The notes beneath the pieces are model-generated. The model saw only the letters and a list, made by a program, of their open reading frames with translations. It did not search any database and had not been told where the DNA came from. DNA of 59,484 bases, counting the filler. It is 6 parts of 6 records of this genome, joined end to end, with 100 filler letters (N's around TTAATTAATTAA, not from the genome) between each part and the next. Parts side by side here need not be neighbours in the genome. Positions count along the whole stretch, not along the records: positions 23,026 to 28,547 come from SRR2962707_548; 5 more parts are not named here. One strand, written 5' to 3'. The translations under genes and the position numbers were made by a program. Positions within the stretch are counted from its first letter, which is position 1, and every line of letters starts with the position of its first letter. Of the stretch, positions 1-59,484 are shown one piece after another.

Positions 1-27
1 CAACAACAACAACAACAACAACAACAA
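1..27. repeat. (CAA)9 microsatellite at contig start
   Basis: Nine perfect CAA units read directly. Confidence 0.95.
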
Positions 28-340
28 ACCAGAGGAAGAAAGAAAATAGCCGGCTGAAACGTCCCGTTTTAGTTTCCGCCTCGCGCTCTTGCAGGGCGAG
101 CGAGCGAGAGAGCAGCTCTCCTGCTTGTCCGTGCACGTTCTTCACTCACTCCACTGGAGTCTGAGTGCACGTGGTGATAGTGGCAGTGACTGAGGCTGAG
201 ACAGTGAGTGCGTGTGTGTGTGGCGTCTGCTCCTCCTGCTTCTTCGTCTTCTACTACTCTTGCCAACTTCTGAGTGAGTGTGGTGCGGAGGGAGCGAAGA
301 GTTTCCTCAGCCTTCGCTGCGGTGGAAACGCCGGTCAAAG

Positions 341-3300
341 ATGTTCCAGCAGTTGAACCCGTTCGCACCGGCTTCTGCGGCAGCCGCAACTGCTGCTGCT
401 ACTGCTAAAAGCGAGGAGCAACGAAGTGACAACACTCACAAGAGCAACGAGGGCCGCACTCAGCGAGCGCTGAAAGCTTTCCTCGCTGCGTCGCACACTG
501 ACGCTGAGCTTGTGAAGATTGTAAGTCAGCTCCAGGCAACGGCTTTCAGGCAGCCCTCCGAGATCGACGGGACGTATCAACGGAAACGTGAGGAGACTCA
601 GAGTGCCGCGAATGGCAGTCAAAGCGACTCCACCACGCTGCCACCCGCAGCGAAGTCGCGACAAGGGGCGCACCCCGCAGTGAGCCCTGGCGGTCCCAAC
701 AACGAGAGCGACGAATCTGACGACGACGACGATGTGTTTGGAATGGAAGATGGCGGCGTTGTGGTGGATGAGTACGTGGGCGACGTGCTACGCAGCCGTG
801 CCCAGAGCGCTCTGTCGGCCGGCTCCTTTGGCTCGCAACCACGGCAGCGGCTTGCTAGCTGGGACGAGTTTGGGTCTGAGGCTGCGGACATTGGCCTGGC
901 TGCGCCATTGGTGGCTGCAACTGGGGGCTTGGGCAACGATAGTGATGCTGCTGCCAAGGAATCTCGTGGCACCAAAGCCGACAGTGGCAGAGAAGATGTC
1001 CAGCGGCACGACGCAGATGGACCGATTATCGACGCTGACGGAGCCGGTGCAGACGATGCGGACAATGCCTTTGTGCAAGATGCTACAGACGCGTTTGCGA
1101 TAGGAGGCGCATCGGATGACGAAAACAATGTATGTCAAAGATGTTGCCCCTGCTGTGCATAGCACATCCTGTGGGATGCTATTTGTGTCACCACTAGACC
1201 CATAACTCCTGCGTGCGATGGTGTGTCTGGATCCTGGCTTACGCGTGTTGCTCTTGATGCGCAGGCTTTTGCTGCCGATAGTGACGACCCAGTGGCCACC
1301 GAAATTCCGACGTTTGCCGATGATGCGACGCGCGGGCGCCTTAGCAGCGATGTCGCTGACGAATTCGGTGATGGAGGTGACGCTGCGGACGATTTTGGGG
1401 ATATTCCGGAGGTGGGCGACGGTGATGGCGACGGTGATAACTTGCCAGCTGCAGATGAAGGCAATCCCGGCAAAGCCGATGACGACTTAAGTGAAGGCAA
1501 TGCAGCCGAGGGCATTGGATCAGAAACCACAGACGCAATCGATGAAGAAAGCGACAAGGTGGCGGTGTCTGTGGAGGCAGACGGCAGCGAAGATGATGGA
1601 CAACAAGAAAATACCGTAGAACAGGAAGGCAGCGACAGCGCGACAGTTGAAGCGGCGTGTGCAGTTGCAACGGAAACCCAACCCAGGAGTTCTGAACAGA
1701 AGGAAGCTGATGATCCCCAGAATGGCACGCCGACGGATGGGCCGGGATCAAGTGTATGGGATTTCGCCCGAACTAACCTTCCTGCTGCATGGGCGCTGTG
1801 CAGCAACGTATTCGGGGCAGAAATTCGCGCCTTGCGCGCTCGAGTGAGTTTCGTGTGCAGTTTGCTTTGTCGGGGCCGTATGTTTCACCAATCGGATTCG
1901 AGTCGCTCGTTTTGTAACGTTTCGCTGGTCTTTTTTTTGTTTGACCAGGCCTATGATCTTGAACATATGCTTCACAATGAATCGCAGCGCCGCGTTGCCG
2001 CTGAAGCTCGCGCGGAGGTACGCCGGGGCACCGCCTTCCCCTGCCAACAAGCGCGTTTGATCTCTGTCTCCGCATGCTTGGTGCTGCTTGGCACATTTGT
2101 CTACTCCCAGTCGTGCGCTGTCGCGGTTTGACGAGTTCATGGATTTTGGGGATGAATAGGCTGCTGATGCCCGTGCTCGCAAGTCGGCTGAGTTGCTGCA
2201 CGAGTTTTTGAAGGCCAACAATCCTGTCGGGACAGCATCGGGCAACGACGGCAGTCAGGATATTAAGGGAGGTCCTGATAATCAATCAAGCGGCAGCGAC
2301 CTCACCCAACAGGTCCCAGACGACGATGGCACGCGGCAAGATTTGCCAGACAAGGGGGACGATTTGCGCATGTCGGGACGCCTGGCACAGGCACTTGAAG
2401 CTTCAGAAGTGCAACTAACTGCTGCCGCCGCTAAGACCACCCTCCGGGAGGACATGCTAGCAGAAACGAAAATGGACTTAATGCTCGAGCAGCAGCGTGT
2501 TGCGATGGTCACGGTGCGCTAAAGATTTTTCGTACCCTCACCGACAGTGCGCCACCTTTCCATCTGCGTCTCTGTACACGGTTTCATATTTTCGAATCCA
2601 CTTCACAGGCCATGTTCCGGGAGATAAGTGGAGCGGCCTCTACGTTGGAACGCTCGTTGATTCGAGCTGGTTCCCTTCCCGCTGCGTCTGTTGTTACGGC
2701 AGCGAAGACCCGGGCAATCAGGGGATTTGCCGACTTTGAGGCAACTCTTGCCTCAACGCGCCTGGTTCGCGACCGGCTTGCTGATGAGGTTCGCGGCTTC
2801 TTTTTATCCAGCCGCTCCCATTCCTTTTTTGCTTTCCGCTTCTAAAAAAAAAGTCTCTGTAGCCCCTCAAAATACCTCTTGCTCGCCTTTGCCGCTTTCT
2901 CCAGGCGCAACAACGACAGAAGCAGCATGCCGCAAACCAAGCTCTTCGCATTGCGGCTGTCAACGAAGTGCTTCAACCAACCGCAGCTGGTGGTGGCCGT
3001 ACACGCTCCATGACCATGGAAGAAGGGGTCGTCCGTGAAGGCGCGGATTTTGACAGCGAAGACGAAGAAGAAGTCGACTTGGTAATGAAGAAGCTGCGTC
3101 AGCTTGTAAAGGTGCGATTGGTTGTGGTTGTCAACGTTGGAGATAGTTTGCACATTTGCCGCCGGTTTGTTAGGCGTGCTTGCCCAATAAACAGCTTTGT
3201 CCCGCCTCACCTGTACAGAAGGAAGGCACAATTTCTTATTCACGAGTCAAGTTCAGTCTCATCGAAGCTTTTGGAGAGTCTGCCTTTGCTGGTCGCAAGG

Positions 3301-5218
3301 TGCAAATTCAGCAGTGGCTTGAAGACCGAACCACACCGAAACAAAAACCTGCAGTTCGTTCAGCCTGCGGTTGCTGTTGCTTGGTGGCGGTGGTGGCGAT
3401 GATGCCTCGCCGCGCTGATAGTGCACAATTCACTCACTGGTATAAATGTGGCGAATCGAAATAGGCGCTGACGCTGCTTGAGCAGCAACGACATGACATG
3501 GAGGAGCAGGAACGCCGCAGTCAGTTGGCTCGTGACGAAGCAGCAGCAATTGAAAAGATCCGCCAAGAGGAAGTTCGAGAAGCGCAGGAAGCGGCGCGTC
3601 GTTTGTGCTATTGTGCATGTGGTCCCCCGGCAATCCTTGGCATTGCCTATCCTTTCACGTTGTATCTGCCTGTACTGTTTCGTGTGCAGGCGGAGGCCCT
3701 TGAGCGGGCGAATCGTCCATGGCAGCCACCAACAAAAGCAGAGGCAAAGGCCTTTTTCGACTCGATCAAGGTTGGTGCACGCGTTCGAATCGTCGGCCTG
3801 CAGAAGAACCTCGAGTACAATCACCAATTTGGCGAGGTGCGTTCTCGACGTGCATATTCGTCGCCTCGTGTTGAAGCACGGCAGCTCGTGCAAACTCATC
3901 ACACAGACGCAGACCCGTCTGTTCGTTGACATTGAGGTGGTGTTCTTAGGTCTTGAAAAAGAACCGCCAAACCCTGCGGCTGCGTGTGAAACTCATTTCA
4001 ATCCCAGCTTTGTTTGGTAAGACCGTGACCATTCCCGCTGCCAACCTTGAGAAATTTGACAACTTGACAACTTTTTCGGCGGACAACATCAGCTCGGCAA
4101 CAGAGATTGCCAAGGCAATGGACGCTGTCCAGCCCAAACCGAGACCTCGGCGATCTCTGATTCCCAATATGCTCATTGGCAATAAGAATAGACAGCAGGC
4201 CCGCGGTTCTCCCCAAAAAAAGAAGTCAGTTTTTGGCAAAAGCAACGCAAGGGCGAAAGCCGCCTTCTCCACACCGCAGCGGGAAAGTGATTTATCCTGG
4301 AAGGCACGTAGATCATTGACCGGATGTGTGCCAAAAGCAACATTCAAAGTACCGTTGTTGATGAAATGTCCTTTGTGCCGTTGTGGTTGCCCCTGTTTGT
4401 AGACGTTTGCTGTTACCTTCTCGACAGAAGAGTCTTTGGGGGTGAAGTTGCAACCTTTGCACCCGACCGACGAGCGGACTCGTATTGGGTTCCTGCCGAC
4501 GGGACAAGCACAAAAACTAGGGCTGCGTCAGGGAGACGTTTTCGTTCAGGTTGGTGACTTAGATTTGGGACCTGGAGCCAGCGCCGTTGACTTTCTCCGC
4601 AAGGTAAGCAAGCAAGCTTGGCTGCTTCTGACTTCTTGTGCACAGACGCATCGCGTGCATCCCGGTAAGTGATATGGCTCATTCATGTGCTTTGCGACAG
4701 GCGGTGCTAGATGGCCAAAACGGCACTGGTCCAAAGACGTTCCCTGTTCTGCTCGTTCGTGGCGGGTGAGTTTAAAATGACTTTTGTTGATTGAGCTTTT
4801 TTTGTGTCCAAAGCCGTGTTTCTCATGCATTTCATTTTCGCGAAATCGAATGGTTTCCGTGTCCCACAGCCGTTACGGCGTCAATCAGTACGACAAGGAA
4901 CAGGCCGCCAAGCGTCTCGCAAAGACCAAAGAGACTATTACTTCACCGGCATCAGCTGCGCCAGCCGGTTCTTCTGACGAGTCTCAGATATCACCAGCTA
5001 GAGTGACTGATGAGATCGTGCAAGACGATGACTTGGACGACGCAGATGCCTTCCTTGCATCTCAAGACCAAGGAAAACCGGAGACCGCTCCCGCTGGGGA
5101 CAACCCAACCGGCACAAGTGGCAGTGATGACGAAGAGGATGATGCAGACCAGCAGATCGCGATCGATGAGGACGAGAGTGATACTTCCTCCTCTGATGAC
5201 GATGAGTACGAGCTGTGA
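341..5218 (+). CDS. Eukaryotic 13-exon gene, ~1178 aa: acidic low-complexity N-terminus, coiled coils, KOW/SH3-like motif, PDZ-like domain, acidic tail; function unknown
   Basis: Manually spliced exons 341-1129, 1265-1843, 1949-2017, 2160-2513, 2609-2788, 2905-3111, 3219-3353, 3465-3572, 3690-3836, 3950-4303, 4403-4603, 4701-4765, 4870-5218 give one open frame with ~95-142 nt introns ending in AG. PDZ-like TFAVTF..SLGVKL...GQAQKLGLRQGDVFVQVG. The donor of intron 10 is uncertain. Confidence 0.75.
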
Positions 5219-5464
5219 GGACTCTGTTTAAAGTTACATCCCTTCGACCACCGAGGCCGCAGTGGTTGGAGCGTTCGCGTTGCATTGGGCACTTTCAGAG
5301 ATGCGCAGCCGGGTGCTCGTTTTTCGTTGTTCATTTATTTTAGGAAGAAACAGACAAAGAGCATTCCCTGTCGGTCGAAGCCTCTTGAGTGTGTTGTTGT
5401 ACGTGGTATAATTCGGTTCTACTCGTCTGTTCAGTTTCTTTATTCATAGTCGGGGGTGGCAAAC

Positions 5465-7866
5465 TCAACTCTCTGCTTGTTGCAGTTTTTGTTTCAACTT
5501 TTTCTTCAATTTTGCAGCAATAAGCATGACCTTCGCCCCTGGGCCGAATTGCTTGTCCAGCTTCTTCAGCGTGGCACGGCTTTCCGGCATGCCCTTGGAG
5601 TACTGTCCAGGCCCAGGAGTATCTTTGTTTTCGTAAATGTACCTGCAGGGCGCATTGGTGTTGTGGGAGCAATGTGAGGACAGTGGTGACGCAGTGCAAG
5701 ATTGACGGGTCCCATTTGGCCAATAAATCACACACCTCTCCAGGTCTGTCTTGGGGTTAGCATCGCTAAACTGGACACCGCCGCCGACACCCGATGCGAC
5801 TCCTTTGATCTCATATTCGCCAGGACCTGGCATGTCCGCTGCCCGAGCCTGCAACTCTTCAATCTCAGACTTGGGAGAGTAAAACGACCAGGATCTGGAA
5901 GCAGAACCGAAAATGAAGAAAACAAACTACCATCAACAAAGCAATTGCAACAGCTCCGCGCACAAGGGAACACCGCAAGTGGACGCTCTGTGTCTCGTGC
6001 GGCTGGAACGTACCCTCCATTTTTATTGAGCGTGTTTGGAACAGAGTAATTCCCTGGTCCAGGGGTGTCATTTGCGCGAGCCATGAGCTGCTCGATCTCA
6101 GTCTTTGGCTTGAAATTGCCCCAAGTTCCACCCTTGATAAGTGTGGATGAGTCTGGAAGCTGATACTCGCCAGGTCCGGGAGTTATTGTCCGCTCCAAAT
6201 CCAACGAGTTCTGCCACTTGTGCCGCTGGATCAACTCTTCTCGCTGCGATGTGCCTCGTTCAATTTCGATGGCCTGTTTCAACAACAACAGCAACAACAA
6301 CAGAAACAACAGCCCATTGGGGTTGGCGGTTAAACGCATTGTGAATCCAAAGCCACAAGTGTAAACAAAAAAACAGGGGTCGGAGTGGGGGGCGCAGTGT
6401 GCGGAACAGATTCGGTACCCACCTCGCGCATCTTTTCCACGGCCTTGATGCGAGCATCCACACTTTCCATGTGGTCAACATAACGTTTACGAGCGTAGAG
6501 ATTTGCACGTCGTGTTTGCTCTGCTTTCTCGCGGCGTGTCTGGTTCTTGATTTGCCGCACCATTTTTTCTTGCTCGATCAGCTCTTTCTTCCGTAGCTGC
6601 ACAGTTCGGACTTGCGCTTCTCTTTCTTGCATCTGGCGCAGGAGCATGTCGTGCTTTTCCTCCGTGCGCTTGCGGCGCTCTTCCTCACGTTGCGCTTTTA
6701 ACTGCATGGCCTCTGTTCGCTGACCCTGGCTACTCTCGCGCTGCATTTCCAGCATGCGCTCAATTTTGGCATACTTTTCCTCGAACCGCTCCGTGACAAG
6801 CTCCGCTCGCTCCTCCTTCTTGCGCTTCGCGAGCTCCACCTGCGAAAAACGGCAGAAACCAAAGGGTGAGGGGCATGCGCGAGATTCGCTGAGCAGGGGG
6901 AGAGAGAGAAAGAGCGAGAGCGAGAGAGAGAGAACAGAGAGAGTCTCGAGGGAGAGTCTCGGGAGTCTCGAGAGAGCCAGTCCTCACCTGCTTTCGGATG
7001 TGGTTGTCTCGGGCTTTGCCTTTCATCTTCAGAGCGATAATTGCGTCTCTCTTTTCCTTTTCAATCCGGGCTAGTGTCGCCTCGTAATGCTGTGCCGATT
7101 CGTGCCCTTTGTAACTGCAGATTTCACACATACACACGCACACGCACACACACGTGTCAATGCAAATCGAGCGTGAAATGTGAAATGAATCGCAAAGCAC
7201 GCACACTCAGCGAACAAGCAGCAAGCACACGCACCGCTTCTTCTTCAATCGCTCGTTTTCCAGCTGCACTGCCCGCGCCAGATTTTCGCGGTTGCGGAGG
7301 GAGCGGTTCTTGCGCTTGGCCTCGCGCTCTTTCTGCAGCTTGTACGTGGCCTGCAACCCGGCAAAGTAGCGCTCCTCTTTCTCCTTCTTGTTGCGCTGGT
7401 ACTCGATGCACTCCTGCTCCCGCTCGCAGATCTGCCGGAGCATGTCCATGCGATTCTTGTTGTACTCCTCCTCTCGCAACTTGGCGTGGTAGTCGTCCAG
7501 CACGCGGACGCGGTTCGGCAGGCGCTTGAAGAACTCGAAGGGCCGGCCCGGGAGCTTGTCCTCGAGGACACCACAGAAGAGCATCGCCTCGTAGAAGTTT
7601 TGGTCGCGCAGCTTCTCCTGCAGCAATTCGTTGCTGTCGAATATCTTGTAAGCCTCTGCCAGCGTCTCTTTGCTGTATTCGCGCTCAGTGGCAGTGAGGG
7701 GGCGGCGGCGGCGCTGCTGCTGCTGCTGCTCGTTGCGGGACGACGATTCTGCCGCGCCGGCGCTCTTCGCTCGCTCTTTCTTGCGAGACCCGCTGCCGCT
7801 GTTGAAGTTGAGCTTGACTTCAGAGCCGTCCTCTTTGTACAAAGACATCGCCGGAAGAGTCGACAT
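5465..7866 (-). CDS. Eukaryotic 6-exon gene, ~590 aa: long E/K/R coiled coil plus four C-terminal PGPGxY (SHIPPO/ODF3/STPG-type) repeats; likely axonemal protein
   Basis: Exons 7866-7235, 7114-6988, 6839-6423, 6273-6014, 5894-5736, 5642-5465 with GT-AG introns join in frame. TPGPGEY, TPGPGNY, MPGPGEY, TPGPGQY spaced 38-40 aa apart. Confidence 0.8.
6900..6976. repeat. Imperfect (GA)n microsatellite inside an intron
   Basis: GA/GAGC-rich run within intron 6987-6840 of the minus-strand gene. Confidence 0.8.
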
Positions 7867-7932
7867 CGCGAACGGCTTTTCAGGGAGCGAGCGCGAGAGC
7901 GCGCAGAAAGGCCGTGGCACTCGAGAGCAAAG

Positions 7933-8073
7933 GCAGGAACGCAGGAATGAACGCAGGAATGAACGCAGTGGCAGGGAAAGAGAGAGAAGTAGGTAGGTAG
8001 GTAGGTCGGGCGGAAGCTGCTTCAGTCGAGACCTCGGTAGCGAGCGAGTGAGCGAGTGACTGACTGACTGACT
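7933..8073. repeat. Cluster of short tandem repeats (GCAGGAATGAAC, GTAG, GACT units)
   Basis: Read directly upstream of the minus-strand gene start. Confidence 0.75.
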
Positions 8074-8350
8074 GCTTTCGTTCCGAATTAAATGAGTGAG
8101 TGCGATAGCAGAAGCAAAATCAGCAGCAGATGAGTCGCTCGCGAGCGATGAGGAGGCGGAATTGCCCCGCGCCTATCGCGACAGAGACTTCTATTTCTTT
8201 TACTTTTTTTCTTCTCTTCTTTTTCTTTTCTTTTTTTGGCGGTCTTTGCCCTTTGGATTTCTAGGTTGACGGTGGGCCGTTGCTTTCTTCCAATCCGTCA
8301 AGATTGTGTTGAAATTCAGCCGCAGCAAGCAAAAAGAAAGTGCGTGTATT

Positions 8351-8410
8351 CATGCATGCATGCATGCATTCATGTAAGCATGCATGTAAGCATGCATGTA
8401 AGCATGCATG
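8351..8410. repeat. (CATG)n and ~3x 12-bp CATGTAAGCATG tandem repeat
   Basis: Read directly; explains the MHVSMHVSMH spurious ORF. Confidence 0.85.
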
Positions 8411-8563
8411 CTCATTTCGATTCCAGCGCGGAGCTCTCCCATCACTTTTTGTTCTCCCACAGCAAGCAACGCCTTTGCGAGAGAGCAGTCTCATCCCATC
8501 AGGACGAGATGCTTGACAAAGAGCGAGCGAGTAAGCGAGATAGAGCGAGAGTGAGTGAGTGAG

Positions 8564-8663
8564 NNNNNNNNNNNNNNNNNNNNNNNNNNNNNNNNNNNNN
8601 NNNNNNNTTAATTAATTAANNNNNNNNNNNNNNNNNNNNNNNNNNNNNNNNNNNNNNNNNNNN
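8564..8663. other. Artificial contig spacer (44N-TTAATTAATTAA-44N)
   Basis: 12-mer with stops in all six frames; identical at all five junctions; composition and gene structure change across it. Confidence 0.99.
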
Positions 8664-8664
8664 C

Positions 8665-9780
8665 GTCGCCATTCCGATGTTCGTGCTGATGGGGGAAATC
8701 CTGCTGCGCTCCGGGATTACGGAACGGATGTACGAGGGTATGGTTCAATGGCTGGGCTGGCTTCCGGGCGGCCTGATGCATTCCAACATCGGCGCCTGTG
8801 CGTTGTTCGCGGCGACATCCGGCTCGTCGGTCGCGACAGCCGCGACCATCGGTACCGTTGCGCTGCCGGAAGTCGAGAAACGCAATTACAACGAACGCCT
8901 GTTCCTCGGCACCATTGCCGCCGGCGGCACACTGGGTATCCTGATTCCGCCGTCCATCAACCTGATCATCTATGGTCTGCTGACCGACACCTCGGTGCCT
9001 GAATTGTATCTTGCCGGTTTCATACCGGGCGTGATGCTGGCCGGGCTGTTCATGCTGACCGTTGCGATTGCCTGTCTGATCCGCCCCAAATGGGACGGGG
9101 ACCCGGAAGTACAGAATTGGGCTGCGAAGTTCCGTTCGCTGTCGGGCCTGTTGCCGCCACTGTTGATCTTCCTCGTCGTCGTCGGGTCGATCTATGCCGG
9201 CGTCGCCACCCCGACCGAAGGCGCATCGCTGGGCGTGATCGCATCGCTGGGCCTTGCTGCCTTCAATAAAACGCTGACCATCGATATGCTGAAACGCGCT
9301 ATCGAAGGCACCATGCGTACGACCGCGATGATCATGCTGATCATCCTTGCGGCGATTTTCCTGAACTTCATTCTGGGCGCCGTCGGCCTAACCCAGGCGC
9401 TGGCGGATTTCATTACCGGCCTCGGTCTCAGCCCGATGGAGACCATGTTCATGATCGTCGTCTTCTACATCATCCTCGGGTGCTTCATGGAAACCCTGTC
9501 GATGCTGTTGACGACGGCACCGCTGATTGCACCGGTGGTCATACAGCTCGGCTTTGACCCGGTCTGGTTCGGGGTGTTGCTGATGGTGCTGCTCGAAGCC
9601 GCGCTGATCACACCGCCCATCGGCATCAATCTTTACGTCGTGCAGGGGATCCGCAAAACCGGCGGCCTTAACGATGTCATGATCGGCACATTACCATTCG
9701 TACTTGCCATGTTTGCAATGGTTGGCCTGTTACTGGCCTTTCCGCAAATTGCACTCTGGCTACCACAACAATTCTACTGA
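8665..9780 (+). CDS. dctM: TRAP transporter large permease (DctM family), 5'-truncated
   Basis: AIPMFVLMG, GSSVAT, GGTLGILIPPS, TPTE and ITPPIGINLYV motifs; polytopic; frame is open to the contig edge. Confidence 0.93.
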   Translation, partial: VAIPMFVLMGEILLRSGITERMYEGMVQWLGWLPGGLMHSNIGACALFAATSGSSVATAATIGTVALPEVEKRNYNERLFLGTIAAGGTLGILIPPSINLIIYGLLTDTSVPELYLAGFIPGVMLAGLFMLTVAIACLIRPKWDGDPEVQNWAAKFRSLSGLLPPLLIFLVVVGSIYAGVATPTEGASLGVIASLGLAAFNKTLTIDMLKRAIEGTMRTTAMIMLIILAAIFLNFILGAVGLTQALADFITGLGLSPMETMFMIVVFYIILGCFMETLSMLLTTAPLIAPVVIQLGFDPVWFGVLLMVLLEAALITPPIGINLYVVQGIRKTGGLNDVMIGTLPFVLAMFAMVGLLLAFPQIALWLPQQFY

Positions 9781-9840
9781 CCTTTAACGACAAGGGGCTT
9801 GCACACGACAGGTGTGCCCCGAACACAGGAGACTATTGCC

Positions 9841-12800
9841 ATGTGGCAAATCTGGATCGATCGCGGCGGCACTTTTACCGATCTCGTCGCCCGCAAACCC
9901 AACGGCGAACTCGTCACCCATAAACTGCTGTCGGAAAATCCCGAACAGTACGAGGACGCGGCGCTGCAGGGCATCCGGGATCTTCTGGGTATCGATAAGG
10001 GCGCAGCTATACCGGCGGGCAAGGTCGACGCCGTGAAGATGGGCACCACCGTCGCCACCAACGCACTGCTGGAACGCAAGGGCGACCGGACCGCGCTGGT
10101 CATCACCAGGGGTTTCGGCGATGCGCTCAGGATCGGGTATCAGAACCGGCCCCGCCTGTTCGACATGAATATCAAGCTGCCCGAACTGGTCTATGAAACC
10201 GTGCTCGAAGCTGACGAACGGGTCGCCGTCGACGGCGAAGTCCTGACCCCGCTTGACGAAGACGCCCTGAAACAGGGTCTGCAGAAAATCTATGATGACG
10301 GAATCCGTTCCGTCGCCATCGCCTTCCTGCACGGCTACAAGCACACGGCGCATGAAATCCGCGCCGGTGAAATCGCCCGCGATGTCGGCTTTACCCAGGT
10401 TTCCATCTCGCATCAGGTCAGCCCGCTGATCAAGCTGGTGTCGCGTGGCGATACCACCGTCGTCGATGCCTATCTGTCGCCGATCCTGCGCCGTTATGTC
10501 GACCGGGTTGTCGCCGACCTGGAAGCTGACGGTGCCGATGGCCCCCGGCTGATGTTCATGCAGTCGAACGGCGGCCTGACGGACGCCAAGCTTTTCCAGG
10601 GCAAGGATAGTATCCTGTCCGGTCCGGCCGGCGGTGTCGTCGGCATGGTCCGCACCGCGCAGATCGCCGGTTTCGATAACATTATCGGTTTCGACATGGG
10701 CGGCACGTCTACCGACGTCGCCCACTTCGACGGTGAATACGAGCGCTCGCTCGAGAGCATCGTTGCCGGGGTCCGCATGCGCGCCCCGATGATGAACATT
10801 CATACCGTCGCCGCCGGCGGTGGATCGATCCTGGTGTTTGACGGCGCACGCTTCCGCGTCGGCCCGGAAAGCGCCGGGGCCAATCCCGGCCCGGCATCCT
10901 ATCGCCGCGGCGGGCCGCTGGCGGTCACCGACTGCAACGTGATGCTCGGCAAGATCCAGCCCAAGTATTTCCCGAGCGTGTTCGGCCCCAATGCAGACGA
11001 ACGCCTCGACGAGAAGGTGGTGAAGGAAAAATTCGCCGAACTGGCCGAACGGATCGCGCGTGAAACCGGGGAAGCCAAGCGCACCCCGCAGGACATCGCC
11101 GAGGGTTTCCTGACCATCGCCGTCGAGAACATGGCCAACGCGATCAAGCAGATTTCCGTCCAACGCGGTTATGACATCACGCATTACGTGCTGAACTGTT
11201 TCGGCGGTGCCGGCGGGCAGCATGCCTGTCTGGTGGCCGATGCCCTGGGCATGAAAACCGTATTCGTGCATCCGTTTGCCGGTGTGCTGTCGGCCTACGG
11301 CATGGGTCTGGCCGATATCCGCGCGCTGCGTGAACGCTCTGTCAGCGAACCCGTCGACAATGACGCCGTGGCCCGCATCAAACCGATACTGGACGACATG
11401 GCCGCCGATGCCCGCGCCGAGGTTACCTCGCAGGGGATCGCCGAAAAACAGATCAGTGATCACCGCCGCGCACACCTGCGCTACGAGGGCACCGACAGCG
11501 CACTGGTCGTCAATGTCTCCGACGCCGACGCCATGTCCAAGGAATTCGAAGACCTGCACCGCCAGCGCTTCGGGTTCGTGCCCGAGGGCCGCAAGCTGGT
11601 CATCGAGGCGCTGGCCGTCGAAGCCGTCGGCGCCACGGAAAGCATGATCGATCCGGAAATGGACAGCATGCCCGACGCTGCCCCGATGCGGCCGCGTGAC
11701 ACGGTCCGCATGTATTCCGGCGGCGAAGAACACGACACCCCCGTCTATGCCCGCGAGGCTTTCCTGCCGGGCGATACAATCGAAGGGCCGGCGGTCATTA
11801 CCGAGGACACCGCCACCACGGTCGTGGAGCCGGGCTGGCAGGCGTACATGAACTCACGCGGGCACCTGATCCTGAAACGGGTCAAAGCCCGTCCCCAGAC
11901 CTACGCTGTCGGCACCGAGGCCGATCCGGTGATGCTGGAGATCTTCAACAACCTGTTCATGTCCATCGCCGAGCAGATGGGCGCGACCCTGGCCAACACC
12001 GCCTATTCGGTGAACATCAAGGAACGCCTCGATTTCTCGTGCGCGATCTTCGACATCGAAGGCAATCTGGTCGCCAATGCGCCGCACATGCCGATCCATC
12101 TGGGGTCCATGGGCGAGAGCATCAAGACCGTGATCCGCGAGAATGCGGGCACCATCAAACCGGGCAACGTCTATGCCCTGAACGCCCCCTATAACGGCGG
12201 CACCCACCTGCCCGACGTCACCGTGATCACCCCGGTGTTCGACGAAGCCGGCAAGGACATCCTGTTCTATGTCGGCTCGCGCGGTCACCAGGCCGATATC
12301 GGCGGCCGCACACCGGGCTCCGCACCGCCGGATTCGACACACATCGAAGACGAAGGCGTGCTGATCGACAACTTCCTGCTCGTCGAGGAAGGCAAGCTGC
12401 GTGAAAAGGAAACCTATGATCTGCTGAAATCCGGCAAGTATCCGTGCCGTAACCCGATGCAGAACATGGCCGACCTGACCGCGCAGATCGCCGCCAACGA
12501 AACCGGTGTGCGTGAACTGCGCAAGATGATCCAGCACTTCGGTCTCGATGTGGTGCATGCCTACATGGGCCACGTGCAGGACAACGCCGAGGAGAGCGTG
12601 CGCCGGGTTCTCGATGTCCTGTCGGATTGTGAGTTCACTTACCCGATGGATAACGGTGACCAGATCCAGGTGAAAATCACCGTCGATAAGAATGCCCGCG
12701 AGGCGCTGATCGACTTCACCGGCACCTCGCCGCAGGGCAATCACAACTACAATGCCCCGCTGGCCGTCTGTAAGGCAGCGGTGCTTTATGTGTTCCGTAC

Positions 12801-13452
12801 CCTTGTCGATGACGAAATTCCATTGAACGAGGGGTGCCTGAAACCGCTCAAGATCAAGGTGCCGAAGAAATCCATCATCAGCCCGGAATATCCGGCGGCC
12901 GTGATCGCCGGCAACACCGAGGTATCGCAGTGCATCACGGATGCCCTGTACGGTGCGCTCGGTGTGATGGCGTCGGCGCAAGGCACGATGAACAACTTCG
13001 TTTACGGCAACGACGTCTTCCAGAACTACGAAACCATCTGCGGCGGCACTGGTGCCGGGGACGGCTTCAATGGCTGCTCGGCGGTGCATTCGCACATGAC
13101 GAACACCCGCATGACCGATACCGAAGTTCTGGAAAACCGGTTCCCGGTGAGGGTCGAGGAATTCTCGATCCGCCGCGGCTCGGGCGGTCAGGGCAAGTAC
13201 CACGGCGGCGACGGCGTGGTGCGGCGTATGCGCTTCCTTGAAAGCATGACCGCGACCACGCTGTCGAGCCACCGCCACACCGATCCGTGGGGTCTCAAAG
13301 GCGGCAAGCCCGGCCAGCGGGGAGAAAACGCCGTCGAGCGTGCCGACGGCACAATCGACAAGCTGCGCGGCAATGACGAAACCGAAATGATGCCGGGCGA
13401 TATCTTCGTACTCAGAACGCCGGGGGGTGGCGGATACGGCGAGCCGGAGTGA
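9841..13452 (+). CDS. Fused hydantoinase A+B / ATP-dependent 5-oxoprolinase family protein
   Basis: [71 protein letters not shown] before ATG 9841. Confidence 0.95.
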
Positions 13453-13599
13453 GCCGATATAAAGAAAAGCCCGGAAACCGCCTTTAAATTGTGATGATTT
13501 AGCGCTTCTTAACGCAAAATCTTGTATGCAGAACGTCAAACCGGTATTTTTAAGGCGAATCGCTTTGCGATGAGCTTTCGGGGAGTGTTCGGCTGCACG

Positions 13600-14958
13600 A
13601 TGCGGACGGATAACGACAGGACAACTTGGAGCGCGGCTTTGCCACTAAAACGGCTGACGATCTGTCTGACCTTGAGCGTCGCCTGTATTGGTGCGCCGCT
13701 GTCCGTCACCGCCAATCCCATTGAGGTTGAACTGAGCGGTCTGCTGACCGAGCACCCGCAGATCAAGGCTGCCGAGAAATCCCTGCAATCATCCCGTCAG
13801 GGCGTAAAATCGGCCATTGCCGATTTCTATCCGACGGTATCCGTGAACAGTGATGCCGGGTACGAACACATCGACAGTCCGTCGGCCCGAAGTGACAATG
13901 CCCCGGACGGTAATGCCTATGGCAGGACCCGCAATACCGCGTCGCTCACCGTGACGCAGAACCTGTTCAACGGGTATGCCACCGCGTCGGCTGTGCGGAC
14001 CGCCCGGCTGAACCGTGAGCTGGCTCAGATTTCATTCGAAGGTACGCGCCAGAACACGATCTTTGAAGGTATCCAGACCTACATCGACGTGCTGCGCCAG
14101 CGCCGCCTGATCGAACTCGCCCGCGAAAACGAAGCAACCATTCAACGGCAGCTCAACCTCGAAGATGAACGTGTGCAGCGCGGTTCCGGTGTGGCCGTTG
14201 ACGTTCTGCAGGCGAAATCGCGGCTGCAGATCGCCAAGGAACGCCGCGTCAATTTCGAGGGCGCGCTGGAAGATGCGATCAGCCGGTATACCCAGGTCTT
14301 CGGACATCCGCCGGACATTGATTCAATGCTCGATCCCGAACCGCCGATCGACCTGATCCCGAGCGAACTGTCCAAGTCCATCGATATCGCCATTGTCGAA
14401 AACCCCGCCGTCGGCAATTCCGGCACCACCGTCGAAGTGGCCCGTGAGCGCCGCCGCTCGGTCCGCGCCGAACTGTTTCCGTCGGTCGATCTCGAAGGCA
14501 GCTACAACTACGAAAAGCACAACAATGCGACGCTCGGCACCCGGCGTGATTATTCGCTCGTGGTTTCCAGCACGTGGGAACTTTTCTCCGGCTTCTCGAC
14601 CCGGGCCTCAATGGCACAGGCCGCCTACGATTACCACGCCAGCAAGGATCAGCATGAATTCACGGTCCGCAAGGTGATCGAACAGAGCAAGCTTGCCTGG
14701 CAGTCTCTGCTGACCGCCCGCGAACGGCTCGAACTACTCGAGAACGCGGTCAACATCGCGTCGGAGGTTTTCGAAAGCCGCAAGAAACTGCGTGAAGCGG
14801 GCAAGGAAACCGTGATCAATGTTCTCGATGCCGAGAACGAGGTCAACAACGCCCAGATCAACTATACCTCTGCCTTTTATGACGAGCGCCTTGCGGTCTA
14901 CCAGTTGCTTCTGGCCATGGGACGGCTCGACAGCAAAAACCTCGCGCTCGGTTTCTGA
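13600..14958 (+). CDS. TolC family outer membrane efflux/type I secretion channel
   Basis: Signal peptide; two TolC repeats (P.V...QNLFNG and P.VDL...WELFSG); DVLQAKSRL and NVLDAENE motifs. Start uncertain (13570 or 13600). Confidence 0.9.
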   Translation: MRTDNDRTTWSAALPLKRLTICLTLSVACIGAPLSVTANPIEVELSGLLTEHPQIKAAEKSLQSSRQGVKSAIADFYPTVSVNSDAGYEHIDSPSARSDNAPDGNAYGRTRNTASLTVTQNLFNGYATASAVRTARLNRELAQISFEGTRQNTIFEGIQTYIDVLRQRRLIELARENEATIQRQLNLEDERVQRGSGVAVDVLQAKSRLQIAKERRVNFEGALEDAISRYTQVFGHPPDIDSMLDPEPPIDLIPSELSKSIDIAIVENPAVGNSGTTVEVARERRRSVRAELFPSVDLEGSYNYEKHNNATLGTRRDYSLVVSSTWELFSGFSTRASMAQAAYDYHASKDQHEFTVRKVIEQSKLAWQSLLTARERLELLENAVNIASEVFESRKKLREAGKETVINVLDAENEVNNAQINYTSAFYDERLAVYQLLLAMGRLDSKNLALGF

Positions 14959-15926
14959 TGTCCCTGCTCGTCAGCTTCGATGACATAAAGGATGCCCGTG
15001 CACGGTTACATGCAACCGTGCGCCGCACCCCGATCCTGCCGGTTGCCCGCGACAGCCGCGAAATCGGCAACGAGCAACTGTCCGTCAAATGCGAGAACCT
15101 GCAGGTCACGGGCGCTTACAAGATTCGCGCCGCGTTCACCATGCTCGACCGCCTGAGCGCGGAACAGAAATCCAAAGGCGTGGTGCTGGCGTCGAGCGGC
15201 AACTTCGCCCAAGCCTTCGCCTTTGCAGGCCGATTGCTGAACGTCCCCATCGCCGTCGTGATGTTGCGTGAAACCAGCGCTTACAAGGTCGCCGCCACCG
15301 AAGGCCACGGTGCCGAAGTGGTCTATTGCGACGATGCCCTCAACCGCCAACCGATGGTCTTCGACGTCGCCAAAGAGCGCGGCATGACGGCCATTGATAC
15401 CTGGGAAGAATACTGGATCACTGCTGGGCATGCCTCGCTCGGCATGGAAATCTGTGAAGACGCTGAAGACCTGCAACAGGTACTCGTGCCTGTTTCATCG
15501 GGCGGTGTCGCCGGTGGTGTGGCAGCGGCGGTAAAGCACATGCGCCCTGACGTGAAGGTGATCGGCGTGCAGCCGGAACGTGCCAATGCCGCGTACGTTT
15601 CGCGGCAGAAAGGCGAAGCCACGGCGATCGATTACTGGGACAGCATTGCCGACGGCCTGTCGGCGCGGCGTCCCGGCGAACGGCCGTTCGCCCATATTGA
15701 AGCCTATATGGATGACATCGTTCTGGTGTCGGAAAACGATATCGGCCGCGCTTTCGTAACCCTCCTGACCCGCGCCAAGCTACTCGGTGAAGCCGCGGGT
15801 GTCGTTGCCAGTGCGGCGTTTCTGGCGGACAAGGTGGACACATCCCTGAAAACGGTGGCCGCGCTGACCGGCGGCAACCTGACCCGCGAAAGCATGGACA
15901 AGCTCTACGCACTGGCCGAAGGCTGA
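14958..15926 (+). CDS. PLP-dependent threonine/serine dehydratase-racemase family enzyme without regulatory domain
   Basis: KCENLQVTGAYKIR (PLP Lys), SSGN, VPVSSGGV, SIADGL, LTGGN; TGATG overlap with the tolC-like stop. Confidence 0.9.
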   Translation: MSLLVSFDDIKDARARLHATVRRTPILPVARDSREIGNEQLSVKCENLQVTGAYKIRAAFTMLDRLSAEQKSKGVVLASSGNFAQAFAFAGRLLNVPIAVVMLRETSAYKVAATEGHGAEVVYCDDALNRQPMVFDVAKERGMTAIDTWEEYWITAGHASLGMEICEDAEDLQQVLVPVSSGGVAGGVAAAVKHMRPDVKVIGVQPERANAAYVSRQKGEATAIDYWDSIADGLSARRPGERPFAHIEAYMDDIVLVSENDIGRAFVTLLTRAKLLGEAAGVVASAAFLADKVDTSLKTVAALTGGNLTRESMDKLYALAEG

Positions 15927-15952
15927 CTTTTCAATCCCATGGCCCGAACGCA

Positions 15953-15981
15953 GAAAGACCCGGCCAAAGGCCGGGCCTTTC
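15953..15981. terminator. GC-rich hairpin between convergent genes, probable intrinsic terminator
   Basis: GAAAGACCCGGCC-AAA-GGCCGGGCCTTTC inverted repeat. Confidence 0.7.
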
Positions 15982-16020
15982 CTCGGGAACGCCGGGTTAG
16001 CTCCGACGCCCTGGGGGAAA

Positions 16021-16425
16021 TCAGGAACCCCCGTTGAGCGCAGATCCGGCGAGGGTCTCTCCCGAAACCCCATTGTTAGAGTCGTTGTCAGCAAAACACC
16101 GCATCGCCTGTATGCGTCCTTCAACATCCTGTGCATAGGCGGCCAGTTGATCGCCCCGCAGCCACAGTTTGCTGTCGTGAAAAACCAGTATCGAATTCCG
16201 CCCCATCAGTTCGCGGGTTTGTTCGGCACGCTTTTCCCAGGTCCGGATATAGGCATCCCAGTCACCCTTGTAGGCAGTAGCGACGTATCGCGATAACGCA
16301 CCTTCGCTGACCTTGCCCCAGACCTTGTTTTCGGGAACTTCAGGGCAGCCGGCCAGGACCTGAGAGGCCGGAAACAGGATCATCAGGGCCAGAAAGGCAC
16401 CGGCAATTCGGTTGACGTTCTTCAT
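16021..16425 (-). CDS. Hypothetical exported protein, ~134 aa, two Cys
   Basis: MKNVNRIAGAFLALMILFPASQVLA signal peptide; ATG a few nt after the upstream gene's stop. Confidence 0.75.
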   Translation of the reverse strand: MKNVNRIAGAFLALMILFPASQVLAGCPEVPENKVWGKVSEGALSRYVATAYKGDWDAYIRTWEKRAEQTRELMGRNSILVFHDSKLWLRGDQLAAYAQDVEGRIQAMRCFADNDSNNGVSGETLAGSALNGGS

Positions 16426-16429
16426 GATG

Positions 16430-16864
16430 TTACCTGCAGTCGACTTCGGCGTCGTATTTGAACGGACGCTCGTACCAGCTGGGCTCGACGAACAGGCCGA
16501 CACGGGCCGTACCGATGTTCTTCAGGCGGAATGACGCTTTCTGGCCTTTGGCAAAACGCATTTCGCGTTCGGAAATTTCCTTCGTCTGACCGTTCTTGAT
16601 CTCATAGACCTTTAGCTTGCCGAGTTTGGGCCACTTGTCGCCAAGGTTGACGATCTTGAACATCGCCGTGCCTTCCATGCAGGCGCTGAGGATTTCGACG
16701 TTGACGTTGGCGCCACCGGCCTGGGCCAGGGTGAGAACATCCACATGCACGCCCGGACGCTGCTGCAGCGGCACCGGGATGCTGCGCTGCTGGGCCCCGG
16801 CGACACCGACGATGGTGGTGACCAGGGTGAAGATCGAAATAATGGCGAGAAGTCGTAAGTACAC
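16430..16864 (-). CDS. Hypothetical exported beta-rich protein, 144 aa, two Cys
   Basis: GTG start after AGGAATGGA; signal peptide ending AGA; GC3-rich codons. Confidence 0.75.
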   Translation of the reverse strand: MYLRLLAIISIFTLVTTIVGVAGAQQRSIPVPLQQRPGVHVDVLTLAQAGGANVNVEILSACMEGTAMFKIVNLGDKWPKLGKLKVYEIKNGQTKEISEREMRFAKGQKASFRLKNIGTARVGLFVEPSWYERPFKYDAEVDCR

Positions 16865-17000
16865 AGTTCCATTCCTTGAGCATCTGTCGACAGGTCACGC
16901 CCGTCGTTGTCCCAATGAATACAACTGCTTTGTAAGAAGCTTATGTCGGTGTCGTTAGCGTTTGTTACAAAGTGTAAAAAACTGCGTTTTCGCGCCGGTC

Positions 17001-18131
17001 TCAGTCCTTCAGGGCTGCCATGACATGACCCAGCATGCCATCGATTTTGGCCTGCTCCATCCAGCGGAAGACGCCGACAATATCCAGTTCCTGATCGATC
17101 CAGATCAGGTTCGACCCGGCACCCAGGGCAAAGAAACTGGAAGCCGGGGCGCTCGGATAATAATCACGGTCCGTGTTCAGCCACCACAGGAAACCATAGA
17201 CTTTATAGATGTCGATTGCCGTGTGCATCTGCTCGACCCAACCGGCATCAAGAACCTGCTTTCCGTCCCATGCGCCGTTTCGCGCAATCAGCAGCCCGAA
17301 CCGGGCATGGTCGTAGGTGTCGATCCACATACCGCCGCCCCAGTGTGTCCCGCCCGGGACGGAGACCATCGGTTTACCGTCGACCATGACCTCGGAATTG
17401 GAATAACCATGCCACTGCCAGTTTGCCGACGCGCCGATCGGATCCATGATCCGTTCCTTCAGGACATCCGGCAAAGGCCGTTTGAACAGGTGCAGCAGGG
17501 CCAGCGAGAACACGTTGACGCGGACATCGTTGTATTCCCAGAACGTCCCCGGCGTTTCCATCGGGCGCTTTTCGCCCTTGCGTTCATTGGTCGACCCGGC
17601 ACCGACCTCGCGGTAATGATCGACCTGATCGGGCTTGTCGAAAAGCGTGCCGGACCATTCGCTGGTCTGGGTCAGGAGATGCCGCCAGGTGATCTTGGAA
17701 TTGTGATCGCCCTGAAATTCAGGAATGTCGATATCCCCGGATACCGGGGCGTCGATGTCCTTGATCAGGCCGTCGGCGACGGCGACGCCGCACAGTACCG
17801 CCAGATAGCTTTTGGCGATTGAAAACGTCATGTCGATGCGGCCCGGATCTCCCCAGCTTGCCGCGATTTCACCGCCACGCAGGATCAGACCGGCAGGACC
17901 GCCCCGTGGTTTGAGCGGACCAAGAAACTGGTTCCAGGGCTCAGGTTCGATCTGGGTCAGGCCCGGCACACTGCCGGCGTCTTCGAGATCACGCGGCCAC
18001 GAACTTTCGCTGGCTTCGGCATAGGCCACGGCCTGATCCAGTTTTGCGCTGTCAAAACCAAGGTCCTGAGGTGCGCGGGTGGCCCATTCGCCGGCGCCGG
18101 AAACCGGCGGCACATATGTTGAAGCTGTCAC
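17001..18131 (-). CDS. Serine hydrolase, beta-lactamase class C/AmpC-like fold, cytoplasmic
   Basis: FSIAKS (SxxK), HLLTQTS, PGTFWEYND (catalytic Tyr), YGFLWW; GGAG RBS; no signal peptide. Confidence 0.9.
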   Translation of the reverse strand: MTASTYVPPVSGAGEWATRAPQDLGFDSAKLDQAVAYAEASESSWPRDLEDAGSVPGLTQIEPEPWNQFLGPLKPRGGPAGLILRGGEIAASWGDPGRIDMTFSIAKSYLAVLCGVAVADGLIKDIDAPVSGDIDIPEFQGDHNSKITWRHLLTQTSEWSGTLFDKPDQVDHYREVGAGSTNERKGEKRPMETPGTFWEYNDVRVNVFSLALLHLFKRPLPDVLKERIMDPIGASANWQWHGYSNSEVMVDGKPMVSVPGGTHWGGGMWIDTYDHARFGLLIARNGAWDGKQVLDAGWVEQMHTAIDIYKVYGFLWWLNTDRDYYPSAPASSFFALGAGSNLIWIDQELDIVGVFRWMEQAKIDGMLGHVMAALKD

Positions 18132-18262
18132 GTGATGATCTCCTGGAAGAATTATTCGGTGTTCAAAATATCACACCGCCCCCGTCAACCAAGGGCTGAA
18201 TTTTGTATTCCGCAGACAATCAACTATGCCTATGATGAAGGAATGAAATCATGGAGGGGTTC

Positions 18263-19294
18263 ATGTTGCGCCTAGTAAAGCTTGCCTTGTTAACCGGTCT
18301 GATATGCATTGGAAGCCCGAGCGGTTCTTTTCTGTCGCACGATGCTCAGGCTGATGATCTCAGATTTTTCAATATCGCGTCCGGCTCCAGGGGAGGCACC
18401 TATTTCCCCATCGCCTCCTCCCTGGCAAAAGTCATTTCCAATCCGCCCGGTTCGAAATCCTGTGAAAACGGCGGCAATTGCGGCGTACCGTCGCTGACTG
18501 CAACGGCGCAAAGTTCCGGCGGCTCGGTCGCCAATGTCGATGCGCTCATGAGCAAGAAGTTCCCCTCGGCCATTGCCCAGTCGGACGTCACGTACTGGTC
18601 CTATACAGGCACCGGGCCGTTCCGGACCCGCAAGCCGAACACGTTGCTCTGTGTTCTCACAAGCCTGTATCCGGAAGACGTGCATCTGGTGGCCACCCGC
18701 GCCTCCCGCATTGAAAAAATCGAAGACCTCCCCGGCAAGCGCGTTGCTCTCGGCGAACGGGATTCCGGGGCACTGCTCGGCGCCCAGCTTCTTGTGCGGG
18801 CCTACGGTCTGCAGGAAGGCAAGGACTTCACGCCCTCGTATGTGAATTACAACGGCGCCGTCGATGCCATGAAGGCTGGCCAGATCGATGCCTTTATCAC
18901 AGTGGCGGGTCACCCAAGTGCAAGCATCACTGACATGATCAAGTCAGAAGGTGCGCATCTGGTGCAGATCATCGGCAAGGGGCGTGAAGTGCTGGCGGAA
19001 AAATCACCGTTCTATGCCCTGTCCGAGATTCCCGCCGGTGCTTATCCCGATCAGACCCAATCGATAAAGACCGTCGCCGTCACGGCGCTTTGGCTTTCAC
19101 GCACCGATCTCGATCAGGAATTCATCTACAAGGTCACCAAGGCATTCTGGAGCAACAAATTCGCTCGTGACATCCTTGATGCTGGACATCCCAAGGGTAA
19201 ATCGATCACCATGGCGTCTTCGTTTGACGGGGTTCCTATCCCGCTGTGCGTCGGTGCGCAGAAATATTACAAGGAAATCGGCCGCCTTAAATGA
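18263..19294 (+). CDS. TAXI-family TRAP solute-binding protein
   Basis: ASGSRGGTYFP, SGGSVAN, QSD, LYPEDVHLV, GKRVALG..SG and IPLCVGAQKYYKEIG motifs; GGAGG RBS before ATG 18263. Confidence 0.92.
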   Translation: MLRLVKLALLTGLICIGSPSGSFLSHDAQADDLRFFNIASGSRGGTYFPIASSLAKVISNPPGSKSCENGGNCGVPSLTATAQSSGGSVANVDALMSKKFPSAIAQSDVTYWSYTGTGPFRTRKPNTLLCVLTSLYPEDVHLVATRASRIEKIEDLPGKRVALGERDSGALLGAQLLVRAYGLQEGKDFTPSYVNYNGAVDAMKAGQIDAFITVAGHPSASITDMIKSEGAHLVQIIGKGREVLAEKSPFYALSEIPAGAYPDQTQSIKTVAVTALWLSRTDLDQEFIYKVTKAFWSNKFARDILDAGHPKGKSITMASSFDGVPIPLCVGAQKYYKEIGRLK

Positions 19295-20613
19295 CCTCCC
19301 CCAATCAGTTAAGTGCCAGTGACGCCCTGCAGGCCATACGCGCCGGGGAGCTTACCTCCCGCAATCTTGTCGATGCCTGCATCCAGCACGCTGAATCACG
19401 TGAAGATGACGTCGGCGCGTGGATTTACCTGAACCCCTGTCTGGCCCGTGAACAGGCCGATGCCTGTGATGAAGCGAAGGCCGCCGGCCGTGATCTCGGC
19501 CCATTGCACGGTATTCCGGTCGGCCTGAAGGACATTATCGATACCGCCGACATGCCGACGGAAAACGGCTCCGCCCTGTTCGAGGGGCGCCGCCCGGTCA
19601 CCGACAGCACCATCGCCCGCCTGCTGCGGGACGCCGGGGCCGTGGTCATGGGCAAGACCGTCACCACGGAGTTCGCCCTGACCGCATCCGGCAAGACCAA
19701 AAATCCCCATAACCCGGCACACACCCCCGGCGGCTCGTCTTCCGGTTCAGCTGCTGCCGTGGCGGATTTCCAGGTTCCGCTGTCGGTCGGCACCCAGACC
19801 GGGGGCTCCATGCTCCGCCCCGCGTCGTTTTGCGGCGTCTATGGATTCAAGCCAACGTTCGGCTCCATTTCCCGTGCCGGCATGTTCACCCTGGCCCGTC
19901 CGCTCGATCACCCGGGCATCTATGCCCGCTCGCTTGAAGATATTGCCCGTACCGGCGATGTGCTGATGGTCAAGGACCCGGCCGATCTGGACATGCGCGG
20001 CCACCTGCGAACCAATCTTCTCGAAACATTCAGTTCGCCGGCGGAGACACCCCCCCGGATCGCGTTCGTGAAGGGACCGATGTGGGCCTTTGCCGAGCCC
20101 TACATGAATGATCTTTTCGCCGGTGTCATGGATAGCCTGAAGGGACATGCGCAGGAAGTTGAACTGACGGGAGTCTTTGACGATGCCCTGGATTGCCAGG
20201 GCACCGTGATGATGGCCAACGTCCGCGCCAATATTGGCGATTACTGCGACAACCATCCCGACAAGGTTCGCGAAGAAACCCGCCGCCGCAATGCCCAGGG
20301 CGAAGGTATCACCGCGGAAGCCTATGTGCGGGCCATTGAATTTCGTGACACCATTGCTGCCGCGCTGGATAAACTGTTCGACAGCTATGACGTGCTGATC
20401 ACCGCCGCTGCCCCCGGTGAGGCACCGCTTGGGCTTGAAAGCACCGGCAATGCCGTGTTCCAGAAGCTTTTTACCCTGACCGGTGTGCCGACGGTCAGCC
20501 TGCCCAAGCTTAAAGGCCCCACGGGTCTGCCCATCGGGCTTCAGGTCATTGGCCGCCACGGCCACGACGGCGAACTTCTGCGCCATGCCCATTGGATAGA
20601 GGAAGCGTTTTGA
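19291..20613 (+). CDS. Amidase-signature family enzyme
   Basis: GPLHGIPVGLKD (Lys), TPGGSSSGSAAAVA, GTQTGGSMLRPASFCG (Ser-cisSer-Lys triad); ATGA overlap with the TAXI gene. Confidence 0.95.
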   Translation: MTSPNQLSASDALQAIRAGELTSRNLVDACIQHAESREDDVGAWIYLNPCLAREQADACDEAKAAGRDLGPLHGIPVGLKDIIDTADMPTENGSALFEGRRPVTDSTIARLLRDAGAVVMGKTVTTEFALTASGKTKNPHNPAHTPGGSSSGSAAAVADFQVPLSVGTQTGGSMLRPASFCGVYGFKPTFGSISRAGMFTLARPLDHPGIYARSLEDIARTGDVLMVKDPADLDMRGHLRTNLLETFSSPAETPPRIAFVKGPMWAFAEPYMNDLFAGVMDSLKGHAQEVELTGVFDDALDCQGTVMMANVRANIGDYCDNHPDKVREETRRRNAQGEGITAEAYVRAIEFRDTIAAALDKLFDSYDVLITAAAPGEAPLGLESTGNAVFQKLFTLTGVPTVSLPKLKGPTGLPIGLQVIGRHGHDGELLRHAHWIEEAF

Positions 20614-21836
20614 CGGCCAGCGTTGATCAGGACAGACTTTGGAATTCCCTCATGCAACTTGCCGAAATCGGCGCCACCCCCAAAGGCGGGGTCTGCCGGA
20701 TTTCACTCAGCGAGGAAGACTGCAAGGCACGGGACCTGTTTTGTACGTGGGCGCGTGAAGCCGGCTGCGACATCCGTATTGATACCATCGGCAACATCTT
20801 TGCCCGCAGGCCCGGCCGCAATCCTGATGCCGATCCGGTGGTGACGGGCAGCCATATCGACAGCCAGCCGCTCGGCGGCAAGTTTGACGGCGCCTACGGG
20901 GTCATGGCCGGGCTGGAGGTGATCCGTGCCCTGAACGACGCCGGGATCGAAACCGAGGCCCCGATCGAGGTCGTGGACTGGACCGACGAAGAAGGCGCCC
21001 GGTTTTCCGCCGGGTGTATCGGATCCGGTGTGTATTCCGGTCTCCGCGATCTCGAAGATGTGCTGGCCCTGACGGACGCCAAGGGCATGAGCTTTGCGGA
21101 TGCGCTGGCCGAAAGCGGCTACGCGGGGACGGAAGCCGTCGGCGAAAACACTTTCAAGGCGTATTTCGAAGCGCATATCGAACAGGGACCCATCCTCGAA
21201 GACGCCGGACTGCCGATCGGCGCTGTCGTCGGGGCGCAGGGTCAACGCGGGTTTCTGGTGACCGTCACCGGGTTCGACGGCCACGCCGGGACCCTGCCGA
21301 TGTCCAAGCGCCGGGATTCATTTATCGGTACGGCAAAAATGGCGGTGGCGCTCAACGACCTGGCGAGCCGTTACGAGCCGGTTGCAGTCATCACCATCGG
21401 TCATGTCGAGGTCAAACCGAATTCACGCAACACCGTCCCCGGCCAGACCATTTTCAGTATCGACAGCCGCCACCCGGACAGCAGCGTCCTGCAGCAAATG
21501 GAAGAAGACATTTCCCGGATCATCGATGACATTGCCAATGATTGCGGACTGGTCACGGACATCAAGGTGGTCACACGCGCCGAACCCGTCATCTTTGACC
21601 AGGCCTGTGTCGATGCGGTCCGGGATGCCTGCCGGGACCGGCAGATCAGTTACATGGATATTAACTCGGGGGCCGGTCACGATGCGTGCAAGATCGCATC
21701 CGTTGCCCCCACGGGCATGATCTTCGTGCCCTGCACCGACGGCATCAGCCATAACGAAATGGAGCATGCGGAGCCAGAAAATCTGGCGCTCGGCGCACAG
21801 GTGCTTCTGGATGCCATGCTGAAGGTTGCGCGGTAG
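20610..21836 (+). CDS. M20 Zn-dependent amidohydrolase (N-carbamoyl-amino acid hydrolase / beta-ureidopropionase / allantoate amidohydrolase family)
   Basis: GSHIDSQPLGGKFDG, DEEGARF, EAHIEQGPILE, GHAGT, SGAGHDA, GISHN; TTG start overlaps the amidase TGA, with GAGGA RBS. Confidence 0.93.
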   Translation: MTASVDQDRLWNSLMQLAEIGATPKGGVCRISLSEEDCKARDLFCTWAREAGCDIRIDTIGNIFARRPGRNPDADPVVTGSHIDSQPLGGKFDGAYGVMAGLEVIRALNDAGIETEAPIEVVDWTDEEGARFSAGCIGSGVYSGLRDLEDVLALTDAKGMSFADALAESGYAGTEAVGENTFKAYFEAHIEQGPILEDAGLPIGAVVGAQGQRGFLVTVTGFDGHAGTLPMSKRRDSFIGTAKMAVALNDLASRYEPVAVITIGHVEVKPNSRNTVPGQTIFSIDSRHPDSSVLQQMEEDISRIIDDIANDCGLVTDIKVVTRAEPVIFDQACVDAVRDACRDRQISYMDINSGAGHDACKIASVAPTGMIFVPCTDGISHNEMEHAEPENLALGAQVLLDAMLKVAR

Positions 21837-21874
21837 GCCGGTGTTTCGAGACAACCCGGCCCCGGCGGACGGCC

Positions 21875-22924
21875 TCAGGATTCCGGTTTAATCTTTTCCG
21901 TCACGTCCGCCATCTTCTTGGCGATCTGCTCGTACTGATAATCCGGAATGATGTAGATCCAGCCTTTGGTCCGCTCGGCAATCGCGCGTGCCTGTTTGGC
22001 AGCGTCGGAATTTTCATCGTCACCGATGTATTTGGCCGATACCGTCATGTACTGGGTTTTGTCCTTCTGCCACATCCGGGTCGTCACGTGGATGGCGTCG
22101 GTGCTGAAGAACTCGGTGACATAGGCGTCCTTGGGGTCCAGATCGACCGAGCCTTCGCGGCGCACATCGTTCAGGACAAAAGAGTTCAGAACTGCCGCCA
22201 CGTTACGGGGGGCGAATTCGCTTGTCAGCTTCATCCCCTCAGGCAGATTCTCGAAGGCAAAGTCGCCGGTCACGCCCTTCATCGGAATGACGATCAGCTG
22301 CTCACCATCCGGTTGCGTCACTTCGGCGCGGGCAATGCGTTCGGGTTTGATATCGACGATGTCCCGCTGCAGCCAGTCACGGCGTTCAACACCAATATCG
22401 ACCAGGCCGCGGACCAGCCATGTCTGATCTTCACCCGGACGGCGCACATACATCCCCCCTGTCGTCGTTTCCGGCAGGAAGAAATTGGCACTGCCGACAA
22501 TCAGATCGGCGATCACGTCACCGCCGGCGCCCTTGAGCGTGACCTGCTGGGCATTTGCACGCTTCTGTGACGGATCACCGAGGTTAAGATCATTGAACCG
22601 GTCCGGGTTTTTGGTTTTCGCTTCAAGCAATTCCATGTTGGAGAGGCTGAAGATCACCTTGTTCACCAGATTGGCATGCACCGGATAGCCGTCGCTTTCC
22701 TTGAGCCGCCAGGTTTCGCCGTCACGAACGAACGTCGTCGTGTCGCCGTTCTGCAGCACGATCATCTCGGCCACATCCCCGGCGTTTTCAAGCAACCCCG
22801 GGAACAGGCGTTCACCCTTGAAGTTGGTGCTCTGGTAATCGACCCGCGACGAAACGCCGTAGGCCGCGGCCGCGACGCTAACAATGGCGGCCAAAAGCAG
22901 AATGCTGACGGTTCTGGGTGTCAT
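21875..22924 (-). CDS. DUF4340-type membrane-anchored periplasmic protein (usually the last gene of Gld-like ABC operons)
   Basis: N-terminal TM anchor; W.L....YPV, L+VG....YVR...EDQTWLV and GWIYIIPDY patterns; starts at the contig edge. Confidence 0.75.
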   Translation of the reverse strand: MTPRTVSILLLAAIVSVAAAAYGVSSRVDYQSTNFKGERLFPGLLENAGDVAEMIVLQNGDTTTFVRDGETWRLKESDGYPVHANLVNKVIFSLSNMELLEAKTKNPDRFNDLNLGDPSQKRANAQQVTLKGAGGDVIADLIVGSANFFLPETTTGGMYVRRPGEDQTWLVRGLVDIGVERRDWLQRDIVDIKPERIARAEVTQPDGEQLIVIPMKGVTGDFAFENLPEGMKLTSEFAPRNVAAVLNSFVLNDVRREGSVDLDPKDAYVTEFFSTDAIHVTTRMWQKDKTQYMTVSAKYIGDDENSDAAKQARAIAERTKGWIYIIPDYQYEQIAKKMADVTEKIKPES

Positions 22925-22925
22925 C

Positions 22926-23025
22926 NNNNNNNNNNNNNNNNNNNNNNNNNNNNNNNNNNNNNNNNNNNNTTAATTAATTAANNNNNNNNNNNNNNNNNNN
23001 NNNNNNNNNNNNNNNNNNNNNNNNN
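22926..23025. other. Artificial contig spacer
   Basis: 44N-TTAATTAATTAA-44N. Confidence 0.99.
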
Positions 23026-23027
23026 AA

Positions 23028-25133
23028 GAAGAAGAACAAGAAGAAGAAGAAGCAGAGGTAGGGACAACAGAAACAACATCAAGCAACAACTGCGGCATTC
23101 GTTACACTGAAGAGATGAATTTCGGAGTCCTCCGGGGCTCCGACACAGTCGCCATGTTCGCACTGACTTCATCTGTGGAGTCCATGGACGGCAGGCTCTT
23201 CGACATGTCGGTGGTCCAAAAGACTGCGGAAACTTCGGTAAAATCGTCCTTTGCATTCAACGGGACTGGGTTCTTCGTGCTGAGTTCTGGCGGCTCGTTC
23301 GACGGTGGCGCGTCCAAGTTTGTGCCGATTCTCAAGCAGAACCGCCGATTCTTGTCGCGCGTGGCTGCGCAGAAGGACTTTGAACAAGCCTGCCGGGCTG
23401 GTGCCCAGCGTCACGTGGTGGCGACTGTGCGCCCGGAACTTGGAGCGGCAATTGTGAATGTCACCCGTGAAAGGACAGACTTCAGTGGAAGTGCCATTGC
23501 GGCCGATTTTGCGGCACTCGTCGCAACGTCGCGCTGGAAAACGTCGCTGCAAGGCGTTCCATTGACCATCTACGAGTCGTACACTGCTGACTGCACAACG
23601 CTCGTGCGATCCGAAATGCAGTCGCCATTTGGACCATTGGTTGTGGAGCTTGCTTCTGAAGAAGCTGTGCAGCCACTGCTTCGCAAGTTTAAGGCCAAGG
23701 ACTTTTCGGACTCCAAGTTTCCTGAGATTGTGAACAGTGCATCGGTGCCATTGGCATTTCCTCTTGTGACAGTTCAAACTGCAACCATTGCCACCTTTCG
23801 CGTGGAGCTGGAGCAACAGCGCAATTTAGAGGAAGACCGCGGGCTGTTTCTTCCCTCCGCAGGGTATCAAACCTTCTCGAGTGAACTCGTGCATCAACAC
23901 AGCCAACATCCCGCAGCAGGAAACAACAAATCACGGGTTGGGTTTGTGACAGTCGATTTATCTCGACCACAGCCGGTTTTAGAAACTGTTGACCTGCACC
24001 TTGCAGACAGCGAATATCTTGCAGCTTCGACAATGATAAACTCAAACGATGCTGGCGTCCGTGATCTCCATGCTACGCTTCTGATGGCAGCCGGCAAACC
24101 CGCGACACCAGGCTTCTCCGCTGCAGCGAACAATGTGTCTTTCCAAGAGCGCTGGGCGAGAGCGGGAGTGTTCCGCGAGGGTGTTCGCCGCTACATCACG
24201 CGGAAGGACTTGAACACTGGATATGGCTCTGCTTCTGAGGTTGTCATCTCGCGTGCAGGAGATTGCACAGAACATGCGGTTTTGCTCGCTGCTTTATTGC
24301 GGGTTGACGGAATTCCTGCTCGAGTGTGCAATGGTCTTGTCTACACTGAGCACTGGAACACTCACGGTGGTGCATGGGTGAATCGGAGCGTCGACCCGGC
24401 ATTTGGATGGCACATGTGGACCCAGGCCGCCATCGCTGGCCATTGGCTGGATTTAGACGCCACATTGCCGCAGCCGTTCAACGTGGGCCATATCCTCGTG
24501 AGCACTGAGTCGCTGAGTGGTGGGTCGGTGATTTCAGGTTCAATCTTGGCCATGTTGCCGCTGATGAAGCATCTTAGGATCGAGCTGCAGAGCATCGAAG
24601 GAGTGCACCCTAGGAAGCCCGCCAATGATCTTGCTCCTGATGTGCAGGAGGTACAAGTTGGGGTCCTTCACGCTGCTCTGGATAGCCGCAGTAAAACCAG
24701 TGCTTCTCGCACTTGCCAGCGAGCCAGGCCAGGTGATAAGGTTCATATTCGAGCCTCGACATTTCTGCGTCGGAGCGGGGCTGTGCTCAGCCACTCCACC
24801 TGGAACGAGTTGTCGCGCCGTGAAAGCCCGCAACCGACTGACGGTGATGCACTCCTTGAGACCAACCAGCGTGCCGTGGATGTTGTGCAGTTGGGCCCGC
24901 CAAGCTCTGATCTTCGTACAAAAGGTGGCATGCGTATTCCGGCGGTTGTGGCGGAGTCTGCAATCGCTGGCCTATGCGCAGGTGAACGACGGGTGGTGAT
25001 GGTTCCAAACAGCCTTGACCCGGGAAATCCGTGGAGCCGATCTCTTTATGTGCACAAAGAAGCAACCATTGTGCATGACATTGAGATTGTGGACGTTGTA
25101 ACTGCCACTGCCGATGGCAAGGACGAGCTGTAG
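23028..25133 (+). CDS. Transglutaminase-like (Cys-His-Asp) protein fused to a degenerate FKBP-like domain with C-terminal KDEL; 5'-truncated
   Basis: Frame open from the contig edge (EEEQEEEEAEVG...). GDCTEHAVLLAALLR..GIPARV, WHMWTQA, WLDLDAT; then C..ARPGDKVHI...GLCAGERRVVMVP...ATIVHDIEIVDV; ends KDEL-stop. Confidence 0.85.
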   Translation, partial: EEEQEEEEAEVGTTETTSSNNCGIRYTEEMNFGVLRGSDTVAMFALTSSVESMDGRLFDMSVVQKTAETSVKSSFAFNGTGFFVLSSGGSFDGGASKFVPILKQNRRFLSRVAAQKDFEQACRAGAQRHVVATVRPELGAAIVNVTRERTDFSGSAIAADFAALVATSRWKTSLQGVPLTIYESYTADCTTLVRSEMQSPFGPLVVELASEEAVQPLLRKFKAKDFSDSKFPEIVNSASVPLAFPLVTVQTATIATFRVELEQQRNLEEDRGLFLPSAGYQTFSSELVHQHSQHPAAGNNKSRVGFVTVDLSRPQPVLETVDLHLADSEYLAASTMINSNDAGVRDLHATLLMAAGKPATPGFSAAANNVSFQERWARAGVFREGVRRYITRKDLNTGYGSASEVVISRAGDCTEHAVLLAALLRVDGIPARVCNGLVYTEHWNTHGGAWVNRSVDPAFGWHMWTQAAIAGHWLDLDATLPQPFNVGHILVSTESLSGGSVISGSILAMLPLMKHLRIELQSIEGVHPRKPANDLAPDVQEVQVGVLHAALDSRSKTSASRTCQRARPGDKVHIRASTFLRRSGAVLSHSTWNELSRRESPQPTDGDALLETNQRAVDVVQLGPPSSDLRTKGGMRIPAVVAESAIAGLCAGERRVVMVPNSLDPGNPWSRSLYVHKEATIVHDIEIVDVVTATADGKDEL

Positions 25134-25505
25134 TTGCTGCGAAGCCGCACACGCGTTGCGGTGTGCCCTGCAGTGGTTGCATTGTGAGGCATGAGAGCTT
25201 CTAAAGAGGAGATCAAATTGCGCACCCCTTGCACAGCTTCAAAGCACAATACGAGCTTTATTGAACTTTTCGAACGCGCCGCCAGTTGGGCTGAAGACTC
25301 GATAAAGTGAGCAAAGGGAGTCGCTGCTCGAATGTTGCTTCGCGATTTATGACTTATCAACACACATTGAGAGACTCTTTTTCGTTCGCAGACCATCGAT
25401 CTCCACCTCAACTGCTCAAAAAATAGGTGCCTGCTGATCGCCAGCTCGTGAACGGCCGAATTGGTCTGCTTTAGTGCCGTTCGTGTTCACTCAGCACCAA
25501 GCCTC

Positions 25506-26499
25506 CTAACTCTCGCTTTTCTTCTTTCTCTTCTTGTCCTTCTTCTCTTTCTTGGATCTCTTTTTGTCAGATTTGTCCTTCTTGTCTTTCCTGCCGCTGC
25601 TGTGGCTGCCCTTCTTTTTCTTTTTGTTTCTCCGTTGCTGGCGACCCCGTTCAGCCGCTTGCAACCGAACCGCGGCCTTTTCCTTCAACTTTTCGAACTT
25701 GGTTGCAGCACTGTCAAGAACATCATTCAGAACCGTATCTCGCACAGCCTCGTCCAGCAAACTCCACGATGGGCGCTTATGCATCGGAGGGGGTGCGGAA
25801 GAGTCGTCGTCTCCCATCATTGCAGCTAGCTCGGCGTCGAGCTTTGCTTGTCTTTGCTTGGCGAAGTCAACCTCCTCCTGGTCGGCCTGGTAACGCTTCA
25901 TCAACGGATCGCCTTGTTCTACGTCGTCCTCACCGTCCGAGGACCCTTCGTCCGAGTCGTCGTCCGAGTTCTGCTCAGTTTGTTTCTTTGCTACCCAAAA
26001 CTTGGTCAGTGGTAGCCAATGGTCCTTGACTATGCAAATCCAGTCTCCCTGCTTCATAATTGGCTTGACGACCTCGTTGAACTTGATGCGCCTGTTGTCT
26101 TCGTTGACATCAGTCACCTTCGGAGAATTGCGGTAAACCAGCCCCGCATGCACGCAGCAAACATATTGATGCCCGGTCACATCTTCTTCGTCCTCTAGCT
26201 TCTCTGTCTGGGTGAGTCCGCGCTCGAGACTTTTGCCCCCAGACTTCTCGTCGTTTGACTGCTTCCGCCAGGTTCCGAAAAACAAAACACCAACAACACA
26301 GACCACAGAAATGAGTGACAGGGGACTTGGGTTCGATAACAAGGAACGGTGCTGCAGCACGGAGAATGCACGCGAGTACCTCGGATTGGGCTTCTTCCGG
26401 CTCGCTGTTGTTCGTGCCGGGTGCTTTCCCCGCAGCAGCGGGTGCGCCTTCCCCAACTGCGGAATCTGCTCGTTTCGGCGACGATGCACCGTTCCCCAT
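25506..26499 (-). CDS. Two-exon eukaryotic gene, ~290 aa: N-myristoylation motif, SH3-like segment, IQ motif, Lys-rich tail
   Basis: Exons 26499-26380 and 26258-25506 (GT-AG, phase 0); MGNGASS; AAVRLQAAERGRQQRR; poly-K C-terminus. Confidence 0.7.
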
Positions 26500-27221
26500 A
26501 TCGACCAGCGCTCGTTCACACAATGAACGCAAACCAAAAGCTACCACCTCTGGGTGGCGGCAAGGCGCGGTCAGTGGGGCGAACTTGCTAACCTCTTTTC
26601 TGTGATGTCCTTTGGGGTGTCCTTTTGTGGTGCTGTCTGTTCGTGTTTTGAAGAAAAGTCAGCTGCAGTTTGTTCAAGAGTTCGACTAGCTCTTGACCGT
26701 TGCTTTGTACTTTGAGTGAGCAGCGACGTTTGGTGTGAGGGTAGTGGTGTGAGGGAGTGGCGCCCAGCCCGTCGTGCCAACTTGGCGCGCGGCGCAAGCT
26801 CGGGGTCAGTCTCGCGCTGCTGCTTGTTGAAAGAGACTGAGAGGAGTGCAACGCCGAAGTCATGACTCACGGGTGGAAACCTCGGCTTTCACCTTGTGCA
26901 TGCAGCCAACAACATACTGTTGGCAGGGTGTGGTAGGACAACACAGCGACCCAAAAGAGACACCAAAGTGCAAAGCCAGCTGCTGGTATTGCTTCACGAG
27001 TTGTGAGATGGTAGCTGGTCATAGTAATAGTGGTTGGCATTGGACAAGAAGGAGAGAGTTGTGTGATGGTTGCTGCTGCAGGCTGTAGTCGTTGATGGTT
27101 TCGGCTCCATCGATTGGTGTCCATGTATGTTGTTGTTGTGACTGCTGACTTCACAAACATGGTTTCTTTTTCGACAGAAGAACTCGCATGCTTCGAGCTC
27201 CGCCTATTGTGGGTGGGTGAA

Positions 27222-27270
27222 GAGTGTTGAGTGTTGAGTGTCGAGTGTTGAGTGGTGAATGTTGAGTGGT
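27222..27270. repeat. Imperfect 7-bp tandem repeat (GAGTGTT)n
   Basis: About seven degenerate units read directly. Confidence 0.75.
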
Positions 27271-27409
27271 GCAGAGTGGTGAGGAGAGTGTCTGTCTGTC
27301 CGTGCTCTGCCCTTTGTTTCTTTTGGAGTGAGTACATACAGTACAGTGCGGTTTAGTATTCCGGAGCCTCTTGGCAAAAGGCGTAAGCGCATAACATGCT
27401 CGCAAGCCG

Positions 27410-27475
27410 TACTTTGGCATTGAAGTGAGTTTTCATGCAACCCGTACTTACTTTGGCATTGAAGTGAGTTTTCAT
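27410..27475. repeat. Perfect 27-bp direct repeat x2 (TACTTTGGCATTGAAGTGAGTTTTCAT), 12 bp apart
   Basis: Copies at 27410-27436 and 27449-27475. Confidence 0.9.
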
Positions 27476-27644
27476 CTCCCAGCTGCCTGGAAGGATGTCG
27501 TGGACCAACGCTTGGGGTTGAACCGTCTCAACGCAGGAGATGGGGTTGTTGAATATTTTGATAAGTTAACGCGCTTTTTAGCAGCTTGTGACAGCTAAAT
27601 CTGAGAGAAGAAAAAAAAAAACACGGCAGTGTTTTCACTGCTTG

Positions 27645-28417
27645 TCAGTCTTCCTCGATCGGTTGAAGCGGCTTGCCCTCGTGCAAAGGGAGTGTCCCAT
27701 GCGCCCGGAACCATCTTTGTCGCCGCTGGAACGCTGCTTTGGCAATCTTCGTCCAAATCGCTTCGCCCAAACTGGCCGTGCTCAATGTGCCAGCGCGTTG
27801 ATGCAGGGCAAGCAGTTGACTGGCTGACGTACCGTCAACTGCGGACGAGTCCAGGGAAATGGGCGACAGATGCACCAGTACGTAAGCCTCGACCGCAGCA
27901 ATATGCTGTCGTTGTCGGTAAGCTCGACCTAGTTTACGCATCGATTTCTGCACTGACAAAGGGATGGAGAGGTACCTATAGAGACCATGTCATGTGCAAG
28001 CCAGCAAGAATTGTGAGCGAGACGAGCGGTCTCCCCATGAGCGCAACAGGCACATCATCCATTGCTTGGGTCACGCATGGGCATCGACGAGAAAAAAACA
28101 CACCGCCCATAGGTATCTTTGTCGATTGCGAGGTCGCCGCGGACGTTCTGCAGGTCATCAGCATAGCTGAGTGCCATTGTTCCAACCCCAGCAAACTTTG
28201 AGTCGCTTTCCATTTTGGTCTCGACAATACTGTACACCAAAGCAGCCGCTTCCGTAAAGCGCCGCTCGTTCCCGCCTTCAGCATTCGCCGTTTCATGAGA
28301 CGACAGCACAGCCTGGGACCGTGCTGACAACCCCGAAAGTGCCCGTGTTGAAGCTATCGATATCAAAAACAGCAGCAGCAGAGTCGTGCGCAAGGCACCT
28401 ACGTGGCCGAGCGCCAT
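27645..28417 (-). CDS. Putative two-exon secreted hypothetical protein, ~214 aa
   Basis: Hydrophobic signal peptide (LLLLFLISIASTRA); GT-AG intron 28103-27976 joins two ORFs in frame; no family recognised. Confidence 0.5.
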
Positions 28418-28517
28418 GCTGCACCTATCAGATTCGTCCGCTCACGCTAGGCAGCACCAAAACAAATGAGAACAGGTTGCCGTCTTGCTCTCAACAATCC
28501 AACGACAGTTGTCTCGA

Positions 28518-28541
28518 CAGCAGCAGCAGCAGCAGCAGCAG
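28518..28541. repeat. (CAG)8 microsatellite near contig end
   Basis: Read directly. Confidence 0.9.
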
Positions 28542-28547
28542 CGGCGG

Positions 28548-28647
28548 NNNNNNNNNNNNNNNNNNNNNNNNNNNNNNNNNNNNNNNNNNNNTTAATTAAT
28601 TAANNNNNNNNNNNNNNNNNNNNNNNNNNNNNNNNNNNNNNNNNNNN
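28548..28647. other. Artificial contig spacer
   Basis: 44N-TTAATTAATTAA-44N. Confidence 0.99.
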
Positions 28648-28851
28648 AAACCTCATTTAAACCTTGATATAAGTGGAATCCAATAAATTCCGTTAACTTC
28701 TATCGGGCAACAATAATTTTTTATTAAAAAGGAGTTATAAATCTAGATTTGCTTTTGGTATTGAGGTTGAAGAAGGGAGGAATAAATTCATTTTTAGAAA
28801 GATATGCAGTATAAAGTTGGGTTTAGGTGTTTTTAGGTTTAAAAAAAATTG

Positions 28852-28859
28852 TATATTTG
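28852..28859 (+). promoter_or_regulatory. Bacteroidota -7 promoter box (TAnnTTTG) for rimP-nusA-infB
   Basis: TATATTTG about 70 nt upstream of the rimP ATG. Confidence 0.75.
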
Positions 28860-28886
28860 CACCGTTGAAAGTGAATAATCTATTTC

Positions 28887-28913
28887 AGAGGGGACATAAA
28901 GTCCCCTCTTTTT
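28887..28913 (+). promoter_or_regulatory. rimP leader terminator-like hairpin (probable attenuator)
   Basis: AGAGGGGAC-ATAAA-GTCCCCTCT followed by a T run, between the promoter and the start codon. Confidence 0.7.
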
Positions 28914-28926
28914 ATACAAATATTAG

Positions 28927-29388
28927 ATGTTGAAGGAAAAAGTAACAGCGCTTTTAAACGAATTTTTTGAAGAGAATAAATCGTTTTTTTTGGTTGATTT
29001 CTCATTAACTCCCGATAATAAAATCAAAATAATTGTTGATGGAGATAACGGAGTTACTTTGAAAGATTGTATTGCAGTAAGTAGGCAAGTAGAACATAAT
29101 TTGGATAGAGAAGAACTCGATTTTTCTTTAGAGGTTACTTCCCCAGGAGCTACAGAGCCTATAATAAACAACAGGCAGTACAATAAGAATATAGGTAGAA
29201 AATTTCAAGTAAAAACTGCTGAAGATAAATTTGAAGGAGAACTTACTGCTATTACAGAAAGTGGCATTCAGTTAAGTTGGAAAGCCCGAGAGCCTAAACC
29301 AGTTGGGAAAGGTAAAGTAACAGTAAAGTACGAGAAAGAGATCCCTTTTGCGGATATTGTGGAAGCTAAAGTGATGATAACATTTTAA
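28927..29388 (+). CDS. rimP: Ribosome maturation factor RimP
   Basis: DGDNGVTLKDC..VSR and LEVTSPG motifs; first gene of the rimP-nusA-infB operon. Confidence 0.96.
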   Translation: MLKEKVTALLNEFFEENKSFFLVDFSLTPDNKIKIIVDGDNGVTLKDCIAVSRQVEHNLDREELDFSLEVTSPGATEPIINNRQYNKNIGRKFQVKTAEDKFEGELTAITESGIQLSWKAREPKPVGKGKVTVKYEKEIPFADIVEAKVMITF

Positions 29389-29401
29389 TTAAGGAATTGA
29401 C

Positions 29402-30634
29402 ATGGAGAATATTGCATTGATCGAATCATTTTCTGAGTTTAAAGACGATAAACTCATAGATCGTGTGACGTTAATGGCCATTTTAGAAGATGTATTTAGA
29501 AATGCGCTAAAGAAAAAATTTGGATCTGATGATAATTTTGATATTATTATCAATCCAGATAAAGGAGATTTAGAGATTTGGAGAAACCGAATTGTGGTTG
29601 CAGATGATGAAATAGAAGACGATAACCAAGAGATTTCATTAACAGAGGCTAGAAAAATCGAACCAGATTTTGAGGTTGGAGAGGATGTGTCAGAAGAAGT
29701 GAAGCTTATCGATTTGGGAAGAAGATCTATTCTTGCTTTAAGACAAAACTTAATTTCTAAAATACACGAGCACGATAATACAACCATTTATAAGCAATTT
29801 AAAGATCTTATAGGAGATATTTATACTGCGGAAGTGCATCATATTCGTCATAAAGCTGTTATTTTGTTAGATGATGAAGGAAATGAGATTATCCTTCCGA
29901 AGGATAAACAAATCCCTTCAGACTTTTTCAGAAAAGGTGAAAATGTTAGAGGAATCATAGAAGGTGTTGAGTTGAAAGGAAACAAACCTATGATTGTAAT
30001 GTCTAGAACGGCTCCTGAATTCCTTGAGAAATTATTTGAACAAGAAATTCCAGAGGTTTTTGATGGCTTAATTACTGTTAAAAAAGTAGTTAGAATTCCT
30101 GGAGAGAAAGCAAAAGTTGCGGTAGATTCTTATGATGATAGAATAGATCCAGTTGGAGCTTGTGTTGGAATGAAAGGTTCTAGGATTCATGGAATTGTTC
30201 GTGAATTAGGAAATGAAAATATAGATGTTATTAACTTTACAAACAATCCACAGTTGTTTATTAGTAGAGCATTGAGCCCAGCTAAAGTAAGTTTAGTAAC
30301 TTTGAATGATGAAACTATGCATGCCGAAGTGCTTTTAAAACCAGAAGAGGTTTCTAAAGCAATCGGAAAAGGTGGTTTTAATATTCGTTTAGCCGGACAA
30401 TTAACCGGTTATGAAATTGATGTGCTTCGTGAAGGAGTAGAGGAAGATGTTGAGTTAACAGAATTCTCAGACGAAATAGAAGCATGGATAATTGACGAGT
30501 TTAGAAAAATTGGTCTTGATACTGCAAAAAGTGTGTTAGATCAGGATGTGGCTGATTTAATTAGAAGAACAGACCTTGAAGAAGAAACAATTATAGAAGT
30601 TGTTAGAGTTCTTAAGGAGGAATTTGAAGACTAA
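29402..30634 (+). CDS. nusA: Transcription termination/antitermination factor NusA
   Basis: EIPEVFDG, RIPGEKAKVAV, DPVGACVGMKGSRI, KAIGKGGFNIRLA (S1+KH domains). Confidence 0.98.
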   Translation: MENIALIESFSEFKDDKLIDRVTLMAILEDVFRNALKKKFGSDDNFDIIINPDKGDLEIWRNRIVVADDEIEDDNQEISLTEARKIEPDFEVGEDVSEEVKLIDLGRRSILALRQNLISKIHEHDNTTIYKQFKDLIGDIYTAEVHHIRHKAVILLDDEGNEIILPKDKQIPSDFFRKGENVRGIIEGVELKGNKPMIVMSRTAPEFLEKLFEQEIPEVFDGLITVKKVVRIPGEKAKVAVDSYDDRIDPVGACVGMKGSRIHGIVRELGNENIDVINFTNNPQLFISRALSPAKVSLVTLNDETMHAEVLLKPEEVSKAIGKGGFNIRLAGQLTGYEIDVLREGVEEDVELTEFSDEIEAWIIDEFRKIGLDTAKSVLDQDVADLIRRTDLEEETIIEVVRVLKEEFED

Positions 30635-30783
30635 TTTTATAGTATAAGTAGCCTTTGTATTTTTGTATAAAGGTATATTGAAGATAATAATAAGGATGTT
30701 TTTGGTGTAGCCACTTTTGTAGCAACATTGTAAGCATTAAGCTCACCGAGTGAGTAAATAAAATTTAGGATAACAAATATTGT

Positions 30784-33741
30784 ATGGCTGAAAGCGCAAA
30801 ATTGAGGCTAAATAAAGTTTTAAGAGAGTTAAATATTTCATTGGACCGAGCGGTAGAATATCTATCGTCCAAAGGTCATGAAGTGGAGGCACGCCCTACC
30901 GCAAAAATTACCAATGAAGTATATAACGTGCTCTTAGACGAATTTCAAACAGATAGAAGCAAGAAAGTTGCCTCTAAAGAGGTTGGAGAAGAAAAGCGTA
31001 AAGAGAAAGAAGCGATTAGGCAGGAATTGGAAAAAGAGAATGAGCTAAAACGTCAGAAGCAAGAAGAACATGAAGTTGTGAAAGCAAAGGCGAATTTAGC
31101 AGGTCCAAAAACTGTTGGTAAAATCGATCTTGATGGAAAGAAAGAACAAGCTGCTCCAGAGAAACCGAAGGAAGAAGTTCAAGCCGAGAAAGTAGAAACG
31201 CCTCAGCCTGAAAAACAACCAGAGAAACCGAAGGAGGAAGTTAGTAAACCAGCGGAGTCTAAAGTTGAAGAAAATAAAAAGCTTGATAAAAAAGTAGAAG
31301 AGCCTAAAGCGGAGGTTGAAAAACCTGTTGAGGTTAAACCAACAGAAAGCAAGCCTGAACCTAAAAAGGAAACAGAGCCTGCTAAACCTAAGCAAGAAGT
31401 TCCTCAGCAAAAACCAAAACAAGATCCAAAACAAGAATCTAAGCCAGAACCAAAACCAGTTCAAAAAGAACCTGTGGTTCCTAAGGAGACTAAAAAGGTT
31501 ATTGTAGATGGGGAAGAGGTGGATTCTGAACAGGTTAAAACCAAGTACACAAAACTTTCTGGTCCAAATTTTACTGGGGAAAAAATAGATCTTTCTCAGT
31601 TTAATAAACCTAAAAAGAAAAAAGAAGATCCTAAAGCTGCTGATAAAAAAGGAGCTAAAGCTGCAGACGATAAAAAGAAACGTCGTCGTAGAATTAGTAA
31701 GGATAATAACAATAAAGGACCTAGGCCAAATACAGGTGGAGGAAATAATGCAGGGGGTAATAGATTTTCTAAAGATAGAAATAATGCTCGTGGCAAAGGA
31801 AGAAGAAATACTGCTCCTGTTGAAAAGGTAGAGCCTACAGAAGAAGAAGTACAAAAACAAGTAAGAGAAACTCTTGAAAAACTTCAAGGGAAATCTAATA
31901 AATCAAAAGGTGCTAAATACCGTCGTGAGAAAAGAGATTTCCATAGACAAAAATCTGAGAAAGAATTAGCACAGCAGGAAGCAGAAAGCAAAGTGCTTAA
32001 AGTAACAGAATTTGTTACTGTAAGTGAAGTTGCAACTTTAATGGATGTTCCAGTTACTCAAATTATATCAGCATGTATGTCGCTTGGTATGATGGTAACA
32101 ATGAATCAGCGTTTGGATGCGGAGACGCTATCTATTATTGCTGATGAATTTGGATATGAAGTTGAATTTATTACAACAGACATCGAAGAAGATGTTGAAG
32201 TGGTTCTAGATGCTCCTGAAGATTTAATACATAGAGCACCAATTGTTACGGTAATGGGTCACGTTGACCACGGTAAAACGTCTTTGCTGGATTATATCCG
32301 TGAAGAAAATGTTATTGCTGGAGAGAGTGGAGGTATTACACAGCATATTGGAGCGTATGGAGTTACATTAAAAGACGGTCAGAAAATAGCGTTCTTAGAT
32401 ACTCCTGGTCACGAAGCCTTTACGGCGATGCGTGCGAGAGGGGCTCAAGTAACCGATTTAGCAATTATTGTAATTGCTGCCGATGACAATGTGATGCCAC
32501 AAACAAAAGAAGCTATTAGTCATGCGCAAGCAGCTGGAGTTCCTATTGTATTTGCAATTAATAAAGTGGATAAGCCAACGGCAAATCCAGATAAGATAAA
32601 AGAGAGTTTAGCTCAAATGAATCTTCTTGTAGAAGATTGGGGAGGTAAGATACAGTCTCAAGACATTTCTGCTAAAACAGGACAAGGTGTTCCGGAATTA
32701 TTAGAAAAAGTATTGCTAGAGGCTGAAATATTAGAGCTTAAAGCAAACCCTAATAAGATAGCTAACGGTACCGTAGTAGAAGCATACCTAGATAAAGGTC
32801 GTGGTTATGTATCTACCGTATTAGTTCAGGCAGGAACATTAAAAATTGGAGATTATGTACTGGCGGGAACGCATAGTGGTAAAGTTAAGGCAATGCAAGA
32901 TGAGCGTGGAAACGATATCAAGGTGGCAGGTCCTTCAACTCCAATTTCAATATTAGGTTTAGATGGAGCGCCGCAAGCTGGTGATAAGTTTAATGTTTAT
33001 GAAGATGAACGTGAGGCAAAACAAATTGCTACTAAACGTACGCAGTTACAACGTGAGCAATCTGTAAGAACTCAACGTCATATTACTTTAGATGAAATTG
33101 GAAGACGTATTGCTTTAGGAGACTTTAAAGAGCTTAACATTATCCTTAAAGGAGATGTGGATGGTTCTGTTGAGGCACTAACCGATTCTTTCCAGAAATT
33201 ATCTACAGAAGAAATACATATAAACATTATACATAAAGCTGTAGGTCCAATTACAGAGTCTGATGTATTGTTAGCTTCGGCTTCTGATGCAATTATCATC
33301 GGGTTTAATGTTAGGCCAATGGGTAATGCCCGTTCGGTTGCTGATAAAGAAGAAATCGATATCCGTACCTACTCAATTATCTATGATGCTATTAATGACC
33401 TTAAAGATGCTATGGAAGGTATGTTGTCTCCAGAGCTTAAAGAGGAAATTACTGGTACTGCAGAAATCCGTGAAACGTTCAAAATTTCTAAGGTTGGAAC
33501 TATTGCAGGTTGTATGGTAACAGATGGTAAGGTTTATAGAAATTCTGGTATTAGATTAATACGTGACGGAGTTGTAGTGTATACTGGAGAATTGACTTCA
33601 TTAAAACGCTTTAAAGACGATGTTAAAGAAGTTTCTAAAGGCTACGATTGTGGACTTCAAATCAAAAACTACAATGATATCCAAGTTGGAGATGTTGTAG
33701 AGAGTTTTAGAGAAGTTGAGGTTAAGAAGAAGTTGAAATAA
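30784..33741 (+). CDS. infB: Translation initiation factor IF-2
   Basis: [35 protein letters not shown]; long K/E/P-rich N-terminus. Confidence 0.99.
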
Positions 33742-33758
33742 CATTCTATATATTCAAT

Positions 33759-33789
33759 AAAAAAAGCGACTCTAAGAGTCGCTTTTTTT
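33759..33789. terminator. Bidirectional intrinsic terminator
   Basis: A7-GCGACTC-TAA-GAGTCGC-T7 between convergent infB and the SPOR gene. Confidence 0.92.
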
Positions 33790-33810
33790 ATGTCTAAAAG
33801 TTAATTTTTA

Positions 33811-34215
33811 TTATGGTTGTAATAAAAATGCACTAGGATATTCGTTTTTAACTTGAATAAGATATCTGTCGGCTTCTAAACGTGTTCTAAATTTACCTAC
33901 TCTTACTTTATAATTTGGAGTTTCAAATGCAATATCAGAAGTAATATCTTTAAATTCATTGCTAAAATTTCGCTTTGCTTTTTGTGCACCCTCTAAAGTT
34001 CCGTTGTAAATCTGAATTCTAAAACGTTTTTCGTCATCAGTTTTATTCAGTTTTGTTTTGTATGAAACCAGTTTTTCTATTTGAGCGTCTTGCTCAATAG
34101 TTACTTTTCCATCATTTTTTGAAGTTTTAACATTTGTTTGTGCGTGACTTATTCCGCTAAAAATAAGGGCAAAAACGAGTGCCGCTACTTGTTTTTTATG
34201 TTCTAATAATCTCAT
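33811..34215 (-). CDS. Exported SPOR-domain protein
   Basis: Signal peptide ending SHA; FRIQIY, PNYKVRVGKF..RLEA and YPSAF motifs; ATG 34215 lies downstream of a -7 box. Confidence 0.88.
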   Translation of the reverse strand: MRLLEHKKQVAALVFALIFSGISHAQTNVKTSKNDGKVTIEQDAQIEKLVSYKTKLNKTDDEKRFRIQIYNGTLEGAQKAKRNFSNEFKDITSDIAFETPNYKVRVGKFRTRLEADRYLIQVKNEYPSAFLLQP

Positions 34216-34233
34216 AATGAATGCTATTTTATG

Positions 34234-34241
34234 CAAATGTA
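34234..34241 (-). promoter_or_regulatory. Bacteroidota -7 box for the SPOR gene
   Basis: TACATTTG on the minus strand, about 20 nt before the ATG. Confidence 0.7.
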
Positions 34242-34339
34242 AATCTATTATTCTTTTTAAGTTTAATTTTTTTTATTTAGAATTGGTATAAATTATGTAT
34301 TAACGCTTCTCTAACATTTCTAAAATCGAGACTATATCG

Positions 34340-34347
34340 TATTTTTG
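34340..34347 (+). promoter_or_regulatory. Bacteroidota -7 box for the act-cta operon
   Basis: TATTTTTG about 80 nt upstream of actA. Confidence 0.65.
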
Positions 34348-34427
34348 TGCTCGGATTAAAAAAACGGTTTATGACTTTTACAGTGTAAAAATCGTGCCAA
34401 TTTATGATAGAAAATACATATTCTAAT

Positions 34428-35714
34428 ATGAAAAAGGTGATACACCCTAATTCAATTTCACGAATTTTAGGTATCGGATTAGCGATTCTGCTAGCATTTA
34501 CGAGTTCTCTTTATGCTCAGGACGGAGGGGGAGACCCTGCGGCTGGGAAATCTTTATTTAACACTTATTGTGCGGCATGTCACCATCTTGATAGAAAGAT
34601 GACAGGTCCTGCTTTGAGAGGTGTTGGAGATAAGCATGACAAAGAGTGGTTGCATGCTTGGATAAAAAATAGCCAAGCTTTAATTAAGTCTGGTGATGAA
34701 GAGGCGGTTAAGCTTTGGGATGAGTATCAGCCGTCTGTAATGACAGCTTTTCCTCAATTAAGCGAGGCAGATATAGATAATATCATTGCATATACTATGC
34801 AGCCTAAAGAAGAAAAACCTGCGCCAGCTGCTGGGGCTGTTGCTGCGGACGGAGGTAATGCGTCTTCTAATGGTGTAGGAAACGAAATTATATTAGGTGC
34901 GCTTATTTTAATATTTGGCGTGCTTGTGGTAATGCTTTTCTTAGTGAATAAAACACTTAGAAGAATTGCAGAAGCAAACGGTGTTGAGTATGCTGTGCCA
35001 GAAAAAAGACTTCCGTTATGGAAAGCTTTTGTTAAGAATCAATTTTTAGTATTGGTTTCTGTGGTTTTCTTGTTATTAGCTTCAGGGTATTTTGCTTATG
35101 GTTACATGATGCAAGTTGGAGTTGATCAAGGGTACCAACCAATTCAGCCAATTCACTTTTCGCATAGAATCCATGCTGGAGATAATGAGATCGACTGTAA
35201 GTACTGTCACTCTTCAGCTAGAACATCAAAAACATCTGGTATTCCTTCTTTGAATGTTTGTATGAACTGTCATAAAAGTATTCCAGAAGTTGCAGATGAA
35301 ACTGGAACTGCGGAACATTCTAAAGAATTTTACGATAAAGAGATTGCTAAATTATACGATGCTGTAGGTTGGGATGTTGCTAACCAAGAGTATACAGGAG
35401 AAACTAAGCCAGTTAAATGGGTTCGTATTCATAATTTGCCAGACTTTGCGTACTTTAACCATTCACAACACGTAACAGTGGGTAGAATTGCATGTCAAGA
35501 ATGTCATGGTCCAATTCAGGAAATGGAAATTGTACATCAAGATGCGCCACTTACAATGGGGTGGTGTATTAACTGTCACCGTAAGACTAATGTTAAAATG
35601 GAAGGGAATGAGTATTATACAAAAATACACGACGAGCTTTCTAAAAAATACGGTGTAGAAGAATTGACAGCAGCACAGCTAGGAGGAACCGAGTGTGCTA
35701 AATGTCACTATTAA
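34428..35714 (+). CDS. actA: Alternative complex III subunit A, hexaheme cytochrome c
   Basis: Six CxxCH motifs (CAACH; CKYCH, CMNCH, CQECH, CINCH, CAKCH) with two TM helices after the first; start 34428 or 34404. Confidence 0.95.
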   Translation: MKKVIHPNSISRILGIGLAILLAFTSSLYAQDGGGDPAAGKSLFNTYCAACHHLDRKMTGPALRGVGDKHDKEWLHAWIKNSQALIKSGDEEAVKLWDEYQPSVMTAFPQLSEADIDNIIAYTMQPKEEKPAPAAGAVAADGGNASSNGVGNEIILGALILIFGVLVVMLFLVNKTLRRIAEANGVEYAVPEKRLPLWKAFVKNQFLVLVSVVFLLLASGYFAYGYMMQVGVDQGYQPIQPIHFSHRIHAGDNEIDCKYCHSSARTSKTSGIPSLNVCMNCHKSIPEVADETGTAEHSKEFYDKEIAKLYDAVGWDVANQEYTGETKPVKWVRIHNLPDFAYFNHSQHVTVGRIACQECHGPIQEMEIVHQDAPLTMGWCINCHRKTNVKMEGNEYYTKIHDELSKKYGVEELTAAQLGGTECAKCHY

Positions 35715-35800
35715 TTAAGTGATTTCTTAAAAGGAATTCAAAAACAAAAATCTAAGATAAGCCTGTTTAGGCAGGTTGATTTAAAATAGTTATATATAAC

Positions 35801-38800
35801 ATGGCATCAAACAAAAAATACTGGTCAAGTGTTGAGGAGCTAAATCCAAATAGCTCTATCGCTGAGACGCTTAAACAGAATGAGTTTGTTGAGGAAATCC
35901 CTAACGATGAATTTTTAGGAGATAAGGATTCATTGGGTTCTTCGTCTACCAGTAGACGTGATTTTCTTAAATATGTTGGATTTACTACAGCTGCTGCTTC
36001 TTTAGCAGCCTGTGAGGGTCCAGTTACTAAATCTATACCTTACGTAGTGCAGCCAGAGAACATTGTTCCAGGAGTTGCAAACTACTATGCAACTACTATT
36101 GCAGATGGGTATGATTTTGCTAGCATATTGATTAAAACTCGTGAAGGTAGACCAATTAAGATTGAAAGCAATACCGACGCTAAGGTAAATGGAGGAGCTA
36201 ATGCTAGAGTTCATGCGTCTGTTTTAGGATTATACGATAGCATGCGTGTACAAGGTCCTAAGGCTAAAGGTGAGTATATTTCTTGGGATGATCTTGATAC
36301 AAATGTAGCAAGCGGACTTAACGCAGCGAAAGCTAGTGGAAAGCAGATTGTATTGTTAACGCAAACTTTTGCAAGTCCTTCAGTAAAAAATATTATTGCT
36401 GAATTTTCTCAGAAGTATGGAAACGTAAAACATATTCAGTACGATGCCATTTCTGAAGATGCAGCCTTGAATGCTTTTGAAGCTTCTTATGGGGTGCGTG
36501 CTTTAGCAGATTACGATTTTTCTAAAGCTGAAGTAATTGTTTCTTTTGGAGCTGATTTCTTAGGAGATTGGCAAGGTGGTGGATTTGATTCTGACTACGC
36601 AAAAGGACGTATTCCTTCTCATGGTAAAATGTCTAGACATATCCAGTTTGAATCAAATATGAGTTTGACTGGAGCGAATGCAGATAAAAGAGTTCCTTTA
36701 ACGCCAACACAGCAAAAAGTAGCTTTAGCTAAATTCTATGGTTTCTTAAACGGAAAATCTGTTGGAGGAGAACTTCCAGCTAAAATAGAAGAAGCTGTTA
36801 AGAATGCGGCTGCGCAAGTTGCTAGAGCAGGTAAAAATGCAGTTGTTGTAACTGGAATTAACGATATAGATGCACAAAAAGTTGTTTTGTCTATTAACAA
36901 ATCAATCGGAAGTGTAGTAATGGATGCAGATGCGCCAAGAATGACGCGTCAAGGAAATGCAAAACAAGTAGCCGCTTTAGTAGAAGATATGAAAGCTGGT
37001 AAAGTTGGTGCTTTGATTATGAGCGGTGTTAATCCGCTTTATACGTTGCCAAATGCTTCAGAATTTGAAGCTGGATTGGCGAGCGTAGATCTTTCCGTGG
37101 CATTCTCTTTAAAAGAAGATGAAACCTCTACAAAAGCAGGATATATTGCTGCCGAACCTCATTATTTAGAATCTTGGGGAGATGTAGAGATGAAAAAAGG
37201 TCATTATAGCCTAATGCAGCCAACAATTCGTCCTATATTTAATACAAGACAATTTCAAGAGTCTTTATTGAAATGGGCTGGAAATGATGTTAGCTATCAT
37301 GATTATATAAAACAAACATGGGAATCTACTGTTCTTGGAGGTTCTTCATGGAATACTGCATTACACGATGGTGTATTTGTTGGAAATGGAAATGTAACTG
37401 TTGAAACAGATGAAGATGCGGTTCCATTTGCAGCTTCAAATGAAGATACTGAGCCAGTAAATGCTGAAGCAACTGTAGCTTCTGTCTCTTCTTCAGTAAA
37501 TAAATTAGCTGGAGCTACTGCTAATGGAATGGAGATAACACTCTATCCTAAAACAGGAATGGGAGATGGTCGTCAAGCAAACAATCCTTGGTTGCAAGAA
37601 TTGCCAGATCCAATTACTAGAAATACTTGGGATAACTACCTTACTATTTCTATGGCAGATGCTGAGGCTTTAGATCTTGAAAACTATACAGTTTCTAATG
37701 GAGCGCTAAATGGAGACTATGTAAAAGTTACTGTTGGTGGTGTTACTCTTGATAAAGTTCCTGCTTTAATTCAGCCAGGACAAGCTAAAGGAACTGTAGG
37801 TCTTTCTTTTGGTTATGGTAAAACATTAGGAGTTAAAGAAGAAATGAAAACTGGAGTAAATGCATATCCACTTTACTTAGGTTTTAATAATACACAAGAA
37901 GTTAAGTTAGAGAAAGTTTCTGGTACGCATGAATTTGCATCTGTGCAAATGAAAAGTACTATGGACGGAAGAGGAGATATCTTAAGAGAAACCTCTTTAG
38001 AGATTTTCAATACTAAAGATTCTCGCGATTGGAATCCTCAACCAGAGGTTTCTGTAAATCACCAAGAAGTATCAGCTGACGAGGCAGATATTTGGGCAGA
38101 GTTTGATTCTAGTATTGGGCATCATTTTAACTTGTCTATAGATTTAAATGCTTGTACTGGTTGTGGAGCATGTGTAATAGCATGTCATGCAGAAAACAAC
38201 GTTCCTGTTGTAGGTAAAAGCGAAGTAAGAAAATATAGAGATATGCACTGGTTGCGTATTGATAGATATTATTCTTCTGAAGAAAGTTTTGAAGGAGATA
38301 TGGATGTAGTTGAAGCTGCTCCAAATTCAATCAGCACATACCATCAGTTAGAACATCCTTCTGAGAATCCTCAGGTGGCTTTCCAACCAGTAATGTGTCA
38401 GCATTGTAACCACGCTCCTTGTGAAACTGTTTGTCCTGTTGCGGCAACGTCTCATGGAAAACAAGGTCAAAACCAAATGATATACAACCGTTGTGTAGGT
38501 ACTCGTTATTGCGCAAATAACTGTCCATACAAAGTGCGTCGTTTCAACTGGTTCTTATATAGTCAAAACGATGAGTTTGATTTCTATATGAATGACGATC
38601 TTGGTAGAATGGTATTAAATCCAGATGTTACTGTAAGATCTCGAGGGGTAATGGAGAAATGTTCTATGTGTATTCAAATGACACAAAAAACAATTCTTGA
38701 TGCTAAGAGAGACGGAAGACCGATTAAAGATGGTGAATTTAAAACCGCTTGTTCGGCAGCTTGTAGCAGTGGAGCAATTAAGTTTGGAGATGTTAATGAT

Positions 38801-38920
38801 AAAGAAAGTGAAATCGTTGAATTGAAAGAAGATAAACGTATGTATCACTTACTTGGATTTAAAGGAACTAGACCTAATGTATTCTATCACACAAAAGTGA
38901 GAAATACAGAAGAAGCATAA
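35801..38920 (+). CDS. actB: Alternative complex III subunit B (molybdopterin-oxidoreductase-like + Fe-S domains), Tat lipoprotein
   Basis: SRRDFLK twin-arginine + LAAC lipobox; CTGCGACVIAC, CQHCNHAPCETVCP, CVGTRYCANNCP, CSMC...CSAAC. Confidence 0.95.
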   Translation: MASNKKYWSSVEELNPNSSIAETLKQNEFVEEIPNDEFLGDKDSLGSSSTSRRDFLKYVGFTTAAASLAACEGPVTKSIPYVVQPENIVPGVANYYATTIADGYDFASILIKTREGRPIKIESNTDAKVNGGANARVHASVLGLYDSMRVQGPKAKGEYISWDDLDTNVASGLNAAKASGKQIVLLTQTFASPSVKNIIAEFSQKYGNVKHIQYDAISEDAALNAFEASYGVRALADYDFSKAEVIVSFGADFLGDWQGGGFDSDYAKGRIPSHGKMSRHIQFESNMSLTGANADKRVPLTPTQQKVALAKFYGFLNGKSVGGELPAKIEEAVKNAAAQVARAGKNAVVVTGINDIDAQKVVLSINKSIGSVVMDADAPRMTRQGNAKQVAALVEDMKAGKVGALIMSGVNPLYTLPNASEFEAGLASVDLSVAFSLKEDETSTKAGYIAAEPHYLESWGDVEMKKGHYSLMQPTIRPIFNTRQFQESLLKWAGNDVSYHDYIKQTWESTVLGGSSWNTALHDGVFVGNGNVTVETDEDAVPFAASNEDTEPVNAEATVASVSSSVNKLAGATANGMEITLYPKTGMGDGRQANNPWLQELPDPITRNTWDNYLTISMADAEALDLENYTVSNGALNGDYVKVTVGGVTLDKVPALIQPGQAKGTVGLSFGYGKTLGVKEEMKTGVNAYPLYLGFNNTQEVKLEKVSGTHEFASVQMKSTMDGRGDILRETSLEIFNTKDSRDWNPQPEVSVNHQEVSADEADIWAEFDSSIGHHFNLSIDLNACTGCGACVIACHAENNVPVVGKSEVRKYRDMHWLRIDRYYSSEESFEGDMDVVEAAPNSISTYHQLEHPSENPQVAFQPVMCQHCNHAPCETVCPVAATSHGKQGQNQMIYNRCVGTRYCANNCPYKVRRFNWFLYSQNDEFDFYMNDDLGRMVLNPDVTVRSRGVMEKCSMCIQMTQKTILDAKRDGRPIKDGEFKTACSAACSSGAIKFGDVNDKESEIVELKEDKRMYHLLGFKGTRPNVFYHTKVRNTEEA

Positions 38921-38955
38921 AAAAAGAATTAACAAGAATAATTATATAAAGTATT

Positions 38956-40440
38956 ATGGCGTCGCATTACGAAGCACCTATACGTGAACCTTTAGTAACG
39001 GGAGAAAAATCTTACCATGATGTTACTGTAGACGTTGCTGCTCCTGTTGAAGGAAGAGCGAATAAACAATGGTGGATTGTCTTTTCAATAGCTTTAGTTG
39101 CCTTCCTTTGGGGATTAGGCTGTATTATCTATACTGTATCAACTGGTATTGGTGTATGGGGATTAAATAAAACCGTAGGATGGGCCTGGGATATTACCAA
39201 CTTTGTATGGTGGGTAGGTATCGGTCACGCAGGAACACTTATTTCGGCAGTATTATTATTATTCCGTCAAAAGTGGAGAATGGCCGTTAACAGATCTGCA
39301 GAGGCAATGACAATCTTCTCGGTTGTTCAAGCAGGTTTGTTTCCAATTATCCACATGGGGAGACCATGGTTAGCATATTGGGTACTTCCTATTCCTAATC
39401 AATTTGGATCCTTATGGGTTAACTTTAACTCACCATTACTTTGGGATGTATTTGCAATTTCTACGTATTTATCGGTATCATTAGTGTTCTGGTGGACTGG
39501 TTTACTTCCAGATTTTGCAATGCTTCGAGATAGAGCAGTTAAGCCTTTTCAGAAAAAAATATATAGCCTTTTAAGTTTTGGATGGAGCGGAAGAGCAAAA
39601 GATTGGCAACGTTTTGAAGAAGTATCTTTAGTGTTAGCAGGTTTAGCTACACCATTAGTACTTTCGGTTCACACCATTGTATCTTTTGACTTTGCTACGT
39701 CGGTAATACCAGGATGGCACAGTACTATTTATCCTCCATACTTTGTTGCAGGAGCAATTTTCTCTGGATTTGCAATGGTATTAACTTTACTTATTATAAT
39801 GCGTAAAGTTTCTAACCTAGAAGCATATATTACTAGAGGACATATTGAGTACATGAATAAGGTTATTTTGCTTACAGGAGGAATTGTAAGTGTTGCCTAT
39901 ATTACTGAGTTCTTTATTGCTTGGTATTCTGGTAGTAATTATGAAGATTATACGTATCTTTCTATAGGTGCAGCAACAGGGCCTTATTGGTGGGCATTCT
40001 GGGCGCTTATTATCTGTAACTTTATAGTGCCTCAAACATTGTGGATTAAAAAGTTAAGAAGAAATTATATGTGGTCTTTCATTGTTTCGATAGTTATTAA
40101 TATAGGAATGTGGTTTGAGCGTTTTGATATTATTGTTATCAACTTAAGTAAAGGTCACTTACCATCATCTTGGACAATGTTCTCTCCTACTTTTGTAGAC
40201 GTAGGTATATTTTTAGGAACCATCGGATTCTTCTTTGTATTATTCTTATTATATGCAAGAACATTCCCAGTTATTGCGCAAGCAGAGGTGAAAACTATTT
40301 TGAAATCTTCTGGAGAACGTTACAAACGTTTGCGTGAAGATGGAAATAGCTTAGTAGGTACTGGAGCCGATAGTAGAACTTCTGATATAGTTGGAACTAC
40401 TAAAGAAAATTTAGATCAAGACACAAAAAATAATTCATAA
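38956..40440 (+). CDS. actC: Alternative complex III subunit C (NrfD/PsrC family quinol-binding subunit)
   Basis: WDITNFVWWVGIGHAGTLISA, IIHMGRPW, SPLLWDVFA, SVHTIVSFDFA, GMWFERF. Confidence 0.96.
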   Translation: MASHYEAPIREPLVTGEKSYHDVTVDVAAPVEGRANKQWWIVFSIALVAFLWGLGCIIYTVSTGIGVWGLNKTVGWAWDITNFVWWVGIGHAGTLISAVLLLFRQKWRMAVNRSAEAMTIFSVVQAGLFPIIHMGRPWLAYWVLPIPNQFGSLWVNFNSPLLWDVFAISTYLSVSLVFWWTGLLPDFAMLRDRAVKPFQKKIYSLLSFGWSGRAKDWQRFEEVSLVLAGLATPLVLSVHTIVSFDFATSVIPGWHSTIYPPYFVAGAIFSGFAMVLTLLIIMRKVSNLEAYITRGHIEYMNKVILLTGGIVSVAYITEFFIAWYSGSNYEDYTYLSIGAATGPYWWAFWALIICNFIVPQTLWIKKLRRNYMWSFIVSIVINIGMWFERFDIIVINLSKGHLPSSWTMFSPTFVDVGIFLGTIGFFFVLFLLYARTFPVIAQAEVKTILKSSGERYKRLREDGNSLVGTGADSRTSDIVGTTKENLDQDTKNNS

Positions 40441-40444
40441 GACT

Positions 40445-40969
40445 ATGGCTTCGAAAGTTATACAAGCAATATATAATGATGACGACGTTTTGATGTTAGC
40501 CGTAAAACGTGTTAAAGAAGCGCATCATCATATTGAAGAAATATATACGCCATTTCCAGTTCACGGACTAGATAAGGCTATGGGATTAGCTCCAACTAGA
40601 CTTGCAATTACTGCATTTATGTATGGTTGTGTTGGTTTAACAGTAGCTATTACGATGATGAATTTTATTATGATTGAAGACTGGCCTCAAAACATTGGTG
40701 GAAAACCAAGTTTTAGTTTTATTGAAAACATGCCAGCTTTCGTTCCAATTATGTTTGAGTTAACTGTATTTTTTGCAGCGCATTTAATGGTTATTACTTT
40801 TTATATGAGAAGTAGACTGTGGCCATTTAAAAAAGCAGAAAACCCAGACGTTAGAACCACAGACGACCATTTTTTAATGGAAGTGTCTTTGAATGATAAT
40901 GAAGACGAGTTAACAAGACTCTTGGTAGATACAGGAGCAGTAGAAGTTAAAGTTTCAGAAAAGCATTAA
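40445..40969 (+). CDS. actD: Alternative complex III subunit D (DUF3341)
   Basis: YTPFPVHGLD, IGGKP, PIMFELTV; two TM helices; operon position. Confidence 0.93.
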   Translation: MASKVIQAIYNDDDVLMLAVKRVKEAHHHIEEIYTPFPVHGLDKAMGLAPTRLAITAFMYGCVGLTVAITMMNFIMIEDWPQNIGGKPSFSFIENMPAFVPIMFELTVFFAAHLMVITFYMRSRLWPFKKAENPDVRTTDDHFLMEVSLNDNEDELTRLLVDTGAVEVKVSEKH

Positions 40970-40978
40970 TAATTCGAA

Positions 40979-41569
40979 ATGAGAGTTTTTGTAAAAATAG
41001 CGATTGTTTTAGGTGTTGTTACCTTAGTAGCATCATGTCAAAACACATCATCAAGGAATTACCAATACATGCCTAACATGTACGAATCTGTAGGATACGA
41101 AACCTACCAAGAAACAAGTGCATTTAGAAATGGTAAAGAAGGGCAGTTGCCTGTAGAAGGGACTATAGCTAGAGGGCATATGCCTTATGAGTATCCAAAT
41201 ACTTTAGATGGATATAATTTGGCAAAAGCAAATCTTCAAAATCCATTACCTTTTGAAGCCTATAGAAATGCTGATTCTACAGTTACAGAAGATTATTTAA
41301 AGAAAGGGGAAGACCTTTTTGATATCTACTGTGCCGTTTGTCATGGAACTAAAGGAAATGGAAAAGGTATTTTGGTTGATCGAGAAAAGATACTAGGGGT
41401 TCCTAGTTATGACGACGCAGGAAGAGCTATAACAGAAGGTAGTGTTTACCATGTAATTCGTTACGGATTAAATGCTATGGGGTCTTATGCAAATCAACTG
41501 AATGAAGAAGAGCGTTGGCAAGTTACAGAATATGTAATGACGCTTAAACACGACTTAGAGAATAAATAA
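40979..41569 (+). CDS. actE: Alternative complex III subunit E, monoheme cytochrome c lipoprotein
   Basis: LVASC lipobox, YMPNMY, CAVCH, AMGSYA. Confidence 0.93.
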   Translation: MRVFVKIAIVLGVVTLVASCQNTSSRNYQYMPNMYESVGYETYQETSAFRNGKEGQLPVEGTIARGHMPYEYPNTLDGYNLAKANLQNPLPFEAYRNADSTVTEDYLKKGEDLFDIYCAVCHGTKGNGKGILVDREKILGVPSYDDAGRAITEGSVYHVIRYGLNAMGSYANQLNEEERWQVTEYVMTLKHDLENK

Positions 41570-41603
41570 TTAAAATCAACTATCAAAAAGAAGATATCAA
41601 GAT

Positions 41604-42977
41604 ATGTATACGTTTTCAAATAAATTAAAGATGGCATCTATCATACTAATGATAGTTGGTATTCTTGGGATAGGATACGGTTTTATTAGTTCTCCTTCTA
41701 CAGTAGAAGAGGCAAAAGCTATGGTGGCAGCAGATGCACACCATGGAGGAGCTGCTTCACATGGAGAAGAGTCGCATGAAGCTACAACTACTCATCATTC
41801 AGAAGCAAGTGAAGATGCTCACCATGAAGCTAGCGCTTCTCATGGAGACGAAGCAGCAGAACATGCTTCTCATGATGCCCACACTTTAAGTAAATTACAA
41901 AATCGCCCTTGGGCAGCTTTCTTAATTGCAGGATTTTTCTTTTTCATGATTGCTTTGGGAGCTTTAGTTTTCTATGCAATTCAGCATGTAGCACAAGTAG
42001 GTTGGTCTCCAGTACTTTTTAGAGTAATGGAAGGAATAAGTTCTTACTTGTTCCCAGGAGCAGTAATCCTTTATGTGTTTTATGTTTTAACTGCTGGTTT
42101 CCACATGAATCACCTTTATATATGGATGGATCCTAATGTAATGGCGCATGATGAAATCCTTCAATTAAAATCTGGATACCTAAACGTACCATTCTTCTTA
42201 ATAAGATCTTTTATTTTCTTAGCAGGATGGGTGCTTTACAGACACTTTGTAATTAAGAACTCTTATGCTCAAGATGAAGCTAAGGATAATACATACTACA
42301 GAAAGAACTTTAAGTTATCTGTATTTTTCTTATTATTTTTCTTCGTAACTGAGTCTATCATGGCATGGGATTGGTTTATGGGATTAGAGCCACATTGGTA
42401 CAGTACATTATTTGCATGGTATGTATTTGCAAGTATGTTTGTTTCTGCAATATCTGTTATTGCAATGATTACAATGTACTTAAAATCTAAAGGTGTTTTA
42501 GAGTTTGTAAACGATAGTCACTTACACGATTTGGCTAAGTTTATGTTTGGATTAAGTATTTTCTGGACCTACCTATGGTTTGGACAGTTTATGCTAATCT
42601 GGTATGCTAATATTCCAGAAGAGGTAGGATACTTTATAACTAGAATTGAACATTATAATTTTATATTTTTCGGAATGTTATTGTTCAACTTTGTATTCCC
42701 ATTCTTAGTACTTATGAATAGCGATTTCAAGCGTGTAAATTGGTTTGTTATGATAGCTGGAGTTAGTATTCTAGTGGGACACTATATGGATATCTTCCAA
42801 ATTGTAATGCCATCTACGGTAGGTGAATTATGGAGCTTTGGAATACCAGAAATCGGAAGCATACTTTTCTTCTTAGGATTGTTTATTTTTGTTGTCTTTG
42901 GAGCATTGGCTAAAACCCCATCGTTCTTAGCAAAAAGAAACCCATTCGTTGAGGAAAGTAAACACTTTCACTATTAA
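41604..42977 (+). CDS. actF: Alternative complex III subunit F
   Basis: Polytopic; YLNVPFF, WDWFMGLEPHWYST, WTYLWFGQFMLIWYANIPEE; His-rich loop. Confidence 0.93.
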   Translation: MYTFSNKLKMASIILMIVGILGIGYGFISSPSTVEEAKAMVAADAHHGGAASHGEESHEATTTHHSEASEDAHHEASASHGDEAAEHASHDAHTLSKLQNRPWAAFLIAGFFFFMIALGALVFYAIQHVAQVGWSPVLFRVMEGISSYLFPGAVILYVFYVLTAGFHMNHLYIWMDPNVMAHDEILQLKSGYLNVPFFLIRSFIFLAGWVLYRHFVIKNSYAQDEAKDNTYYRKNFKLSVFFLLFFFVTESIMAWDWFMGLEPHWYSTLFAWYVFASMFVSAISVIAMITMYLKSKGVLEFVNDSHLHDLAKFMFGLSIFWTYLWFGQFMLIWYANIPEEVGYFITRIEHYNFIFFGMLLFNFVFPFLVLMNSDFKRVNWFVMIAGVSILVGHYMDIFQIVMPSTVGELWSFGIPEIGSILFFLGLFIFVVFGALAKTPSFLAKRNPFVEESKHFHY

Positions 42978-43009
42978 TTAAATTTTAAAAAGTAAACAGG
43001 ATATATACG

Positions 43010-44074
43010 ATGACTGCTTTATTAACTATAATTGTTCTTCTACTTGTTGCCATTGCCATCTGGCAAATGACTAAAATCTTTGAATTGTCGCAAGTCAATA
43101 CAGATAATTCTCAGGTTGCTAATGATAAAGACAACAAGCTAAATGGGTATTTGATGTTTGGATTTCTAATCTTCATCTACCTTATTACCATCTATTCATT
43201 CTGGGCATGGGGCGATGTTCTTTTAGGAACACCAGCTTCTGAGCACGGACCAGAATACGATAGCTTGATGAACATTTCGATGGCATTAATTTTCTTTGTA
43301 CAAATTGTAACTCAGGCATTATTGCATTGGTTTGCTTATAAATACAAAGGACAAAAAGGTAAGAAAGCATTATTTTATGCTGATAATGATAAACTAGAGT
43401 TTATCTGGACAATTATACCAGTTATTACTTTAGCAGGTTTAATTATCTACGGACTTTTTACTTGGACTAGTCTTATGGACATCGATCAAGAAGAAGGAGA
43501 TCCTATCATTATTGAGCTTTATGCACAGCAGTTTAACTGGAAAGCACGTTACGCTGGAGAAGACAATGTTCTAGGTCAAGCAAATGTTCGTTTAATTGAT
43601 ATTAACAAAAACAATGTAATTGGTATTGATGAAGCAGATTCTTACGGACAAGATGATATTGTTTCTCAGTCAGAATTACATTTACCAGTAGGGAGAAAAA
43701 TTATCTTTAAGATGCGTTCTCAAGATGTTTTACACTCTGCATACATGCCTCATTTTAGAGCGCAAATGAACTGTGTTCCAGGAATGATTACTCAATTCTC
43801 TTTTACTCCAACAGTAACAACAGAAGAAATGAGAATGGATCCAGATATGGTTCAAAAAGTTCAAAAAATTAATAAAATCAGAGCTGAAAGAAGAGCTAAC
43901 GGTGATGATAATGCTGATGCTTGGGAATTTGACTACGTATTATTGTGTAACAAAATATGTGGATCTTCTCACTACAATATGCAAATGAAGATTGTAGTAG
44001 AATCTCAAGAAGATTTTGATGCTTGGTTAGAAGGTCAGGATACTTTTAAGCAAACAATCGCAAAGGCAGAGTAA
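43010..44074 (+). CDS. ctaC: Cytochrome c oxidase subunit II
   Basis: LEFIWTIIP, AQQFNW, DVLHS and CNKICGSSHYNM CuA ligands. Confidence 0.95.
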   Translation: MTALLTIIVLLLVAIAIWQMTKIFELSQVNTDNSQVANDKDNKLNGYLMFGFLIFIYLITIYSFWAWGDVLLGTPASEHGPEYDSLMNISMALIFFVQIVTQALLHWFAYKYKGQKGKKALFYADNDKLEFIWTIIPVITLAGLIIYGLFTWTSLMDIDQEEGDPIIIELYAQQFNWKARYAGEDNVLGQANVRLIDINKNNVIGIDEADSYGQDDIVSQSELHLPVGRKIIFKMRSQDVLHSAYMPHFRAQMNCVPGMITQFSFTPTVTTEEMRMDPDMVQKVQKINKIRAERRANGDDNADAWEFDYVLLCNKICGSSHYNMQMKIVVESQEDFDAWLEGQDTFKQTIAKAE

Positions 44075-44116
44075 AAAGCTATTAATTAAGTTTATAAAAA
44101 TAAAGGAAATAAGATT

Positions 44117-45937
44117 ATGTCAGCAACAGCACAGACGCACTCAGAAGATCACGCACATGATCATGGACATCATCATAAGGAGACGTTTATAACAAAGTAT
44201 ATATTCAGTCAAGATCATAAAATGATCTCCAAGCAATACCTAATTACTGGTTTAATAATGGGTGTTATCGGTATTGCTATGTCGTTACTTTTTAGAATGC
44301 AAATTGCATGGCCAGGAGAATCTTTTAAAATATTTGAAGTTTTATTAGGAAAATGGGCTCCAGATGGAGTTATGGACCCTAATATATATTTAGCATTGGT
44401 TACCATCCACGGTACTATCATGGTTTTCTTTGTACTTACACAAGGATTGAGTGGTACCTTTAGTAACTTACTTATTCCATTACAAATTGGAGCTCGAGAT
44501 ATGGCGTCAGGATTTATGAACATGGTTTCTTACTGGTTGTTCTTCCTTTCTAGTATTATTATGATCTCTTCTTTATTCCTTGAAGCTGGACCTGCTGCTG
44601 CTGGATGGACAATTTATCCTCCATTAAGCGCATTGCCACAAGCACAAGGTGGTTCTGGAATGGGAATGACACTTTGGTTAGTTTCTATGGCAATATTTGT
44701 TGCGTCTTCTTTATTAGGATCGTTAAACTATGTTGTTACAGTAATTAATTTAAGAACAAAAGGAATGTCTATGACAAGATTGCCACTTACAATTTGGGCT
44801 TTCTTTGTTACTGCAATTATCGGGATTGTTTCTTTCCCAGTTCTTCTGTCTGCTGCATTGTTATTAATTATGGATAGAAGTTTTGGAACTTCTTTCTTCT
44901 TATCAGATATATTTATTCAAGGGGAGGTTTTACATTACCAAGGAGGTTCACCTGTATTATTTGAGCACCTTTTCTGGTTCTTAGGTCACCCAGAGGTATA
45001 TATTGTAATTTTACCTGCAATGGGACTTGTGTCTGAAATTATGGCTGCAAACTCTCGTAAACCAATTTTTGGATACCGTGCAATGATAGCTTCTATCTTA
45101 GCAATTGCATTTTTATCTACTATTGTATGGGGTCACCACATGTTTATCTCAGGGATGAATCCATTTTTAGGTTCTGTATTTACATTTACTACCTTATTAA
45201 TTGCAATTCCATCTGCTGTAAAAGCCTTTAACTGGATTACAACTATTTGGAAAGGTAATATACAAATGAATCCAGCCATGTTATTCTCTATTGGTTTTGT
45301 TTCTACATTTATTACTGGAGGTTTAACAGGGATTATTTTAGGAGATAGTGCATTAGATATTAACGTTCACGATACATATTTTGTAATTGCTCACTTCCAC
45401 TTAGTAATGGGTATTTCTGCTCTTTACGGAATGTTTGCTGGGATTTACCATTGGTATCCTAAAATGTTTGGAAGAATGTTGAATAAAAATTTAGGGTATA
45501 TCCATTTCTGGATTACTGCAATTTGTGCGTATGGAGTTTTCTTCCCAATGCACTTTGTAGGAATGGCAGGAGTACCTAGACGTTATTATACAAATACTAA
45601 CTTCCCAATGTTTGACGATTTAACAAACATTCAGGTGGTAATGACAGTTTTTGCTTTAATCGCAGGATTAGCACAGTTAATCTTTGCTTGGAACTTTGTT
45701 TACAGTATTTTCTACGGAGAAAGAGCAACTCAAAACCCATGGAAATCTACTACTTTGGAATGGACTACACCTGTAGAGGCAACTCACGGAAACTGGCCAG
45801 GAGAAATTCCAGAAGTTCACAGATGGCCTTACGATTATAGTAAGACTGATGAGAATGGGGAGTACGTAATTCCAGGACAGGATTTTGTTCCTCAAACTGT
45901 TCCTTTACAAGAAGGAGAAGAAGAATTACAACACTAG
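44117..45937 (+). CDS. ctaD: Cytochrome c oxidase subunit I (A1 type)
   Basis: HGTIM, GWTIYPPL, WFLGHPEVY, VWGHHMF, HDTYFVIAHFH, PRRY. Confidence 0.97.
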   Translation: MSATAQTHSEDHAHDHGHHHKETFITKYIFSQDHKMISKQYLITGLIMGVIGIAMSLLFRMQIAWPGESFKIFEVLLGKWAPDGVMDPNIYLALVTIHGTIMVFFVLTQGLSGTFSNLLIPLQIGARDMASGFMNMVSYWLFFLSSIIMISSLFLEAGPAAAGWTIYPPLSALPQAQGGSGMGMTLWLVSMAIFVASSLLGSLNYVVTVINLRTKGMSMTRLPLTIWAFFVTAIIGIVSFPVLLSAALLLIMDRSFGTSFFLSDIFIQGEVLHYQGGSPVLFEHLFWFLGHPEVYIVILPAMGLVSEIMAANSRKPIFGYRAMIASILAIAFLSTIVWGHHMFISGMNPFLGSVFTFTTLLIAIPSAVKAFNWITTIWKGNIQMNPAMLFSIGFVSTFITGGLTGIILGDSALDINVHDTYFVIAHFHLVMGISALYGMFAGIYHWYPKMFGRMLNKNLGYIHFWITAICAYGVFFPMHFVGMAGVPRRYYTNTNFPMFDDLTNIQVVMTVFALIAGLAQLIFAWNFVYSIFYGERATQNPWKSTTLEWTTPVEATHGNWPGEIPEVHRWPYDYSKTDENGEYVIPGQDFVPQTVPLQEGEEELQH

Positions 45938-45954
45938 AATATAACTTATATATC

Positions 45955-45989
45955 AAAAAAAGACCTTCACAATTGAAGGTCTTTTTTTT
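45955..45989. terminator. Intrinsic terminator after ctaD
   Basis: A-run AGACCTTCA-CAAT-TGAAGGTCT T-run. Confidence 0.92.
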
Positions 45990-46028
45990 GGAGTGAAGTT
46001 TTTGTTTGATGCTATTTTTTATGCAATA

Positions 46029-46096
46029 AGGATTGCAACGGATAGCTTTTGTAGTGCTTTTGCTTTTGGCACTACAAAACTATGAGTGGAAAGCCT
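46029..46096 (+). ncRNA. Flavo-1-like structured RNA / flavobacterial intergenic palindromic element
   Basis: AGG...CCT outer pairing, purine-rich internal loops (ATTGCAACGGATAG / ATGAGTGGAAAG), perfect 11-bp inner stem TTTTGTAGTGC/GCACTACAAAA. The family match is from memory, not from a covariance search. Confidence 0.55.
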
Positions 46097-46129
46097 GGTA
46101 CCGCACATTGGTGCGGTAATTGCAGACAT

Positions 46130-46160
46130 AAAAAAACTGCTACCCAATTTGGATAGCAGC
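46130..46160 (-). terminator. Intrinsic terminator of ahcY
   Basis: Minus strand CTGCTATCCA-AAT-TGGGTAGCAG followed by T7. Confidence 0.85.
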
Positions 46161-46188
46161 TTGCTTGTTTTAAGCTGAAATAGTTTTT

Positions 46189-47505
46189 TTAGTATCTGTA
46201 ATATTCTGGTTTAAATGGCCCTTCAACAGTTACCCCAATATATTTAGCTTGCTCTTCATTAAGCTCTGTAAGCTCAACTCCAATCTTTTCTAAGTGTAGT
46301 TTTGCTACTTTTTCGTCTAAGTGCTTAGGAAGCATGTAAACGTCATTGTCGTACTTATCAGTATAATTCCAAAGCTCAATTTGTGCTAAAGTTTGGTTGG
46401 TAAAAGAGTTACTCATTACAAAACTAGGGTGTCCAGTTGCACAACCTAAATTTACCAATCTCCCTTGCGCTAAAAGAATTACATCTTTACCATTAATAGT
46501 ATATTTATCTACTTGTGGTTTAATATTTACTTTGTTTGCACCATGATTTTTGTTTAACCAAGCAACGTCAATTTCGTTATCAAAATGTCCAATATTACAA
46601 ACAATTGTTTTGTCTTTCATTTTCTCGAAATGCTTGCTTGTAACAATGTCTTTATTTCCAGTAGTAGTAATAATGATATCTGCTTTTTCAACAACAGTTT
46701 CTAGTTTTTTAACCTCGTAACCGTCCATAGCAGCTTGAAGTGCACAAATTGGATCGATTTCTGTAACTGTAACAATAGAACCTGCACCTCTAAACGAAGC
46801 CGCTGTACCTTTTCCTACATCTCCATAACCACAAACAATAACGCGTTTACCAGCTAGCATAACGTCTGTTGCTCTTCTAATAGCATCAACCGCACTTTCT
46901 CTACATCCGTATTTGTTATCAAATTTAGACTTGGTAACCGAATCGTTTACGTTGATAGCAGGCATTGGTAGCGTTCCATTTTTTACACGCTCATATAAAC
47001 GGTGAACTCCAGTAGTAGTTTCTTCTGAAAGTCCTTTTACATCTTTAGCAAGCGCTGGATATTTGTCTAAAACCATATTTGTAAGATCACCACCATCATC
47101 CAAAATCATATTTAATGGTTTTCTATCTTCTCCAAAGAAAAGTGTCTGCTCGATACACCAGTCAAATTCCTCTTCTGTCATTCCTTTCCAAGCATACACA
47201 GCTGTTCCAGCAGCAGCAATTGCAGCAGCAGCTTCATCTTGCGTAGAGTAGATATTACAAGAACTCCAAGTAACTTCTGCACCTAATGCAAGTAAAGTCT
47301 CAATTAAAACAGCTGTTTGAACCGTCATATGTAAACATCCTGCAATACGCGCGCCTTTTAATGGTTGCTCGTTTTTGTATTCTTCTCTAAGCGACATTAA
47401 ACCTGGCATTTCTGCTTCAGCTAATTCTATTTCTTTTCTTCCCCATTCTGCCAAAGAAATATCTTTTACTTTGTAGGCCACATAAGGAACTGTTTTGGTA
47501 CTCAT
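46189..47505 (-). CDS. ahcY: S-adenosylhomocysteine hydrolase
   Basis: [59 protein letters not shown]-terminal YRY. Confidence 0.99.
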
Positions 47506-47671
47506 ATTACTTTTTCGATTTAAATTTTTGTTTCCTTAACGAGTTAAAATCTGTTATTATGAAGGATGATTCCCGAATAATTAAGTTTGTTTAAACTCAT
47601 TTCTTATTTTTACGTCTGTTAAGCAACAATAGTTGCTTTGTAATAGTAATTTTTTCTGAAAAAAATCAGTG

Positions 47672-47679
47672 CAAAGTTA
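47672..47679 (-). promoter_or_regulatory. Bacteroidota -7 box, probable ahcY promoter
   Basis: TAACTTTG followed by CA on the minus strand, ~165 nt upstream of the ahcY ATG. Confidence 0.6.
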
Positions 47680-47700
47680 CATAAATAACTTTTATTATTC

Positions 47701-48348
47701 ATGCCTCTTTACAAAACTATAACGCCCGCTTCTAATACTAAAGTGCTGATTTGGAAGATAGAAGAATCTTATGATGATTTGCGTCAAGGAATTGAGCTCA
47801 CTGCAAATTGCAAAGACCGTTTGAGTCATATGAAATCTGAAATTCATCAACGCGGATTTTTAAGTGTCCGACACTTACTGAAAGCGGCTGGCTATGTTAC
47901 TTCAGATTTGTATTATGATGCTCATGGAAAACCGCATTTAAAAGATGGAAATTATATTTCAATAACACATTCTTTTACTTTTTCTGGGATTATAGTGAGT
48001 AGCAATACCAATATAGGAATTGATATAGAAAAGCAACGTAATAAAATAAGTGTGATTGCAAATAAGTTTGTAAATTATGAATACAATTTCCTTACAGATG
48101 AAGACGTAAGAAAACTAACCGTTGTTTGGTGTGTTAAAGAGAGTTTATATAAAGTTTTTGCTACGGAAGGAATGAGCTTTAAACAACATACGAAGGTTAT
48201 TTCTTTTGATTTAGACGAAGGGAATACTATTGGTTGGATTTTTTACCACGGAATTATACAAAAGTATAAAGTAGAATTTTTAGAGTTTGATGGTTTTACT
48301 TGCGCGTATGCTTTGGAGGTTGGAAGTTTGGGGAGTTTGGAAAGTTGA
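47701..48348 (+). CDS. 4'-phosphopantetheinyl transferase superfamily protein (Sfp/EntD-like)
   Basis: GKP, ISITHS, IGIDIE, WCVKESLYK motifs. Confidence 0.9.
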   Translation: MPLYKTITPASNTKVLIWKIEESYDDLRQGIELTANCKDRLSHMKSEIHQRGFLSVRHLLKAAGYVTSDLYYDAHGKPHLKDGNYISITHSFTFSGIIVSSNTNIGIDIEKQRNKISVIANKFVNYEYNFLTDEDVRKLTVVWCVKESLYKVFATEGMSFKQHTKVISFDLDEGNTIGWIFYHGIIQKYKVEFLEFDGFTCAYALEVGSLGSLES

Positions 48349-48471
48349 AAGTTGAAAAGAAAAGTCGGAAGACGGAAGCCTGAAGTCCGAAAAAGGATTG
48401 AAAGTAAAAAGTATATAAAGTAAAAAAGTTAAAAGAGAATTAGGAAAGGAGAAAGGTTTTTGTTGTTTTAA

Positions 48472-48501
48472 CCAACATCCAACATCCAACATCCAACATC
48501 C
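48472..48501. repeat. (CCAACAT)4 heptamer tandem repeat at contig end; degenerate 7-9-mers also at ~48318-48390
   Basis: Read directly. Confidence 0.9.
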
Positions 48502-48601
48502 NNNNNNNNNNNNNNNNNNNNNNNNNNNNNNNNNNNNNNNNNNNNTTAATTAATTAANNNNNNNNNNNNNNNNNNNNNNNNNNNNNNNNNNNNNNNNNNN
48601 N
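48502..48601. other. Artificial contig spacer
   Basis: 44N-TTAATTAATTAA-44N. Confidence 0.99.
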
Positions 48602-48602
48602 C

Positions 48603-50075
48603 AAGGGTGTGCTGACCCAGACCCGGCGCCACAGTTTCATTCTCTCGCTGATCGGGGTGAAGCATGTGGTGCTGGTGGTCAACAAGATTGACCTGGTGGA
48701 TTACGATCAGGAAGCGTTCGACCGCATCGTTGCCGAATATCGCGCCTTTGCTGAGCCGTTGGGATTCAAGACGTTGGCCGCCGTTCCGGTTTCGGCGCTT
48801 CGAGGGGACAATATCCTGCGCCCCAGCGAGAACACGCCCTGGTATGAGGGCGAGGCGCTGGTGCCCTACCTCGAAACCATTGACGTTTCCGAGGATCGCA
48901 CGACCGAGAAATTTCGCTTTCCTGTGCAGTGGGTTAATCGGCCGAACCTCGATTTCCGCGGGTTCTCCGGAACGGTTGCATCGGGGTCGATAGCAGTGGG
49001 CGACGAGGTGCTTATTGCTGCATCGCGCAAGCCGGCCGTCGTCAGCCGCATTGTCACCATGGATGGTGATCTGGACCACGCCATTGCCGGGCAGGCGGTG
49101 ACGCTGGTGCTGGATCGCGAAGTGGATATCTCGCGTGGCGACGTGCTTTCGCGGCCGGGGGAGACACTGGATTATTCCAACCAGTTCCAGGCCAGGGTGG
49201 TCTGGATGAACGAGGAGCCTGCCTATCCGGGGCGCTCTTATCTGCTCAAGATCGGCACGCAGACGGTGCCGGCGACTATCACTGATCTCAAGTTCCGAAC
49301 CAATGTGAATACGCTGGAGCAGACGGCGGCAACCAAGATCGACCTTAATGAGGTTGCCACGGTCACGCTCAACACCGACAAGCCGATTGCTTTCGATCCT
49401 TATGCCAGCAATGGGCTGACTGGCGGGTTCATCCTGGTCGACCGGATCTCCAACGCCACGCTGGGGGCAGGGACCATCGATTTCGGCCTGCGGCGAGCGC
49501 AGAACCTGACCTACCAGTCCTTTGACGTGAACCGTGAGGTGCGCGCGCAGATGAAGGGGCAATCGCCTCGCATCATCTGGTTCACGGGGCTGTCGGGGTC
49601 GGGCAAGTCCTCGGTCGCCAATCTTCTCGAGAAACGGCTGACTGCAGAAGGGCGGCACGCCTATATTCTTGACGGCGACAATGTCCGGCATGGCCTCAAC
49701 AAGGATCTGGGCTTTACCGAAGCGGCGCGTATCGAAAATATTCGTCGCGTGGCGGAAGTGGCGCGGTTGATGGCCGATGCTGGTTTGATCGTGCTGGTCT
49801 CCTTCATTTCGCCATTCGAAAAGGAGCGTCGGCTGGCGCGCGAGATCGCCGGAGATACCGATTTCACCGAGGTCTATGTGGATACCCCGCTTGAGGTCTG
49901 CGAGGCGCGCGATCCCAAGGGGCTCTACAAAAGGGCCCGCGCCGGCGAAATCAAGAATTTCACCGGCATCGATTCACCCTTCGAACCGCCGGAAAACGCC
50001 GAACTGGTGTTGCATGGCGCTGATGCCGCGCCAGAGCTTCTCGCGGATCAACTCCACGACTTCCTCAAGCTCTGA
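48603..50075 (+). CDS. cysNC: Bifunctional sulfate adenylyltransferase subunit 1 / APS kinase (CysN/CysC, NodQ-like), 5'-truncated
   Basis: TQTRRHS, NKID, FRFPVQWVNRPNLDFRG; then WFTGLSGSGKS, LDGDNVRHGL, RDPKGLY, FTGIDSP. Confidence 0.96.
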   Translation, partial: KGVLTQTRRHSFILSLIGVKHVVLVVNKIDLVDYDQEAFDRIVAEYRAFAEPLGFKTLAAVPVSALRGDNILRPSENTPWYEGEALVPYLETIDVSEDRTTEKFRFPVQWVNRPNLDFRGFSGTVASGSIAVGDEVLIAASRKPAVVSRIVTMDGDLDHAIAGQAVTLVLDREVDISRGDVLSRPGETLDYSNQFQARVVWMNEEPAYPGRSYLLKIGTQTVPATITDLKFRTNVNTLEQTAATKIDLNEVATVTLNTDKPIAFDPYASNGLTGGFILVDRISNATLGAGTIDFGLRRAQNLTYQSFDVNREVRAQMKGQSPRIIWFTGLSGSGKSSVANLLEKRLTAEGRHAYILDGDNVRHGLNKDLGFTEAARIENIRRVAEVARLMADAGLIVLVSFISPFEKERRLAREIAGDTDFTEVYVDTPLEVCEARDPKGLYKRARAGEIKNFTGIDSPFEPPENAELVLHGADAAPELLADQLHDFLKL

Positions 50076-50083
50076 ATGGTGAT

Positions 50084-50102
50084 GGGCCCCAAGGGGCCCT
50101 TT
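50084..50102. terminator. Hairpin between convergent cysNC and manC
   Basis: GGGCCC-CAAG-GGGCCC followed by TTTC. Confidence 0.65.
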
Positions 50103-50131
50103 CCTTTGACCTGTCTGGTTGGCGTAAAGGG

Positions 50132-51556
50132 TCAGACCCGGCCGAATTCATCTTCGATGCGAATGATGTCGTCTTCACCGAGATAGGAACCGGTCTGGAC
50201 TTCGATCAGCTCCAGATCGATTTTGCCAGGATTGGCGAGGCGATGCACGCAGCCGGGCGGCAGGTAGATCGACTGGTTTTCGGTCACCACGCTGACCGCG
50301 CCATCAATGGTCACCTCCGCCGTGCCACGCACGACCACCCAATGTTCAGCGCGGTGGTGGTGCTTTTGCAGGCTGAGCTTCTTGCCGGGCTTTACGAACA
50401 GGCGCTTGACCTGGAAGCGGTCGCCACTGAGCACGGATGAATAGCCACCCCATGGCCGATAGGCGGTGCGATGCACTTCGGTCAGGCTGGCAGTTTCGGC
50501 GTCGGCACGCATGCGCTGGACCATGTCGCCAACCTTTTGCGCGTCCGAGAGCCGGCCGACATAGACTGCATCATTGGTGGCAATAACGGCGATATCCTCG
50601 ACGCCGTTGACCACCACATGGGCGTGGTCGGTCATCACCAAGGAGCCGGATACATCATCCAGGGTCACCGCGCCCTGCGTGACATTGCCGGACGGATCGC
50701 GCTGAGCCGACTTCCACACAGCGTCCCAACTGCCCAGGTCCGACCAGGGAAAGTCGACGGCAACGACCACCGCCTTGTCGGTTTTCTCGAAAATTGCGTA
50801 GTCGACCGAGATATTCGGAGCGTCCGTGCAAGCGGACACGTCGAGCCGTATGAAGTCGAGATCCACACAGGCGCCAGCCACAGCGGCTTGTGCAGCCTCG
50901 AAGGTCTCCGGTGCCAGCCTTCGGCACTCACCAAGAAACGTGCTGGCATCCAGGACGAACATGCCCGAGTTCCAGAAATGTCCTTTGGCGGACAGCATCT
51001 CGATAGCGCGGTGCATGTCAGGTTTTTCAACAAAGCGTTGTACGGGGCAAGTTTTCGCGCCGACCTTGGCATCCGCTTTGATGTAGCCAAATGCGGTTTC
51101 GGGATGTGTCGGAACAATTCCGAAGGTGACCAGCTTGCCTGCCTTGCCCGCCGCTATGGCCTGGGTGACCGCCAGCCAATATCCTTCAGTGATTTCAACC
51201 TCATGGTCGGAAGGCACGACATGGAGAATGGCGTCACCGTGGCATTGCCGTGCATGGGCAGCGGCGGCAGCTATGGCAAGGGCAGTATTTCTGGCCACGG
51301 GTTCTAGCAGAATGCTCGCGGGAACGATTTCGACCTCGGCGGCCTGCTCAGCGACAAGGAAGCGGTATTCCGCATTGGTGACGACGATGGGCGGTGCAGA
51401 ATAAAAGGGGCTATTCACACGCTGAAGCGTCTTCTGGAAGAGGCTGAGAGGTCCCGTGAGGGGCAAAAACTGCTTGGGACGCGCCACGCGCGACATTGGC
51501 CAGAGCCGCGTTCCCTGGCCACCAGCCAGAATGACGGGGATTACCTTCTTGGGCAC
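50132..51556 (-). CDS. manC: Mannose-1-phosphate guanylyltransferase / mannose-6-phosphate isomerase
   Basis: LAGGQGTRLWPMSR..PKQF, EPVARNT, FVEKP, WNSGMF, WSDLGSW, RPWG, LSLQKHHHRAEHW cupin. Confidence 0.96.
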   Translation of the reverse strand: MPKKVIPVILAGGQGTRLWPMSRVARPKQFLPLTGPLSLFQKTLQRVNSPFYSAPPIVVTNAEYRFLVAEQAAEVEIVPASILLEPVARNTALAIAAAAAHARQCHGDAILHVVPSDHEVEITEGYWLAVTQAIAAGKAGKLVTFGIVPTHPETAFGYIKADAKVGAKTCPVQRFVEKPDMHRAIEMLSAKGHFWNSGMFVLDASTFLGECRRLAPETFEAAQAAVAGACVDLDFIRLDVSACTDAPNISVDYAIFEKTDKAVVVAVDFPWSDLGSWDAVWKSAQRDPSGNVTQGAVTLDDVSGSLVMTDHAHVVVNGVEDIAVIATNDAVYVGRLSDAQKVGDMVQRMRADAETASLTEVHRTAYRPWGGYSSVLSGDRFQVKRLFVKPGKKLSLQKHHHRAEHWVVVRGTAEVTIDGAVSVVTENQSIYLPPGCVHRLANPGKIDLELIEVQTGSYLGEDDIIRIEDEFGRV

Positions 51557-51748
51557 CGTTGCTGCTCCGATCGGCCAGACATTATCGGATAAATACTGCG
51601 CATCAAAAATGTAATGGCAGTATCACAATTCAAAAATTGTTAGTTCGTGTCAGTTGATGTTCGGCGGTAGCATGATGACGATCAGACTTTACTGCAGCGC
51701 GGTGTGTCAACTCCAGAATAGTCGTGGCCCGCAGAGAGCGTGAACGTG

Positions 51749-52981
51749 CTAGATCCGACTGCCTGTTTCCAAGGCCGCGAAGTCGGTCTGGTCGAGTGTC
51801 GACAGGGTCTTCATCATCAGGCCTCTGAAGATGGGCTCGCGCTCGTCGGGATGGGCGAGGATTTTGGGTAGCCCGTTGATTCTGCAGACCAAGGAGGAGG
51901 ACAGTGCGGCCTCGACCTCGGGCCTAAGCAAGTCCAGGGCGCGCGCGCCAGGCCCGACAATGAGGATGTGGGTGGGGTCGAACATGGCCATCATGCGGCT
52001 CAACCCATAGCCGATGGCACGGCCAGCCAGATTGAAGCCATGAGTCGCGTCTCTGTCACCGGCCTCCGCACGCTGGATTAGTGCGTCGAACTGCTGCGCA
52101 GGGACAGCGGGGGCAGGGGGGGTGGTGTCGGGCACCGAATAGCTGGTGCGCAAGATGCCATAGTCGGCCGCATAGGCCTCGATGCAGCCACGCATGCCGC
52201 AACGGCACAGGGCGCCGTTGGGCATATGGTTCATATGTCCGAATTCGGTGGCGCCGCCCTCGCTACGGCCGGTTATATGACCGTGCAGGCTAAGCCCCAT
52301 GGCGACCGTCGAACCGACGAAGACCGTAGCCACGCTGGATTGGTGCAGGTCGGGGTCGAGCCAGCGCGTGCCTTCGGCCAAAAGCCGGCCACGCTTGTAG
52401 AGAGCGACCGGCAAACCCGAGTCTCGTGCAAGGTCATGCGCAAAGGAAGACCCGGCCAGATTGGCAATGGGCGACCATTTCAGACCACTATTGTCCGGGT
52501 TGAGAATGCCTTGAACGCTGATGGCGATGCGGCGGAGTGTCCGGGCCGCCTGCGGCGTGCGTTCGCGAAGGTTGTCCAGATGGGCGCCGAAGAAGTCGCC
52601 GGGCTGCGTTTCGGCAAATGTCGATGGCGATATGGCCGTTTCGATCCGATCCACCAGCACACCGGAATAGTCGACAAGCGAAGCGCGCAGGCGATTTACG
52701 TCGATCTCGAAAAGGGCCACATAGGCGGCCGCACGCTGGAAGCCAACCAAGGTGGCCGGCCTGCCGCGCATGCGCCCATCGGTGCGTTCGGGACTGGTGA
52801 GTTCTTCAACAACCCGCTGCGCGAGCAGGTCTTGCATGATGGCTGTGACGCTGGCGTGGCTTAGGCCCGTAATACCTGCCAAGGCAGTGCGCGACTGAGG
52901 GCCGCCTGAGCGCAGGGCACTCAGGATCAGTCCGCGATTTTGCCGCCGGACGCTATCACTATCGCTGACGTTTCGCGTCAA
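51749..52981 (-). CDS. xylR: ROK-family transcriptional repressor (XylR-like)
   Basis: N-terminal HTH ([20 protein letters not shown]), EFGH and [12 protein letters not shown] Zn motif; divergent from xylF; TTG start after GGAGAAGG inferred. Confidence 0.85.
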
Positions 52982-53045
52982 GCGGCCTTCTCCCCCAACC
53001 CCAATTTCCAAAACAGCATTGTGCACGCCATATCGCAACACACGA

Positions 53046-53122
53046 ATTTCTTCGAGGCCCGAAAATGACGTTGACATGTCGCGGCGGCGCGTGCGAGACC
53101 TTTTTTCGAGCAGTAAAAATAA
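53046..53122. promoter_or_regulatory. Two ROK-type operator sites flanking a TTGACA -35 box
   Basis: TTTCTTCGAG-GCCCG-AAAATGA (53047-53068) and TTTTTTCGAG-CAGTA-AAAATAA (53101-53122); TTGACA at 53071-53076. Confidence 0.65.
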
Positions 53123-53210
53123 TGCTCAGGGCGCAGGGAGGCGGCGCCCGGTTGGGGATAAGCCGCCAACTTGCATTGCGGGCAGCAAATCTGCCCATGG
53201 GAGGACAGAT

Positions 53211-53609
53211 ATGAAGAAATTTGCAGCAGTCCTGCTGGCGTCGACCGTGCTTATCGGCTCGGCTGTCGCGCAGGACCAGATTGTCGTCGGTGTGTCCTGG
53301 AACAATTTCCAGGAAGAACGCTGGAAAACTGATGAAGCCGCTATCCGGGCCGCGCTCGATGCTGCCGGCGCCGAATATATCTCGGCAGACGCCCAGTCGT
53401 CCGCGTCCAAGCAGTTGACCGATATCGAGAGCCTGATCAGCCAGGGTGCAGATGCGCTGATCGTTCTGGCGCAGGATAGCGATGCCATTGGCCCCGCCGT
53501 GGCTGCGGCTGTCGCAGAAGGTATCCCGGTGGTCGGCTATGACCGCCTGATCGAGAACCCGGACGCCTTCTACCTGACTTTCGACAACAAGGAAGTGGGC
53601 CGCATGCAG
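53211..53609 (+). CDS. xylF: D-xylose ABC transporter substrate-binding protein, 3'-truncated
   Basis: GGGAGG RBS; signal peptide; [39 protein letters not shown]. Confidence 0.88.
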
Positions 53610-53709
53610 NNNNNNNNNNNNNNNNNNNNNNNNNNNNNNNNNNNNNNNNNNNNTTAATTAATTAANNNNNNNNNNNNNNNNNNNNNNNNNNNNNNNNNNN
53701 NNNNNNNNN
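53610..53709. other. Artificial contig spacer
   Basis: 44N-TTAATTAATTAA-44N. Confidence 0.99.
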
Positions 53710-53730
53710 TTGTTGTTGTTGTTGTTGTTG
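53710..53730. repeat. (TTG)7 microsatellite at contig start
   Basis: Read directly. Confidence 0.9.
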
Positions 53731-53902
53731 TGCTGCTGCGAGCGTGCATGCGACGGTGTTGGTGTTATCCTTTTCTCTTGGGTGCAATGGCGGGTCGCTA
53801 TGGTTAGAGCACGGGTTTCGGTTTTTCTTTTATTACTCGCTTTATGTCGAAGGCTTTGCTGCCCCGTAGACCACTGTCGTTCGGGCGCTCGCACGTTCAT
53901 TT

Positions 53903-56900
53903 TTAGTTCGGTCGCTTGCCCCCCTTCGCCTGGCCCCCGCTCGCGTTCTTCCTCCCACCGCCACCAGTGCCGGCAGTGTCTTGAAATGTGTCGAAATAGT
54001 GCTCCGCTTTCTGCCAGGCGGCATGGTCCATCAGCACTGCGCATGTGGTTGCAAGGGTCGCTCTGTGCTGCGTCTTGCTGTCACGACTATCACCAAGACT
54101 TCCATAAATGTGAGTGCGGATGAATCCAGCGAGCGACTTGGGGTTCACTGCCTCAGACAAAATCTGTGTGTTGACGGCATTGCCATCACACATTGCCACC
54201 AACGTCGGGAACAACACAGCCTACGGCAGCAGCGGCAGCAAATTAAAACCAGCAATGGTGTCCAACAGGACTCAAGACACATGCACCCATTGCGTAAACC
54301 CGTGCACCCAAAAGCAGGGTAACATCACGCACGCACCTGCAGTTGAGGGTTCGAAAAGTAACGAAAGGGGCAGCTCTTGACGAGGAGGGACAGGATGGTT
54401 GGGGGTTCTCCCCAGTGCATAGCGTCCTGATTGGCCGCATGCCCGTGTGTAAACAAGCCGATGCTGCGAATGGCCCAGTTCAAGACATCTTCATCGCGGC
54501 ACTGCCCATCAGAGATGGGCGGGCCAACACCGCCAGTCCCGCCGCCGCCGCCGCCGCCGCTACCGCTAGCACCGTAGGCGAACGGTGGTGGCGATACAAC
54601 GAGATACTTGCCGAGTACAAACTTTATTAGGTGGGTAAAGGCGGCCTGCACCCCGCGCGACGCAAGAATTTCTTGCACTAACTCGGCATTTTGCAAGCCA
54701 AGGTTCACCAACATTCGCACTGCTGGGACAATAAGGGTGCGTACGTCCAGCTGTTGCAGCAAAGGGGCCTGCAGCCGAAACAATGCTGCAAATGAACGTG
54801 CGACTGAACATGGAAAAGACCTCGAAAAAAAACGGGAAGGCGGGCACACGCAGCGACTTTCGTACCGCTTTGTTCTGTTCGGGATTCAGCAAGACCGTCA
54901 ACAGCAAAGGGATAATGCCCCCAAACTCGGTCACTTTCATGGTGTGCAACAGTGATGTCTGAGCCCCGCGCTCTTGTTTAGAGCCCATCCCAGGCTTTGG
55001 CTGTTCAAAGTGTGCGTAACCACCAGCCGGGCGCGAGATGAACTCAAGAAAATTGAGGACCGCAACGCTCACGTGGAGTTGAGCAGCCGTTGAGCCATCA
55101 AACGAGTTGAATACCGTCGAAAACCACGAAACACAGCCCAGGTTCGCGCAATACTTGACCAGTTCCTCCCGCACAAACACGAAAGTGGCAGCTGGTTCGG
55201 CAGTCGGCACACCTGCACTATCTTCGGCTGTCGCAGCGCTGGTGTTGTCACCAGCGGGGCTGCTGTGGCCGGGCCGTGCCGCATGAGCTGCCACGACAGT
55301 GTTGCCTGGCGGCACACCCAATCGCTCCATATCACAGTCCATGGCACAGATCAAGAGCTCTAGTAACCTCACAAAAATAGCTTCCTGCGTCGACAGCGAA
55401 TCTTCGGACAAGACCACTCGCTGATCTCGCATGAATTGCCGCAACAAATCGAAGAGTAAGAAGACGTCGCCAGACAGTAAAACGTATCTACATCATCAAC
55501 ACACGCGCAAGCGTGGCAGCAATGGTCAACCCCTGCTATGCTATGCGGGCACCAAGGAAATCCCCACCCTTGTGCAAACACGTACCGACGTGCAGCACGC
55601 CAGTGCTGCAACACCAACCCTAGAAGTTCAAGCATTCTCCCAAAGACCTTCGCGTCCCGCTGAAACGATTCGAAGCGGCATAAAGCAAGCAGCGCGTGTA
55701 GCGTGGTCGCATCGGCAAAGAATGGCGGCGCCGGAGACAAATCTTCCACTTGCTGTGGCGCATTCGCCGGAGCCATGCGCCCAGCCGACTGCGACGCTGC
55801 GGACTCCACAGCCACCGCAGCGTCTCGAAGGTGAGCAAGCATACGTTTCCGCTGCTTCGCGTTTTTATGCGCGCTGCTACTGCCTCTACTACTGCTACTA
55901 CCACCAACACTGTTCGCCCCATTGCTATTGATCGACGTGCGCTTACCACCCTTGCTTTTACGGTGGTTGCCGCCTAGCCTCGAAGCCGGAGTTGTTGCTG
56001 CCGTGGCCGCGCGGCTGTTGCTGCCTGCGCCATCGCCCCCGCTGAAGAAAAACGCCTCGAGCGATGCACAACAATGGCGGAACATGCGGGCTTCTGCCGT
56101 AATCGACGGCGTGGTGGAGTCGTCACTCGTTGGCTCTGTTGGCATAGCGGAGAGACGGAGAAGTTCGTGCCGGGACAGGCCACTTAACTTCGACAGGAGC
56201 GCAACTCGAACCGTTCGGGCTCGTTTCTTCATCGCTTTCGTCGACACCGCTTGCAATGAAAGGGCATGAGGTGGCAAGTCGATTGTATTGGTAGCACCAT
56301 TGCGATTGCCAGTACTGTTGCCAACGGTGGGCAACTTGGCTTTGGGCCCTCCGCCAAGCCCGACTCCCTCCACAACAATACGAGGGATAAACGGTGCGGA
56401 AGACGCTCTAAACCGGGACTTGACAGTTTGATGCTTGTCTCCCGCCGGGGCCGTCTGAGCAGGAGAAGTTCCAGCGGAACGAGGCGAAGAACCTTCGTGG
56501 GATTCGACACCCTCTCCCGACATAGACCCTTGACGGGCGGGCAACACGGGCTTGGCAAACTCAACACCAGGAATTTGCTGCCCCTGATTGTATTGCTGAG
56601 TTATTGCCACGAGCAGGCGGTGCTGCTGCTGCTGTAGTTCTTGGGCTTCCTGCGCCTCCAACTCAGCAACGCCTCCGACAGTTGTTGCGGTTTTCGAAGC
56701 TTGGCTGCCGTTTCTGCTACTGGCACGTGGAGGGAGTCCATGCTTACTGGATGGACGGCTTCAAAAGCAGAACCAACCAACCCATGTAAGTGTGAGACCT
56801 GGCGCTTCGAGTACATTGCACACAACAAACGACCTCGCACCAGTCACATACCTGTTGTTAGGTGTTGACGATGCGGATGTGCTCTGCTCATCATCCGCCC

Positions 56901-59013
56901 TGGAATTTCCTTTCTTGCTATCCTTCGAGGCGGTCGGCGATTTGGTCATTTTTTGCTGCTTCGCACGAATAGTCTCCAAGTGTTGTTGCCTTCTGCGTGC
57001 AGCATCGCTCAGCCGCTTTTCCAGACTGTGTTTTCCATGGCTGCCCTCCATACGCTTAATGAAAGCCACTTCAGCAACCTAATAAAGTGCGTTGCGTTGG
57101 TGACAGCAGCAGTGAGCGCAAAAAAAGGGCAGTTGCGTCCCCCTTGCCGCGTGAAAGGTACGACAGCCCATGCTATGCTTGCCTTTTCACTTTCGATGCC
57201 TGCCTTTCGAGCAATTTGCTCAATGTACTTTTCACGGGCGCGTGCTGCTTTTTCGAGGGCTTCATCAATTTCAGAGCGCAGCGCCTCACGCGAGCGGTGT
57301 TGAGCAGTGGAGCTGCAATATAGAACGAGTGACAAAGGATGTCCTCAACACTTCATGAATTCAAAATTCAACGGACGACTATCACGCGCACAACGACCAC
57401 GTACACGTCTTTGATTCTTGCATGGTAGTTTTTGTTTTTGCGCCGACGCTCTTCGTCGTTACGCGCTCGATGCAGGCGGGCCGTCTCCTGCTTCTTGTCG
57501 AGTTCTTGCTGCAGCTGGGAGCGAGACTTCGAGGCTTTTCGCTCCGGGGAGGAAAGCTTTTCGTGAAGGGCCTGTCGCCGAGTGAACGCGAGTGCGCCGT
57601 TCAAGATCATGCAAATAAAATGGAGTGGAACACCAAGTTCAAGGATAAGCACAACGCCATGTACCCGAACTCGCGGAGACGGTGTTTTCGCTTTGGTGCT
57701 TCGTCCAGAGATAGCTGGGGCCGCCGTAGCAGCTGTGGCACCAACAAGTCGATCAGGCGCGGATGCGTTGGAGGACCGTTGGACCCGCAGCGCTTCGTGT
57801 GTCATCGGTTTTCGCCAGGCGGAATTCTCCGGCAATGATGCCCGTACCTGCGATGGAACGCAAACGGCGGGCAAACTAAAACACCTTGGCGGAGCTTCTG
57901 GCCGTGGAAGGTAACGTCACGGCCAACACACTGAAGACGTAAAATTGCCGGTACCTGCTCAAGGGCTTGCAGCTGCTGAACGATTTTGGACCGCTGCGAC
58001 GTCGGCGATGATTTGCGAGTCGGAAAGGCAATGGCAGACTTGACGGCACCTTTTCCACCCGATGCTCTTCGCGTTAGTCCACGACCAGAGATGCCTTCTC
58101 GGTCGTTTGGCGTGCCCGCGGTTGAGCTGCGGGTTTCAGCGCTTTGCAGTCCGACATCACTGCCGATCGCAGTGTTATGGCCCAGTTGCTCTGCCAGTGC
58201 TTGTCTGTGCGAAAGCTCGGCCTACGCAACGGTATGCGAACAAGGGATGAAGTGGCATGCATCATTGAAATGGCATGCATCATCGAAATGGCAATTTCGC
58301 CTAGACCACACAATTCGAAAAACGAGGGAGCACCAGTGCCGGTAATCAGTAACACCCACCATTTCCATCTGCTCTAATCGCGTCAGCAGCTGCCGAAAAT
58401 CGTGAGCGCTTTGATCCAGAGCTGAAACCGCGACTGTGCAACGTTCAATGTCACTGACGTACTCCACCATGTGGTACAGGTCGTCCACAGCGCGCTCCAG
58501 GTTCCCAAACAGGCACCCCCAGAGTTTCTCGCGAATTCGGTCTGCCTCCACCCGCGATGCTTCGTGTGCAAACGGGTTTCCGTGATTGGTGGCTTCGTCA
58601 CCACCCAAGTCTGCCCCTTCTGCAATCCCCGCCAGGAATCCGTCGGTGCCACCTGCGGAGCTGTCCAAGATGGGCGAGCGCCTGGCAGTATGCTGATGCT
58701 GATCGTGCACTGAATCCGCAGCCGCCGGAGACTCAGCCCGGTCTCTTCCATTTGTCACCACGTTGAACGGCCTCTGCTTCCGGTCGCGCTCGTGGTGGTA
58801 GCGCGTGGGCGTAGTGCTCCCGCCAGACCCTGTTGGGCTGTTGCCGCCATCTGGAGTGTTACCCGGCGTGTGGAAGGACAAGTCCAGGATCGCACTGGCA
58901 CTCACACCAGCACTGTCTCCATCGGCTCGGAACTCTGCAGCGGACGCCTCCTCCCCGAACGAGTCTGCTTTTTGCGTGGCAGCAGCTGTCGCCACAGACA
59001 GCCCGGAAATCAT
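53903..59013 (-). CDS. SCAPER: Multi-exon SCAPER (S-phase cyclin A-associated protein in the ER) homologue; true start uncertain
   Basis: Collinear blocks: WGCLFGNLERAVDDLYHMVE (SCAPER_N-like), LHEKLSSPERK, EQIARKAG..VAFI coiled coil, and C-terminal IGLFTHGHAANQ..PTIL..PFRYFSNP..LFPTLVAMC.GN..N..IL; separated by GT-AG introns. Confidence 0.85.
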
Positions 59014-59469
59014 GCTGGCGGTGCTGCAGCCGGCAAGATTAACGTACGGGCAGCCAGGCAGGCAGGCAGTCAGGTTGCCAATCAGTCAGCCAGCAGGAAC
59101 GTGGATGGGTAACTACTAAGACAAGCAAGCAGCAGAAGTTTCACGGAAGCAACCGCGACTTTTTGCCTGCCTGTTTCCACTCTTCACCCCACCATTGACC
59201 GCCTCAAGAGCGTGTGTGCGTGTGTGGGTGTGGGTGCGTGTGGCGCGAAGATCTCCACGTCGCTCCACTCAAAGCAACGTGAAAGGGCAGAGTCCACTGA
59301 AGCAAGATACGGAGCCACAGCAGCGAGAAGAGGAAGGAAGAAGAAAAAGAAGACGAAGAAGAAATGGTCGAAGCGGAAAGAAGGGAGGAACCACCGGGGA
59401 TACGCTTGAACGAGTTTCGAAACGGCCTAAGAGAAGGCTCACGCAGTGAGAAGCGGGAGAGAGTCTCAA

Positions 59470-59484
59470 GAGAGAGAGAGAGAG
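59470..59484. repeat. (GA)n at window end
   Basis: Read directly. Confidence 0.85.

Follow-up and report, generated by a model that had tools for sequence, protein, structure and literature searches.

The open frame at positions 23,028 to 25,133 of the window—by which we mean the whole 59,484-nucleotide stretch of DNA analysed, made up of six contigs joined via N44-TTAATTAATTAA-N44 spacers—encodes most of a protein in which a transglutaminase-like core is followed by a diverged FKBP domain and a C-terminal KDEL, which arrangement is a new combination of known parts. The frame, like every feature described below, lies on the + strand; it stays open for 701 codons up to a TAG at 25,131–25,133, as against the approximately 700 codons counted in an earlier, sequence-only reading of the same stretch, and its 5' end is missing, the contig starting at 23,026 within a GAA-rich stretch. 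The complete protein is represented by P0002, a full-length sequence of 768 residues that is 100% identical to the window frame across all 701 residues of the latter (P0002 residues 68–768) and that stems from a transcript-derived EukProt ORF containing both halves of the protein. The motifs reported by the sequence-only reading—GDCTEH, GWHMW, LDLDAT, RTC, GLCAGERR, and KDEL—were each found in place, so that what it had observed is confirmed, while its interpretation of the protein as an ER-lumen, transglutaminase-like enzyme with a degenerate FKBP domain is supported by the results given below, the roles it suggested (quality control, cross-linking, or a substrate-binding arm) being conceivable ones.

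The AF2 model of P0002 has a mean pLDDT of 78.6, with most of the residues from 45 to 600 above 90. The sequence-only reading had considered that the lack of a signal peptide in the full-length protein would speak against its proposal; the start of P0002, outside the window, is in fact signal-peptide-like in its n-, h-, and c-regions according to a heuristic based on hydrophobicity and small residues only, with K10 in the n-region, a hydrophobic core at about residues 11–21 (the highest 9-residue Kyte–Doolittle mean being 3.53, at 12–20), and then SANDAHS-A, where small residues precede A29. The first folded unit is a DUF1849-like beta half-barrel (23,028–23,660; P0002 45–278, the window holding only 68–278) that was modelled with pLDDT values mostly above 90 and whose likeness to DUF1849/DUF3108-like domains is present at the level of the predicted fold: in VIA-align the model of residues 45–278 matched 6ntr_D with a Z of 18.3 and an rmsd of 3.2 over 205 aligned positions (target, 236 residues). 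A likeness to RseB was weaker (Foldseek, E 2e-3 to 6e-3), and Pfam returned no match for this domain of P0002 at E ≤ 5, DUF3108 and DUF1849 included. A middle beta-rich region (23,661–23,975; P0002 279–383) comes next, which region is partly spanned by the match of the model to 3isr (318–595). At the level of the whole protein, a phmmer search of the PDB gave marginal matches only, namely TgpA at E 0.4 and 4a26 at E 0.04, the latter judged a chance match; NCBIfam had no family at E ≤ 0.01 for either P0002 or P0003, the latter being a second fusion protein described below.

The catalytic core, of the transglutaminase-like (papain-like) type, occupies positions 23,976–24,626 (P0002 384–600) and includes a Pfam Transglut_core match (PF01841) at 24,201–24,461, corresponding to residues 392–478 of the window protein, with an E of 4e-13 and a score of 50 bits, where the cut-off is 23. 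The triad that had been described as intact-looking proved to be invariant, the Cys (C480 of P0002, in GDCTEH; codon 24,264–24,266), the His (H529, in GWHMW; 24,411–24,413), and the Asp (D544, in LDLDAT; 24,456–24,458) each being conserved in all 80 sequences of the family alignment. In structural comparisons of the predicted model, residues 318–595 aligned with 3isr_A, deposited as a "putative cysteine protease," at a Z of 15.3 and an rmsd of 5.3 over 211 positions (VIA-align), and the Foldseek neighbours of the core included TgpA and a LapG-containing complex. The cores of TG2, TG3, and factor XIII scored a Z of about 10 over model residues 384–600 (VIA-align). A linker predicted to be disordered (24,627–24,710; P0002 601–628; pLDDT below 50) connects this core to the C-terminal domain.

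On the basis of the predicted fold together with profile comparisons, we identify the C-terminal 140 residues as a diverged FKBP domain (24,711–25,115; P0002 629–763), as had been proposed from its FKBP-like shape. The likeness is weak by Pfam, where FKBP_C (PF00254) scored 16.7 bits—under the cut-off of 21.1—at an E of 0.0094 and over profile positions 49–93 of 94; support for it comes from hhalign, the predicted fold, and an exhaustive phmmer search. Among 1.84 billion representatives, the only non-self phmmer matches at E ≤ 0.001 were P0122 and P0123 (1.3e-4 and 4.5e-4), the former with three FKBP_C domains and the latter with four plus EF hands and a C-terminal HDEL; while a profile made from two sequences of the domain retrieved from the PDB, at E ≤ 10, four sequences only, all of them FKBP2, FKBP11, or FKBP14. 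Against seven FKBP repeats hhalign gave probabilities of 95.7 (local) and 96.9 (global), which test is not independent of the phmmer search, the repeats having been chosen as earlier matches of the query. The model of residues 629–763, whose confidence is low to middling (pLDDT 50–76 in the full model and 42 alone), matched FKBP13 (4nnr_B) with a Z of 10.2 and an rmsd of 2.4 over 99 positions aligned to a 101-residue chain (VIA-align) and 2pbc_A with a Z of 10.0; Foldseek found FKBP2 at an E of 2.4e-4. Folding of the tail alone from a two-row alignment yielded a poor model, for which every listed structural match except 9hjm_I was an FKBP—a weak concurrence only—and in a language-model search for look-alikes an FKBP cluster ranked first (0.90).

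The residues that form the isomerase and FK506 pocket of FKBPs are the Tyr of HYTG, the Asp of FDSS, the Trp of VIxGW, and the Tyr of LxYG. In the window protein the stretches aligned with HYTG, FDSS, VIKGW, and LGYG are IRAS, LSHS (hhalign) or WNEL (MAFFT), IPAVV, and LDPG, placing Ala, Ser or Asn, Ala, and Pro at the pocket positions. This assignment is alignment-dependent: hhalign and MAFFT differ in the FDSS region. The domain thus merits the term degenerate that it had been given, and most of the same positions are substituted in P0003 as well. The two cysteines that the domain was said to have retained are both present and aligned with cysteines of FKBPs: the first, in RTC (24,714–24,716), with the opening Cys of the P0122 and P0123 FKBP repeats, and the second, in GLCAGERR (24,975–24,977), with the GMC of FKBP2, FKBP11, and FKBP14; the pair might form a disulfide. 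An insertion of about 27 residues (24,798–24,878; P0002 658–684; pLDDT below 50) faces gaps in the canonical FKBP repeats.

The fusion is rare, as had been anticipated: a long tail is present in 2 of the 110 relatives measured, and a search with the tail region (P0002 600–768) returned P0002 alone from 1089 candidates, a search that is blind at 28% identity and accordingly failed to recover P0003. When metagenome contigs were scanned with alignment A1 of the tail, 600 pattern stretches came up, none of which was confirmed, and the scan with P0003 found only the contig from which that protein comes (L001), whose context was uninformative, seven adjoining ORFs providing one weak Pfam match under the cut-off. 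To judge from titles and the opening of abstracts, the literature retrieved held no relevant work joining transglutaminase-like proteins, FKBP, and KDEL, and no title among the matches listed on transglutaminase-like proteins of the ER or of stramenopiles was of relevance. P0003, from seawater, is the sister of the window protein in the tree and has the same four-part layout, 92% of the query aligning with it at 45% identity; it begins in a signal-peptide-like manner, carries GLFGMCDGELR in its FKBP-like tail, and ends in SKEL. It differs in having a shorter tail, in ending with SKEL instead of KDEL, and in that the two tails are 28% identical. In the same tree the bacterial rows stand on a branch separate from the eukaryotic ones with an SH-like value of 100, and the family is a eukaryotic offshoot of a family of secreted bacterial proteins. 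The roughly 330 residues of N-terminal domains, this bacterial-type origin, and the lack of an ER-retrieval ending in most eukaryotic relatives had been overlooked by the sequence-only reading.

We propose that a microbial eukaryote would carry here a nuclear gene without introns, the frame representing its 3' 91%, and that the product of this gene would begin with a cleavable signal peptide, seen in P0002 only because the window lacks this part, followed by the DUF1849-like half-barrel with its weaker RseB likeness, the transglutaminase-like core, the disordered linker, the FKBP fold, and KDEL. The FKBP-fold domain would derive from an ER-type FKBP that kept its two cysteines and lost the prolyl-isomerase/FK506 pocket residues. 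The protein would be imported co-translationally, returned by the KDEL receptor whenever it reaches the Golgi, and reside in soluble form in the ER lumen, where the Cys triad would act on proteins of the secretory pathway, with the half-barrel and the pseudo-FKBP serving as binding modules. The architecture and the ER targeting are in our judgement highly probable; a hydrolase equipped with binding arms is a proposal that we advance tentatively, as one possibility; and the explanation as a whole, in which those two parts are blended, we consider reasonably probable. The results establish the domain composition, the conserved triad, the FKBP fold and its degeneracy, KDEL, transcription of the region, and the rarity of the fusion; catalytic activity and its type, as well as any role of the FKBP domain in binding, are putative. 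For the enzyme as proposed, the oxidising ER lumen would not obviously be a favourable place for a free catalytic thiol.

That the fusion might not exist in a single organism, the contig being chimeric or the gene a bacterial contaminant, deserves consideration in view of the mixed assembly (contigs 2, 4, and 5 of the window are bacterial) and of the many bacterial members of the family; we nevertheless find this scarcely credible. The frame occurs in two runs of different years, in DNA contigs and in spliced RNA contigs that are continuous across the junction: the contig of run X2 spans 23,067–26,258 without a joint and splices out two GT..AG introns of adjoining minus-strand genes, both of which introns are kept in the DNA run X1, and we take X2 as RNA because its contigs are spliced, no run being catalogued as RNA for this stretch. 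The possibility raised beforehand that the two halves might be separate transcripts is thus contradicted by an RNA contig unbroken across the frame and by the P0002 ORF, an independent, transcript-derived record of the identical full-length frame; furthermore, P0003 carries the fusion intact on a separate seawater contig. The assignment to a protist agrees with the EukProt source, the introns of the neighbouring genes, and a clade composed of eukaryotes only. The closest bacterial genome compared (G001, sharing 28% of the window's words) has no homologue, which result counts against a contaminant, while being uninformative as to the protist. A different doubt concerns the compartment, since the protein could be secreted or reside elsewhere in the endomembrane system, its KDEL being unused or masked. 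Within the eukaryotic clade, x[DE]EL terminates just 3 of the 31 rows and SKEL one, the remaining 27—in a clade that includes P0002—ending in neither; ER residence is therefore not a trait of the family and rests on the ending of one protein; and the bacterial relatives are, judging by their N-termini, secreted or periplasmic. Against this alternative, which we regard as quite improbable, the KDEL said to end the frame is exact and at the extreme C-terminus (codons 25,119–25,130, or 25,119–25,133 with the TAG), after a stretch mostly free of regular secondary structure in the model; the sister protein ends in SKEL and the clade members P0017 and P0020 in KEEL and RDEL; the nearest relatives of the fused domain are ER-type FKBPs, one ending in HDEL; and an ERp29 C-terminal domain is inserted in the relatives P0009 and P0030 (Pfam). 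Signal-peptide cleavage and residence in the ER are accordingly what the two termini lead us to infer.

With respect to the chemistry, a hydrolase (protease, peptidase, or amidase) would be more likely than a calcium-dependent cross-linker, because the core finds its nearest structural matches in transglutaminase-like proteins from bacteria (3isr, TgpA, and the LapG-containing complex) and because Pfam detects no flanking domains of animal transglutaminases at E ≤ 5. A true transglutaminase, a transamidase cross-linking Gln and Lys residues of wall, scale, or surface cargo within the ER, would share the fold and the triad that are common to the core and to TG2, TG3, and factor XIII, and targeting to the secretory pathway would bring such an enzyme to the precursors of surface proteins; we nonetheless consider this improbable, the nearest structures being transglutaminase-like proteins deposited as putative proteases and the active-site motif being GDCTEH and not of the GQCW type. 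None of these results separates a hydrolase from a transamidase, and in the fold comparison the animal cores also reach a Z of about 10. Regarding the C-terminal domain, its predicted FKBP fold, the conserved GxC-GE-R-x-x-x-P stretch, and both cysteines would also suit a prolyl isomerase or FK506-binding chaperone still at work, making the protein a bifunctional foldase-enzyme; and some FKBPs with weak isomerase activity are still chaperones. The substituted aromatic-pocket positions, mostly shared with P0003, the insertion, and the sub-threshold Pfam score make that quite unlikely in our view, and we retain the pseudo-FKBP as the preferred reading.

If the protein is ER-resident and active, a transglutaminase-fold thiol enzyme would join the activities of the ER lumen, and the fusion would show clearly how an FKBP can be put to new use, without catalysis, as a module attached to another enzyme. 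The family is common to bacteria—those named being Planctomycetota—and to several algal and protist lineages, and its eukaryotic members have gained ER-related features independently, namely the KDEL, RDEL, and KEEL endings, the ERp29 C-terminal domain, and the FKBP. More speculative, and in our estimation rather unlikely, is the scenario in which a small protist lineage joined a bacterial-type secreted thiol enzyme to a captured ER FKBP, turned into a dead, proline-peptide-binding adaptor, and so came to possess a new ER enzyme of processing or quality control; such an adaptor would steer the enzyme to folding intermediates or proline-rich cargo, an activity for which the enzymes known to reside in the ER of animals, fungi, or plants would offer no parallel. 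The fusion was seen in two proteins only, one of them from an uncultured organism, and its practical value will stay modest as long as neither an activity nor a substrate has been established.

Among known systems, the bacterial secreted transglutaminase-like proteins, of about 500 residues and with DUF3108 plus Transglut_core in the Planctomycetota clusters, have in common with the window protein a signal-peptide-like start, an N-terminal beta domain, and a Transglut_core with invariant Cys, His, and Asp, at 27–34% identity over some 70% of the query; in the PDB, the core has its nearest entry in 3isr. DUF3108 occurs on 10–44% of the members of the look-alike bacterial clusters, and among the DUF3108 publications found none was, by its title or abstract opening, about this protein family. 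No tested function was found for any of these bacterial proteins. The bacterial forms differ in ending a median of about 47 residues past the catalytic Asp, without an FKBP-like domain and without KDEL. The animal transglutaminases TG2, TG3, and factor XIII likewise have a papain-like core with a Cys-His-Asp triad, but are 14–18% identical in structural alignments and have another active-site motif, of the GQCW type; in place of their beta-sandwich and C-terminal barrel domains, of which Pfam found none in P0002 at E ≤ 5, the core is flanked in the model by the DUF1849-like barrel and the FKBP fold. With the ER-lumen FKBPs (FKBP2/FKBP13, FKBP11, FKBP14, and multi-domain proteins like FKBP9/10), the C-terminal domain shares the fold, in which a beta-sheet wraps round a short helix (Z 9.2–10.2, rmsd 2.4–3.1), the GxC-GE-R-x-x-x-P stretch, the two cysteines, and a C-terminal ER-retrieval ending, which in P0123 is HDEL; it differs from them in its substituted pocket, its insertion, and its Pfam score below the cut-off, and, whereas ER FKBPs stand alone or beside EF hands, the domain described here forms the C-terminal extension of an enzyme.

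On the plus strand of the third contig of the window (5,522 bases, G+C 0.54), the frame under study runs from 23028 through 701 open codons to a TAG stop at 25131-25133; and since that contig begins at 23026 within a GAA-rich stretch, the frame is truncated at its 5' end. The motifs named in the sequence-only reading were each located at the coordinate assigned to them, among these the KDEL at the end of the frame. A protein search recovered P0002, a 768-residue transcript-derived EukProt ORF labelled "type:complete", which protein is 100% identical to the window protein across all 701 residues and has 67 additional residues at the N-terminus. A break at the GAA-rich (poly-Glu-coding) stretch 23026-23066 is common to the window contig and to the contigs from two public runs, X1 (DNA) and X2 (RNA), which coincidence indicates that the missing 5' end reflects a simple-repeat assembly problem and not the true end of the gene. 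In the N-terminus of P0002, a short Lys10-containing n-region is followed by a hydrophobic core spanning residues 11-21 (top 9-residue Kyte–Doolittle mean, 3.53) and by SANDAHS-A, a layout that, by a heuristic judgement from hydrophobicity and small residues, resembles a cleavable signal peptide, in keeping with the ER-lumen location proposed from the window alone. Nearly all the listed relatives, bacterial and eukaryotic, have the same type of N-terminal start.

All the sampled words of 23026-25500 were present in both runs. One X2 contig omits 26259-26379 (121 bases) and another omits 27974-28101 (128 bases), both pieces ending in CT..AC, that is, GT..AG on the minus strand, whereas X1 is unbroken through the two; X2 is therefore spliced RNA. 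The 4,417-base X2 contig spans 23067-26258 with zero joints, so that the transglutaminase-like and FKBP-like halves lie on continuous, intronless RNA. That contig extends into the convergent neighbour and would thus alone be no proof of one transcript; but the alternative that the halves belong to two separate transcripts, which the sequence-only reading had itself raised, is unlikely because a single open frame contains both and because P0002, an independent ORF, does so as well.

The first of those introns lies in the convergent neighbour gene (25506-26660, minus strand), whose upstream frame opens with MGNGAS, a possible N-myristoylation start, and whose product ends in a long Lys-rich C-terminal tail; the two frames composing that gene matched zero Pfam families at E ≤ 1e-5. 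The second intron belongs to another minus-strand gene, and the sole frame scanned beside it (27605-28198, plus strand) likewise matched zero families. Near the end of the contig the X1 sequence differs from the window by a TC>CT swap at 28434-28435 and single-base deletions at 27611 and 28092, which differences may be assembly errors or alleles.

The 59,484-base window as a whole is not a single molecule, but six contigs (1-8563, 8664-22925, 23026-28547, 28648-48501, 48602-53609, and 53710-59484) with five N44-TTAATTAATTAA-N44 spacers between them (8564-8663, 22926-23025, 28548-28647, 48502-48601, and 53610-53709) and a G+C ranging from 0.36 to 0.60. Contigs 2, 4, and 5 hold dense bacterial genes from at least two kinds of bacteria (G+C 0.60 and 0.36), with Pfam matches to hydantoinase, outer-membrane efflux protein, amidase, IF-2, COX1, AdoHcy hydrolase, and ManC. 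Contigs 1, 3, and 6, in which Pfam matches are nearly absent, look eukaryotic; one match there is the eukaryote-type SCAPER_N domain, from a eukaryotic ER-associated cyclin A partner, in an open frame of the last contig (58225-59085, minus strand; E 1.8e-11). A protist and accompanying bacteria are mixed in this assembly, and, among the genomes compared, the one closest to the window, that of a bacterium, lacks the gene.

The catalytic half gave a clear Transglut_core match in Pfam (E 4e-13; 50 bits, with a cut-off of 23), as had been expected. In an alignment of 80 sequences—P0002 and 79 of the 119 other listed proteins, hand-picked upon exclusion of short fragments and of two proteins with ERp29 inserts—C480, H529, and D544 (P0002 numbering) were invariant, and these are exactly the codons 24264, 24411, and 24456 at which an intact-looking triad had been read. 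The AlphaFold2 model of P0002 built on that alignment has a mean pLDDT of 78.6, with residues 45-600 mostly above 90, 601-628 below 50, and most of 629-768 at 50-76, excepting an insertion at 658-684. VIA-align divides the model into three matched parts: residues 45-278 with 6ntr, a Brucella DUF1849 beta-barrel-like protein (Z 18.3, rmsd 3.2, 205 aligned); 318-595 with 3isr, a Cytophaga "putative cysteine protease" (Z 15.3, rmsd 5.3, 211 aligned); and 629-763 with 4nnr, FKBP13 (Z 10.2, rmsd 2.4, 99 aligned of a 101-residue chain). Foldseek alone returned the same three groups along with TgpA, a LapG-containing complex, and RseB. Residues 46-277 also match chain Xh of 9fqr, a structure of the doublet microtubule of bovine sperm (Z 14.6, rmsd 3.6, 209 aligned).

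The tail model thus takes the FKBP fold that had been anticipated, with FKBP2 (Z 10.0), FKBP11 (Z 9.7), FKBP14, SlyD, and FKBP12 as further matches. Against Pfam FKBP_C, the tail scored below the cut-off (E 0.0094; 16.7 bits versus 21.1), over the second half of the profile only. When 1.84 billion representatives were searched exhaustively with phmmer, three proteins matched the 164-residue tail at E ≤ 0.001: P0002 itself and the multi-FKBP proteins P0122 (three FKBP_C domains; 1.3e-4) and P0123 (four FKBP_C domains plus EF hands and a C-terminal HDEL; 4.5e-4), the latter two E-values being sums over several repeats; the best single BLASTP segments had pairwise E-values of 1e-7 and 1e-4, respectively. 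A two-row tail profile (the window protein and its seawater-metagenome relative P0003) had just four matches in the PDB at E ≤ 10; each was an ER FKBP, with FKBP2 the best (E 0.08). With hhalign that profile aligned to the seven FKBP repeats that P0122 and P0123 together contain, at a probability of 95.7 locally (second half) and of 96.9 globally (around an insert some 25-30 residues long), though this comparison is not independent, the repeats having been selected as prior matches of the query. A language-model look-alike search, a lead only, ranked an FKBP cluster first (0.90). These results support the derivation of the tail from an FKBP, an assignment for which the confidence derives from a middling model together with sequence signals that are weak but consistent.

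The pocket-lining positions, which we take to be the residues of HYTG, FDSS, VIxGW, and LGYG, appear degenerate, as had been claimed: in mappings that are alignment-dependent, hhalign and MAFFT agree on Ala opposite the Tyr of HYTG, Ala opposite the Trp of VIxGW, and Pro opposite the Tyr of LGYG; hhalign places His opposite the last-strand Phe; and the counterpart of FDSS is LSHS in hhalign versus WNEL in MAFFT. Most of those positions are substituted in P0003 as well. The window protein and P0003 both retain the two cysteines singled out earlier (24714 and 24975), as do the FKBP repeats of P0122 and P0123. In FKBP13 the two cysteines form a disulfide, and by analogy the pair here might do the same.

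The search scored 1,013 of 8,000 candidates at E ≤ 0.001, the best 120 being listed, and the listed relatives other than P0003 cover just about 20–75% of the query. A catalytic Asp motif was recognisable in 110 of those 120, two of which have long tails beyond it—P0002 (222 residues) and P0003 (195)—the next longest being 67 and the median 47. A FastTree tree (80 rows, 67 of them unlabelled; P0002 positions 45-600; SH-like support, no bootstrap, midpoint root) split with support 100 into a 31-row group containing all seven rows named eukaryotic and a 49-row group containing all six named bacterial (Phycisphaerae/Planctomycetota). P0002 and P0003, the latter intact and intronless on a 13,984-base seawater contig, are sisters (support 100), and P0004, the next row, stops directly past the core; the simplest history would therefore be that the lineage of P0002 and P0003 acquired the FKBP domain once.

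Among the 31 eukaryotic-group rows three end in x[DE]EL (P0002, KDEL; P0017, KEEL; P0020, RDEL), P0003 ends in SKEL, and 27 have neither ending. In P0009 and P0030, eukaryote-type relatives excluded from the tree, an ERp29 C-terminal domain (PF07749; E 2.4e-9 and 2.8e-9, respectively) is inserted just before the core, which insertion is a second, independent acquisition of ER-chaperone type within the family. From these few endings and inserts, ER residence looks like a recurrent acquisition in the eukaryotic branch rather than a family-wide trait.

The protein accordingly has an N-terminus of secretory type, three folded modules, a triad that is both intact and conserved, a degenerate FKBP, and a final KDEL. 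Each of these parts is of a known kind; what is new is their combination: only two proteins were found in which a transglutaminase-like core is joined to a C-terminal pseudo-FKBP of ER type and a KDEL-type ending, and among titles and abstract openings we located no published description, so that the architecture still appears undescribed, as first suggested. We regard the protein as a neat, well-supported domain fusion from a little-studied eukaryote. Such a protein would enter the ER and be kept there by KDEL retrieval, where the thiol triad may act on luminal substrates, with the half-barrel and the pseudo-FKBP as candidate binding modules; known members of the half-barrel class (RseB, LolA) bind lipids or lipoprotein tails. 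The activity may well be hydrolytic, which reading we favour over cross-linking, itself rather unlikely, the remainder falling to no activity or another one; we lean towards hydrolysis because Pfam shows no animal-type flanking domains in P0002 and because the core has its nearest structural neighbours among bacterial transglutaminase-like proteins and not among the animal enzymes TG2, TG3, and FXIII, whose cores match the middle part of P0002 with a Z of about 10.
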